Part shown: positions 1 to 64,000 of the stretch, in pieces | How the letters are laid out: every line of letters starts with the position of its first letter | Numbering within the stretch: the first letter of the stretch is position 1 | NCBI GenBank assembly: GCA_016748015.1 | Contig: JAAOMT010000135.1 | Coordinates: forward strand, 929,085-993,084 | DNA length: 64,000 bases | DNA from: Geosiphon pyriformis uo1 | Taxonomy: Eukaryota > Fungi > Glomeromycota | Direction: 5' to 3' | Translations under genes and position numbers: made by a program | The notes under the pieces: model-generated | What the model saw: the letters and a program-made list of their open reading frames with translations, nothing else | Database searches by the model: none | What the model was told of the DNA's origin: nothing

Positions 1-1171
1 CTTATAAATAAAGCCAAAATTGCATAAAAGACTATTGGAAACAGAATAATAAACCAAAGTATTATCATCAACCAAACTGCCACTTTCAATAAATAAGGCC
101 AATAAAATAAACCAACCAGAAATAGAATCTTTAGAATCTAATTTTTTCTATTTGCAAAATATGGATTACATAAAACACATATCATAATAGTCCAGAAGTT
201 GATTTACAAAAACAATGCTATATTTTTTCAAAAAGCACATTATAGCTAAGTAGTAAACCAAATCTAAAATATTAGCAATAGCAATACTATAACCAGTCTA
301 AAATATATTAAGCATATTATTTACCAAAGACAAACCACATAACACCAGCATATTAGTTACACTAGCTAAAAAACAGTTTGTGGAATTGATCAACAGTATG
401 ATCAGAAAACTAAGAAGTTGTTAGAACATTTAACTAATAACTTGTAAATTTATAGTTCATTTATATTTTTTATATTAATAGTATTATTAATATTTAATTT
501 AAGTATTTCAACAAATTCAAATATATCTTAAGAAATATTTATGTTAGTTTTAACTACAGATTTTTTTAAAATATCTTTTTGTATTTTTTTCTAACAAATA
601 AATCTGAAACTACAAATTAGTACCAAATTTTTTTTGGTTTTTTTATATTCAAATTATTATCAGTATTAAAAACTTTGTATTTAAACAGAAAGAGTTTCGA
701 GATATTTAACTAAATAATAAAAAATAAACAAAGACAAAAAAAACTTCTTTCAAAATTATTGTATTTTTTTAAGAATTTGAGATGTAAAAAAAAAAAAATT
801 TTTTTAAAAGCATATTATAAAATTATTAAATTTAATAATAAAAAATAAAATAAAAAAATTATTATTAAATTTAATAATATTTAAATATTTTTTTATTATT
901 ATTTACTTTTTTGTTATTATATTTTTTATTAGTATTTTTTTGGTTTTAATAAATTATTAACAATTAATATTAAAATAAAGCTAAATATATATATAATAAT
1001 ATTTTTATAAATATATATTTTTAAATCAACTATATTTATGTATTTAGAAAAAACATGCATTTAAAAAATAACAATAATAAAATAAATATTGTTGTATAAT
1101 AAATATGAACTATGTATTTTTTACATATAATTAGTCATTAAGCCAAATAAAACAATTTAATACTATATTAT

Positions 1172-1806
1172 CAGTGATGTTCGCTGGGAGTTACTGGAAT
1201 TGGAATGTCACTGGACCCGACTGGATGGAATGGTGTCACAGATCAGCTTCCAGTGGTGAGTTGTCACTGGACCCTTCCAATTAGGATTTTTTATTCACTG
1301 GATGGAAGGTCCAGTGACGTCCAGTGATGTCCAGTGGCTTGGCAAAATTTTTTCTCTATTAAATGTACCCATCGATGAGGTTGCCGATGAGTCTACCGAT
1401 GAACCTACTAACGAACTAAATGAATATAGGATGGATAATGAACAAGACGAATTGCAAGATATCGAACCATCAAGTATAATAACGCCCGATGATTGGGAAA
1501 ATCAATTACGTGACTGGGAACAGATGTTAATAGATGAGGAGATTGCCAGATCAGAAGATGAAAACACCCAGCAATAGATAACAGAGCAAAATGGGAACTG
1601 AGTAGTATATTTGGTTTATTGTTTCAAAAACCAAATTTTATAAATAATAACGATTAGTTTTCACTATTAATGTATACATTTTTATTTACTATGCCTACAT
1701 TTTGATTGGTTAACATTATATTGGTTCCAGTGGAATAATCGTTCCAGTGAGAGTTTCCACTGGAATTACTGGAACTCTGGAAAAATCTGGAATTCTAGAA
1801 GTCCTG
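1172..1806 (+). mobile_element. Internally deleted DNA transposon (hAT-like) with a transposase C-terminal remnant
   Basis: Ends are CAG...CTG, flanked by the direct repeat TACTATATTAT (1161-1171 and 1807-1817). CCAGTG/CACTGG subterminal motifs cluster at both ends. Inside is an acidic reading frame (DWENQLRDWEQML) followed in another frame by HPAIDNRAKWELSSIF...*, which resembles C-termini of Glomeromycotina hAT-like transposases (recalled, not searched). Confidence 0.6.
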
Positions 1807-2830
1807 TACTATATTATTATTTAGTAAATAATTGAAAATTTAATTAGTTATTATTATACAATTAATATGTACATATATTTATAAAAAACATTTTTAAACT
1901 TCAAATTAAACTATAGCACACATAAAAAAAAAATCCAGATCGTCTTAGCACTGGTAATTATTTAGTTGTTTTGTTGTATTTTTTCCATTCTTTAACGAAC
2001 ATCAGATTTATCAACTCTCCAGCCGAACAAACCAAGGATTTACGTGCCTACGCTGTTTCGTTTGGCTGAGCCTGTACATTGTGTCTGTTTCAAATGGAGA
2101 TAAGTACATCATTTCGTTGCAATGTGTAGAGGCATCGCAGAATACCAGTATTCTGTCGGGTCCCACACGCTGATCCGGCTAGGAAACGAAGCGACTGGGT
2201 GGTCATCCGGCGATTGTGGTACGCTGCTGGTATCCTGTTGAAAAAAATGGTGCCATATGTGGGTTGCATTCATTGTGTGTCTTTCCTGCGGGGATCCTTT
2301 CTGTTGGCTTCGATCTTCAGCTGACTGCCGTTGGTCGGGTCCACACTGGCATCTTTGACATGTCAAACTGAATAGCTACACAGCGACGATTCAAGTATAT
2401 TGTGTTTCGATCGTAAAAATGGTGCCGGGTGTGGGTTGCATTCATTGTGCGTGGACTCCCTCGACATCACTGTGTAGCGACCATCGATTGTGTCCTTGGT
2501 TGTTATGTGGAAGTGATGTTTCTTGTTTGATGATGCATTTACTGACCGAGTTATTTCCTCTGTTTAGATTCATGAAAGTTCGTCGTAATGATAATGACTG
2601 CATGGAGCAAAGAATAAACAGACGAATGAGATGACAAAGGGATCATGAAACCTCGTCGGGCGATATCAAGCGCTTGGTTCAGACCAAAATTTCGCTATCC
2701 AGAACTTGAAGATATTTAAGAAAAATTTAAAGATTAGTGTTTTTTTCTCTACTATTAGCAATGAGTGAGAAAATTTTTTTGCCGAGGGGCACACATATTA
2801 CTTCGTGAATGAAAAACCGCATCCCGAGAT

Positions 2831-3970
2831 GTGGATCCAACGATCTCGTGTGCACGTGGATTGTGATTCGCGTAGAACTCTCAATCGGTTCTCATTGGGA
2901 GATAACACCCTGCATTGTTCATCGAATGACGGTGAACATTGAGTGACTTGTCGCAGAAGCCAATTTTGGTGGAAGTGGGTAGCGTCCAACAATCTCGTGT
3001 GTACGTGATTTGTGCGTGTGCTGTGGGTTGTGCGTGTACTGGGGTGTGCCTTTTTCTGGCAATAGGGCAAATGTGAGACAACCTGCCCTGCTACTCTCAT
3101 GTATTCAGGTGCAAGAGCGTCCAGCTGTCATTGATCTGATCTGATGCTCTCATTGGCATGCTGAGTCGTGCACATTATTGTTCTGCTGTGAATAAAGCCA
3201 CACCTCGCGATCCCGTTGTAATGGATCCCAACGGTTTCTTATGTATGCGCATTGGGGTATATGTGCTTGTTCCAACAATAGCAACTGTGCTACAACCCGC
3301 CTTTGCTACTTTTATGTATTTCTGATGTCGCGTGGGTAAGAAGAGCGTCCAGCTTTCACAGACAGGCTGGGCGTGCACATGTTACTTTGGTGTGAATCAA
3401 GACACGTGAACCGGATTCAACGGTCTCGTATGTACGTGTATTGTGATTCGCGTAGCGCTCTCATTGGGAGATAACACCCTGCATTGATCATTGAGCGACC
3501 GTGAACATTGAGCGACTTGTCGCAGAAGCCAGTTTTGGTGGAAGTGGGTGACGTCCAACAATCTCGTGTGTTCGTGTACTTTGATTTGTACGTATACTGT
3601 GGTTTATGCATGTACTATGTGTGTGTATTTGTTCCAGCAACAGCGATAGTGCGATAGCCTGCCCTGCTACTCTTATGTATTCAGGAGGTGTGTACTTTTT
3701 ACTTTGCTGGGAAAAAGACACACCTTGCGATTTCGTTGCAACTGGATCCCAATGATTTCGTATGTACGTGCAGTGTTGTTTTAGTGGATCCAACGATCTC
3801 GTGTGCACGTGGATTGTGATTCGCGTAGAACTCTCAATCGGTTCTCATTGGGAGATAACACCCTGCATTGTTCATCGAATGACGGTGAACATTGAGTGAC
3901 TTGTCGCAGAAGCCAATTTTGGTGGAAGTGGGTAGCATCCAACAATCTCGTGTGTACGTGATTTGTGCGT
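2831..3970. repeat. CpG-rich complex direct-repeat array
   Basis: 2831-3017 and 3784-3970 match over 187 bp with one mismatch. A diverged third copy lies at about 3410-3590. The core TCCAACRATCTCGTGTGYACGTG-like motif recurs about 8 times. Confidence 0.85.
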
Positions 3971-4303
3971 ACCCCCGAAAAAGCTTTTTCCATTCGTCAT
4001 CTAAAAATAATTTAAAAATGTTATGTTTTTAAAAATATGTACCAAAATTGCTTTTGAAATTAACTTATTTTAATTAAAGTTAAGAATTTTTTAATAAAAA
4101 TCAAGAAATTTTGGGCAGTTGACATTTATAAAGACAATTACTTTTACAAAAAAGGTTGAATAAATATTTAAAATTAAAATTGTATAAGCATTTTTGGTTT
4201 TTTGGAATTTATGTAAATTTTTAAAAATAAAAATTCAATAATAATAGTTGTATATAAAAAATAAGTTATCAATATTATTATTGGTTTTAATAAATTTTAA
4301 AAA

Positions 4304-4336
<33 letters not shown>

Positions 4337-6350
4337 CAATAATCAATATATTTAACTATAACGTGTTATATTTTAACATATAAACCAATAAATATAGTTT
4401 ATGCTTAATTATATATAATTATATATTTAAACCAATTAAAACCAAATTATAATAAATTTACAAAAATAAAACAATTATCTTTATTATAATAACAATTAAA
4501 TTATTATTATTAAAATCATACCAATCAATTATTTAACAGTTTTATTAATATTAATTTTAATATTAAAAATTTAAAGCTTTTAAAAAACCATTATTTTAAC
4601 AAAAAAATTTTTATTAACAAGAATTTAAACTATTTTTATATAAATATACTAATAAGTTTAATAAAAAACTTAATTAGCAAAGTTAACTTAATCAATTCAA
4701 ATTCAAAAAAAACCAATTTAAAATTAAAACAACAATAAATAAAAAAACTAAAGAAATAGTAATCCTAAAATAATTCTTAAAAATCTTAAAAGTTATAAAA
4801 AATAAAATAAAAATATTTTTAAATAAAAGCCAAATAATTTAAATTTTAATATTTAAAATAATATTAATAAACAGAAATTTTTTATTAAATATAATTTTTT
4901 TTAAAATACTAATTTTAACAATAATAATATTCAATTTAGCTTAAAAACCAAAAATAACAATAATATATTTTAATTATTAAACAGAATTAAAAAACTAAAG
5001 AATAAAACAAATATAACTATATACTCAAAAAATTAATTTACTAATTTTAAAACCATTATAGCCAAAAATATTAATTTGATTTTAAAAATGTTTTTTAAAG
5101 TAACAACTTTTTTAAAAAAAATTCTAATATTGTTTTTTTAATTAAAAATATAAAAAAAACTTTTTTTATTCAAAAAGCAATATTTTAAAAAAAGTTTTTT
5201 TGTTTTTACTTTATTATATTTTTTACTATTTTATAAAACATAAATTTTTTTGTTTAAAAACTGGTTAACATTAATATTTATCTTTTGATTAAAATATAAA
5301 TATAATAAAACTTATAATAATTAATTTTTTTATAAGTAATAATTTGTAATAATTAAAAATTATAATTATATTATATTATTGATTAATAATAATTAAAAAA
5401 AGTTTATATATATGAATTTTTTTTAATTTTAATAAATTTTTTGAAAATATGTTATATATAATTAAAACTATTAATTATTATTTTAGAAGTTTTATTATTA
5501 TTATTTAATTAATATAATATATTTGCAATTTAAGTTTTTTATACTTAAATAATTTAATATTAATTTTTTTAATTTCCTTAATATTATCTTAAGCTTTCAA
5601 ATTTGTTATTGAATTATAACAAATTTTAATTATATTCAATTAATTAATTTAATATAAATTTTTATTTTAAAAATAAGATTTATAATTTTTTTAGTATTAA
5701 ATACTTAATTATTTAATACATAATATTAAAGTTTTTGCGACTTTTTTTTTCTGTTTCTGTTTTAATTCAATATTAAATACTGTTTTTATTAAACTAGAAT
5801 AATACCAACAGTTTTAAATAATATATATATGAATATTAAACCAATATTTTTAGATTTAATAAATTATTTAAAATAATATAATAAAAATTTTTATATTTAT
5901 TATTATATTAGTTAACAATATATGTAAACTAACAAGTATAATAATAATACTTAAATACTACAATAATATTAATATTTATTGGTTGTATTTTGTATTTAAA
6001 AAAAACATATATTTTAGTGTTTTTTAATTTTATATTAGTTAAAATATATAATTATATATTAATTAATAATAATAAAACATTGTATTTATATTTAGTTATT
6101 TTTTAATTAAAATTTTCAAGTTATTTACCAAAAAAAATTTTTGTTATTTATGTTTTATTATTATAATAATAATAAAACTATTAAAAATAACCAATAATAA
6201 ATAATTTAAGTTGATAAAATCTATTAATATTTATAATAAATACCACAGTAATATAAAATTTGTTATGCTTATAATCTTCTATTTAACAAGTAATAATTAT
6301 TAATTTAGATTTATCTAAAAAAAACTTAGTTTTAATTATATTATAAATAT

Positions 6351-7179
6351 TATTACAAGTAATTATTTGGGGTGTTAAAACAAATAACAAACCTGTAACT
6401 TGGTGTTTAATAAGTAATATAGTTGATAATATTTGAAGATTTTTGTATCTGAAGGTTTTCATATCTGAAAATTTTAGTGGAGTCCTTTGTATAATAAACA
6501 GAGATTTCTTAATTGTTTTCAGTAGTCTTTTGGAATTGCAATTCTATTAATTTCTTTTTCAGCTTGATAACCAATAATTCTCTGGTAAGTAATCTTTAAA
6601 TTCAACTGTTTACTCTTTTGTAGGAGTTTTTTATCAAGCAATCCTTAATGTTAGTAACTCAGTACTTAATCTTTAATCAATTAATAAACAACAAAACAAA
6701 TAAAAATAAAAATAAAATAAAGAACATAAAAGAATTTAGCCAAGACAAGAAAGAGTTAATATTTTATCAATAGCTATAATCAAGAGCTATTGGTCCAGTA
6801 TACTTAAGTATTAATAATTATCAACATGTATTATTAATAATAAAAAGATAGATTGTAATAGTAATAAGTATTTTTATTGATATTTGATGTTTCCACTTTA
6901 AGTTATAGAATACTATTATATAAAGGAATGGTTATGAAATTGAAGCTAAAGATTCTAAGTTAAGAATTCTGTTTTTTTACTTTTAATACTATTGTTATAT
7001 ATACATAAATTTCATTATACAAGATTTCTTGAATTTTTCTATTTTTTAGCCAGAAATTCTGGAATTTTTGAATCCTGTAATTCTTCATACAGAAATCCTG
7101 AAATTCTACTTTTACTATATCTTATTTTGATTGGCTAATTTATGTACTAATATATAATTCTTATATTCTATGAGTAACA
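6351..7179 (-). repeat. 3' LTR of element A (about 830 bp)
   Basis: T(G>A)TTACA...GTAACA termini; homologous to the solo LTRs at 21705-22527, 35672-36480 and 36548-37532. Confidence 0.85.
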
Positions 7180-7194
7180 TTATCCCTTCTTTTT
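7180..7194 (-). promoter_or_regulatory. Polypurine tract of element A
   Basis: AAAAAGAAGGGATAA immediately precedes the TGTTAC LTR start on the minus strand; element B has GAAAGGAGGGGATAA in the same position. Confidence 0.85.
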
Positions 7195-7325
7195 AATATT
7201 GAGCTCTGTTGAAATTTTCTATATCTCCTAACTTTCCATTTTTGATTAACTTTTAAACTTTTTTTTCGAAAATTACTTAAGTTATTTTGATCTGTAATTC
7301 TTCAAATTAGGCCTTGGTCATTTTA
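7195..7325 (-). pseudogene. C-terminal remnant of the retrotransposon ORF3 in element A
   Basis: Translates KMTKA*FEELQIKIT*VIFEKKV*KLIKNGKLGDIENFNRAQY*, which aligns by eye with the end of element B ORF3 (QLTNLQFQNLQQQINNIVL...NFDGAQS*). Confidence 0.65.
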
Positions 7326-7329
7326 TTAT

Positions 7330-9084
7330 AAATTTTTTACACTTATTAACAAGCAGTAAAAATTTAAAATAAAACCTAGCAAATAAAGAGCTTTTACTAC
7401 AAAAATAAAGACAAATATAATTGTAGAAGAAAATCCAACAAGCACCTTTAAATATATTGATTAAAACAAAAGGGATGGGACTATTCCCTGCATCATTAAA
7501 AGAAAACATCACTCCTAATTGTTTTCCATCAAAAGTATTTTGGATATTATTAATCATTATTGTTTGTTTTCTAAAAAATTCAAACACTTAGTCATTATAT
7601 TATTCATAAAATTGTTTAGCGAAATTAGAATTAACACTTGCAAACAAACATGCAAGCATTTTCTCAATTGAATGAAAGTGTTGGTTTGAGTAGAATAATA
7701 TGGAGGTAATTTTGTATAAATAGAATTAATTAGCACAAGTGTGACCAGTTCTACTCTTATGTTGTTTAAGTATTTGTTGAGATAATCTGTAAAAATAAGA
7801 TTTTGATTCAATAACATGAACATCTAAGTCTGGTAAAATGACTAAATCAACAGAAAGAATTGTTAAACCAGTATTTAAAACATTTGTGGAAATGTAAACT
7901 CACTTTGTTTCATCTATAAATTTGTTATCATAATTGATAACTTGAGTTTTAATCTTACACCAGTTTAACTTGAAAGTTAGTAAAACTCTTTTTTCAACTG
8001 TTGGCATAAAAATTAATACTTTTGAAAAAGCATTATTTACAACTGTGTTGAAACAGAAACCTAAATACTGGTCAAAATTTGGTAATTAACAAAGAAATGT
8101 TTCAATCTCAAAAAGAGTTAATCCTGAAACAGTATACTGCTGGTTAAATGAAATATTATCTGTTAGCATAGTAGTAAAGTACATATTAAGAATCCAATTC
8201 TGTTTAATGAACTTGTAAAATAGTTCTTGAATATAAGCTTTATCTATTATTACAAACCCATTACCTTTATACCAGAGTAAAAAAGAATCAGGAATAGTAA
8301 AAATCACATTTTTTATTACTTTATTAGATCCATAACACCAATTATCTTTACTGAAATCAGTCAATAAACTCAGATATTTTGGAATTGATACTGTAAGTAA
8401 TGCTCTAAAAACTATTACAATTACTTGTTTCTTGAGATGTTTTTAAAGCACAATAAGGAAGTGAATTGATTTACTCCAACCAGTTGGAGCATAAAATAGG
8501 ATTTTTTCATCCAAGTTTAAATTATCTATGATTGGTTGATATTTATTGGACATACCTGATTGATTAACATTAGGCAGGTTCAGTTTTATTAATTAAATTC
8601 ACAGAATTAATTATCTATTTTTCTATTTCTATTAAGAGAAGGTTGAAGTTTAAGTTATAATGTTCAGAGCAAAAATAAGGTCAAAAAATAATTAAAAATA
8701 TTAAAAATAATGTGAAAATATTATTCTTAGTTTCAAATTTAACAAAATTACAAATATTATTGAATAAAAAGATTGATATAAAACTAAATGAAGTATTTAC
8801 ATGATTAAAGAGATCTAGATAAAAAAAAATTGATTCATAAAAACGAGTTTGGAAAATAGTTGTTATTGATTTAAAATTAAATAAAAACAATAATAGAATA
8901 TGATCAATCCAAGAAAAATAACTTTCATTTGATTAATGTTCATAATTTTTAAAGAATTTGAAATTATTACAGTCTAATAACTTAATAATTTCATCTGAAG
9001 TTTGATTGGACTTATCACATATTTGTTGGACATAATTAGAAATCTGGGTATTGTATTTCTTAATTATATATTTAATTAAGATGT
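7330..9084 (-). pseudogene. Endogenous viral element, 3' part: linker plus SF2 DExH RNA helicase, hypo/fusarivirus-like
   Basis: One frame from 8580 to about 7320 carries motif I APTGWSKS (8467-8490), Ia VIVIVFR, Ib TIPDSF, II FVIIDKAY (DKAY 8233-8244), III YFTTM, IV KVLIFMPT, V STNVLNTGLTIL and VI QHKSRTGHT (QHKSRTGH 7741-7764). Single transitions per codon restore GKS, DEAH, SDAGLTIP and QRKGRTGRT. In-frame stops are TAA/TGA. One frameshift lies near 8585. Confidence 0.85.
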
Positions 9085-10882
9085 TGTTACAGAAGTGTTT
9101 TCTTGGTATATTTTAATTGTTAATCCTCTGTTTTAATTGCAATTGGTTTTTTGTGAGTTTTTCTATTTTATGTGTTGGATATTAATAATAATATACTAAA
9201 AGTTTTTTCTTGATGTTGTAATATAAGTCTTCTTTTTAATTTTAGTTGTTTTTGTATGTTGCGTACTCCTTCCCAGAGGCTAATCTGAAATCTACCCACT
9301 GTTTGGGGTCTTTTCTGAGGCTATTTTTACAATTGCCTAATGTGTTTCTCTAATCTAGAAACACGGTGTTACTGGAGGTTTTTGGTCTCTTTTCTGTAAT
9401 GTTGTTGATACTTACTTGCTGTGAATTCACATTTTCTGGATGTGGTTGAACCTCCAATAACTGAATTTATTTTCAAATTATCTCCTATAATTTGAACTTG
9501 CTGAGCTTATAAGTGGAATGGCCAATTCCGTGCCAGTTGCTTTATGTAGTTACGTTGTAGTAAACATCAACTCTTTCCCAGAAATTGCTCATCTGGAAGC
9601 TCACTAAAAATGTGTAGTTACTTTGCTGTGAAAGTCAACTCTTCTACAGGAATCTCGTCTGTAGATTACCCTAATGATTATGATAAGAAAATAAAAGAAA
9701 ATAAAAGAAATGTAAAAGAAATAAGATTTTATCAAGGAAAACGTTTTCTATCCAGGCCTGGAGTCACTAACAGTTTACTGAAATTGGTAGCTAATCAATT
9801 TCGAAATGTTAGTTGGGTTTTGGGGGTTTTCCAAGTACAATAATTAAAGAATTTGGTTTTTTCGAATTATTTGATATTTATTTCTTTTTGTGTATATAAG
9901 AATGGTTTTAAGAGATAAATCTAAAGTAAGATACATTTTCTCGAAAAGAGAAGCTCTTCTTTTATACAACTTGTTGTAACACTATTCTATGAACTTGAAC
10001 TTTGCTATTTTCTACAATTTTGCTGAACTAAAGATACATTTCGGCGAACTATAAGTTATTTCGGCAAACTATTAGATATTTCAGTGAACTATCAATTATT
10101 TCGGCAAATTTCTACAAATTTCGGCGAACTTCTGAATGTTACATAGTTTGGGGTATTGCATGATTGATCATTGCAATTAGGTTATATTTGTGTTGTGTAC
10201 AATTTGGGTTATTAATTAAATGATAATTTCGGACATTTTTTGCCAATGTAATAAGTGATCATTTGATGATAATATATGCTAATTAATGATAGGAATTATA
10301 AGATAATTTCATGCTAAATAATATCTCTAATTTCGTCTGGTAACAACGGAATGTTAATGGCCTTTTTGCGATTTCCCTAAGTATATAATAAAGCTTTTTC
10401 AATTTAATTAGTAACCATGTGAATAATTTTAATCAAGAATTATTTTTCCAAAGAGTTCAGAAATGAAATAATAGTTTCATTTACTAGAGAGAGTATGTGA
10501 ATTCTAATGTTAATCTTGTAATTGTGATGTTTATTCAATTTATTATTTTTATTAATTCTTTTTGAATAAGATTTTATTTAGATATTTGTTGCTTCAAGTT
10601 AAAGCTTGTTTTTCTTTATCATTAAAAACTATTGTATATATATATAATTATTGTTTTACAAAATAACATCTTGTAATACTCTATTTCCATTATTTCTAAA
10701 TAGTGCTTGCTGCTTTTGCATGATAGTGCTTGCTATTATTGTAAAATAGTGCTTACTGCTATTGTACAATAGTGCTTGCTGCTATTTGTAAATCATTTCT
10801 TTTTATAAATTGTTGCTGTGCTATTTTATAATTGGCTAATTTATATTATTTATAATTCCTATTAAATTCTTGAACTATAACA
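9085..10882 (-). repeat. 3' LTR of element B, containing solo LTR C1
   Basis: 9085-9366 plus 10350-10882 align with 19786-20577; PPT at 10883-10897. Confidence 0.9.
9367..10345. mobile_element. Solo LTR C1
   Basis: TGTTAC...GTAACA termini; perfect TSD ACGG (9363-9366 and 10346-10349); homologous to 15667-16625. Confidence 0.9.
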
Positions 10883-10895
10883 TTATCCCCTCCTT

Positions 10896-11567
10896 TCAAG
10901 ATTGAGCTCCATCAAAATTGAAGTTAATTTTTTCATTAATTTCTATATTACTATAATAATCTAATACTATATTATTAATTTGTTGTTGTAAATTTTGAAA
11001 TTGTAAATTGGTTAATTGTCCAATGCTATTAATTGTTATAAAATTCATAATTAGATCCAATAGTACTTTGTAACAGTTTTCGAAAGCCTTAAAAATTCTG
11101 TAAACAGCTTTTATATAAAGTATATTGTTGGTTTTTCTAATAAAACTTTCCAATTGTTGTATCATTGTTTTGCTAAATATTTTGACTGAATTTTTTGAGT
11201 ATAATGTTTGTATGTTTAATTGTTTTCCCAATTGGTAATAACAATAATTAATGGAGAATTTTTCCTTTAGCTGTTCAAATATACTTGGTGTTAATTCTAT
11301 TATGTTCATTTCTTCTGTTATCAATGTATTGTTCAATGTTATTCCTAAATTTTTAATGGTTTTGTCGATAAAGCTGTTACTGTTTTTGGCAATAGTAGTA
11401 TATGGTATAAAACTAGGTTTCTCATTTATTGTAAAATTTGGTATTATTTTTCTTTTATATGATATCTCAGAACTATTGATTGTAATTTCCAAATCTGAAT
11501 TTGATTGTTGTAAGCTTTGACATAGTTGTTGAGTTAACTTACTAATGTTTTCTGGAATATATGTCAT
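10896..11567 (-). CDS. Extra ORF3 of element B (223 aa, unknown function, at the env position)
   Basis: Open ATG-initiated ORF between the integrase GPF tail and the PPT; its stop codon overlaps the PPT; no obvious signal peptide or TM segment. Confidence 0.6.
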   Translation of the reverse strand: MTYIPENISKLTQQLCQSLQQSNSDLEITINSSEISYKRKIIPNFTINEKPSFIPYTTIAKNSNSFIDKTIKNLGITLNNTLITEEMNIIELTPSIFEQLKEKFSINYCYYQLGKQLNIQTLYSKNSVKIFSKTMIQQLESFIRKTNNILYIKAVYRIFKAFENCYKVLLDLIMNFITINSIGQLTNLQFQNLQQQINNIVLDYYSNIEINEKINFNFDGAQS

Positions 11568-11779
11568 TGTTTTAATTTTTGACTGCTTTTTTGGGCTCTT
11601 TTGTATGCATTTTTATGCTTTGTTAATTGTTTCTTGGTGTAATTTAAGATTAATTATCTTTTTATATAATGTTCAATTAAAATTACTGGTTCTAAATTTT
11701 GTGGAATCTGATCTGGTGATACTAGTAGTATTTGTGTTTTAATTCTAAGTGTTTGTGTTATTATTACTGATTTGTTGTA

Positions 11780-13020
11780 ATATAATTTCAGCTGGTTGCC
11801 ATGTGCTGCTTTTCTTAAAATTTTCTCATTTAGTCTTAACTTGTATGCTCTATTGTCAAGTATTTCATGAATATAGAATAGTCTATCCCACTTGTGATCA
11901 AACTTTTCACTTCATTGCTTTTCTGTTTTGGTATAATACAACAATACTTTGTCTCCTATTTTATAGCTAATTATATTATCTGGTAACTAGTTATTATGTC
12001 TTACTTTTTGTTGTGTTTATGACTGTTCAAAATTTTGAGTTGTTTTTCTTCTTTTGTTTTCCAAAATTTCCATTAACTCATATGTTCTTCTAAGTATTGT
12101 TTCATGGAATGTTGTTTCTGTAATAATTTTATTTGAATAAGTTGGAATAGTAAGTTTAATTGGTAATATGGCCTTTCTTTTATAAACCAATTCAAATGGT
12201 GTGAATTTTATAGTATCTTGTTTTAATGTTCTATATGCTAATAAAACTGCTGGTATGAACAAATTCCATTTTTTTTCATGTTCATTGCTAATTTTGGTTA
12301 ATGCTTCACATAGTATATGGTTAATCCATTTGTTTGGAGGTGGTATAGTAATAATAATGGTTGTTTAATTCCAAATCTTTGGCTGAGCTTATTTAATGTA
12401 CTGTTTACAAAATATGTTCCTTGATCTAACAACAATTCTTGTAGACATCTATGGCAGCAAATTAAATCTTCATGTACAAAGTGGGCTATGGATATAGCAT
12501 CAGCTGTTTAAATGGCTCTGGCTTTTGATCATTTAGTGAAGTAATCTACTGCTATTGTAATATAATAATTGTTTCTTACTGTTATTGGTAATAGTCCAAC
12601 TAAATCAATTCCAATTCTATCAAATAGTTGTCCAACTTTTATGGGTCTTAGTGGTTCTGTTGTTTTTGTTCTTTCTTTTTGTTGGCACAAGTCACAATTT
12701 CTTATGTATTGGATAATATTTGAGTGTATTTTTGGCCAATAATAACGACTAGTTGTATGTTAAATAGTTGCTTCTTTTTCAAAGTGGTCTGAATAGATAT
12801 CCAAGTGCATATTAAATAAGATGGTTTTTTTTTATTTTTGGTTATAACTCTCAATGAATTATCTGGATTTTGTTAATTCTGGTAATAAAATATGTGGTTT
12901 TGAACAAAATAATGTTTTAATAATTTTTGAAACTTAATTAGTTTTTTTATCAGTGTGTTTTCATCTAGCTGTAGTGTTTTCAAGTATTGGCTAAGATTTT
13001 TGTAAAGATAATTGTCCATT
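11780..13020 (-). pseudogene. Integrase of element B (HHCC, DDE core, GPY/F tail)
   Basis: H..H/CDLCQ zinc finger, IGIDLVG, LLAYRT..FTPFELVY and KWDRLFYI (= KWDGPF); multiple stops. Confidence 0.85.
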
Positions 13021-13039
13021 GTTTATGAATTGGTTGTTG

Positions 13040-14400
13040 TTTAATGGTTTTTATGTGTATCTCATTTGCAACAAACAGTCAGCATTGGCATTTTTGGTAC
13101 CTTTTTTGTATTTGATGATATAATTATATGGTGCTAATATTTGTGACTATCTGGCATATTTTTTTTTCAGTGCTTTTTTGTTATTTAACCAGACCAGACC
13201 TCTATAATTTGTGGTAATATCAAAGAGTTTGTACTGTAAATATGTGTTAAAGTGAACACAACTCCAGACTACTGTTAAGCATTCTAGTTCATGTGCTGCA
13301 TAGTTTTGCTCTGTCATATTAAGACTTCTACTGACATAAACAATTATATGTTCTCTTTCATTATTATCTTTTTGTAAAAGAATGGCTCCAAGTCCAGTTT
13401 TAGAGACATCTGTGGCCAAAATGAATTTCTTGTTGAAATCCGAATAGATTATTATTGGTAATTCAATAAGCTTTTTGCTGTGTTTCAATTCATTCAAATT
13501 TCACATTTTTGGATAGTAGATAATTAAGAAGTTTGGTGATGTTTGAAAAGTTTTCTACAAAGTGGTGATAATAAGATGCAAGTTCTAAAAAGCTTCTAAT
13601 TTATAAAACATTTCAAGATACTGGAAAATTTTTCACTTTGTCTATTTTTAATGGATCTGGTTTTATTCCATTTTTTCCAACTACGTGTTCTAAAAATACT
13701 AGCTCATTTTTCTCAAAGAAACATTTTTTTAAATTTAATTTAAGTTTAGCATATCTCAATCTCTCAAAAAATTATTGTAAATATTGGAGATAATCTGCAA
13801 ATTTTGGCAAGAAAACATTTGTATTATCTAAGTAAACAACAACAAATTACCACAGAATTTCAGAGTAAATTATGTCTATTAGTCTTTGAAATATTACAGG
13901 AGTGTTTGTCAATCCAAATAGCATTACATTGAACTCATAATTGCTATTTTGTGTTGTGAATGCTGTTTTATGTCTGTCTTTTGGGTCTATTTCTACTTGT
14001 CAGTATCCACTGGTCAAGTTAAGTGTAGAAAACCATTTTGCTCTTCCAAAAATGTCAAAGATTTCGTCAATTAATAGTATTGGGTATAAGTCTTTGGTTG
14101 TTTTGCTGTTTAGTTTGTGATAATTGATGCAAAATCTAATTTTTCTGTTCTTTTTTCTTACTAAAACAACTAATGAGAATCATGGGCTCATTGATGATTG
14201 AATTATTCCTTTTTCCAACATGCTTTGAACTTTTTTTCTGATAAAATTATGCTCTATTGATGGAACACAGTAAGTGTATTGTTTTTTAGATCTGGTGTCC
14301 CCAGTGGGGATTTGGTATTAAACCAAGTTGGTTCTTCCAAATTCGCCATTTTATGAAAATATATCAGAGTATTTTAAAATTAATGCTTTTAATTGTCATT
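13040..14400 (-). pseudogene. Reverse transcriptase and RNase H of element B
   Basis: RFCINY..LN, WFSTLNLTSGY, FVVVYLDNT (YLDD, about 13823-13834) and RNase H FILATDVSKTGLGAIL...NYAAHELECL (ORF 13147-13497). Confidence 0.9.
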
Positions 14401-14794
14401 GTTGGTCCAGATCTATTGTTCCAATGTTTAATTTGGCCAATTTTTCTGGTGTAAATTGATAGCATTCCAATGGTTGTTGTCAATTTATTGAAGTGAGTTT
14501 ACAGTAAAAAGCGATTTCTAGTAAATTTGGAATTTTTTGTGGTGTTGATGCATTTTCTAGCTTCATTTCAAGGTATCCCATAATGGTGTTTTTTGGAATA
14601 TATATGAGCTCTTCTGTGGTATTCGTGATAGGAATTTTTATCCATTGTGTTTTGTCAGCTGGAATAAAAAGGTTAGTAAGTTCTATAGAAAACTGTTGGC
14701 AAGTTTCTGGGTGGGGCTCAAATATTAGATTTATATCTTTTATTGTCCTTTTTATTTTAATTTCTGATTTTCCATAAGACATGAGCATGATTGA

Positions 14795-15260
14795 CTACTT
14801 AGTTTTAATTAATTTGCCTTTTTCTTCTATTGTTTCAGCAAAATTTGCTTTAATTTCTTTTCTTGTTGATCCAAAACTAAAAGTTCCTTTCGTTGTTTGT
14901 ATCAATTCTTCATGATTTTCTATTGGCACAAATTTCCCAATTTTTACCAATGGTAAAAAAATTGCTTGTGCAATCTTTTCCTTAGATTCAATGGTATAAA
15001 GTTTTTTTGAATTGTTTTGTAGTAAAACCATCAAATTTCCAGTGTATCCAGAGTCAATTACTCTTCCTTGAATGCTTATTCTTTTTTTTGCGAGGCTTGA
15101 TTGTGATGCTATTTGAATCATTATTCCTAGCAGAATTTCAACCACTATTTTCAAGTCAATTTTAGTAATGCTCCTGGGTAATAACATTGTGGATTGGTTT
15201 TCTGGATAACATAGATTAAATTTGGTGTCAGTTGGATGAACTTTTTTGGGTATTATCCCT
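14795..15260 (-). pseudogene. dUTPase domain within pol of element B
   Basis: Trimeric dUTPase motifs in order: TKFNL (AGFDL), SQSSL (RSS), GRVIDSGYTG, KIAQ and KGTFSFGST. Confidence 0.9.
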
Positions 15261-15666
15261 AAGTGCCCATTGTCAAAGTATTAGATGTTGATCTTTTGAT
15301 TTAGATTGGTATAGACTAAAATATTTTCTGACTCAGGACCATTAGGTGAGTTTTGTTGATTTATTGATTGATTTTGGTATTGCTAATTTTCAATTTCCAT
15401 TTTTCTTTCTAAGTTTTTTTTGTATTGACACTCTTCACAGCACTGACTTTAGCACAGGATAAGACAGTCTTCACAAAAATAAGTGTTGATCTGGACAAGA
15501 TACTGTTCCTGTTCTTGGTAAGTGGAACACAGCTGTTGATAATTTTTCTGGAATTTGTCCACTGGGTCAAACATGTTATAGCTGGCAACTTTATCAGCTA
15601 TTTCAGCTGACACTTTCTAACATCGTATTTCTTCAGCAGTTTTTTCTTTTACTTTGGCTTGTGTGG

Positions 15667-16625
15667 TATTATCAGAGGTTTTTGGTCTCTTTTCTTGAAT
15701 GTTGTTAATGTTGATTTGCTGTTAATTCACATTCTCAGGAAGTAGTTGGACCTTTAGTAACTGAATTTATCTTCAAATTATTTCTTATAATTTGAATTGC
15801 TGGGCTTATAAGTGGAATGACCAATTCCTTGCCAGTTACTTTATGTAGTTATATTGTAGTAAATGTCAACTCTTTCCCAGGAATTGCTCATCTGGAAACT
15901 CATTAAAAATGTGTAGTTACTTTGTTGTGAAAGTCAACTCTTTTACAGGAATTTTGTCTGTAGGCTACTCTAATAATTATGATAAGAAAAAAAAAGAAAA
16001 ATAAAAGAAATGTAAAAGAAATAGGATTTTATCAAGGGAAACGTTTCTATCCAGGCCTGGAGTCACTAACAGATTACTGAAATTAGTAGCTAATCAATTT
16101 CAAAACATTAGTTGTGTTGAGGGAATTTCAAGTGCAATAATCAAAGGATTTGGGTTTCAAATATTTAATTTTTATTTGAAATATATAAAAGGTAATTTGT
16201 TTTCATTAAGATATCTAAAGTAGGATACTATGAGAAGATACATTTTCTTGAAGAGAAAAGCTCTTTTTTTATACAACTTGTTGTAGTACTAGTCTTTAAA
16301 CTTGCACTTTTCTCTTTTCTACAATTTGGGCAAACTAAAGATATATTTTGGTGAACTACAAGTTATTTCACTGAACTATTTAATTATTTCGGCAAATTTT
16401 CATTAATTTCGGCGAATTTTGACTATGTTAAATGGTTCAGAGTATTGTGTAATTTAATCATCTTAATTTCTAGAGTACAAATTGGATTATTGATTGAGTA
16501 ATGATATTTGATAATTTAATTAAATAATAAGTGATAATTGAAATGATAATGATATATGCTAATTAATAATAGAAATTATAAAGGTAATTTTATGCTAATT
16601 AATAGCTAAAATTCCACTGGTAACA
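15667..16625. mobile_element. Solo LTR C2 inserted in pol of element B
   Basis: Homologous to C1 along its length; ends GGTAACA; flanks GTGG/ATGA differ only by G>A. Confidence 0.85.
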
Positions 16626-17199
16626 ATGATGTTATATAACTTATCCTCATTATATGGGTAGTGCTATAGTCTTCTTAATGCTCTGTTGAATGCTGCTTCA
16701 AACAGCATTTCTCCTCTTACCCAGTTACAAATGAGGATTGTGTATTGGCAAGTTGCATTACACATTCCTTCTTTACCTGGCATGTCAATCCAGTCACATT
16801 CTTTTGGCAACAGTTCTCCACAAATGAGACATGGTTTTTTGTCCCATTTTTCATGTCTTTCTAAGTAACCATATTTTTTTTTGTTATAACAGTTACAATA
16901 GTAGTGGATGGGGTTTTTTGGGTCTTTATCTAATGTACTGCATGCAGTCATGAACGAAAGTTTCTTATTATAAACCAAACATTCTAGTTTTGGTCTGTGT
17001 TGCTAACAGTTTTTTTGTAAACTTACCTGGTTCTATTTGGATCTTTCTTTGCTTCTCCAAGTTGATATGGCCAGTAGTCTTGTTTTTTGGTCATCAGCCC
17101 ACAAGAGCTGATAAGTTTTGATGGCTGGTAGGGCTGAATTTTTCTCAAATTTGAAGGTGGGTCTTTGTTTAGTACTGGGTTTTTGGAAGTGGCCACATG

Positions 17200-17600
17200 T
17201 GGCTGGAATTCTGGCATGATAGCCATTATAGCTGATAAGAAGCTCTTGGGTGGTTCAGTCTAATGTGGTGTTGGCTTTTATTAGCCAGTCATTCTTTACT
17301 AACACTTGATATTATGTAACATCTGTTATTAATACTTTTGTAAGTATTATTATGCCATTAATTTCAAAAGGGAATGTGTTGATTTTGCCATGAGGCAGCT
17401 TGGTACTTTCATCGACTATTATAATTTGGAATATTATGGTGTAATCAACTTTGAAACCTAGTTGGTTTACTAGTTGAAGTGTCACAATACTTCCGGCAAA
17501 TCCACTATCTAAGATGAGTTTAATTGGCATGTTGTTTATTTTTGCTTCTATGTATATAGCAGTAATTGGGCATTTCTCATCTAATGCTGTTTCACTAAAC
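17200..17600 (-). pseudogene. Aspartic protease of element B
   Basis: IKLILDSGFAGS (DSG catalytic motif) in ORF 17312-17860. Confidence 0.85.
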
Positions 17601-18049
17601 ATAGCTTTTTTTTCCTCTAATTCAAAAAAAAAAATAGCTATAAGACTGCTATCTTTTGTGATAACAGCTGGTGGTATTGTTTGGATCAAGTTCTGACTAT
17701 TGGTAATATTTTCAGTTCCAGGTACATTACTATTTATATTTTCGAGATTTAAGTTTTCTGATATATTAAGATAAGTTGGCTGAAAATTTGGATAGTTTGA
17801 GTAGTTTGTGTTTGTTTGCTGATTAGGTCCTATGTGATTAGAATTTCTAGTAATAATCACGTTTTGACCTAATACTGGCTGGCTTCAAAACTCTGGATGC
17901 CAGTTTGGATTTGGAATCACTGGTCATTGCTGATAAGTTTCTTGATTTTGGTATGTAGTGGGGTATTGATGTAGTATTGGCATGTATTGATTTTTGAGCA
18001 TTTGGAAGGAGCATGTAATAATTATTTTTGCATGCCTTTTGCATCATTC

Positions 18050-19770
18050 ATGTTTAATATTGGCCAATTAAATATCCTATGCATTTGCAAAAATGGCAGA
18101 TGCATGTTTCTGTTCTGAAGTCTTAACACAACAAGCAATTATTTTGGCTGCCGCTAAATTCCTGGTTGCATCTTTGAGGTGTTTGGTATGTGTTATTTCT
18201 TTCTGGGTCTAAGATGAGGTAACTTTCTATTTTCTTAGAGAGTTCCTCCCCTAATTGTGTTACTCTCTTTTCTAATGTTTCTGTCTTGTTTTTTTTTATT
18301 ATTATGTTAATTATTTGACTATGGTTAGCTTTTTTCTCAGCCAATTCAAGAGCTTTGGCAAGTATAATGGCTTCTGGTAAGGAATTAGGGTGGGCAGAAC
18401 ATACTTTTCCTAAAATGCTGCTTTTTAATCCTCTAATAAATTGATTTAAAACCTGAGGATCAGTATAGTATCCTTGCTTAATCACTTTAATCTGATGGCA
18501 AATTTGATTGAATTGAGCAAAGTATTGGGTAACAGTTTTACCTGTATCTTGCTTGATAGTATTAAATTCATTTTGCAGTTGGATTATAACATTTGGGTCG
18601 CTAAAATACTCCAAGAGTGTATCTTTAAATTTGGCAAAGCTTGTGAGTTTTGTTTTTAAGCTTTGATACCATGAGTCAGCAGTGTTTTTCAGGAAGAAAG
18701 ATAATGTTTAGATTACTCTTTGATCATTCCAGTTATTTGCTTGAATGGCTTTTTGTGCTTCTCTGAGCCATATGTGTATGTCTGTTTTTTCTTCTTTTCC
18801 TGAAAAATCTGTTAATTATGCAATATAAAATGTGGCCATTTTGTCATTGTTTCCTGCTGGTAGGTTTATTGATCTAAGAAGAGATGGGATGATATTTCCT
18901 TGAGCATTCCTAAAGATGGCTTCTCTTATATCTAGTTTTTTTTTTTGATCATGAGTTTTTTGGTTTCTGAATTGGCTGCTTGTTCCAGTGACCAGTCTTG
19001 TGCTTGTTTTTTCACTGGTTTCTTTGGATTTTGATTTAGACTCCTCTTCACAGTTTTCAAACCCTGCTCCAAATTTTGGTTGAAAAAAGGGTTTTTGGAA
19101 TAGTAATGAATATTCTCCTGTTATTGGTATATTTCCCCAATCACATTGTTTAAGTTTATTAGTATAATTAGGAGTTCTCGGTATTTGTGAGGTTGATGTG
19201 AATGATGATGCAGCTCCTAATAAGAGTTGGATTTTATTATCTGGGGAAAAATGGTAAGATCTTTCTTCTGGCAAATGAAGACATTGTTTCTTTACTAATT
19301 GCACAACGTTTTTCTTGGGTGTTTGGGTGGGTGTTTCTAATTTTTACTGATTTTCTTCATGATTAATTTCTGGATTGTGGACACATTCTCTGGTGTTCTT
19401 TGTGGATATTGAATAATTTTCATTGGCATATTGCTTAATTTCATAATGAATTTGAACAATAGTCACAGCTAATGCTGTTGTTTCTTTTGTAGTAAATTAA
19501 GATAATTCCCTATATAATTAATGTTTTGCATCATTTGGTTCTTCTTTCCTTCTTATGTGATAATTTATTTTGGTATTAATGTAATAGGTGAGAGCATTTT
19601 CAGCTGGACAATACTCTTTTGGTAATCCAAAATCACTTTGATGTTGTAAATAAAAGACACAACAGAATTCAACAACAGTAAGATTAGGAGTTTTTGTTGC
19701 CACTTTTGTTTCTTCTTTTTTAGCAATGAATTATTGCTAATTATTATTTTCTTTTTAATTTTTTTTCCTC
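18050..19770 (-). pseudogene. gag of element B
   Basis: FSGKEEK..IWL, NNWND, ADSWYQSL, IKQ...TVTQY and QFIRGL, plus a degenerate CCHC knuckle near 18060-18110. Confidence 0.85.
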
Positions 19771-19783
19771 ATAGGGTTCACCA
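19768..19783 (-). promoter_or_regulatory. Primer binding site of element B
   Basis: TGGTGAACCCTATGAG begins 2 nt after the 5' LTR; TGG pairs with the tRNA CCA end. Cognate tRNA not identified. Confidence 0.75.
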
Positions 19784-19785
19784 AA

Positions 19786-20577
19786 TATTACAGAAGTGTT
19801 TTCTTGATATATTTTAATTGTTGATCTTCTATTTTAATTACAATCAGTTTCTCATGAGTTCTTTTATTTTATGTGTTAAATATTAATAATGATATACTAA
19901 AAGTTTTCTCTTAATGTTGTGATGTAAGTCTTTCCTTTAATTTTAGTTGTCTTTGTATGTTGTGTACTCTTTCCCAGAGGCTAATCTGAAATCTACTCAC
20001 TGTTTGGGGTTTTCTCTGAGGCTATTCTTACAATTGCCTAATGTGTTTCTTTAATCTAAAAACATGGAATATTAATGGCCTTTTCATGATTTTTCTAAGT
20101 ATATAATAAAGCTTTTTTAATTTAATTAGTAATCACGTGAATAATTTTGATCAGAGATTATTCTTTCAAAGGGTTCAAAAATGGAATAATAGTTTTATTC
20201 ACTAGAAAGGGTATGTGAATTCTAATGTTAATCTCATAATTGTGATATTTATTCAATTTATTATTTTTATTAATTTTTTTTGAATAAGATTTTATTTAGA
20301 TATTTGTTGCTTCAAGTTGAAACTTGTTTTTCTTCATCATTAAAAACTATTGTATATATATATAATTATTGTTTTACAAAATAATGTCTTGTAATATTCT
20401 ATTTCCGTTATTTCTAAATAGTGCTTGCTGCTATTGTAAAATAGTGCTTATTGCTATTGTATGATAGTACTTGCTGCTATTTGTAAATTATTTCTTTTTA
20501 TAAATTGTTGCTGTGCTATTTTATGATTGGCTAATTTATATTATTTATAATTCCTATTAAATTCTTGAACTGTAACA
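19786..20577 (-). repeat. 5' LTR of element B
   Basis: Aligns with the 3' LTR; starts TGTTACAG on the minus strand. Confidence 0.9.
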
Positions 20578-21245
20578 ATGTTATTTTCTACATCTATTGT
20601 TAAATTGAAAGTTAAAGATAAAATATTGTTATAAAAAATCTTTAGAAAATCATAAATTTGTTCTTTTAAACTTAAAAAATTCTTAAAATCTTCCTCAAAT
20701 TCCTTAAATTCTGTTAAAAAAACTTTTGCAAGATGCTTAGTTAATAGTTCATAAAACTTAATTAATATTTGTTTATAAGTTGAAAATGCAATTTTGAAAT
20801 GAGGGTTTTTAATGCATTTAGGATTTTTCTTAATATATTGATTAAATAGTTGATCTATAATGAAAAATAAATCTTTATAGTAAACTGATATTAGTTTATA
20901 AGCTGCAAATTTTTGAATAAAGTCTGTTTTAGTAGATTTAGATTTTTTAAATTTATTAAATTTTTGAACAATTTTATTATAATTGTGACAAATTTTATAT
21001 TTAAAAAAAGAACCAAAATAATTACTGAAAATCTTTGATTCTTTTTCACTTAAGTGAAATATTGATTTGAAAAGAAATTCACAATTATAGATTGATTCTT
21101 TACTTTTTATTTTAAGAAATAATGTTCTTTTATATTTAAGTTCTGTCAATTTAACAATATCATAAATAGTGTTTTTTGTTTTATTTAAGGTCATATAAGA
21201 ATTTGATTTACAATCTAAAATATTATTATTATCATAATTTGACAA
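20578..21245 (-). pseudogene. Endogenous viral element, 5' part: RdRp motif C to thumb, hypo/fusarivirus-like
   Basis: LSNYDNNNIL becomes LSNYGDDNIL with three A>G reversions (21225-21233). CEFLFK corresponds to motif E EFLSK. ICHNYNKIVQK, ISVYYKDLF (AHHKD) and FSTYKQIL (PTYEQ) follow in the order recalled for Durnavirales RdRps. The frame continues across the element B TSD into 9082. Confidence 0.72.
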
Positions 21246-21584
21246 GTCATAAAATACTATTGTATAAAGAGATAATTATAGAATTGAAACTAAAGGTTCT
21301 AAGCTAAGAATTCTGTCTTTCTGCTTTTAACACTACTACTATATATACATAAATTCTATTATATAAAATTCCTTAAATTCTTCAATTTTCTAGCCAAAAA
21401 TTCTGGAATTCCTTGTAAAAAATTCTGGAATTCTTGGATCTTGTAATTCTTTATATAAGAATTTTGTAATTCTAGAATTTTGCAATTCTTTCAAAAAAAA
21501 TTCTGAAATTATACTTTTACTACATTTTATTCTGATTGGTTAATTTATGTACTAATATATAATTCTTATATTCTATGAGTAACA
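21244..21584 (-). repeat. Truncated 5' LTR of element A (first about 340 bp only)
   Basis: Aligns with about 6899-7179 and includes a TATATATA box (21340-21347). The remaining about 550 bp of the LTR and the PBS are absent. Confidence 0.85.
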
Positions 21585-21704
21585 ATATTAAGATAATTAT
21601 AAAAATCTATAGTAAACAACAAAAATTTGGAATTATTTAAAAAAAATAGAATAATATTTAGATGTTAATATTAAATATTGCACTTTTAGATGCAAATTTG
21701 ACAA

Positions 21705-22527
21705 TATTACTTATAAAATATAAGAAGAATATTAGCATATAAATTAGCCAATTAAAAATAGCTGTAATAAATATGGAATTCCAAGATTTCTCTTAAAAAA
21801 ATTGTAAGATTCCAAGAATTTCAGGATTCTCATATAAAAAATTACAGGATTCCAGAAATTCCAGAATTCTTGAAGTGAAGAATTAAGAAATTGAAAAATT
21901 TCAATTATGTATATATAGTAGTAGTATTAGAAATAGAAAAAACGGACCTCTTAGTTTTAGATTTCATCTAAGCAATCTTTTAATTCACAAATACCAATAA
22001 ATAATTATTTACTATCTTAATCTACTCTCCACTATCAACACTTCATGTTAATAGTATCAAATACTTGATCACATTAGAACAATAGCTTTTGATCATGACT
22101 ATTAACAGATACTAACATTAATTGCCTTGGCTTATTTCTTTATTTTCTTTTATTTTTCATTTTTTTTTATTTTGTTTTTTCTTGTTGTCAACTAATTTGA
22201 TTAAAAATTAAGCACTGAATTATTAACATTAAAGATAACCTGGTAAAAGATCCCAAAGAAAAGTATAGAGTGAAAAATTTAAGAATAACTTACCAGAAGA
22301 GCATCTCTGCCAGATTACTAATCACTATGCTAAGAAAAAAATTTGACAGAATTGCGATTCCAGGAGGCTACTGAAACACTATTGAATTTCTGTTCATTAT
22401 ACAAAAAACTCCAATCCAAAAACCTTCAGATCATGAAAATCTTTAGAAACCAACATTATTATATCAATTGAGTACCAAGTTACAAGTTTGTTATTTGTTT
22501 TGAGACTCCGAATAATCACTTGTAACA
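21705..22527 (+). mobile_element. Solo LTR related to element A, opposite orientation
   Basis: Reverse complement of the A-type LTR; ends TTGTAACA; TSD ACAA/ACAG. Confidence 0.85.
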
Positions 22528-25500
22528 ACAGCCAATATAAACCAAAAAAAAATCAACATTCAAAATTATCAGAATACTAAATCAAAATATCAAGAATATA
22601 ATTAGTATGCCAATATCAACTATATTAAAAACTCATGCAAAATAACTCTTATTATTCTTAATAATATATATAATTATTTATTATATTTTAATATTAAAAA
22701 ATATGCTTTGATATATTAAAAAATTTCAGATAATATTTTTTAAAAGATCTGATTTTTTATGTAAATCTATCAATTATTATCCAAAAAAAATTATTAAAAG
22801 TAAAATTTTTAATAATATTTATTATTTATTGTAATTTTACAAATGCAATATAAAAATTTAAAGTTCATGACAATAAAAAATATAATATATTTTGCTTGTT
22901 GACAACTCTTATAAATTGTAGATCAAATAATTTTAAATGAGTTATAGAGTTTAAAATTGATAAAAATCAGCTTATCTGTATATTGTGAATGTCTTTCACA
23001 TAAATTGTTTTTTGGTTAAAGTACTATAATGTTGTTTTAAATAATAATACAGCAGAAACCAATTGTTATTAGATATTACTTTCTCTTTTTTTTATTGTAA
23101 ATAATAACACAAAATTTTATCTTATTACACAAGCTTTTGTATTAAATAAAACTGCCAAATCATATAAATAAATTTTAAAATACATAAAAAAAACAATAAT
23201 AATAAAACTATTAGTGTTTATTATTAATGCTAATTCTATAACAGATACAACAATTGTTCAAGTATATAAAATGACTTACCAAATTCATTGTATTTTTTAT
23301 ATTAATAAAAACTTATCAAAAAATCTCAAGTTAAAGTTTTATAATCAATATAAAAGCTTTATTCACAATTTTTTTTTATGTTATAATAGTTTATGTAAAG
23401 AAATTTTTTATAAATAATAGTTACAACTTATTAAAACATATGTTTTTTTTTTAATTTAAATATATAAATTTAAAATTTATAAAAAACAAAATTATAATAT
23501 TTGAATTTGTTTATAATAAAATATTTTTTAATTATAAAATACTATATATTATTTAAGACATAATAAAAACTTAAATATATAATTTATATTCAATTTTATA
23601 TAAAAAAAAATTATTTTTTATTTTAATTAAATTAATATTAAATTATATATATATTAATATTATATATTATAAATAGATTAATTTAGCAAAAAAAATGAGG
23701 TAATTTAGCAATTTTTTAAAATAATTATTGAAAATAATTAAAAATAATTTTAATTGAAAAAATGAATTGAATATATAAAATTTAATATATAATTAATTTT
23801 AAAAAATTAAAAAATTAAAAAATAAATTATAATTGTTAATAAAATAATATTATTACTATTGCTTTATATTTTACTTTAATAATTTTTAAAATTAATAACA
23901 AATATTGTTTTATTTTTTAATCATGTTTTTATTTAATAAATTATAAAAACAAGTAAATAGTTTTTTTAATTAATTTTAATAATAAAAAATAAAAAAATAA
24001 AAAAATGCAATATTAATATTTTAAAATACAAAATACTTAAAATTAAAAATTAAAAAAGAAATTTAATTGTTTATAATTTTTTTTTAATTTTTTTTAATAA
24101 AAAAATATATTATTAATATAATATTAAAAAAATTTAATAACTAAATTAATAATTATATTAATAATTAAGTTAAAGTAAATTATTAATTATTAATTTAAAA
24201 ATAAAATGCTTAATTATATATTATTTGGTAAATATATATAATAATTAATAAATTCTAATTATAATATATTAAAAAGTTTTTAATAATAAAAAAATTTTGT
24301 CAAAATAATAGGTTTATAAAAGTTTTAAATTTAATATAAATATAACAATTAAATAAATGAATAATTTAGTTTTAAACATTAATATTTTTAATATTATATA
24401 TAAAATAAAAATTTGAATGTTTTTTTTGTAAATTTAATCTAATGTAATTTTAATTAATTATATTTAAAAATATAAAAATTATACTTATTTTAAAGTTGTA
24501 TTAATTATATTATAATAAATAATAGTTAAATTACATTTGTTAATATGAATAAATAAAAATAATATTATTTAAAAATACAAAAAATATATTTTAATCAGTA
24601 TTTTAGTTAATATTAATCAAATAGCTTAAAGATTTAATATTTAAAATAAATATAATTTACTAAAACAATTTTTTTTGTTCAAATCATAATTACCAAAAAC
24701 TAAAATTTTTTAAAATATTTTCTTGAACAAAACTTTTAATTAAATTTACTTTATGAATTTTATTATTTAAATTATAATACTTATTAAAAATAGGTAATGT
24801 TTAACTGTATTCATTATTTTTTCTTACATTAATTGAATTTTAAAACTTTGGTCTTGCATAATAGTTAAAATAACATAATTTCTGTTGTCAATCCTTAAAA
24901 TAATGCCATGAAGAGTAAATTAATTTTGTACCAAAGATAGATAGAAAATTTTAAAATTTTAAAACGCTATTGTGGGTTTCCTGGATCACTTTAAACATAA
25001 TTATAAAGCACGAAAAAATTAGTTTCGATTAACCAAAACTTTGTTTGATTCATTATTGAATGAATAATTCATTTCTGTGGAACGGGATTTGATTTCTCAA
25101 ACAATTTTCTTAGCACCATTATTTCAGCACATAGTAAAGAAGTCTTTCAAAACCTAGTGATCATTTTAAAAAACAGTTTCTCTCGACGAGTACCTATCAA
25201 ATCACACTCACGACCAGTTCTCCATCAACAATTGCGGTTGGAAAGCTCTTAACTTTGTTGAGGCAAACTTTTCTTAAGAAAATTAACTAAATTGAAGAAA
25301 GGCAAAAGTCATGTGCTGAGCAATCTGTCTACGTATTTCGAAGTGATCTCAGAACCACCCAGTTGGAAAGAAATTTTTGTGAGAGTTCATAGTACGATAT
25401 TTTCGTTAGAATAAATCAGTCGTTGAGATGATTTTTTTTCATGGTGTTACCAGAGTTTTGTTTTGCTGTAAATCGGAATTCTATGGCTATTAGAAATAGC

Positions 25501-25900
25501 TTCATTAAAGGTAGGGAATTTGTGATCAGAGAAGCTGAGAAATATAGTGTTTCGAGATTAATTTGAGGCTTTAAAATTTATTGCTAAATATTATTGCCCG
25601 GGAAAAAATTATGCATTTTGAATCTTGTAAACTTTTATGAGTTAAAAAATTGTTTTTATGGCTTTGCGATGAAGGCTTGTATACAAATAGGTCTGTGCTC
25701 AACTTTTTTGTTTCTAGCTATATGAGGTAATCACTAATGAAATGAGTAGGCCAAATAATAAATAATTTGAAATTTCAAAGTCATCAAAACTTGATGCATT
25801 TTCAACAGAAACTCAAAGCCACGCCTTCGAAAATCGTCATATAAAATCTCTGTTATCCAATACTTAAGGAGTCGTGAGGATTACCATTTGATTCACAAAA

Positions 25901-28900
25901 ATGGCTTCATCACCTTTACCGCATGACGATTCTCCTGTGCCCCTGCGACCAATAGTTATTAACAAAGTCTTAGACAAAACAACACCACCAATTTCCCCTA
26001 CAAGTCCAAAAATCGTATCTTCAAGTAAAGTTTTCATTAGGAACGCCTTGGAAAAAATCGTTACAAGCCGAGAGGGGAGAAGGAAGGGGAAACTAAAAGA
26101 TAGTCTTGAAAAGGCGCTGGGCATGTTCAAGATCTCAAGTTTATAAATTCTTTTTCATGGAAATATTCATTATATTTTTCATTAACGTGGCTCTAAACAC
26201 CACAGAAATAATAAATAATGACGATCCAGAAGAAGGAAGGTGAAGATCATCAAAAACATATCACGATTTTTCTCTTGTAATAAAATTTTGAATTTTGACA
26301 TTCAAAGTTCCCTTATTTTATTTCTCTTTGAAAAATCACGCTCAAAATATATTATATTGCAGTAGTAATGCCAACATTATATTCGAGCCACTTCAACTCG
26401 CCTGTCAAACAAAATCTGTGGCTCTTATAATAACGGCGTTAGACTGTATTGGGAAGCTCATATCTTATAATTATTTAATCGAAAAACCCGTCGTGCCTGA
26501 TGTTTCAGAGGATATAGATGAATCAGGGAAAACTATACAAACGATACAAAAACCATTAACTGAAAGAACCATTGATACAATTTGTGACTGTTTTGTGGGA
26601 GAATATACGGACGAAAAAATCCAACTTCAAATAATAAAGGTCTTTGAAACTTCTAATTTTACTTTGCTTGATTTTAATTATGATATTGAATTATAAGATT
26701 TTATATATCTATTATTTAATGTTTCTCTAACATTTTAAGGCTTTACTCGAAGCCGTGTCATCAACAGCGGTTCCAATTCATCAATCTTCTCTTTTAAAAT
26801 CTATACGAACCTCTTATAACATATTTTTGCTGTCAAGAAATCCCGCTAATCAGATAGTCGCACAAGGAACATTAACCCAAATGGTGCACCACGTTTTCGC
26901 TAGAGTAAAAATTGCTCAAAATAATAATTCATCATCAATCCCACAAACTAAAGATCAATCAACAAATAATAGAAATTCTCTGATAAAAAGTATTAACTCA
27001 ATAATTCAAGGTGAGAGAGAGTCGGAAGCTGAGGTAGATCTTGGTATGATGGTGGCCAAAACGAATGGAAGTATAGAACATGAACATGAACATGAACATG
27101 AACATGAACATGAACATGAACATGAACATGAACATGAACATGAGCATGAAAATGAAAATGAAAATGAACACGATCAGGCCAAATTGTCTGAAGAATTCGA
27201 CGAAGAAACAATAACCCCCTCAACAGCAGAAGATTTACAAAGTATTATAAATCAAGAATATGGACAGTTAAAAGAAGCCAGTGATTCAAGAGAAGAAATT
27301 GTTAAGGCTGTAGCCGATGAAATGGAAGAAAACAAAGGCTCAGGTGGAGAAACTTCTGCGGAAGGGAAACTCACGTTGTATGTAAACTCCATTACGTACT
27401 ATTTATAATTTCTTTGAAAATTGATTATTACATATTTGTCCTATCCCGCTCACTCAAAGAAAATCATTCGAAAACCGTAAGTCCTTCGAAGGTGCATCAG
27501 AACACGGCCATGTAAATGGCTTTACAATCGATCGACCTGATTTATACGTTAAAGATGCCTTTTTGGTATTTCGAGCATTATGCAAACTCTCAATGAAGCC
27601 ACTTTCTTCTGAATCTTCAATGGATCTGAAATCCCATTCAATGCGCTCAAGATTATTGTCACTACACCTGATATTGACCATTTTGAGCTCACACATGCAC
27701 GTATTTGCATCCTCAGAGGTGGTGATAATATCTTCAACAACTCAAGAGACTACCCCCTTCATACAAGCGGTTAAACAATATTTATGTCTGAGTCTAAGTA
27801 GGAACGCAGTGAGCCCAATACCGCAAGTCTTTGAAATCAGTTTGGAGATATTCTGGAAATGTATGAGCCAACTGAGAAGTCACTTAAAGGTACATACAAT
27901 GTACACAGAACTTTAATCCCTATACTTAAAAAAACATGCATATATCTCTTGGATTTCGGCTATACAAAATATTAATCATTTTGGTTATTATCCTTCCTTT
28001 CTTTGGCGCAGAAAGAAATTGAAGTTTTTTTCAACGAGATTTTTTTACCTATTTTGGAAATGAGGAGTTCTTCGACGCAACAAAAATATGGACTCTTGAA
28101 AATTCTTCTCAGAATTTGTAATGATCCCCAGAGTTTGGTTGAAATCTATTTGAATTATGATTGTGAAAGTGAGGCATTAGAAAATATATATGAAAGGTAG
28201 ATGATCAATCATATGTCTTATTCTAATAGTACTCATGGGATAATTATTTATTTTCATTATTTAGGATTGTGAACATCGTATCGAAAATTACTACAAACTA
28301 CACAACTGGGACTTTGACAACACCTCTTCCCCCCTCTTTTGCCCTTTCAGAACCCGTGAAAGAAAAAGACCTTGAAAATCATACATCAACAGTCACCCCA
28401 TTAACTGGTTCAACTTCGACCATTGTTATTCTCCCGCCGTCTCTCACCACAACCTCTTTTGCAAACACCAAGCCAATTCCATCGTCATCATCATTATTAT
28501 CACAAATCGAAGCAGAGCTTGCCCTCAAAATTCAAGGTCTTGAGTGTCTGGTCTCTATTCTTCGCTCTTTAGTTGCCTGGTGTAGTAATAAGCCTGAAGA
28601 TGAGACAGATACGTATTCTCGAAAAAGTGATGATACTCTCCAAGATGTGACTTCACCTCGTAGTCCATCGGTCCTCGTTAACAATACAAATGGTAATGGG
28701 AAATCTTCTCCTTCATCGTCCACCATGTCGTTCAATTCTCATTCACAAGGCACAAATGAAAAGCTTACTGCATGGAAAGCAATGGATGATCCAGAGCAAT
28801 TTGGAAACTTAAAGCATCGAAAGCAGGTACTTCAAGATGGTATCAGGACTTTTAACTTTAAACCTAAGAGAGTAAGCGACACCTTAATATTAATCACGTT

Positions 28901-31900
28901 ATCCAATTCATTTATTAATAAATTATGAGTATAATTACAAATTTTAATTCCTCCAATTAGGGTATTCTTGCTTTGTTGACTGCAGGTTTTATTTCAAGTA
29001 CAGCACCTAGCGATATTGCAAAATTCTTATTGAATTCAGAGGGATTAAATAAAGCAATGATCGGAGAATACTTGGGAGACGGGTGAGCCCTCTGCCAATA
29101 ATTTGTTCTCTGTGGAATGAAAATTTTATTTGTTTTGGGACTGATTTATTCTAATATCGTGACGTTCAAAAGGGAACCTGAAAATATCGCCATCATGCAT
29201 GCATTTGTTGATTTAATGGATTTCAATCAGATGAGATTTGTTGACGCCTTACGATTATTCTTACAGTCTTTTCGACTGCCTGGGGAAGCTCAAAAGATTG
29301 ATAGATTTATGCTCAAATTTGCCGAACGTTATGTTGATGGAAATCCTAATCAATTTGCCAATGCCGGTATTATTGGTTATTTCGCTCTATGAATTTTTTT
29401 CCGTAAATGTTGGCGATTTTATTTTTAACCTTTTGATTTCTCCCCTCTCTCTCATAGATACTGCTTATGTCCTTGCTTATTCCGTTATTATGCTCAATAC
29501 CGATCTGCATAATCCACAGATTAAACGTCGTATGACCAAAGTGCAATTTATACAAAATAATCGGGGAATTAATGATAATGCTGATTTACCTGAAGAATAT
29601 TTGGAAGCAATATATGATGAGATTCAGAACAACGAGATAAAATTGAAGGATGAGCAAGACGCTGCATTAATTCAACAAGCACCATCACAACCTTCTGGTG
29701 GTATTGGAATCGCCAATATTGGGAATGCTATTGTTAACGTTAGGCGTGATTTTAAGCGAGAAGCTTATCAAGTTGCATCCGTAGAAATGGCCAACAAAAC
29801 TGAAGTAAGTAAAAGCTCTTAATCAATACTTAATTTACCCCTTATTTGATTTTGAATTATTTGGATAAATAGAATCTATTCAAGAGCATGCTAAGGGCTC
29901 AACGTCGGGGAATTTATACCGCAAATACAACTTTTTACAGTGCCTCACATTTCGAACATGTTCGTCCCATGTTCGAAGTTGCCTGGATGCCAGTACTTGC
30001 TGGATTATCGGGACCTCTTCAAATAACCGAAGACACTCAAATTGCTACCTTATCTCTAGAGGGTTTCAAGCTTGCTATCCGTATAATTTGTTTATTTGAT
30101 TTGGAACTTGAAAGAGATGCATTTGTTACAACACTTTCAAAGTTTACATTTTTGAATAATTTGGGTGAGATGAAACCTAAAAATGTCGAAGCAATTAAAT
30201 CCCTTTTGGATATTGCTTTGATCGAGGGAAATTATTTGAAAGGCTCATGGCGCGAAGTGTTGACATGTGTGAGTCAACTAGAAAGATTCCAGTTAATAAG
30301 CAATGGTGTGGATCAAACGGTAGTCCCCGACTTGTTTACTGCCCGAAAACTGAATCGGTGATTTATTTTGATGTTTCTAGTAATTGAATCATAATTGGTT
30401 TCTCACACGATATTGAAACGAGTTTTTTTTTCTCAAGCAAAAATTCAATGGATAGTGTAGTTTCACGGCGATCGCTGTCAAGAAGATCTTTTACAAGAAG
30501 CGTATCACAGGTAAATTTCACCATTTTTCTTTGATCAGCTATTAGTTTCCCATATTTTCCTTGTGAAATTCTCTGGGGTTTCCTAACTGACTCGTGATTT
30601 CAAAAGGTTTTATATGGGGAAGAGGTGGCTATGCAAAGCAGGTCATCTGAGGTAATTGTGGCTGTTGATAAAATTTTCAGTTCGAGCTCTAATCTCTCGG
30701 GGGTAATTATTGTTGTTGCTGTTATTTTCCTAGCACAATTTCTCACATCATTATTAATCATGATTAACTCAATTAATTTAGACCGCCATCGTAGAATTTG
30801 TGCGGGCACTATGCGAAGTTTCTTGGGAAGAGATCCAGTCATCGTCAATGACTGAGCATCCCCGAATTTTTAGTTTACAAAAACTGGTTGAAATATCTTA
30901 TTATAATATGGGTCGTATCCGAATGGAATGGTCAAAAGTCTGGACGATATTAGGCGAGCATTTCAATCAGGTTTAAAATTTGTTATTGAGTGGGATTAAC
31001 TTTTTATCTTAATTATTAAAGTTTATTAATTATCTTTTTCCAATTATAATTAATAGGTTGGGTGCCATCCAAATGTTCGCGTTGGATTTTTTGCAGTTGA
31101 CTCTCTTCGTCAGTTGTCGATGCAATTTTTGGCCAAAGAAGAACTCCCACATTTCAAATTTCAGAAGGACTTTTTAAAGCCTTTTGCCTATATTCTGGCA
31201 AATACACCTAAAATCGAATTAAAAGATATGGTAAATTATTTAAAGCATAATTTAATCCCCATTACATTAATTGAGGATCTCCCTTTTCTAATAATCCAAG
31301 TAACAGGCACTGCGATGCTTGCAACAAATGGTTCAAGCTCGTGCACAAAATATCAAGTCCGGATGGAAGACGATGTTCAGTGTTTTTTCTTCTGCGGCCA
31401 AGGAACCTCATGGTAATTATTTTAGTTTTTTCATATTTTATCTCCAAGTCGACATTTTTGACTTTTATAACTTACATCCATAATTCAGAATCGATTGTTA
31501 TGATGGCTTTCGATCTGGTTAAATTGCTGTTTAAAAAGCATTTTGAAGAAGTCGTGGCAAATAGCACGTATCCGGATTTAATGGTGTGCCTTTGTGAATT
31601 TTGCAAGAATAATCGCTTTCAGAAAATCAGGTAATAACTAGCGATTGATTCCATATTTTATCAGATTTTTGTTATGCTCATTTCCTCGTTTTCTCTCAGC
31701 CTTCAAGCGATAGAGTTTATTCAGCAATCAATATTAAAAATGCTCGAGTATCCAAAATATCAAATTAATGGACAGATTATAGGCACAAACGAAGATCCCT
31801 CCTTTAAATTTTGGTATCCAGCTCTATTTGGTTTCCACGACATCATAATGAATTGTGAAGATTTGGAAGTACGAACAAGGTAAATACTTAAAGTAGCATG

Positions 31901-33616
31901 TTCAAAAAATTTTAATATTTCTACTGGTAAATCAATTGCTAAATTTATTATATCCATAGAGCATTGAATTATATGTTTGAAACCCTCAAACTTTATGGAT
32001 CCAAATATTCCGATGAGTTTTGGGATGTTATTTGTCGGCAGGTACTTTTCCCAATGTTTGGAGTTATAAGATCAAGCAATGGCCTGTCGAACGTCGAAAG
32101 TCACGAAGACATGAGTGTATGGTTATCAACGACTATGATCCTAGCCTTGCGTAATATGGTTGATTTGTTTACATACTATTTTGATACTCTTGGAAATATG
32201 CTGGAAGGCGTATTAGATTTGCTCAGTTGTTGTATTCTTCAAGGTAACCACGGGAAGCGTCTTAAGCTCATATCATATCTTAATTTCACTTACCCCTTTA
32301 TGTTATAGAAAATGATGCCCTATCTCAGATAGGGTGTGCATGCTTTCAACAATTAATCGCTGAAAATGTCACCAACATGGACTTTATTCATTGGGGGAAA
32401 GTTAGTCATGCGTTTGTAAAGCTTTTTGAGGTTTCTACACCTTATCTTTTGCTCGATAAAGACCGCCATTTCGTTGAGGCAGCACATAAAATATTTGATG
32501 CGGAGGAAGCAGCATTTGGAGAAGGTATTTTTTCTATATTTTCTCGTAAATTAATTCAAATTTTGTCGATTTAAACAGTTCCATTGTTTTTTTTTGGATA
32601 AATATATAGAACTTGAAAATCCCAACAGCCTTCCAAAAGCGATTCTTAGTTGGAGTAATGAGGATGAATCAGAAGCTATTCAATCCAAGATTCATTTTGA
32701 CATTAGCAACAGGCACAAAAAAGAATTTGCAGAGATCAAGATTAAATGCATTTTACACCTACTTGTGATTGATATTTTCAACGAACTTCTTGCCACACCG
32801 AATATCTATGAATCTATACCGGCTGAGCATCTCTTAATTATCGCAGAATGTCTGGAAAAATCTCATATATTTGCTCGTAACTTTCATGAGAATTCTGAGG
32901 CGAGGGTTGCTCTATGGAAATTAGGTAATTTAATAGATTATTATGTCTTTTTTGGGGATCGATGGATTATTTATTCTATCTCTTGAATTTAAAGGTTTCA
33001 TGAAGCAGATTCCAAATCTGCTAAAACAAGAATCAATTGGTGCTTCTTCCTATATTAATTTACTCCTAAGAATGCATGGCGATCCAGCTGACGATCGGCA
33101 ACGAAAAAAACAGGAAATTGAAAGCAAATTAATTCCGTGCGTAATATTTATTAGCTTACATATTTGTTTAGCTGATTTTTGTCTGCCTTTTTCTTATCAA
33201 GCTTTTTTTACTATAGCTTGACACTTCAAATACTAAAGCGATATAATTCGTATGATCGTAAGAAACAACGTGCAAATATCGCCGCATGGACCCCAGTGAT
33301 CGCAATTATCATTAATGGCTATTTGAGGTTTGCTGATGAAGATGTAAGTCAATAAAGAGTAAACCAACATTTTATTCATCATTGACCAAAATCCTAAATT
33401 TTTCTTCTACAGTTTCTAAGGTACATACCAGATTTTTATCCCGCAGCTCTTGATCTATTAATGAATGAACTTCCGAGCGACGTGCGACCTTTTTTGCAAG
33501 AAATTTTTGTACGCACTGGAGTGCTCTACAAAATTATCAGTAAGCCTTCATTCTTTAACAACACTATTACAAACATGCTCACACCTAACACCGCATCAAC
33601 ATCGAAAGCATCTTAA
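25901..33616 (+). CDS. SEC7: Sec7/BIG-family ARF guanine nucleotide exchange factor (multi-exon)
   Basis: DCB region ([11 protein letters not shown]), HUS box (YLNYDC), Sec7 catalytic motif [27 protein letters not shown] and HDS regions. GT/GC-AG introns. Last exon ends ...TSKAS* at 33616. Confidence 0.95.
27076..27171 (+). repeat. Coding hexanucleotide microsatellite encoding (EH)12(EN)3EH in Sec7
   Basis: (GAACAT)11 GAGCAT (GAAAAT)3 GAACAC, in frame within an exon. Confidence 0.95.
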
Positions 33617-35671
33617 TAAAAATGAATAATATTAATGACCATTAGTCTTAATTTTTTCCTTGTATTGTCAAAATAGAATCTATTTAATATAATAAATGAC
33701 ACAAGAGAGAAAATATTTAGAATTATAGTTTTAAAACAGAAAGACAACATTCGTCATTAGCGAACGTTAAATACCATTTTTCTAGTCAATTTTCACTCGG
33801 AGATATTAATATCATGTTTGTCAAAGCTGTTCTTTTAAAAATATAACTTGAAGAATTGGATAAATCTGTTTTTTAATATTTAAAAATAAAGAAATTAAAT
33901 AATCCATTTTAACAAACTGCCAGTCTTGTCGTTAAATTTATAAAACATAACGAAATATATATTACTCTGTTATCATATACAAAATCAAAACACAGCTAAT
34001 TACTTTGAAAAAACCATTTTATTATTTTTTGATACAGTATTTTTCTTTTCTTAAGCAATTTATTTACACATGTTTTATATTTTAACAAAACAACAATAAT
34101 GCTCAATATTTTTATTAATATTAATATTTTTTTAATTTTACATTTCAAGTATTTTGTAAATCTAATAATACATAGTTATTTTCAAAAAAATCAGTTTAAT
34201 AAAATAATTTTATATAATTATATTATATATTAAAATATAATTAATTTAAAATTTTAATATAATAATAATTTTTTATACAATTGAAATTTATTTTATTTAT
34301 ATTATATATATAGTTTTTTATAATTTGTTTTTATCATAAAAATAGTGTTTAATTTTTAATAAAACATAATTGTAAACAGTAATTAAAAGATTTTTTTTTA
34401 ATATTCAATTGTAAATAAATATAGTATATTAACAAATAACATTATATATTGCTTTTTTTATTAGAATATTTATTTATTTAAACTTATTATATCTTATTTT
34501 TCATGATATTTTAAATAGCCAAAAAAATTTTATAATAAATATTATAATAAAAATACATAATAATATTTTATTTTTTATTTAAAATATAACAAACTCTTAT
34601 TAATAAAGTTTTTATTATATTTATACAAATTAATTAAAATTTTAAATTTAATTAATAATTATTTTTATAAAACAATTTTAAAATATTTATTGATAATAAA
34701 TACTCAAATATATTTTTTTTTATTGTAATTTATGAGTAAAGCCCAAATATTATTTAAAACAATATAATTATTTAGAGTTTTAAATTAGATATAAATTATG
34801 TATTTATTATATATAATTAGTCATCTGGTTGATTAAGACTATATTATATAACTATATTAATTATAATATTTTTTATTGTACCAGCAAAAAACAAATAACT
34901 TATCCTTAAATCAAAACTAATAGCATGACTTTTCTTTACTTCTAACAACCAAGCAATCTTAATTAAAATTTTAACAAAAAGATCACAAATAATATCAAAC
35001 AAGAAGCTATCCTTATTCAACAAACTTCTACAATCTATGTCAATTTAGAGCTTCAAATTAGGCATCCAAATTTGCTTCTTATAGCCAATAACCAAATTAT
35101 GTACAAACTCAACCAATTTAATTGTAACAAGATTAGCATTTCTAAAAGAAGTTATAGTTTTTACCAACCAACTTTTAAGCACAAATTCTTTGTATAAGAC
35201 AATATATAAACTTGCATCAAAAATACATAAATCTAGCAACTAAAAAACTACTGATGATACCAAAATTATTTTAGTCAAAGACTTTTAAATAAAAAAGCAC
35301 TTATTTAATAAAACCCAATAAACTAGTAAATTCAAATTGCAAAAAAAACTGTAATTCAAAAACTCTATTTTTCTGTAGTACACACACAATACACTTGAGT
35401 AATTATAATCATATAAGTATTTTCTAACTGCTATAGACAATCTTTTATGAACTGTTTTTATTAAATAAGTGCACAAATTAGCTATTTATTTGTATATATA
35501 GCTGACTGTCATATAAGAATTAGAATGCCAAATTATAGCAATAAGCTGCCAATTAATGTCACTAATTTGCAAAAAATTTACAGTATTGAAACCAGGCCCA
35601 ATTTCTTATTGAAAATGTCTTATAGTATTATATATAATCTTAATAAAATACCAAGTATTGCTAAAAAACAC

Positions 35672-36480
35672 TATTATAGATAATTATTTGGGGTGTTAAA
35701 ACAAATAACAAATCTGTAACTTGGTGCTTAATAGCTGATAATATTGATAATTTCTGAAGATTTTGAAGTTTGAAAATTTTGGTTAAGTTTTTTATATAAT
35801 AGACAAAAATTTAATTGATGGTTTCTTCAGTAAATTTTTTTTTTCGGTATAATGGCCAGTTTATTTTGGCAATTGTGCCCTTTTAGTAAGCTATTTTTAA
35901 ATTTTTACTATTATTTCCAGATCTTTTATCAAACTATTCTTAACATCAATTACTCAGTGCTTAATCTCTTTAATCAATTAATAAATAACAAAAAAACAAA
36001 ATAAAAGAAAATAAAAAATTAGTATTTCATTAATAGTTATAATTAAAAGCTATTGATCCAGTATAGTTAAGTATTGGATTTTATCAACATAAAGTATTGA
36101 TAAAGTTAAATAAATTAATATTTTTTTAATTAAGTAATAATAACATGAATTTAAGAATAATAGATAATTTTATTAATATGAGAATAATTTTATATTAAGT
36201 TATAGAAAACTATCTTTTGAAGAAAAGAATATTGTTCTAAATTAATATAAACTTTATTGAATTCTCCTAAAATTACTTTTTTTGCTTTTAACATTTTTAC
36301 TATATATATATAATTTATATTATATAAGATTCTTAAGAATCCTACAATTTTTTAAAAAAATCCTGAAATTCTGCAATTCTGCAATTTTTTGAGAAAATTC
36401 TGGAATTTTCTATTTTACTATACTTATTTCTGATTGGCTATTTTATCTATTATTATAATTCCTAATTTCTATGAATAACA
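35672..36480 (-). mobile_element. Solo LTR, element A-related
   Basis: Both ends match the 6351-7179 LTR; flanks ACAC/GCAT differ only by transitions. Confidence 0.8.
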
Positions 36481-36547
36481 GCATTTTACTACCAATCAGC
36501 AAAAATTTTTCCTAAATGCTCACTAAAAAAACAAGTTCTAAAAATGC

Positions 36548-37532
36548 TGTTACAAGTGATTATTTGGAGTGTTAATTCAAATAACATATTTATAACTTGG
36601 TGCTCAATAGCTGGTATATATTGGTAATATCTAAAGATTTTGAGTTAGAGTTCTTTGTATAATAAATAGAAACTCAATAGTAATATCTTTTAGTGATGTT
36701 TTTAGTGTTTTTCTAATCTTTAAATTGGTGTACTTTGTTGTCCATCACTTTCTGGAATATTTATATTCCATCAATTTTTTTCTTAGCTTGGTGGCTAGTA
36801 TTTTTTGATAAGCTATCTTCAATTCTAAGTGTCTATTCTTATTTTTAGGTCTTTTATTAATGCTATATTCTGACATTAGTACTTCACATGTTAATTTTTT
36901 TAATTAGTTAGTAAATCAATAAAACAAAATAAAATAAAATAAAATAAAAGAAAATAAAGAAGAAAATAAAAGAAAAAAAAATTAGTATTTCATTAATAGC
37001 TGTAATCAAGAGCTATTGTTCTAGTGTAATTAAAGTGAAAATATTTTAATATTCTTTTAATCAAGTAATAATAACATGGATTTAAGTGGTAATTGATAAT
37101 TTATTGATATGTAATATGAATTTTGAACTGCTTTTAACTGTGTTTTTTAATTGAAAATTTTAACTGTGAGTTTTAGCTATTGATTTTTTTTTTGCTTTTA
37201 ATATTCTTACTATATATACATAATTGATGTTCTATGAAATCTCACACATTCATGAGCAATGTGTTATAATTTTTCAAACAATGCTTATATTGCTGAATAA
37301 TATATTCTAATTTATTAACATTGCTCATATTGCTAAACAATATGCTCTAATCTATTGATATTGCTCACATTGCTAAGCAATATGTCCTAATTTACTGACA
37401 TTGTTCACATTGCTAAGCAATATGCCATAATTTATTAGCAATGTGCTTATATGTTCAATACTATTCTCTTATTGGTTTATTTTTTCTATCTGTTTTTTTT
37501 TATTTCTCTTGTACTTTTTTTTATAAGTAACA
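36548..37532 (-). mobile_element. Solo LTR, A-related subfamily with an internal tandem repeat
   Basis: TGTTACAAGTGATTATTTGG...GTAACA termini; flanks ATGC/ATCC. Confidence 0.75.
37281..37440. repeat. 4 x 40-bp tandem repeat inside the LTR
   Basis: Unit approximately TTGCTCACATTGCTAAGCAATATGYYCTAATTTAYTGACA. Confidence 0.85.
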
Positions 37533-40086
37533 ATCCAATCTAATTAACCAGTCTATTAGCAATTTTATTGTCCAATATGCCAAAATAGTCTTTTATCTTA
37601 GTTCATTTTACAAAAATCTTTTTATTTTTAATCAAATTACAGATATAATGTCACTTAATCTAACACTTATTGTGGAGATTAAGTGCTACCAACTTCAATT
37701 CTCTTTTAAATTGTTCTAAATTGATAACTTAAATATTGTATCTTTACAAAATAAATTATATAAACTCAAACTAATATATTTTTTGAAGCTTGCACTTTGC
37801 TTAGAGCTATTCTTATTAAAATTTTTACTTAAAACCATATATATACTGGTATTAATAGTATTGGCTATAAAACTGTTGATATTAGCAACTTAAAAAAATT
37901 TAACATTAGTTAAAACACCAGTATACAGTCCAATAATAGACAATAAAACTTTGTTTTTAAAAAAAAACTAAACAGAAATAACTTAACCAAGAATTTTAGA
38001 AACCTTAGAAGCATAATAAGCCAAAAAATTTCTTATGATCAAAACAATATCTGAATTTCTAAAACTCACATTCATATTGTAATTAAACACATAAACTTTA
38101 TCAAATTTGTTTTTAATTTAAGACTTAATATTTGTTTTCAATTTTGTTTTAATAATAATTAATACCAAATTGTTATTATTTTTGTGCTATTTAATAATAT
38201 TACTTTGTTTAGCTTTATTTTTCATATTTTTAATATTGCAGGTAGCAAACTTTTATACCAGATTACTTATTAAAATAAAAAAAGACCAAAAAATTTGAAT
38301 CAACATACAACTGGCTAACTTTATTAAAACTGAATTAATTAAAGTCTCAAAAACTATTATTTTTAACTTCTAACTGCTTACTTTAGTGGTCAAAACTTTA
38401 AAACTATTTAGATTTAACACCAAAATTTTAATATTTACTAATAGAAAAAAGAGTAACAAAACTTGTAAGTTATCTAAAATTATGTTTAAATTCAAATTCA
38501 GATCAGATATTATTGAATTTATTAAAATAGAAAAGAGAAAAAAAAACCAATAACACCAAATTTATATTATTTAGCTTGCATATAATACCAAATATTTGGT
38601 TAGCAAGCAATTTTAAAAAACATTTTAAAGAGACCAAGTAAATATTAATAGATAAAATATCTTATAGAGAATAGAGAATCTTATCAAAATACAAAACACT
38701 AAAAAAAGAAGAACCAAATTAAATATTATTAAGAACAAAAGCTAGTAAGACTACTTAAGTTCAAAACTTGCTATCAAAGACAGCAAGATACAAAATAGAA
38801 ATGCTTTTTTTGGCATAATATCTGGCCAATTAGAAACAATTTTTATTCAAGGCAAATTTTTTATATAACTTTAAAAGTAAAGTAGCAGATGCATTTAAAA
38901 CATTACAATCTAAAACAAATATTCAAAATGTCTATACTTTTTACATCAAATTAAATTCAATCTAGTTTAAAAGATTTTTATATTATCTAAGATTAGCTTT
39001 GTATAAAAAACAGACTCCAAATTTTTTTTAGATTCAAAACCAATTATAGTATAACAAACTCTATTGTCTGTTTTAAATAAACAATTGATTATAAAAGTTT
39101 TTTTACTAGTTCTTTTTAACAAAACACTAAATTATGAGCCATTGTTCTCATAAACAAAGTAAGCAAAAATGCTTTAAAACAATTTCTAAACATTTAAACA
39201 TTGCAATTTTTTATAGTCTTAATTACATACACTAAATTTTTTTTAATTAAAAATAATTATTTAAATATTAATATGTTAGCTTAACTCAATTTAGTAAACT
39301 TTATTATAACTTTTTGCCACAATCTAATTAGTTACAATCAGATTAATACTATTTGAACATATTTAATTATTGTAATGATAATTATATTTTTTAACACATT
39401 CATAAGAATTTTTTTGATTATTATTGTCTTATCTGAACATAAATCTTGTTTTTAATATTGCTGTTTACTTTAACACTTTTTTTTAGCCAATAATACAGTT
39501 TTATTCATGTTTTTTTTTAATGTAAATATAAATCTAATAATCTCTTTAAATTTAAAAAAGTAATGGCTCTTCTAAAACCATTAATTAATAAAATTTTTTT
39601 TTAATAAACTGAGTTTTTACTGTAGTTAATTTGTTTTTAATTGTCAAAAAATTAATATTCAAAGCAAATGATTCTTAATTGCCATCTTCACTTGAGTTTT
39701 AACAATTTTAAAATTGATCTATTATTTGTCCAAAAAATATTGAAGAAAAGTAAAAAGAATTTAATATTTTTTTTTATTTTGAAATTAAAAAAACCAAAAA
39801 AAGAGTCATAATTCATACTAGTATTTACTCTTTTGGTTTTAAAAATAGCAACAATTAAAGTCAAAAAAAATTCACTATCAATATCAGCCATAATATTATT
39901 GTCTTTATTATTATTAGACTTACTGTTTATATTTAAATATATACTACTAAAAAAACTTCTTTTTCTCCTTCATTCCAAATTCCTAAAAAAGAGTCAAATT
40001 TTGAAAGAAGTTTTTTCTGTTTTTGCATACTATCTTCCACTATTTCACAAGAAACAAATCCTTTTGTTGTTGGACCAGCTGCCACT

Positions 40087-41928
40087 ATGAGTGGTCCTAG
40101 TGTTAAGAGAAGATCGGCCAGAGTCTCGTCTGCTGGTTCAGTTGGTGAAGGTTCAACTCAAAATGTCAAAAAGTTTCTCAGTAATATCAATCTCTTGAGT
40201 GTGGATAAGAATCTCAAAGATAGTGGGTCTGTTTGTATGGACAGGCAGTTTGCTAGCATGAATACGAATGGAGAAGCCTTTAATGATAATAGTGCATCTG
40301 ACTCCCAAATGAATATGCCCAATGCAAAGCATTTCAATACTGGTGCAGCTATCAGTTCCCTTATCAGCTCTATTAGTTATAACATGGATGATAAGGAGGA
40401 AGTTTCTCTTCCTCCCCGTTTGTCTTTCTCTTTAAAAAAAGTATGGGTAGACCCCAAAATTGTCAAGTCTCAGGTGGAAGTTACTGTGAAAAAGTTGTTC
40501 GCTTTGGACATCAATCTATCTGCTGTGGAAGAGAAGTCGGCTACAGCCAAGACTCAGGTTATCAGAAAGTTATTTTTAACAATCAATGGTTTTGGGGGGG
40601 CCACCATCCCCTCAAATTTTGAGGGAATCATCCAATCGACGTTTACTTCATCTGAAAGCATGGAAAAGGCCACGTCATTGGCCAGAGAAAATAACATCAT
40701 AGTAAACAGCGATCTTAAGAGACAAGGAGTTTGCTCAGATCGGGCCGTGGTTATCAAGAAAATTCCCATAGATATGCCAAAAGAAATGATCGTCACTGCA
40801 GTGTCTGAATTTGGTCAAGTGGTGTCAATCCAATTGCAACTCATTGGGCTGTGGCAGAAAGCTGTAGTGGAATTTGCCAAATTAAGTCAGGCAGATCAGT
40901 TGGCAGCTAAGTGGTCATTCTTAATCGAAAAAAATTCAGTGCACGTGGCCAAAGCTGTGAGGGATCGTGGAACATAGGCATCTAGAGATTGGTATAGAGC
41001 GCTTTTGTTTACTTTGCCGGTGGGAACAATGGCTCATGATCTTGGCAATTTTTTGGTAGGGGCTGGTGGGAAAACTTGTGTCATAAATCAATCCTTGGAC
41101 ACTGGTAATAGGGTTCATTGTGCTGTGGTTTGTTTTGAGAATAAAGAGGTATTAGAGTCTGCATTTTGTACGGAGCCTATTTTTGGTGGGGTGAGACTGT
41201 CTTGGGCTAGATTGGACATGATTAGGTGTGAACAGTATAGGAAACTTGATCATTCTGTGCTGGAATGTGATGCTGTAACCTTAACCCCTCCTGCTCTTTC
41301 CAAGTCATTTAAGAGGGTTGTTTCTGATGTGAATTGTCTCCAGTTGGCCAAGCTGTATGCAAAAAAGAGTGTGCCTATTTCTAGACCAGCTGCATTTGGC
41401 GGCAAATCATGGGCCCAGATCATCTCTCTGGTTTCTTCATCTAATGGTCCTTACTTTGGTTTTGGTTCTGGTCTTGGCTTTTCTTCTGGCGCCTCAGATG
41501 TGGCTGGTCACTTGTCTCCTGTGAACTCTGTTAGTTCATTTTTGAAAAATTGTCTCACTTTTTTGAAGTGTTCTTTGGAACTTCTCATGGATAAGGTGTC
41601 TGGTATTATTGACAAACTTGACAATTTAAACCTGGTGCCCTTGGTTTTCGCTTCCTCCTCTCAGCCCTTGGTTGTCCCTGGTTCAGTTGATGTGAAATTT
41701 GGTTCAAATATGGTTTTGGATGAACCTAAGTCTGCAGTTCTACCTCTTTCCTCAGTTTCTTCTGGTGTCTCAAGTTTGGGTTCGAGTAGTTCAAAAATCT
41801 TGACTTCGAAAGTGGGCTGTTTGGAGTCGAAGTTGATAGCTCTCGAAGCTTCGGTTTGTTTGGTATTGGAAAAGTTAGATCAAATATGTGCTGGCTCGGG
41901 TTCTGCAGTCTTTTTTGTTTCTCAATAA
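40087..41928 (+). pseudogene. LINE ORF1 (RRM-like regions plus degenerate CCHC knuckle)
   Basis: Single frame with one TAG at 40975; knuckle CEQYRKLDHSVLEC. Confidence 0.85.
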
Positions 41929-44900
41929 ATGATTTAGTATGAAAAATTGCCATGTCTAATGTCAGGGGAATGAACAATTCAGCAAAGCAAGAGGACATTA
42001 TACATTGGCACAGAAATATGAACAATTTGGTTTCAATTGTTACTGAGACAAAGTTAAAAGATAAGGTTCAGTCTTGGATTGCTAATAAATTCGATGGTGT
42101 TTGGGTCTTCATTTCTGGTTTGGATTCTGGTTACCTTGGTTCTGGTGTGATGATCATTATAAACAACATTCTGGCAAAACATGTATGTAAAGTTTTTGAA
42201 GTTCTTGGTTGTTTTTTGTCTGTCAAGCTGCTCTTTAAAAATAGGCTTTCAGTGTCAATTCTGGGTTTGTATGCTGGTGCTTCAGTATCTGCGCACTTCT
42301 CACAAGTGAATGAGATAAATTTTTTGATTGCTAAAGCTGTTAATAAGTCCTCTTTTGTGATATTGGGCAGTAATTTCAATGAAGATGGCTCTCGTAGGTG
42401 TGCTAGTTTCAGGAAATGTTCTGATTTGGGTTTGGTCAATGCCTTGAAAGGGAGCTTGTTTGGGAAAAATGCAACTTGGACCAATACTCGAGGGGTGGCT
42501 AAGACTATTGATTATGTGTTTGTGTTTTCAAGCTTGGTCAATGCAATCTTAGATCATAGTATGACCAGAGTTAATGAATATTTTGATACTGATCATAGGA
42601 CTGTTGTTGTTTTCATGGGCCTGGGTGGTCCCTTCACAAACAAATGAATAAAGATCATTGGAAATTCAATTATAAAGATGCTACGGCTGCCAAATAGGCT
42701 GCATTTAAGGAATCTTCTGCTGCTACTATGGCAATGTTGAAGTGTGATTTTGATGCTGCTCTATTGTTTCTGGATCTGGATGCTATGTGGAATGTCATCC
42801 ACAAAATTGTGTGCTTGTCAGCAAATGATGTTTTCAAAAAAAAATGGTTCAAGGGTTATGATAATGTGTTTACTAAGGAATCTTCTAAGTTTCACAAGTT
42901 AGAACTTTTGGTGTCTAAGCTAGTTAAAGCATCATATTTGGTTTCCTCAGAGAAATTTGTTGCATTACTGGGTATGTGGAACTCGTTGGATACTACAAAT
43001 GCTTCTGTGGTTGAGTTTTTTTTTTTTTCAGGGTCACATTTTGAGGTCATAAGATCTGTTTTGTTCAGAGTTAGAAAGTTGTATCATTCCTCTAAATTGT
43101 CTGAGTCAAAGTGTGCTGAAGAATCTCATATTAGGTCAGCTGTTAGTAGGAGGATAGAAAGTTTTAAGGTAGATAAAGGTTATACAATTAGGAGTGTGCT
43201 GAAGTGCCCCTTTCACAAGGTGGTATTGGATCACTTGGTTGCCGATGATGAACTGGTTTTGGAACCTAGTCTAGTTAAATTTAAGGTGGATGTTATCATG
43301 GAAGGCTGGACCAGGAAACGTGTATTGGTCACTGATGTCTCTTCTGATTGGTGTCGCCAATACCGACTCTTGAAGTACATATTTGATAATGCATTTTTGG
43401 AGATAATAAACCCTATTAGTTCTGTTGAATTGCTTGGTGTTGTATCAGACTTGCTTGATGATAAGGCTGCTGGTTTGTCTGGTATTTCAAATGAGCTTTG
43501 GAAGCATTGTAATAAATTGGTTCTTAATATGTTGTTGGTGCTTTTGAACTTTTATTTGCTCCGTGAATTTGTTCCTGGTCTTTGGAAGAAAGCCTGGATG
43601 TCTATAATCCTCAAACCTTATGAGTGGGAGGGAGTTCTTATGAACACCCAACCCATTGCTTTGATTGAAACCACTCGTAAGATCCTCTCAAAAATTCTCT
43701 CGGACAGAATTTCTTTGGTGTGCAGTACTCACAACATCCTCCGCGGAGACAATTTTTCTGTTTTGAAGAGTATGATGACACAGTCTTCTATCTTTGCTGT
43801 TGACTCTGTGGTCGAAGATGCTCTGGAAAAAAACCGTGAGCTTTCGCTGGTGTTGCAGAACATGAAGAAAGCCTATGATTCTGTTGGCTGGGAGCATTTA
43901 AAAAGAAGTCTGATCAGGATTAAAATGTGTGGCAGGTTCATTCAATTTTTTGGTGGCATTCACAATAACCAAGTCAACAGAGTGATAACTGACTTCAGCC
44001 TAACTGATGGTTATCAAGTCCATAATGGTCTCGATCAAGGGGAGGTGTTCTCACCTTTTCTCTGGCGTATATTTTATGATTCTCTTTTGTGTGAAGTCAA
44101 GAGGCAAGAAGAATTCTGTGGTTACAGGTTGAATTCTTATTTCATTGCTAAGACTGGCCATGTTGAACCTCAGACTGGTTTTTCTTCTTTCTTTGCTGCT
44201 GGTGCTTTCGTGGACAATACAATTTGGGTTGGCAGCAGTCAGGTTGCAACACAACACATTCTCAATGTTGCTAGTGAATTTTTTAGAATTAATAACATTT
44301 CAATAAACAATGATAAGACAGTAACTATTCCCATTAACTGCAGGGTTGTAAGCCCCTTTCTGATAATTAGTGGTGCACCTATTTCTATTGCCAAGAAAGA
44401 TAAACCTCACCAGTATTTGGGTATCTTTCTGTCTACAGATGGTTTGTCAAAGCCCAGTTTGGCCAAGGCGTATTTGGATGTCTGGTTTTTCACCAATCTC
44501 GTCCTAAAGAAGGCCATCTTTGATAAGCAGTTCTCATATTTGGTTTCAGTGGTTCTTCACCCCATTGTCAGTTATAGAATGCAGTTTAGTTTTGTTCCTT
44601 TTAGTATTTGCTGTAAATGAGATGCTTTGATTTGTAAAGGCTTCAAATCCAAAGCAGGTCTTCCTTTGGACTTCCCCAATGATGCTCTTTATCACCCCTC
44701 CTTTTATGGCTTAAAGCCTTTTGAACAGATTCAGGCTGAGAGTAAATCAGCATCCATGGTGTGTTTTGCCAATGCTGTTGGAATCCTGGGTTGTTTGTTT
44801 CTTCATAAGTCTCATAATTTACAGGCTATGAGCTGGCATCCTGTGCACTTTTTGGTCTTTCTGGCTTGTTTAAATTTGAATCCCTCAAACAATTTTCTGG

Positions 44901-46594
44901 CAGGTGTGGTTCGTATTTTTGCCGATTGCAGTTTATCTTTTAGTAGTCTTAGCCCCAGTGCATTCTGATTCTCCCATGGTACTTCCATGTCTTTGGTTCT
45001 TGGAGAGATGAAATTTTCTAAATGTTTCTCCTCACTTCAGCAGTATGAAATTGCCTTTGTGGAACAATTGCATTAGTGCAATGGTCTTGCTTTTGATTGG
45101 AAAACTTTCAAGCATTGGAAAAAACTGGACGCACATGGTCCTATTCCTGATTGGTTTAGTGTTTCTGTTGGTTATCTTGGCAGTACGGAGTCGTCTTTTT
45201 CTGTTCATGACTGTTTGGTGGGTGTTTTTTTTGCTCCTAGTGTCTTGGAATTCACTGATTTTGACTTGGTTTGTAATCAGTTGTTGGGATTGGGTGCTGA
45301 TAGCCTTTCAGTTTATACTAATGGATTCTTGGCTGGTTTGGATACTCTCAGTGTTAAATTGGGTGTGACAGTTTTCTTTAATGATATTAATATGGGTTTG
45401 GGTGTTAAGGTTTCGGGTTTGTTGTCATCTACTTTGGTGGAATTGCAAGCTATTCCACTCGTTCTCGAGTGTGTTCCTGCAGTTAGCAAAGTTTGCTTAT
45501 TTTTGGATAGTCAGGCTGTATTAGATACTTGCAAGTCAGAATTGGGTTTGGCCCATCTGGATTTTTGGAATAGTTGTTGGGTGGAGTGTCATTATATTGC
45601 TAATTTTGTTCATGCTAAGAGGTTGGATGTCAGTTGGTGTAAAGTTAAGGGATATTCTAATGTTATAGGTAATAACCGGGCTGATGAACTAGCTGGCCGT
45701 GTGGCTCTTTCTAATTTGGTTCTTCCCCCCTGGCTGGATGAGTGGTTTATCTTGGCTGGTGGTAGTCCTGTTTTGGGTAATTCTAGGCATTTTGTGTGTG
45801 ACATTTATCAGTCCATTCACCATTTACATTGGAGTTTTGGTTCAAGTACCAGAGTTGTTGCTGGTGAATTGCTCAGTGATATCAATTGACACAGGTCTTC
45901 TTCTGTTTGGCATCCCGATTCACACATGGCAGCTGGCTTCACTAGTAAATAGACTGCTGGTTTGCACACATACTTTATAAAGACTCTGCATTATAGACTG
46001 CCTGTAGCTGTTCATAAATGCCTCTATGATAGGAGTTATCCTAGTGTGGTTTGTTTGTATTGTGGATGTGTAGAGGTCTCAGACCATGTCTTTTCCTGTA
46101 ATTCTGACTTTGCTAGTCTTGATCGGCTGCTTAGTGATTTTGTGGTTAAATAGGAAGATATTTCTGGCCTTCATTGCCCTTTTTCTCACGTGCTGCAAAC
46201 TCTTTCTTCATGTGTTTTTGACATCTTAGTGTGTGTTGCTCTGTGCAAGAACTTTGTTTTCAATGATTGGTTTTTTGAGGCAGTTTCTGTTTTTGGTGAT
46301 CTGGAATTTGCTGGTGCAAAAATTGGGGACTTTGTCCGTGATTTTTGCCTGGCTTTTAAAGATGAGATTTGGTTGGTCCACATCAAACATTGTGTCTTTA
46401 TGGAGAAACATGGGTTAATTCTTCGAAACAGTTCTATGCCAGTTTCTATTTCTGGTCTATCTTCCCTGTATTCGGCTGAGGTTGTCAGGTTGTTGGGTAT
46501 TGATGATGTATTGGGTATTAGATTTGGTTTGTATAAATTTAGTTTGTTTGTTTCTGGTGCTTTAAATACGGTTTCCATTTATATAGGTGCATAG
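41925..46594 (+). pseudogene. LINE ORF2 (APE endonuclease, RT, RNase H, C-terminal zinc finger)
   Basis: APE: NVRG, ETK, GSNFN, IDY, TDH. RT: KAYDSV, GLDQG, FVDNT. RNase H: VYTNG, ELQA, LDSQ, GNNRADELA. Zinc finger: CLYC..DHVFSC. One frameshift near 42640 and several stops. Confidence 0.92.
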
Positions 46595-48281
46595 TGTTGT
46601 TCTGATTGGCCTGAGTGGCTAGTCATGTGTAGAAAGTGCATGATTTATGCCTAATTTAAATCAATTATTTGATGTATAGTATTAGGTAATGTTTGAACTT
46701 CACTCAATAAATGTTAAAAAAAAATATATATATACTACTATTAAGATTAAACTTAACCAAAAAAACATTTTTTTTATTATCAAAGTGTTTAATATTACTG
46801 AAAATAACCTTTTTTTTTAAGAAAAAAAGCAGAATTATAAAAAGTTTTTTAAATATTTTTTTCTTAAACATGCTATTACTTAAAGTAGTTTTCAAGTTTA
46901 TAATAAAAGATTTATTAATTTGAAAAATATTAAAAAAAAACAAAAACAAAAAACTTTTTTATTAAAAATATGGTTTTTGAAGAATTTTGGACATAAAAGA
47001 GAAAGAAGTTTGTTTTTTTATAATAAACCAAAAAATAAATACAAATTAAAAAATAAAATAATAAGATTTTTAAATATAATAAAAATTTTCAAAACTAAAT
47101 AAATTTTAAAAACTAATATTATATAAAATAAATTATTAACTTTTTATTAAATATTTTAGAATTTTTAAAAAAGCAAAAACTATACTAAAACTATATATAT
47201 ATTTTATTATTATCATTTAATGAACGAAGTCCAAACACAAAACTATATTAAATAAATTTTTAAAAAAAACTTTTAATTAATAAAAAACTGGTTTATTATT
47301 ATTTTATTTAAAAAAAGTATTTTTATAAAACATTATTAAACAATTTTAACAATTATAAATAAAAATATTATTAAATACTTTAAAAAATAAAAAATAAAAA
47401 AAATATATAAAAAAAGGTTTATTTTTTTATTAAAATTTTTTAAAATACATATTTATAATAAAATTTTTTTGGTTTAAAAAAAATTAATATTTATTAACTT
47501 AAATTTAAGTAATTAATTATATATAAAAATACATAATTAAATTTATTGTTTAATTTTTAAAAATAAAAATAAAATAAAACTTAATTAAATTATTTATAAA
47601 TACTGTTTAATTAACAAAAATTAATAACAACCAAAAATATAAAAAAAACCAAGAAAATTAATATATTAAACAAATTAATAATATTTTTATACATTATAAT
47701 AACTTAAAATTTTAAATAAAAATTCTTTATTTGAGCTAAAAAAAGTGTTTTTTTAATAATTAATAATTATTTTGTATTTATAATATTTTAAATTTTTTTT
47801 TAGCAAAGTAAAAAAAGTTTTCAAGTTATATTAAAAAAAATATTAAAAAAAATAAGATTTGTTTTTTTTAATTTTTTAATTAATTATAATTATGATTATA
47901 TTTGTTTTTTAAATTAAAATAGTTTTTTAAAGATTTATTTAATGTTAAAAATACATAGTTATAAATATAAATATTTTATAATTAATTGTTTTTATATAAT
48001 TTAAAATTATTATGTAGCAATTAAGCATTTATTAATTAAAAAACTACATTTTTTATTTATCAATTTATATATTTTAATTAAAAATTTTATTTTTACAAAA
48101 AAAATTTTCTTTATTTTAATTTCCAATTATTAAAACTGGCACAAAAAAGTTTGAAAAATTTAATACCCATATTATTCTTATTGATAATCTTTAACAAAAC
48201 TCAAAAGATTTATATCAATATTTAACAGAAATTAGGTTGGTATGCAAATTGATATGACGTACTAAAAAAACTGCAATTTAA

Positions 48282-51200
48282 TCAAGTGCCATATTTGGCC
48301 CAAGCAAAGGGAGAGGGCAAAGTCTTCATAATGTCCTCGAATGGCCGCTCAATCACTATAATTGAATTTTCCTCGATAAACTCCACGCACATTATTGATT
48401 GATACTTTCGTAGCACTTTGAAGTTCAAAAGTGATAACTCTTCTGGCGCCACTTTTGTTATATTATGTTCCCTTAATTTATGATGAAGCAATTCCTTTCG
48501 TTGCAAAATTTCCAACTCTGCATTCGATTCATCTACTTTCTTTTCGAAGTCTACAAAGCAAATGTAGCTTACCCCCCAAAGAATGGCAGTAGTTGGACGC
48601 GCTGGATTGAATGTACACCCAATTATTTTGTCTTTTAAATTGAGAAATTTTGTCGGCAAAGTTCGGGAATATTTCCGAGACCAATCAGTGAAATTTTTCG
48701 ACTCTAAATCGAACAGATAAATTTCATTAGAAGCTAAAGTTATCACCATTATCGGTGAACTTGGATCGAAAGTAAGAGATGTATGTATAGAGGAAAGGCG
48801 CGGAAGAGTTGTATAATACTAAAGAAAAGGAGAAAATGAGGTATACCCATTGATAACCTAGTAATTTGATTGAAAACTAAAAAATATCATACCTGAAGAG
48901 TTTTCAGATTATATAAATGTATTCTATTGGAAACATCCCCAGTAGCTAACCATTCACCATCTGTGCTTACATCAATGGTACTGATTGTCGAGGGTTCCGC
49001 CTTTGCATGATTGTTGAAATAACATAACACATTGAACTTATCCTGATGCCAATTATCCAGTTCAACAATAACAATGTATGAATTGACAGTAGCAATTATA
49101 AGTTTGCTGGAATCTGGTGTAAATAAGAGCCGATGTGCCCCACCCGAGATTTTTTTTGAGTTTCCAAAGACTTGAGAAAACCCTCGCATTTTGCGAACAT
49201 TTACTCCTCCAGGAAGAACTTCTATCCTGAAAAGCTTAATCTCTTCGATATCCGCTACAGCGATCCATTTACTATCTTCTGAAAGTGTACTGGAAGTTAA
49301 ATGGTGAGGGCCCTATTAATTAATAATCAAATTATAATTAGGAAAAATGGTACATAGACTAGATTAAGAATAAAATTCCATATTAAAATCATAATGTAAA
49401 TCTGAATTTCGATCCATATAGGAAATTTCCGGCTTAAGATTGCAAATGCCGTAAAGCACTGCCATTAATAGCCTTACATTGGTACACAGGAATCACTCTC
49501 GGGTTGATTGAAAATATCATATAAGTTTCCTTAATAAATTGCCTCTGAATTTGTATCCTCTTCGAGGCAAGGTACCATGTAACTTTCCCCAAGTTATAAT
49601 GGTAGTTCTCTAAGATAATAAACGCTCCATCTATTCCAAAAGTTGTTTCTTACATTAAATAAAATTTCAAGTAAAGAATCTTGTGGTTGAAGTAGCTTTA
49701 GTACCAAGGCGTCTTTTTTTTTCAAATCGGAGTCTATGGGTAACGTGCCTATTGAAGTTGAATCAGAATGTTAAAATCATTCAAAAGGTTCAAATTTAAG
49801 TGAGCAAACCAATTCTAATCTAAAAATCAAAAGTACCTTTCCCTAGCCTCCATAACTTTATTCCTTTCAGTGCCTGATACATGATCAATTTTTGTGATTT
49901 CGATACTGAAATCAAAGTCTTTGGAAAAATACGAAGGTGTCGGCAATTAACTTCGGGAAATTTTAAGAGTGGGGCAACAATCAAATCAGTGTCAACACCT
50001 TGAAATAAATATAATGAGCATATGAACAAGATATTCCTATGAAACCTTTAAAATTTCACCGATTAGCAACCAAGCAAATTATTTAATTTAATTTCATACC
50101 ACCAGATACTATTGACATTATAGTTTTTAATTCATTTATGGCCAGGGCTTTTACATCGTGTGCATGCAGTCGTCGAAATCCTGTAAGTAACCAATGCGAA
50201 AAGGCTTGAGTAGGATTTGTGGCAGATGGATCCTCCAGGTTTTCTTTTCCGACTAAATTAAATCTATTCAATTTATAATCTTGGCCTGAAGAGAAAACCG
50301 AGTTCCCTTCCTATATTGTTATGATAGGCACAATAAAACAGACTCGGTTATAAGCAAGGACCGAATATTAAATAATAACATTACTAAAAAGATCATCAAA
50401 TGAGGATTCACTTGATTGGAAGCCAAACAGAACACCGAGGCGGAATGGGCCTTAAAAGTTTGCAACATTGTACCCATCTCTCCATCCCAAAATTTCACGT
50501 CACCTCGGGAATCCCCACTCACAATTGTCCCGTCTCTATAATATTATTTTGATTATTTACCAGCAGCAACGAAGAAATTTCATCCAGATTATGTTAAATG
50601 AAACTCACTTAAGGGCAAGAACAGCATGCACAAAAGTATCTCTTCCTTTGATACCTTCTACAGTTAATTTATGTTTAACACGACCTTCAGTGGAAAAATT
50701 ATAACATAAGTATCCTAAGCAATCAATTTCACAAGAGATTGAGCTGTGTAAATAATGTTTTTACCATTAGAGGTCTCAAAGATTCTGATGCTGCAATCAG
50801 ACCATCCTGTTGCAATAATTTTGTCAGCATCATCCAAAGCTAAAGACAATAATTTGGCATTTTGTCTTGTGAAAGTTTTTAGCAAAGTCAACTGGTCATC
50901 GAAAATATCGAATAATCGCATAACACCGTCATCGCAGCCTACAACGAGTGAAGTGCCTGAATGATTAGCGGCCATGCACCATATGGTCCCACCGTTTGAA
51001 TGTAGCTTTTTCTAAGTGTTAACAGAAAATCAGAGAAGCTGAATAAAGGTAAGATATTGGATTAATCCTTGTCATCATTTTATTAAAATCAAGCTACCTT
51101 TGGTTTTAATTTGTCAAGATCCCATTCAATTATTAGTCCACTCTTGGTCCCAGAAAACAATCGTGGTGATTTTTTTATCAAATCTCTTAAAGCTTTTTCC

Positions 51201-51529
51201 TTTTCTTCTTCAGTATCACACAAGTCTATAGCGGCTTGTGAAAGAGTCACCTGGTGGGCCCATACAAGAGCTTCCAACCCATAGTTATCTCCGCCTGGTA
51301 TTGTCTTTTTAAAAACACATTAACCTTGGAATCGACAAAGGAAAAATTTAAAAAGTCGACTCCGGCGTACTTTTATCAAGTTCCATCTGTTTATAGGACT
51401 CAAAATCTCAATTTTTCCATTAGCTCGGCCGCAGGCAAGCAGTGACTGAGTAGTGTAGGGTGTGAATGTCAGGGAAACTATAGAATCAGGTGTGTGTTCA
51501 ACAAAACGACAACGGTGAACTTCAAGCAT
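48282..51529 (-). CDS. UTP4: U3 snoRNA-associated WD40 protein Utp4 (cirhin), multi-exon
   Basis: N-terminus MLEVHRCRFVEHTP...LACGRANGKIEI; SGDSRGDVKFWD; RRLHAHDVKAL; SGGVD; C-terminus VIERP...LPSPFAWAKYGT*. Confidence 0.9.
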
Positions 51530-51649
51530 TTTGAATCTATCAGACTTTTGATTCAAAATGGCTGAATAAAAATTTTTGAGATTTAGATAATAAAATAGCA
51601 ATTTTTATCCAGTAAGAAAATCTTTCACAGTATTTTGAAAATTCTGGAA
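51530..51649. promoter_or_regulatory. Putative bidirectional promoter between UTP4 and EIPR1
   Basis: Divergent start codons are only 120 bp apart. Confidence 0.6.
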
Positions 51650-53480
51650 ATGGACAACGAGGGAAGGTCTTGCGTTTATGGTTTACGAGGACAGGTAGAT
51701 CTAAAAGTGATAGAGTTTTGAAAAAAATACTCTAACTTTAAGAATTTTTAACAAGTCTAGACGAGATGTTTAGCAGCGATCACCGCGGACAACGAACATA
51801 ATACTTTTCTTGTTGGAACCCAGAGTCTCTTAGGGAAAAATGAAGTATATGTCACTAACTGGAACTGATACTGACGTTAATATTACTAGATTTATTATTA
51901 AAACCTTTATCTTGATAGTTAGGTACATATGCTCGACTTCAATGAAGAAGATTTTGAAATATCAAGCACAGTTTTTCCTCACAATGGAGAAATTTGGGAC
52001 CTTTCACCTTGTCCCAAAAAACTCGACGTTTTCTTTACTTGCTATAAAACATGTGAGTGATATTGGAATTCCTGATCCCAATCTACATGACCCTACTCAC
52101 ATATTCCCAATTAATTGATCAATTTCCATTTTCCAAAGTTACAAAGAATAATCTTGAATCCAAAGCAAGCCTTTGGCGAACAGGTACAGCTGAACCTGTG
52201 GTTGATATAAAGGAAAGTCTAGAAGAGCCGCCAATTCTTGGGAAACAAGTCACGCCCCTTCCCCGATTGGAAAAACTTTTTGATCTTGAGATGAATGGAG
52301 ATATCAATAAGTAGGCTCAATCTATCCTTAACATAAACTTGAATTATTATTATTTTACCCCAATTTCATCGAATCTTGTAAGAAAAGGGTTCTGTGGGAT
52401 CCAAGATTGGACATGGGGAAAATCGTTTCCATAAATGAAACTGCCATCCATGTTTGGTTATTGAATGATCAAATGGGTTCCGCACAGGTGTTTTTGATAT
52501 AATGTTTTGGCTGCTTCCCTTAAACAGTATTTTTATTTTGTTCTATTCCCTTTTAGCTGTCAAATTCTATTAAGCTATCTCTTGCGGGTGAAAATCGATT
52601 GCCGTTAACAACCGGTACATGGAATCCTCATGCTCCTGAGATTGCTGTAGGACAACTAGATTCTGTGCAAGGCTGGGATCTTCGATCACGAAGGTATAAA
52701 TTTTCATCAATTATAAATTGAGATTATTTGGTATAAAGTCCCAATTGTAACGCAATTTCTTTTAGCCAAACATTCAATATCCCAAAAGCTCATTCAATCC
52801 TTGTTCGAGCCTTAGATTTCAATCCCAACAAGACCTATCAAATTGCATCTGGTGGTGATGATTGTAAAGTTAAATTTTGGGATCTTCGGAATCCCACTAA
52901 TGCGATCAAGGAGATTTCTGAACACAGCCACTGGTTTGTTTTTCTTAAATTATACAATCTCATTCTAATTTTTTTTCGATAAGGCGTCTGGTTTGAAATT
53001 ATTTCAACTTTTGAAGTTATTAGAAACTTTTGCTCATAATTTAAATATATCTAGGGTATGGTCCGTTGCCTATAACAGGTTTCATGATCAATTATTCCTT
53101 AGTGCCGGGTCTGATTGCCAAGTTAATCTTCATAGCATAGTATCATTCTCCTCAGCGGCTTATAACTTTATCGATAAAGAAGATTCAATTAAACATGAGA
53201 GTGATGAGGATGATGAGGGTGATGACAATGAACGTGAAAAAACTCCGTAAGTTTTGCTAGGTTTATTTCATTGCTTTATCTCAAGATGCTAATTTAAAAA
53301 CACCATCTTCAAAGAAAGCCTACAGACGGTTTGGTCAGAACATACGATCAACACGAAGAGAGTGTCTATGGAGTGGCCTGGAGTCCATATGATGCATGGG
53401 TATTTTGTTCATTATCTTATGATGGACGGGCTGTTGTCAATCGGGTCCCAAGAGAAGAAAAATATAAAATTCTTCTTTGA
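51650..53480 (+). CDS. EIPR1: EARP/GARP-interacting WD40 protein (EIPR1/TSSC1), multi-exon
   Basis: [19 protein letters not shown]...FLVGTQSLR; LDFNPNK...SGGDD; [16 protein letters not shown]; [11 protein letters not shown]; C-terminus EEKYKILL*. Confidence 0.9.
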
Positions 53481-54219
53481 TTCTGACTATTCCATAGAAT
53501 GAGAATAAGAATATTATTAAATTTAAATATCCAGATATAAAAGTGATTCCCAATGCGATGATAAAGAGATTTTTCATATGATGCTTTTGCTCATCGGCTC
53601 GCAGACTCACCTTAACTTATTGAAATGAAGACACCAATTATGCTTTTGATTTTTTGAAACATGTAACACGATCAAAGTCATTTCAGGTTGTATAATAATA
53701 ATAATGACAACAAGCACGACTTTCCCCGGTTCATGCTCTAAAGATGCCATTCGTGCAGGTTCTCTAAGCATTGTAGCACATTCAATCACTGTACGGCAGA
53801 AATCAATTTGGCTTTGCAACCAAAATTAGAAATGCTTGTCTAGCATGTCACACTTTTCTCGATAATTAAAGAAATCTCCAGGATAGGATTGGTTCAAGTG
53901 AAAACTAATTTGTTGATGCAACACACATTTACTCTTTATGGATCGCTTGTGCAATCGCAACATCCATATTCTAGCAACCAAACACAAATGATGCCCACTA
54001 CCCTTAGAGCGCAAACTTCTTGCACACCGTTCAAAAAATTTTCCTCACCTTTTGGCAGAAATTAAAGTGGCAGTCATTTGTTGTTGTGTGTCTTCTCGCC
54101 AACTCTATACACTCTTTCAAAAGAATAGGTATAAGTCTTAATAAACTAATAGTTTTTTCCACGCTTCTTTGTTTCCTTCTACCGCTACACCTAATCACAC
54201 AATCACACTATTCTTCATA

Positions 54220-56517
54220 ATGTCTGGTATGTCATAAACCTTTAACTTTCGAGTCACTTTTCTTTATTCTACCTTAAGAATCTCGCAAACCCATAAAGCA
54301 AAAGATATATTTTACCTCTTTATTTTGGGGTCTTTCTTGCCAAGTGTTCTGAATCGTATCAGACCGTCCATCATCTGAATTCACTTGTATATTCACGCTC
54401 AACCCAGTTGAAGCTATTGTTGAGTTATCATCACTTGCATTCATGATGTTTGGGTTATCGAGAATTTCCTAAAGCTTGAGCAATACTTAAACGTGAGCAA
54501 AATTAATAATGATTTGAAACAATCACATTAATACACTTTGTTTCTTTCCTTTCTTCGCTATAGATAATTCTGCGAGTGCCCACTCGGGTGGCAAAGTAAG
54601 CTTCTTAATTTTAAGCTTCGAACTTATTACATAATATATTGAGCTTAGAGCATCAATTGACTTTATTATTTGAAAGAAATTTATTACAATCCTATATTTA
54701 TGTTGAAAAATATTTCATAGTACTCCATTATGTTAAGGTGTTTTTGAAAGGAAAATCTAAATTTGATTTTCAATTTTAGTTAGCAGCGGCTATAAATGGT
54801 GTTATTCGAAAGAAACTGCAGGGCTACGTCGGCTTTGCCAATCTTCCGAATCAGGTGCATAGGAAATCCGTAAAAAAAGGATTTCATTTTACGGTGATGA
54901 TTGTTGGTATGTTTACATGTACATCTTGGCGACTCTACAAAATAATTCCTTTGTTTAATCATCGATTTTTTATCCTTCAATTCCATCACTCTAGGTGAGT
55001 CTGGTTTAGGAAAATCTACTCTTGTCAACACTCTATTCGGCACCACATTATATCCACACAAAGCAAATGCAGAACCAACAGATGAGTCACCAAAGACAGT
55101 AGAAATTCAATCTTTGAGTGCAGGTACAAGATCCTAATTTGCATATTTATTTATTCATTTATTAATTACAACTTTGGCTCACTCAAAAATTTGAATTTAT
55201 TAGATATCGAAGAAAATGGCGTTAAACTGAGACTTACTGTCGTCGATACTCCAGGATTCGGTGATTTTGTTAATAATGAAGAAAGGTATTTCTATCTTAA
55301 AGCATTCATTTGAAAATTTGTTGATCCTAAATCAACGGCACTCTCTAATAGTTTTGTTTGTTCTATTAGTTGGAAACCTATACTTGAAAATATTGAAGCA
55401 CGTTTTGATGCATACCTCGAGCAAGAAAATCGTGTAAATCGTCGTAAGATGGTCGACAATCGCGTCCATGCATGCATTTACTTTATTGCCCCTACCGGCC
55501 ATTCGTATGTATATTGAAGATTTTGTTTCCAGATTTTTTCTCGAATATAAATATTAATTCCTCCCTATTAATACAATATAGACTCAAACCTTTGGATGTT
55601 GAGTTTATGCGACGATTACACACCAAAGTTAATCTCATTCCAGTCATTGCCAAATCCGACACATTGACTGAAGACGAAATTATCCAATTCAAACAACGTA
55701 TATTGGATGATATCGCTTTCCATAAAATTCAAATCTACCAGGCTCCTCAATATGAATACGATGATTCAGAAACTGTAGCTGAGAATCGGGAAATAATAGT
55801 AAGTAAACCGGATACCATGTGTTTTTCTCTATATTGCAATCCTAAAAACCTGATAAATTTTCCCAATTCAAATTAGAGCAAAATTCCATTTGCAATTGTT
55901 GGTAGCGACAAGGAAGTTGAACTTCCTGATGGCCGTAAAGTTCGAGGTCGTAAATATCCATGGGGTGTGATTGAAGTCGATAATCAAGATCACAATGATT
56001 TCGTTAAACTTCGACAAATGCTCATTAGGTCAGGATCTAGTTTTATCATTTTTTCTTTAAGATTGGTGGCATGAAAACAAATTTTAATTTATTCATCCAA
56101 GTTAACCAATTAATTCAAAATGCTAGAACTCACATGGAAGAACTCAAAGAATACACCAGTGACGTTTTATACGAGAACTATCGTTCCGAGAAACTAGTCT
56201 CTTTGGGAGTACAACAGGACCAAACTGTCTTCAAAGAAGTAAATCCACTTGCTAAGATGGAGGAAGAACGTCAACTTCATGAGGCCAAGCTACAAAAGAT
56301 GGAAGCGGAAATGAAGATGGTATTCCAACAAAAAGTCCAGGAAAAAGAAGCCAAACTGAAACAATCGGAAGAAGAACTATACGCACGCCACAAGGAAATG
56401 AAAGATGCCCTAGAGAAACAACGAATGGAATTAGAGGAAAAGAAGAGAAGATTGGAATCTGGGAGACCGATTACTCCAGAAAAAGCAAAGAAGAAAGGGT
56501 TGTTTAATAGCAAATGA
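54220..56517 (+). CDS. CDC3: Septin, Cdc3/AspB group, multi-exon with a 7-nt first coding exon
   Basis: [36 protein letters not shown] and GRKYPWG motifs; coiled coil [18 protein letters not shown]. Confidence 0.9.
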
Positions 56518-56906
56518 TTTATTAAATATTTAGAGATAGAATTCAATTTGAGTCATTATTTTTATTTTGGACGACTTTTTGGGTGAGTGTGGGTTATCTT
56601 ATTATACAGTTCGGGGTTTTTTTGGGGGGAGGGACTTCAAAAGTTATACAGCAAAAAATATTTTCACCACTCATCAATCAGTCTTTCAAAAGAATATTTT
56701 ACATATAACGCCGGTAGTTTTTTTTTTAGATTTCTTAATACTTTTTGAGATGTAATTTTTATTTATTACCTTTACACTACTATTTAACTACTATTACTAC
56801 ATTACTTTGACTACTTTATATCTCGCCTTGTGGGGTTTCACTATCATTACGAACATTAAACGTGATGCGTCAAATTTGGCGGAATTCTATATATAATACA
56901 CTATTT

Positions 56907-57284
56907 TCAAATTCCCGCTTTTGTTACGATTCTTATTTGAGGTATCTCAAATTCCACAATTACAATACTGTATTCTCCCACCTTTCCAAATATATATCTT
57001 ATTATTTCAGCAATTTTGGTGATAATTAGTCTTGTGATGCAAAGGCTTATTGAGATGGATTTGAAAACCTGTTTCGATTTGTCCCAAAAAGCTCCAGCCA
57101 AATATAGTTTTATTCGATTGGTTGCGGATAAAATTTGATGTATAAAACCGTTATTGTTTATATGTTTCAAAACTACAATGGTAATGTGAGAAGTAATTTT
57201 CTTGGGTGAAGAGCTTTTTTGGTTTTCAATATTCATATCTAGCGCTACGACTGTAATGAATAAAAAATTACAAGAATTCATCAT
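56907..57284 (-). CDS. Possible small hypothetical protein
   Basis: 125-aa ATG ORF in gene-like base composition, convergent with the septin; no recognisable motif. Confidence 0.25.
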   Translation of the reverse strand: MMNSCNFLFITVVALDMNIENQKSSSPKKITSHITIVVLKHINNNGFIHQILSATNRIKLYLAGAFWDKSKQVFKSISISLCITRLIITKIAEIIRYIFGKVGEYSIVIVEFEIPQIRIVTKAGI

Positions 57285-59765
57285 TTTCTAAAAATAGATA
57301 TGAATTTCTAGAAGATTTACTTAAAAAGACGTCATTATTTAAGATCCTTATTTTGAAAATAGATAATTAAAAGGAGCAGTTTAATAGTGAAATTAACAGT
57401 TTAGTGAGTATTTAAGATCTGTATTTTATTATTAATTTAATCGTTAAAGGGGGAATTTATAATTTTTGCGCTTTAAACGTACAACTGAAGAATGGATTAT
57501 ATTTTGAAAAAGATGCTATTTTCTGAGACAAGCTTCAAGAGCTAATCTTTTTATTATAAATAAACCAATAATATATTCCCAATTCTCTTAAAAAAAGCTC
57601 TTTAAACGCCAAAAGCGTGGAAAATTTATTCATTAAACTGTATGTTGAAAGAAAAGGGATTTTTGCAAGATGAGGGTAAGTAGAAATCCAAGCTACTCGT
57701 TAAATTCTAAATTGAAGCCAAGACTGAAAGTAATGTATAAATGATAAAGGAAATTTTTATTTTAAATGATTTACAAAATATCTTAAAATCTGCGAATTAA
57801 ATATTATTAAACTTAATGGGAAATTTTCATTAAAAATCATACATAAAAATTAATTTAAAATTTAAAAATTGAATTTATGTTGTTGTTGATTTTTTCATAA
57901 ACCAATAAAAACAAAATTAACTATTTATCTTAATAAAATTATGACCAAAATAAAATTCATATTATATATTTGTTTGCAAACAAAAAGTGTATTTTTGATA
58001 AAATTTATATTAATTAATTTTTATATTTTTTATAACTTGTAATGATTGTAATTTTAAAAACAATTATAATAATTAGTAATTTATTTAATTAAATATTGTT
58101 AAACCGAATTTTAAGTTTAAAAATAAATAATTATAATATTATAATATTTGTTATTATTAAAATTCTTAATTAATATTATACTTTTTTCTTTTTTATCATA
58201 TTTTAATTTATTAATAATTATATTTTTTTATTAATTAAAATTATGTTTAAAAATGTTGAAACTTTTTATTTGTAATAATTGCTAAAAGTAATACTAAAAG
58301 TTTTTTAACAATTTAAAATTTTATATTTTAATTCAAATTTGTATTTATTATTAATAGAATATTAATTAAATTATAAATATATATTTTTTAACTTTAAAAA
58401 AAAATTATTCAAAATGTTATATTAAAAAATATGTGACAAATAATTTGATTAAAAAATTTAAAATATATTTAAAAACAAAATATAAAAAAAATTTTTTTAA
58501 ATAACATATTTGTAATTACTTTAATTTAAATTTTTAGGCTTTATTACAAAATCAATTTTTTGATAATAATATTTAAAGTTTTAATTTAAATTACAATCAA
58601 TTTTATGAGTTTTTGTATAAGTTTTTTTGTAATTTTATTAATAAATTTTTTTAAAAAAAATTAAATTAAACTTTTATTTATTATTTTAGAGTTTTTTTTT
58701 AAATATTTAGTTAATAAATAACAATTTTATTTAAATAATATATAAATAATAATTAATTGTTTACAAATAGTATTTATTTATTTAATTTTTTAATTATTGT
58801 TATATTATTAAATATTAAATATTAAATATGTTTTTTAATATTAAAACTATATATATAATTTTATAAAATAATATATTGTAATATATTTTTTTGTTATTTT
58901 AAAATAATAATTACATTATAAACTAATAATTATTAATATATAAAACTTTTTTATTTTTTATTTTTACTTTGTTAACTACATAATTAATTAAACTAATTAT
59001 TTATAAGTTTGCTGATTTTTTAATTAATTAAACAAATATATTATATAAATAGTTATATTTTTATTATATTTGTTTATTAATTTTTTTATAAAATAATAAT
59101 AAATACAAATTTACAAAATTTGCCAAAATTAAAATTATTTAATAATAAATCATAAATACAAAAATTAATAAAAAAACCAATTATATTTTAAAAACAATAA
59201 TTATATATATATATATAACTTTTTCTTTTATATATACAAAATTTTACAAAAAAAAAAGTTTTTAAAAGAAATTTTAGTTTTTTAGTTTTTAAGATTTTAT
59301 AAATATTAAATTATTTAATTAAAAACTAATAACTATTATTATTATTAATATAATTAAAAAGAAATTACAAAAAATATTGTATATAGTTTTATTAAAAATA
59401 AATAAAAATATAAAAAATTTCGAAATAAATAGTTTTTTTTTATCTTTAAATAATAAAATAATTATTTTCGATATGTTTAATAATATAAAAACTGATTCTA
59501 AATATGTATTAAAAAACTTTTTATAAAATATTTTTATAATAATAATAAAATAATTAATTAAAAAAGTAAATTTAAATTTTGCAAATATTAAGATTATTAA
59601 AATTAAATGCAATATAAATAAATATTTGTTTTTAAATTATTGTATAGCTATACTTATTAAATTAGTAAATTTTAACTTAAATTTTACTAAATTTTATAAG
59701 ATAAAAATTAATATATATATTTAATATAAATTAATATAATATTAATAAGCCCAAATAATAATTAC

Positions 59766-62700
59766 AAAAAACTTCTTTCTCTCCTTTGTCCCAAATTCCT
59801 GAAAAAGAGTCAAATTTTGAAAAAAGTTTTTTCTGTTTTTGCATACTGTCTTCCACTATTTCACAAGAATCAAACAAAAACTTGTAAAAACTCTTTGTCT
59901 CCTTAATTTTATGACCATGACCAGAGCTAAGAGTAAAAAAGCTGCACCTGATATCTGTTCTAGGATATCTAATAAAATTTCAACCAGAAGAGCTCTTTCT
60001 GTTGTAGAAGCAACTAAGCAAAACGTTTTAGAAGCCTTCTTCTTACTTAGTAATTGTGAAAAGCTGCTTTTGGTAGCCACTGAATCAACTTCCCCATCTT
60101 TGGCTGGTTTTTCACCAGTCAAAGTTCCTTCAAAGAGACATACTTGGGTTAGTCCCAGTGTTGCCTCCACCCCAACTAAGAGCCCAAAAGTTTTTAATAA
60201 TAGACCAGTAAATAAGCTGGTCTTCCTTTCTATAGACTTAACACCTGGTGCTTCTGGCACCATCTCTTCAAAAAAAATGGTCAAAAAGACCAAAAGTTCA
60301 GAAAAGTGGGAGCAGTCGCTTGCCTCTGCTATTGTCACACTGAACTCTTTTGTGGTTCCCAATAAGATCCTAGATGAGATCTCAGTAGCATCATCTGGCA
60401 CGTCATCTAAGATGGGCCAAGATCAACTACTGGCTGTGTTGCAAAATGTGGTGTTTTCCAATAGATCATTGCCGGTTTTAGAAGCAAAACAATCTCCTCC
60501 TGTTGGGTCACCTGTTCTTGAGAACTGGGCTGATCAAATGGAAACTGACTTATCTCCTTCTCTAGTTTCTGGTGCTACTTTTGGTGATGCTTGGGAAACT
60601 ATTACTAGTCATCAAAGGTTTGCTGGGTGGGTGGCCTCCACTCTGGTGCCTGGTGCTACTTTCAAGACCAAATTGGCTCATGTTAAGACTGTTTTTCAGT
60701 CTGTGCATGGTTTCTTGGGTGCCAAATCTGTTTCAAAAGACAATGTGAAGCTTTTCTGTATGGAGTTTGCTTCTCAACAGTCTTTGGAAGCTGTGTTTCT
60801 GGTTGAGCTTACAAGCTCTGTTCGTTTGGCCACTCTTAAAATTGCCAAGTCTTTGGTGGTTTCTGAATTTGGTTCTTCTTCTGCTGCTGTTGTGCTGCAT
60901 GATATACCTTTGGGTGTGTCTGCTGCTGACATTAAGTTGGCTCTTAGTGTGTTTGGTAGTGTCACTCGTGTTATGCTGAAGCCTGCTGGCATTTGGCAGT
61001 ATGTGGTGGTTTATTTTGAAAAGTTGGACTCTGCTGTGTCTGCCTTGAAGCATTGGTTAGTCTTGGTGGACAAGGATAGTGTTAGAATTCTCCCTCTGAT
61101 AAATCAAAATGAGACTATTTTGTTTCGTGATAAGTTTAAGACCAAATTGGTCAACCTTCCCCCTGGTTGTACTGCCTTTGAAATCAGTGATATGATTTCT
61201 CAGATTGATGGTCGTACATGTTTTATCCCTCGTTTTCCTGATTCTGGTCATTGTTCCCAGTTCGCTTTGGTTACATTTGGCTCTCAAGGTGATTTAAATT
61301 CTGCTGTAGTCAAGACTAGTACTCTAAGGAAATGCCGTATCTGGTGGGAAACTCCTGGCTGTCGGCACTGCTTTAGGTGTTAAGAAATAGGCTATCTGGC
61401 CATAGATTGCAAAATTTCCCCACCCCCCACTCCCAAGGTTCCCAAGATTTTCAAGTCTCGTTTTGTGGGTTCTGCTTCATATGCCAAGACTGCTGCTCCT
61501 TCTGGTCTTTCTGAGTTTCCTCCTTTGGTGGCTCCTTTGGCTGCTTCTGTTGTTGATCCTGCTGTTGGTTCTAGATTGGACTCTTTGGAAAAGCAGATTT
61601 TGGATTTGGCTGTTCTGGTTAAGTCTATTGTTGAGCCTGTTAGTTTTTTGGTTGCTTTGGTGTCTCGTCTTCTTGATGATAATGCTGCTAAGGCTGTTCA
61701 AGTCAAGAAGGATCTCATTTCTATGAAAAATGCTGCTAACAATTTTTCTAATCTCTTGGTTGGGGTCTCCAAGGACATTGCTTGTCTTAGATCTGAGGTT
61801 GACTTTGGTGATATAGATTATAATAGTATGCTGGCTGTTAAGCCTTCCTTTTTAAGTGAGGACACTATTAAGCGTGTTATTGCTTTGTGGTGTATGTCTG
61901 GTACTGAAACCAGAGGCAATATTGAGTCTACTAGATTGTTTCTTAGTGAGTTTATTTTTGACTCTAGGAATCTGAATGGTGTCATTGAGAAAATTCGTGG
62001 GTTGGGATTATTTCCACCTACTTTTGATTCAGCATAGTGAGTCCTTGATTGGGCCGAGTGTCTGATCACATGTAGAAAACGCATGATTTACGCCTATAAT
62101 GTAATTCCTTCTGTGGTATCATAGTTTAGGTGATATTTGGGTCTCGCTCGTTAAAATATAAAAAAAAAAAAAATCAAACCCTTTTTTTGTTAGACCAACT
62201 GCCACTATGAGTGGTCTTAGTGCTAAGAAAAGATCTGCCAGAGTCTCAACCATTGGTTCAGTTGGTGGTGGCTTAACTCAAAAAGTCAAGAAGCCTCTCA
62301 GTGGTGTTAAACTATCAAGTGCGGATAAAAATCTCAAAGATAGTGGGCTTATTAGTGTGGACAAGCAACTTACTAACATGAATACAGATAGAGAAGTCTC
62401 TGATAGTAAAACCACTTTTGACTCCCAAGTAAATACACCCAATGCAAAGCATTTCAATACTGGTGCGGCTATCAGTTCCCTTCTTGGCTCTATTAATTAT
62501 GACATGGATAATGAGGAGAAGGTTTTTCTTCCTCCCTATTTGTCTTTCTCTTTGGAAAAGGTGTGGGTGGACCCCAAAATTGTTAAAACTTAAGTGGAAG
62601 TAGCTGTGAAGAAATCTTTTGCTTTGAACATTAATCTTTTGGCTGTAGAAGGGAAATCAGCAATGGTTAAAACTCAGGTCATAAAAAACTTATTTTCAGG

Positions 62701-64000
62701 TATCAATGGTTTTGGGGGGGCCACTACCTCCTCAAAATTTGAAGGGATCATTAGATCAATATTTACTTCATCAAAAAGCATGGAAAAGGCTGCATCATTG
62801 GCCAGAGATAATAATATTATTGTGAACAGTGATCTTAAGAAACAAGGAATTCACTCAGATTGGGCCATAGTAATTAAGAAAATTCCCATGGATATGCCAA
62901 AGGAAATGATCATCGCCGCAGTATCTAAGTTTGAAAAAATTGAGTTGATCAAAATCCTGATTGGTTTATGGCAAAAGGCTGTGGTGGAATTCGCCGAACT
63001 GGAACAGACTGTGTTTTTGGCTGCTAGGTAGTCCTTTCTGATTGGTAAAGACTTGATTTGTGTGGCTATGGTGGTGGGCGATTGTGAAACTTGGGCATTT
63101 AGGGATCAGTTCAGGGCGCTTTTATTTACTTTGCCAATAGGAATTACTGCTCATGATCTTGGAGATCTTTTTGAAAGAGCTGGTGGAAAAACTTGTGTCA
63201 TAAATCGGTCATTAGAGACTGGTAATAGGGTCTGCTGTGCTGTTGTTTGTTTTGATTCTGATGAAGTTTTGGAGTCAGCTTTTTGCATGGAGCCAATCTT
63301 TGGTGGTATGAAACTCTCATGGGCTAGGCTGGATTTGGTTCGCTGTGAATAGTGTGGGAAGTTCGGTCATTTTGCCTTGGAATGTGATGCTGAGGTTGCA
63401 TCAGCCCTCAAATCTTCAAAGTTTTTTATAAGGCCTGCCAACCCAAAAAATTGTCTCCAGCTGGCCAAATTGTATGCGAAAAAAAATATACCAATCTCTT
63501 GTCCTGTTGCCTTTGGTGGCAAATCTTGGGCTCAAATAGTTTCAGTTGTTTCGGTTTCTTGTGGTTTTTATGCTGGTTCTGGTTCTGGTTTCTCACCTTC
63601 CGGTGCTTTGAGTTTAGGTGGGACATTTCCCTCTCTACCTGTGGTTGATTCTTCTTTGAGTGCTCACTTGGCACTTCTGGAACGCTCTGTGGAGCTTTTG
63701 TCTGAGCAGATTTCGGACATTCTTTCTTGTCTTGACAATGTTGGTTCAGTACCCTTGGTGCCTTCCTCTCAAATGGCTTCTTCTGTGGTTGTTTCTTAGT
63801 CCCCAACCTCTGCTCTTTTTGTGATTGCAAACTCCGACTTAGATTTTAACATGACAGTTGATGATTCTGGTGTCTGGCCTACTTCTTTTTCTCCAGGTGT
63901 TGCCAATTTGCTCTTGGGTCTGAGTAGCTCCAAAGTTCTAACTTCCAAAGTTGGTGGTCTGAAATTGAAGTTGGTTGTCCTCAATATCTCTGTTGGTTCA
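59766..64000 (+). mobile_element. LINE of the same family as 39950-46727, running off the window end; 5' UTR interrupted
   Basis: 59766-59875 plus 62180-62206 reconstitute the 5' UTR seen at 39950-40086. ORF1 from 62207 (MSGLSAKKRSARV) is homologous to the ORF1 at 40087. Confidence 0.9.
59876..62171 (+). mobile_element. ORF1-only non-autonomous retroelement (HAL1-like)
   Basis: TSD AATCAAAC (59868-59875 and 62172-62179). Single frame 59911-62037 with one TAA inside the knuckle CFRC*EIGYLAIDC. 3' UTR homologous to the LINE tail; poly(A). Confidence 0.85.

Follow-up and report, generated by a model that had tools for sequence, protein, structure and literature searches.

A decayed hypovirus-like replicase fragment within a Gypsy-type LTR unit of Geosiphon pyriformis

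How does an RNA virus without a DNA stage leave its replicase in a fungal chromosome? This question is raised by a 64,000-nucleotide stretch of the Geosiphon pyriformis uo1 genome (assembly GCA_016748015.1, contig JAAOMT010000135.1, positions 929,085 to 993,084), here called the window. The retroelement route by which such viruses enter fungal genomes has so far mostly been inferred. This locus still shows the element ends, a polypurine tract (PPT), a target-site duplication (TSD), an overlap at the junction and a decay clock that agrees between element and virus, which makes the capture route testable.

The viral insert and the element that splits it

Three minus-strand pieces of the window are collinear with one unnamed viral polyprotein, P0077, which comprises RdRp, linker and SF2 helicase. 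The RdRp piece (20582..21251) extends from motif C through motifs D/E and the thumb and is free of stop codons; positions 21251-20574 match amino acids 664-891 of P0077 at 60% (E 9e-77) and the relative P0006 at 51%. The linker (8585..9084) aligned over 9088-8585 with P0077 amino acids 888-1056 at 47% and with P0006 at 38%. The DExH helicase (7474..8565), with motifs I-VI and a flanking region interrupted by stops, aligned over 8565-7474 with amino acids 1067-1430 at 53% and matched Pfam Helicase_C (E 5e-4). It yielded 69 protein matches at E ≤ 0.001 (best 3.9e-33), and RdRP_1 and helicase occurred together in 22 of the 24 that were scanned. Homology to a non-retroviral RNA virus, and the order of RdRp followed by DExH helicase which the first-pass annotation had read from the letters alone, are thereby supported. 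Its RdRp call stands from motif C onward, but motifs A and B are missing and the RdRp piece alone found no RdRp match in Pfam, so that screens with RdRp profiles would miss the insert. A search of the helicase against PDB gave no match, the M-started RdRp ORF had no entry in the protein collection searched, and an Rfam search of the window returned nothing.

RdRp piece and linker are separated by element B (9085..20577, minus strand), a younger Gypsy retrotransposon inserted in the viral sequence and recognised by Pfam domains, its LTR pair and a TSD. Its LTRs (5′ LTR 20577-19786, 3′ LTR 10882-9085) are 88-92% identical with 0 transversions and enclose gag, protease, dUTPase, RT, RNase H and integrase zinc finger in this order, together with a primer binding site (PBS), an extra 3′ ORF and a PPT. 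As the first-pass annotation had proposed, ATGT is present on both sides, at 9081-9084, where it bounds the linker, and at 20578..20581, and the viral frame runs on across this duplication from P0077 amino acid 891 to 888, with one frameshift near 8570-8585; P0006 gives the same picture. Two solo LTRs of a third family lie within element B, one in its 3′ LTR (9367..10345, with an ACGG duplication) and the other in its pol region (15667..16625), to which the first is 78% similar.

Motif C of the insert reads YDNN, while its relatives carry YGDD. A C>T or G>A change in the insert explains 130 of the 348 amino-acid differences from P0077 and the opposite change 13; the same ratio is nearly even among extant relatives (28:20, 35:38 and 7:8), in agreement with the earlier suggestion that the motif deviations reflect such transitions. 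As this decay destroyed the catalytic motifs, the insert is a dead fossil; a putative role as a source of small RNAs is possible, antisense small-RNA reads having been reported for the Gigaspora element discussed below. Selection on the stop-free RdRp piece (stops in 0 of 224 codons versus 9 of 530, p = 0.04) was considered and rejected, because this piece has fewer stop-prone codons (8/226 versus 28/541 in the related viral contig L001) and its motif C is destroyed. A 2A-like reading of a motif near 7480 was rejected as well, since the aligned P0077 residues are non-2A.

The flanking LTR unit and its junctions

The insert of about 2.42 kb is single-copy and lies in the same sense as the surrounding LTR unit, termed A, all parts of which are on the minus strand. 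The left side of unit A consists of a full 3′ LTR of 829 bp (6351..7179), which belongs to a high-copy family (high summed contig depth) and matches family copies C and D over its whole length, followed by 146 bp from the internal 3′ region of a retrotransposon (7180..7325) with a PPT (7194-7180) at its end that resembles the PPT of element B. Three other family contigs match 7190-7325 and diverge from the window beyond it, and other family copies lose the match at 7324-7325. Between this point and the helicase lies a hydrophobic, stop-free extension of the helicase frame (7326..7473; single-copy, depth 88.7). It is presumed viral, an origin that we can only infer because no significant alignment to the viral contigs L001 and L002 continues past 7474. 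The extent originally given for the insert thus holds by alignment down to 7474, but 7180-7325 is retrotransposon.

On the right, unit A ends in a truncated 5′ LTR (21244..21584), which retains the first 341 of 829 bp; the remainder of this LTR, the PBS and gag-pol are absent. The two LTRs are 85% identical, with 39 transitions, 2 transversions and identical first 44 bp, and they are mutually nearest among the five copies in the window (others 66-79%, 20-62 transversions); indels in short repeats account for a further 61 bp of difference. The ATAT duplication (6347..6350 and 21585..21588) and the PPT of the first-pass annotation were confirmed, although ATAT alone would be weak evidence because a 4-bp match has a chance of 2.9% in these AT-rich flanks. 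The proposed TG..CA outer ends hold for the intact right-hand TG, but the left end at 6351 has decayed to TA on the plus strand. Likewise, a location between two LTRs is correct in that the capture falls within one Gypsy-type unit, but the right LTR is incomplete and lacks its PBS. Unit A has neither PBS nor gag-pol in Gypsy order; its Gypsy affinity is suggested by the likeness of its PPT and LTR ends to those of the Gypsy-ordered element B.

The truncation point of the 5′ LTR, missed by the first-pass annotation, holds most of the mechanistic information. There, LTR and virus alignments share 8 nt (21244..21251, minus strand), which agree at seven of eight positions with the left LTR and encode Y-D-L, as do the corresponding positions of P0077 and P0006. 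The chance of such an overlap is 4-6 × 10^-4 per random position pair.

Contigs of run X1, possibly the window's own source, are identical to the window over 7283-9116 and 20552-21272. An X1 contig bridges the junctions at 7325 and 9084 with at least 31 nt on either side; at the right-hand junctions an X1 contig reaches 28-29 nt beyond, short of the 31-nt bridging rule. The RdRp piece has a depth of 114.8 compared to 107.6 for the flank, as expected for a single-copy sequence, and the insert is single-copy in X1 at a likeness of at least 85-90%. A search across sequencing runs listed no RNA run with the insert, and runs X2 and X3 yielded no contigs, which bears neither on expression nor on absence. 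The split by a transposable element with a TSD, the host-type C>T/G>A decay, the flank-like depth and the junction-bridging contig, although from a run that is perhaps the source, indicate that the insert is contiguous with the host genome and not a contamination.

G/C loss amounted to 0.328 for the unit A LTRs and 0.325 for the virus, the LTR value being based on about 60 G/C sites (estimated error roughly 0.21-0.45) and the clock assuming a donor GC near 0.33, and to 0.18-0.21 for the element B LTRs. This pattern fits a joint insertion of unit A LTRs and virus, followed by element B.

Probable capture by template switching and its alternatives

The locus shows, in sense orientation and flanked by ATAT, a truncated 5′ LTR, virus, 146 bp of internal sequence with PPT and a full 3′ LTR. 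We consider it likely that reverse transcriptase switched templates onto viral RNA and that integrase inserted the product, and assign a probability of about 55% to this reading of a decayed replicase fragment in a Gypsy-type LTR unit. Minus-strand synthesis would have covered the LTR, the PPT and 146 nt of the element transcript before jumping onto the (+) viral genome just beyond the helicase and copying back to RdRp motif C. Without a PBS, the cDNA end may have paired with plus-strand strong-stop DNA through the 8 nt that virus and LTR share. This aberrant second strand transfer would leave a 5′ LTR of only its outer 341 bp, yet with integrase ends on both sides of the unit, and the integrase of the element would have inserted the product. 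Element B was inserted later, and decay destroyed the catalytic motifs. The 61 bp of LTR indels, a probability of about 0.03 for the 4-bp TSD and the fact that a later deletion would give the same 5′ junction speak against this reading, as do the few G/C sites behind the LTR clock and the possibility that X1, with its short reach past the right-hand junctions, is the source of the window.

Such a deletion is the main rival, albeit an unlikely one. Here, the same Gypsy family integrated a longer chimera with full 5′ LTR, PBS and perhaps more virus, and an 8-nt microhomology deletion later removed inner LTR, PBS and upstream virus. Microhomology is a mark of end-joining deletions, and this course predicts the identical 5′ junction and matches the G/C clock equally well; however, it requires a second event, no longer copy was seen, and the insert is single-copy in X1. 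Considerably less probable is that viral cDNA made by some reverse transcriptase patched a break in a resident A element, replacing inner 5′ LTR and internal region without involvement of integrase with the virus. The region is repeat-rich with many nested insertions, and events other than template switching can also place a junction 146 bp from a PPT. Against patching, the LTRs should then be older than the virus, whereas their G/C loss is equal within a wide error, and either orientation of the virus would be equally likely. Finally, two unrelated LTR remnants beside a viral piece by chance, or an assembly artefact, are very improbable despite the very high copy number of the family, the chance level of ATAT, the LTR indels and the reliance on one run that may be the window's source, in view of the 39:2 transitions to transversions and the identical 44 bp at the two ends, the unbroken viral frame across the TSD of element B and the X1 contig bridging 7325 and 9084.

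The donor virus and comparison with known systems

The first-pass annotation had placed the donor in Hypoviridae or Fusariviridae. Fusarivirids (PMC11094367) and hypovirids (PMC12643068) are capsidless viruses with RdRp followed by SF2 helicase in one protein, and in bicistronic fusarivirids the replicase is 5′-proximal (PMC11094367). The insert shares the protein layout, as aligned to P0077 and its domains, and its relatives the (+) single-segment organisation. In quick trees, however, it fell in a clade of eight sequences (SH-aLRT 100) apart from the named fusarivirids included, Penicillium roqueforti ssRNA mycovirus 1, Agaricus bisporus virus 11 and Pythium ultimum RNA virus 1. We take these three to be fusarivirids; alignment with the last of them was obtained for the helicase but for neither the linker nor the RdRp piece. 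The closest clade members found are unnamed environmental sequences; the sequences retrieved in 30 look-ups included no named hypovirus.

Three clade contigs encode a coat ORF upstream of the replicase: L001 (TMV_coat, E 9.5e-21), L008 (TMV-like) and L009 (Closter/Flexi match); L002 gave no coat match. In all four the replicase lies downstream of other ORFs, unlike its 5′-proximal place in bicistronic fusarivirids, and the three with a coat ORF, among them the sister contig L001, depart from the capsidless state of both families; the insert itself does not span the donor 5′ region. Among the tblastx matches listed, a noisy output, no remnant of the coat genes of these four contigs was found elsewhere in the window. 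As judged from sequence, the donor is hypovirus-like, is not a fusarivirid and falls in an unnamed clade; the proposed assignment to these two families is not borne out. The accessible text of Neri et al. (10.1101/2022.02.15.480533) describes capsid-encoding 'base-Hypo' groups such as f.0066.base-Hypo, in which the replicase is also related to hypoviruses and accompanied by a coat gene of helical-virus type. By its coat type L009 would fit this group, whereas the TMV-like coats of L001 and L008 are unmentioned for it in that text.

Recombination of LCMV with a retrotransposon (IAP) was reportedly described by Geuking in 2009. Hypovirus-like endogenous viral elements (EVEs) in glomeromycetes and retrotransposon capture in animals are already published. 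According to the accessible parts of the sources, hypovirus-like RdRp EVEs occur in Gigaspora margarita, where the best viral match is CHV4, and in G. rosea (PMC7082362), and Hypofuvirales EVEs in glomeromycetes (10.64898/2026.08.03.742603). They resemble the present case as hypo/fusari-like RdRps endogenised in Glomeromycotina, but in these parts no LTR context is given, whereas the Geosiphon insert preserves the helicase as well as the RdRp, has defined junctions and a TSD, and is dated. In Aedes aegypti, EVEs are paired with Ty3/gypsy elements in the same orientation and template switching is described, as far as the accessible text goes (10.1101/127498). These animal chimeras likewise join a non-retroviral RNA virus piece to a retroelement; the Geosiphon insert differs in that it sits in a fungus and combines in one unit PPT, TSD, the two integrase ends and a junction at which the virus meets a truncated 5′ LTR through microhomology. 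Fungal totivirus insertions, which also place non-retroviral RNA virus genes in chromosomes and need a co-opted reverse transcriptase, are described in the accessible part of their report as having flanks without obvious retroelement signature and genes under purifying selection (PMC2805616), in contrast to the explicit retroelement and lost catalytic motifs seen here. We found no fungal case with such junction anatomy, although Table S4 of 10.64898/2026.08.03.742603 could list this host.

The hypovirus-like clade to which the donor belongs, otherwise met in this analysis as unnamed environmental contigs, thereby gains a likely host in a fungus, which by its septin is Geosiphon pyriformis or very near to it. 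The coat genes of the clade bear on the former encapsidation of hypovirus-like viruses and on which fungi carry them. Tentatively, and with somewhat less confidence than in the capture itself, we suggest that the locus may be a complete accident fossil in a fungus, left by a Gypsy particle that reverse-transcribed a hypovirus-related RNA virus with a capsid gene and saved its integration through a PBS-independent second strand transfer into the LTR. If true, early-branching Glomeromycotina would be natural hosts of a hypovirus-like lineage with TMV-coat or flexi-coat genes, of the type that has been suggested to be ancestral to hypoviruses and to have borne a capsid.

A viral replicase fragment split by a retrotransposon

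Translation of the minus strand, on which the insert and both retroelements are read, revealed SF2 helicase motifs I–VI at 8565–7474 and a frame without stops at 21275–20541. With the helicase part as query (stops read as X), 69 proteins were found at E ≤ 0.001 in a library of 1.84 billion proteins, and Pfam detected viral RdRP_1 and helicase domains together in 22 of the 24 matches scanned. Pythium ultimum RNA virus 1 was the sole named match of a word-index search. The best relative, protein P0077, is collinear with three minus-strand pieces of the window: an RdRp piece at 21251–20574 (residues 664–891, 60%), a linker piece at 9088–8585 (residues 888–1056, 47%) and a helicase piece at 8565–7474 (residues 1067–1430, 53%). 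Protein P0006 showed the same collinearity. These matches and domain pairs support the viral RdRp-then-helicase origin proposed in the first-pass annotation. As likewise anticipated there, the RdRp and linker pieces join in frame at the ATGT duplication of element B, a Gypsy retrotransposon nested in the insert, the P0077 match continues across this element, and a single frameshift occurs, near 8570–8585. The aligned 754 codons contain nine stops. The RdRp part comprises motif C onward only; the RdRp assigned to 20578–21245 is upheld by its similarity to P0077, although a Pfam scan of this piece alone found no RdRp match. The locus is real and largely as first described.

Compared to L001, the viral contig of P0077, the insert showed 126 G>A and 161 C>T changes, the reverse changes numbering 35 and 55, and a GC content of 0.220 instead of 0.326. 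Among 348 amino-acid differences, 130 are explained by C>T or G>A in the insert and 13 by the opposite change, as expected from the earlier attribution of motif deviations to these transitions; the same count was balanced in extant control pairs (28:20, 35:38 and 7:8). Since motif C of the RdRp and motifs II and VI of the helicase are damaged, the viral gene is dead. The window itself is AT-rich and its repeats are CpG-depleted.

The insert stretch is contained in one of three sequencing runs, X1, possibly the source of the window. Its contigs are identical to the window over 7283–9116, bridging the junctions at 7325 and 9084 by at least 31 nt, and over 20552–21272, where the right-hand junctions are passed by only 28–29 nt. 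As depth over the insert (88.7 and 114.8) resembles that of unique flanks (76–108), the insert is single copy. The last septin exon in the window is 100% identical to the Geosiphon pyriformis protein, compared to 98% for Ambispora, 91–95% for other arbuscular mycorrhizal fungi and 84% for Jimgerdemannia, and 410 of 423 residues of the Geosiphon septin are present verbatim in the window. These values identify the host as G. pyriformis or a very close relative. The gene directly upstream (51650–56517) matches the N-terminal part, with WD40 annotation, of proteins that are annotated in Funneliformis and Gigaspora as septin fusions, which suggests a conserved gene order with merged gene models in these two genera. 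Elsewhere, 2000–3970 is GC-rich (46%) and CpG-undepleted and contains two 99% identical copies of a 187-bp repeat, a third, diverged copy, and ORFs without Pfam match; no Rfam match was found there. Two LINE-like elements, whose ORF1 contains an RRM, lie at 39937–45889, with endonuclease, RT and RNase H matches, and at 59821–64000.

Anatomy of the outer unit and proposed route of capture

Unit A, the outer Gypsy-type unit (6351–21584), reads on the minus strand as ATAT, a 341-bp LTR (21584–21244), virus, a 146-bp stretch of the element with a PPT at its end, a full 829-bp LTR (7179–6351) and ATAT; it has no PBS. Its LTRs share 85% identity, with no difference in the initial 44 bp, and are separated by 39 transitions, 2 transversions and 61 bp of indels in short repeats. 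The nine remaining pairs among the five LTR copies in the window are 66–79% identical with 20–62 transversions. The ATAT duplication (2.9 per 100 by chance) and the PPT support the single integrase-type unit proposed earlier, but its left outer end is TA, not TG. Three other family contigs of run X1 fit 7190–7325 and then diverge, which places the 3′ junction near 7325. At the 5′ junction, LTR and virus have 8 nt in common (21251–21244; 4–6 per 10,000 random position pairs by chance), which match the left LTR at 7 of 8 positions and code for Y-D-L as in P0077 and P0006. A TATA-like run is retained in the truncated LTR, some 100 bp upstream of its junction with the virus, and might allow transcription of the RdRp piece. 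Three further related LTRs occur at 21705–22527, 35666–36480 and 36549–37250, one of which, 120 bp from the end of unit A, is a solo LTR that has an ACAA/ACAG duplication.

Element B is a full Gypsy element with PBS, gag, protease, dUTPase (14798–15280, between protease and RT), RT, RNase H and integrase, into which two solo LTRs are inserted; an extra 238-aa ORF without Pfam match lies between integrase and PPT (10896–11612). Estimated G/C loss was 0.328 per copy for the LTRs of unit A, from about 60 sites, and 0.325 for the virus, presuming a donor GC like that of L001, compared to 0.18–0.21 for the LTRs of element B. These values fit an arrival of the virus together with unit A and of element B later.

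During LTR reverse transcription, the minus strand runs through LTR, PPT, internal region and PBS, and the second jump requires the PBS. Here, minus-strand synthesis would have covered 146 nt of the internal region before switching to the (+) viral RNA, which would yield a same-sense insert and loss of the PBS. Annealing of the cDNA to plus-strand strong-stop DNA, at the 8 nt shared by virus and LTR, would then have restored both integrase ends, but no more of the 5′ LTR than its outer part. The layout predicted by template switching and overlap annealing is the observed one, and we lean towards this route. Integration of a longer chimera, later shortened by microhomology deletion, is expected to leave the same picture and seems rather unlikely. 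Patching of viral sequence into an older element fits more poorly than either and is improbable; chance or artefact, also a poorer fit, is very improbable. Capture by the retrotransposon family of unit A, by template switch or through a longer chimera, thus has a probability of about 0.8; the layout of unit A and the joint G/C loss of its LTRs and the virus favour this reading, which the first-pass annotation had put forward.

Placement and coat genes of the virus clade

Three trees placed the insert as sister to P0077, with SH-aLRT values of 94 (RdRp, 55 rows), 95 (RdRp, 32 of these rows with a mixture model) and 91 (helicase, 69 rows); the trees were quick, without bootstrap and without any named hypovirus, the insert fills 38–41% of RdRp columns with biased composition, and the 55-row tree carried a warning of a long-branch join with protein P0019. 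Both RdRp trees set the insert in an eight-row, long-stemmed clade (SH-aLRT 100) separate from named fusarivirus-like rows, so that of the earlier assignment to Hypoviridae or Fusariviridae the RdRp-helicase layout is retained but not a grouping with fusarivirids. P0073, deposited as 'Pernambuco nodavirus', resembles RdRp-helicase proteins and falls among fusarivirus-like rows.

In contigs of the clade, the replicase lies downstream of other ORFs. Pfam identified the first ORF as TMV_coat in L001 (E 9.5e-21) and in the relatives' contig L008 (E 2.2e-8; 172–693), and as Closter_coat/Flexi_CP in L009 (7.5e-9; 168–914); for L002, whose 5′ ORF (291–947) has no Pfam match, no coat match was found. 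These differing 5′ genes in close relatives suggest coat-gene exchange within one clade. In L001 (109–1077, 1496–2272), the TMV-like coat ORF is followed by one TGA and an in-frame, read-through-like 124-aa stretch, which presumably resembles furovirus coat read-through. The next ORF contains two 2A-like D(I/V)EENPGP motifs immediately preceding the replicase frame. Such 2A-like ribosome-skip motifs differ in polyprotein position (residue 1535 in protein P0005, 297 in P0006). By analogy with its sister, the donor virus itself may have carried a coat gene. Hypoviridae and Fusariviridae, in contrast to L001, L008 and L009, are defined as capsidless in their ICTV profiles (PMC12643068, PMC11094367), while the accessible text of 10.1101/2022.02.15.480533 describes groups that encode capsids and are basal to Hypoviridae.

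Relation to known viral integrations

Insofar as the accessible text of the sources goes, hypovirus-like RdRp EVEs and antisense small RNAs were reported for Gigaspora (PMC7082362), Hypofuvirales EVEs for glomeromycetes (10.64898/2026.08.03.742603) and a tymo-like virus for Geosiphon (PMC7482067). The main text of the second contains no Geosiphon, LTRs or retrotransposons, and its Table S4 may list Geosiphon. Likewise, Gypsy elements are reported to be associated in the same orientation with EVEs of Aedes (10.1101/127498), as the Geosiphon insert is with unit A, whereas no retroelement signature was obvious in the accessible account of yeast totivirus integrations (PMC2805616), unlike the LTR-bounded insert described here. 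No LTR-bounded viral capture in a fungus and no report of this locus was found in literature largely outside subscription journals. For glomeromycetes, EVEs from this broad group of viruses are not new; new are the preserved anatomy of the capture and the link of a coat-gene-bearing clade to a fungal host.

Follow-up and report, generated by a model that had tools for sequence, protein, structure and literature searches.

Between the LTRs of a decayed retrotransposon of Geosiphon pyriformis lies a piece of an RNA virus, which has replaced the interior of the element rather than interrupted it. The DNA analyzed is a stretch of 64,000 nucleotides (the window), in which a viral insert of about 2.4 kb, a genuine RNA-virus fragment as judged from its protein relatives, is joined at one end to the inside of a truncated 5′ LTR and followed at the other by a short retroelement tail and a complete 3′ LTR. 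That the virus was captured with the help of a retrotransposon, in one form or another, is in our judgment quite probable. The account that we favor, with a confidence not far above even, is a single event of reverse transcription with two illegitimate template switches, which would have given a chimera without PBS, dead on arrival and inserted by integrase.

Structure of the Chimeric Element

All parts of the outer element lie on the minus strand of the window. In the order in which the element is read, they are as follows.

21585–21588, minus: left TSD copy, ATAT (flank comparison)
21243–21584, minus: truncated 5′ LTR, 342 nt, with U3 repeat array, TATA box and likely start of R (aligned to the 3′ LTR)
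21340–21347, minus: TATATATA box, aligned in 5/5 copies of the LTR family in the window; putative promoter element
21243–21251, minus: overlap of LTR and virus, 9 nt, encoding Y-D-L
20582–21251, minus: viral RdRp from motif C onward (motif now YDNNN), stop-free; P0001 aa 664–891, 60% identity
9085–20577, minus: nested, younger Ty3/Gypsy element; LTRs 20577–19786 and 10882–9085, TSD ACAT
7474–9080, minus: viral linker and SF2 helicase, decayed; P0001 aa 888–1430
7325–7473, minus: divergent hydrophobic C-terminal stretch, probably viral (weak assignment)
7180–7324, minus: retroelement tail at the 3′ side, where an ORF3-like frame ends, with PPT (7194–7184)
6351–7179, minus: complete 3′ LTR, 829 nt
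6347–6350, minus: right TSD copy, ATAT (flank comparison)

When the nested insertion is subtracted, the outer element measures 3,737 nt. It has no gag-pol: LTR positions past 281 and all of the interior except the last 145 nt ahead of the 3′ LTR are missing, and a coding remnant for the order gag-PR-RT-RNase H-IN is not present in the outer element. An earlier, sequence-only reading of this DNA had proposed that the 5′ LTR keeps its first 340 bp or so and that U5 and the PBS are missing. Both proposals hold: the fragment from 21584 to 21243 is 342 nt long, and the 548 nt corresponding to positions 6898–6351 of the 3′ LTR are absent from it, together with any PBS. The fragment enters the viral frame directly; in the nested element the 5′ LTR is followed by a motif starting with TGG. 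The same reading took the outer end and the TSD to be intact, which is correct for the TG with which the 5′ LTR fragment begins and for the ATAT/ATAT pair, but the outer ends now read TG...TA, the CA having decayed, and the TSD is weak evidence. No contig of sequencing runs X1–X4 spans the whole outer element.

Identity of the Viral Insert

The frame that follows the LTR fragment matched two proteins among 1,202 candidates. One, P0001, is an environmental protein of 1,682 aa with 60% identity to the RdRp piece; the other, P0002 (KAG9293952.1, locus G9A89_019290), is a hypothetical protein annotated in Geosiphon pyriformis, with 70% identity over 130 aa. P0001 contains an RdRP_1 domain (501–724) followed in the same frame by the DEAD (1077–1203) and Helicase_C (1245–1342) domains of an SF2 helicase, and the window is collinear with it. 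By tblastn, aa 664–891 of P0001 fall at 21251–20574 (60%, E 9e-77) and aa 888–1430 at 9088–7474 (47% and 53%), both on the minus strand, which confirms that virus and element have the same sense. Pfam finds no family in the RdRp piece of the window, and its identity as an RdRp therefore depends on P0001 and P0002. The helicase part carries nine stops in 532 codons and one frame change. On either side of the nested element, which carries its own ACAT duplication, the viral frame is in register, and this argues against misassembly.

An RdRp followed by an SF2 helicase within one frame is a feature of the Fusariviridae, and the Hypoviridae are characterized by a polyprotein near 3000 aa; the ORF of the closest relative of the insert has about 1700 aa. 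A quick RdRp tree was made from 39 rows, i.e., 37 hand-picked fetched proteins, L004 and the window piece, whose own row is 44% filled and of odd composition. In this tree the window piece pairs with P0002 as its sister (SH-aLRT 93), within a clade of six rows (SH-aLRT 100) that includes neither the named hypoviruses nor the two named fusariviruses, both of which sit in a separate clade of 20 rows (support 98). The six-row clade neighbors two hypo-like clades, with branching that is unclear (17 rows, support 94, midpoint root). From these comparisons the virus is assigned to an unclassified fusari/hypo-like lineage.

P0002 is a second fusari/hypo-like RdRp fragment annotated in Geosiphon pyriformis, and it is less decayed. 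At 104 of 113 residues it is identical to the window piece or reachable from it by C>T/G>A, and the nine that differ beyond this reach would fit descent from a different virus strain or a long time apart. A Gypsy origin of the tail of P0002, suggested by a resemblance to Gypsy sequence, did not hold up (shuffle p 0.1–0.9 in three of three frames). In the closest viral relative (L001), small ORFs at 1496–2269 precede the replicase ORF, and one of them ends near GDVEENPGP, a motif that we take to be 2A-like; P0011 and P0012 have similar NPGP motifs.

The 5′ Junction Lies inside the LTR

Across the junction the window reads F-Y-D-L-S-N-Y-D-N-N-N-I-L, and at the same site P0001 and P0002 read Y-D-L-S-N-Y-G-D-D-N-I-L. 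The match to the 3′ LTR extends through 21243, and its final nine bases code for Y-D-L. The earlier suggestion that FYDL stands in frame with SNY(GDD) is thus right as regards the shared YDL, but the F is not viral, the preceding residue being L, I or R in P0001, P0002 and P0011, and the GDD is found only in the relatives. Here the window has FYDLSNYDNNNIL, with a decayed motif C that three G>A changes would explain. The distance proposed between the TATATATA box and the junction, about 95 nt, agrees with the 88 nt that separate the end of the box, which starts at 21347, from the start of the overlap and the 97 nt that separate it from the overlap end.

Among the fetched proteins there are 152 matches to motif C; six have YDL in front of it, and all six belong to the closest clade. 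The sequence-only reading had named a lack of microhomology in the viral homolog as a refutation, and this check turned out in favor of the reading: the closest viral relatives read YDLSNYGDD, and the chance of such an overlap with a sliding breakpoint (transversion-free over at least 9 nt, at least 7 of them exact) is about 0.004. When one LTR position and one viral position are fixed, a match of three codons is expected with probability 2e-4. Two of the nine overlap positions are A in the 3′ LTR, and the ancestral state of the LTR therefore matters. As proof of mechanism the microhomology carries less weight: it is present in the relatives, but a genomic deletion at a later time would look the same.

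Counted from the start of the LTR, the TATA box is at 238 nt in the 5′ fragment and at about 177 nt in the 3′ LTR, and transcription is expected to start some 25–40 nt downstream of such a box. Because the box is only about 180–240 nt into an LTR of 829 nt, the junction is probably in R, and with such a spacing it would lie 50–70 nt into it.

On the RdRp piece, run X1 has a unique DNA contig of 721 nt that shows no differences and ends at 21272, with 30 letters on the LTR side of the junction, one below the bridging threshold. If contigs break where words of 31 letters are shared, another LTR copy in the genome likely matches exactly through 21243 (X1 may be the source of the assembly).

The LTR Pair and the Order of Insertions

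Over 281 aligned sites the 5′ fragment is separated from the 3′ LTR by 40 transitions and 2 transversions; a further 61 positions, all in the U3 repeat array, are gaps. When the 5′ fragment is compared with three other copies of the family in the window, the transversions number 23/298, 31/269 and 55/272, i.e., 8–20% as against 0.7% between the outer LTRs. The outer LTRs are a sister pair from one element. The LTRs of the nested element differ by 72 transitions and no transversions at 792 sites, with 23 gap positions (a repeat unit of 23 nt) in U3, and gaps of repeat units are thus present in both pairs. Transitions amount to 14% between the outer LTRs and 9% between the nested LTRs, so that the outer element is the older one, as the nesting demands.

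The flanks of the LTR family show an RY preference, seen in the ACAT of the nested element and in the flanks of other copies. C>T/G>A decay pushes 4-mers toward A and T, ATAT is the likeliest 4-mer under preference and decay together, and an ATAT duplication is for this reason weak evidence. In a search for an empty site, the flanks of the outer element matched no other repeat within the window.

The window holds five copies of this LTR family in 64 kb. A solo LTR of another subfamily (21705–22527, plus strand; flanks ACAA/ACAG) stands head to head with the 5′ LTR fragment at a distance of 120 nt, and two further LTRs (36480–35672 and about 37400–36545, minus strand) are arranged in tandem without an interior.

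The 3′ Side

The viral alignment ends near 7474–7465. The next 150 nt or so are probably also viral: at 7325–7473 the viral frame stays open for 51 codons (p 0.012), and in another frame the stretch resembles the C-terminus of L004 (p 0.008, one of 15 tests). From about 7324 the tail resembles the end of the extra ORF (ORF3) of the family, with p between 0.006 and 0.021 for three related queries. The outer tail was not detected when the whole window was searched with an ORF3 profile, and a comparison of the outer and nested tails at the nucleotide level gave no significant match (p 0.26). The PPT of the tail resembles that of the nested element, and it is by the local peptide tests and this PPT that the 145 nt or so are assigned to the retroelement. 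An X1 contig (7283–9116) bridges both the 3′ junction of virus and tail and the right end of the nested element. The 3′ junction is placed only to about 7325–7312; relatives diverge beyond aa 1430 of P0001.

The Nested Element and Other Features of the Window

In the nested element Pfam recognizes Ty3 capsid, protease, dUTPase and RNase H; for RT and integrase the assignment comes from inspection of the translation. Nested and outer element have the LTR start, the TATA context and the PPT in common. The dUTPase (15280–14798, minus strand) is placed after the protease and before RT. The integrase is followed by an extra ORF without a Pfam match (11612–10899, minus strand), which has three matches among 299 candidates, all named from Geosiphon pyriformis; Geosiphon or a close relative is thus the likely host. 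Two solo LTRs of a third family lie inside the nested element on the minus strand, at 10345–9367 (CCGT/CCGT) and 16625–15667 (TCAT/CCAC), and there are thus three layers of nesting in one orientation. At 14669–14837, contigs of another nested-family copy in runs X2 and X3 lack 167 nt whose ends read GT..AG on the plus strand, antisense to the nested element, by a splice or a deletion.

Elsewhere on the plus strand there are two LINE-like elements, one with RVT_1 and RNase H (39.9–46.6 kb) and one with an RRM-like ORF (59.8–64 kb), and two host genes, a Sec7/BIG ARF-GEF at about 25.9–33 kb, with a His-Glu repeat at 27064–27195, and a septin at 55–57 kb.

Decay and Expression

The outer and nested LTR pairs together show 112 transitions and 2 transversions. 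C>T changes occur at 17/22 CpG sites and at 23/47, 34/112 and 36/123 of CC, CA and CT sites, respectively, and the decay is thus of broad context, either RIP-like or driven by methylation. The insert has decayed like the repeats around it: in the viral parts the CpG observed/expected ratio is 0 and 0.08 at a GC content of 18–24%, compared with 0.73 and 33% in a relative, and this depletion suggests long silencing.

Over the helicase bins, X1 depth is 92–98, close to the 89 of the single matching contig. Runs X2–X4 hardly cover the viral parts; contigs of this kind show presence, not absence. None of the four runs is recorded as RNA; X2, with 0.31 of the words but few contigs of repeats, may be an RNA run. 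No antisense promoter came to light. The suggestion of the sequence-only reading that LTR-driven transcription could have supplied antiviral small RNAs is speculative and a lead only, one that gains some interest from a hypo/fusari-like EVE of Gigaspora that lies in an antisense small-RNA locus (PMC7082362).

How the Chimera May Have Formed

From the structure, sister LTRs, orientation, overlap and nesting order seen in the window, we infer the following course of copying, jump, LTR-internal completion and integration. Minus-strand synthesis would have started normally, and LTR, PPT and about 145 nt of internal tail would have been copied. The reverse transcriptase would then have jumped to a co-packaged viral (+)RNA just beyond the helicase and copied about 2.4 kb, up to motif C of the RdRp. 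The strand so made, without a PBS complement, would have used the 9-nt match within the LTR for its completion, and would there have paired with plus-strand strong-stop DNA or hopped to the 5′ R end of the element RNA. The product, a cDNA of 3.7 kb that kept both att ends, would have been integrated, and without a PBS the integrated copy would be immobile. C>T/G>A decay and, after it, the insertions of the second Gypsy element and the solo LTRs would have led to the present state.

An insert in the same sense is expected when (+)RNA is copied in minus-strand synthesis, an established retroviral mechanism. Template switching in a virus-like particle is suggested by the same-sense virus, the intact PPT side, the replaced interior and the overlap at the switch point. 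The sequence-only reading had specified a minus-strand jump followed by annealing to strong-stop DNA. Viral insert, sister LTRs, PPT side and microhomology all speak for such a scheme, but not for strong-stop DNA specifically: when the junction is in R, as it probably is, the strong-stop and element-RNA routes have identical products and are indistinguishable. The strong-stop route may, in addition, leave a 3′ flap of up to about 550 nt needing removal. Some observations count against a one-step origin. In U3 the outer LTRs are set apart by 61 gap positions, although the nested pair also differs there, and in DNA contigs of the nested family there are internal skips whose ends share 9 and 5 letters, at least two microhomology skips among the 15 joints listed, with 185 more joints beyond the list. 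The comparison with the donor is limited by relatives that are only 60–70% identical to the insert.

Such skips would be the second of two steps in another explanation, which we regard as somewhat unlikely. Here, a longer chimera with full 5′ LTR and PBS captured the viral RNA and was integrated; U5 and PBS, together with any gag-pol and the more upstream part of the virus, were then lost by a deletion mediated by microhomology, whether at the DNA level or during another round of reverse transcription. Every feature is then accounted for, including the 9-nt overlap, and internal skips flanked by microhomology do occur in Gypsy copies of this genome. The related EVE P0002, sister to the window piece in the quick tree (SH-aLRT 93), has a full RdRp, and the usual LTR-mediated retrocopies retain the 5′ LTR and can re-mobilize, as described in the available text of PMC5131818. 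The price is a second rare event, in a neighborhood where the nested element retained its interior of about 7.9 kb and where decay is almost all by transitions; P0002, furthermore, differs at 9/113 residues beyond C>T/G>A.

It is decidedly unlikely that the chimera is a patch made at the level of DNA, with free viral cDNA from any RT, e.g., that of a LINE, captured at a double-strand break and replacing the interior of an integrated element via microhomology. LINE-like elements with RT are present in the window, and with LTR sequence making up 41% of the G. pyriformis genome (PMC11952901, as far as its text was available), a break would frequently hit one. The capture must, however, be accompanied by a deletion of about 8–9 kb, the sense orientation and a 3′ breakpoint at most 145 nt from the LTR become coincidences, and the 5′ junction shows neither filler nor poly(A). 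Very improbable, finally, is a deletion that joined a 5′ fragment from a separate copy of the same subfamily to a virus-bearing element, with a TSD that matches by chance: five family copies within 64 kb, the weakness of ATAT as a match and the 61 gap positions between the U3 arrays allow for it, but the other three copies differ by 8–20% transversions as against 0.7%, and orientation and TSD agree with one insertion.

In its boldest form the single-event account states that a Ty3/Gypsy RT copied a mycovirus, that the PBS-less cDNA was rescued inside the LTR, and that the RdRp thereby came under the LTR promoter and was immobilized. All of this together is unlikely. If it were true, then, with the sister EVE of Geosiphon, Gypsy elements would repeatedly archive an orphan fusari/hypo-like lineage in Archaeosporales, and the archived virus could feed RNAi, as a fungal counterpart of the insect vDNA/EVE pathway.

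Comparison with Known Systems

The closest parallel to the favored account is the LTR-mediated retroposition of cellular mRNAs in animals, for which Tan et al. (2016; PMC5131818) describe a double template switch that depends on microsimilarity. In the parts of that paper available, foreign RNA replaces the interior while both termini are kept, as in the window, and the sequence shared at the switch points has a median of 6 bp, compared with 9 nt here. Their cargo is cellular mRNA, part of the internal ORFs is replaced and some chimeras re-mobilize, a property that needs a PBS and is common but not required in such chimeras, whereas in the window the cargo is viral, the 5′ switch is inside the LTR and the PBS is lost.

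RNA viruses are also among the known cargoes. The element eBxnv-1 of the nematode Bursaphelenchus xylophilus, a nodavirus RdRp within a Bel/Pao element, has a single-copy (+)RNA virus RdRp between two LTRs, an arrangement shared by the window, and is ascribed to RT copy-choice in the available text of PMC5177903. According to the same text it kept PBS, PPT and pol remnants and is transcribed; the insert of the window is without PBS and pol and heavily decayed. In Aedes, virus-retrotransposon vDNA hybrids and EVEs have been described, with work in mosquito cells (Tassetto et al. 2019; PMC6797480), and in mouse, IAP-LCMV (Geuking 2009, as cited in PMC2805616 and PMC2823675). As far as these accounts were available, the RT of an LTR retrotransposon recombines in both with non-retroviral RNA, as proposed here, and the product can integrate. 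In Aedes the recombination was judged sequence-independent and the EVEs are tied to antisense piRNAs (PMC6797480, in part), while the window shows a measurable overlap.

In fungi, totivirus-like NIRVs are known from yeasts (PMC2805616, PMC2823675), and Gigaspora margarita has, in g12004.t1, a hypo/fusari-like RdRp fragment in an antisense small-RNA locus (PMC7082362), from the same broad virus group and the same subphylum as the window. The portions of these three papers available show no vehicle for the EVEs, and in the first two viral entry into fungal genomes is assumed rather than seen. In the window both the vehicle, i.e., paired LTRs, PPT and TSD, and the switch point are preserved. The literature, in the parts available, yielded neither a fungal EVE inside an LTR pair with mapped junction nor an LTR-internal viral junction; precedents may exist, among them yeast Ty chimeras. 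RNA-virus capture by LTR elements is known in animals, and a clear fungal fossil with an LTR-internal junction would be new. The locus ties a virus clade represented here otherwise by environmental assemblies only to a likely Glomeromycotina host, and it provides a signature that can be counted in fungal genomes: a virus in the same sense as the element, a 3′ junction close to the PPT, and microhomology at the 5′ junction.
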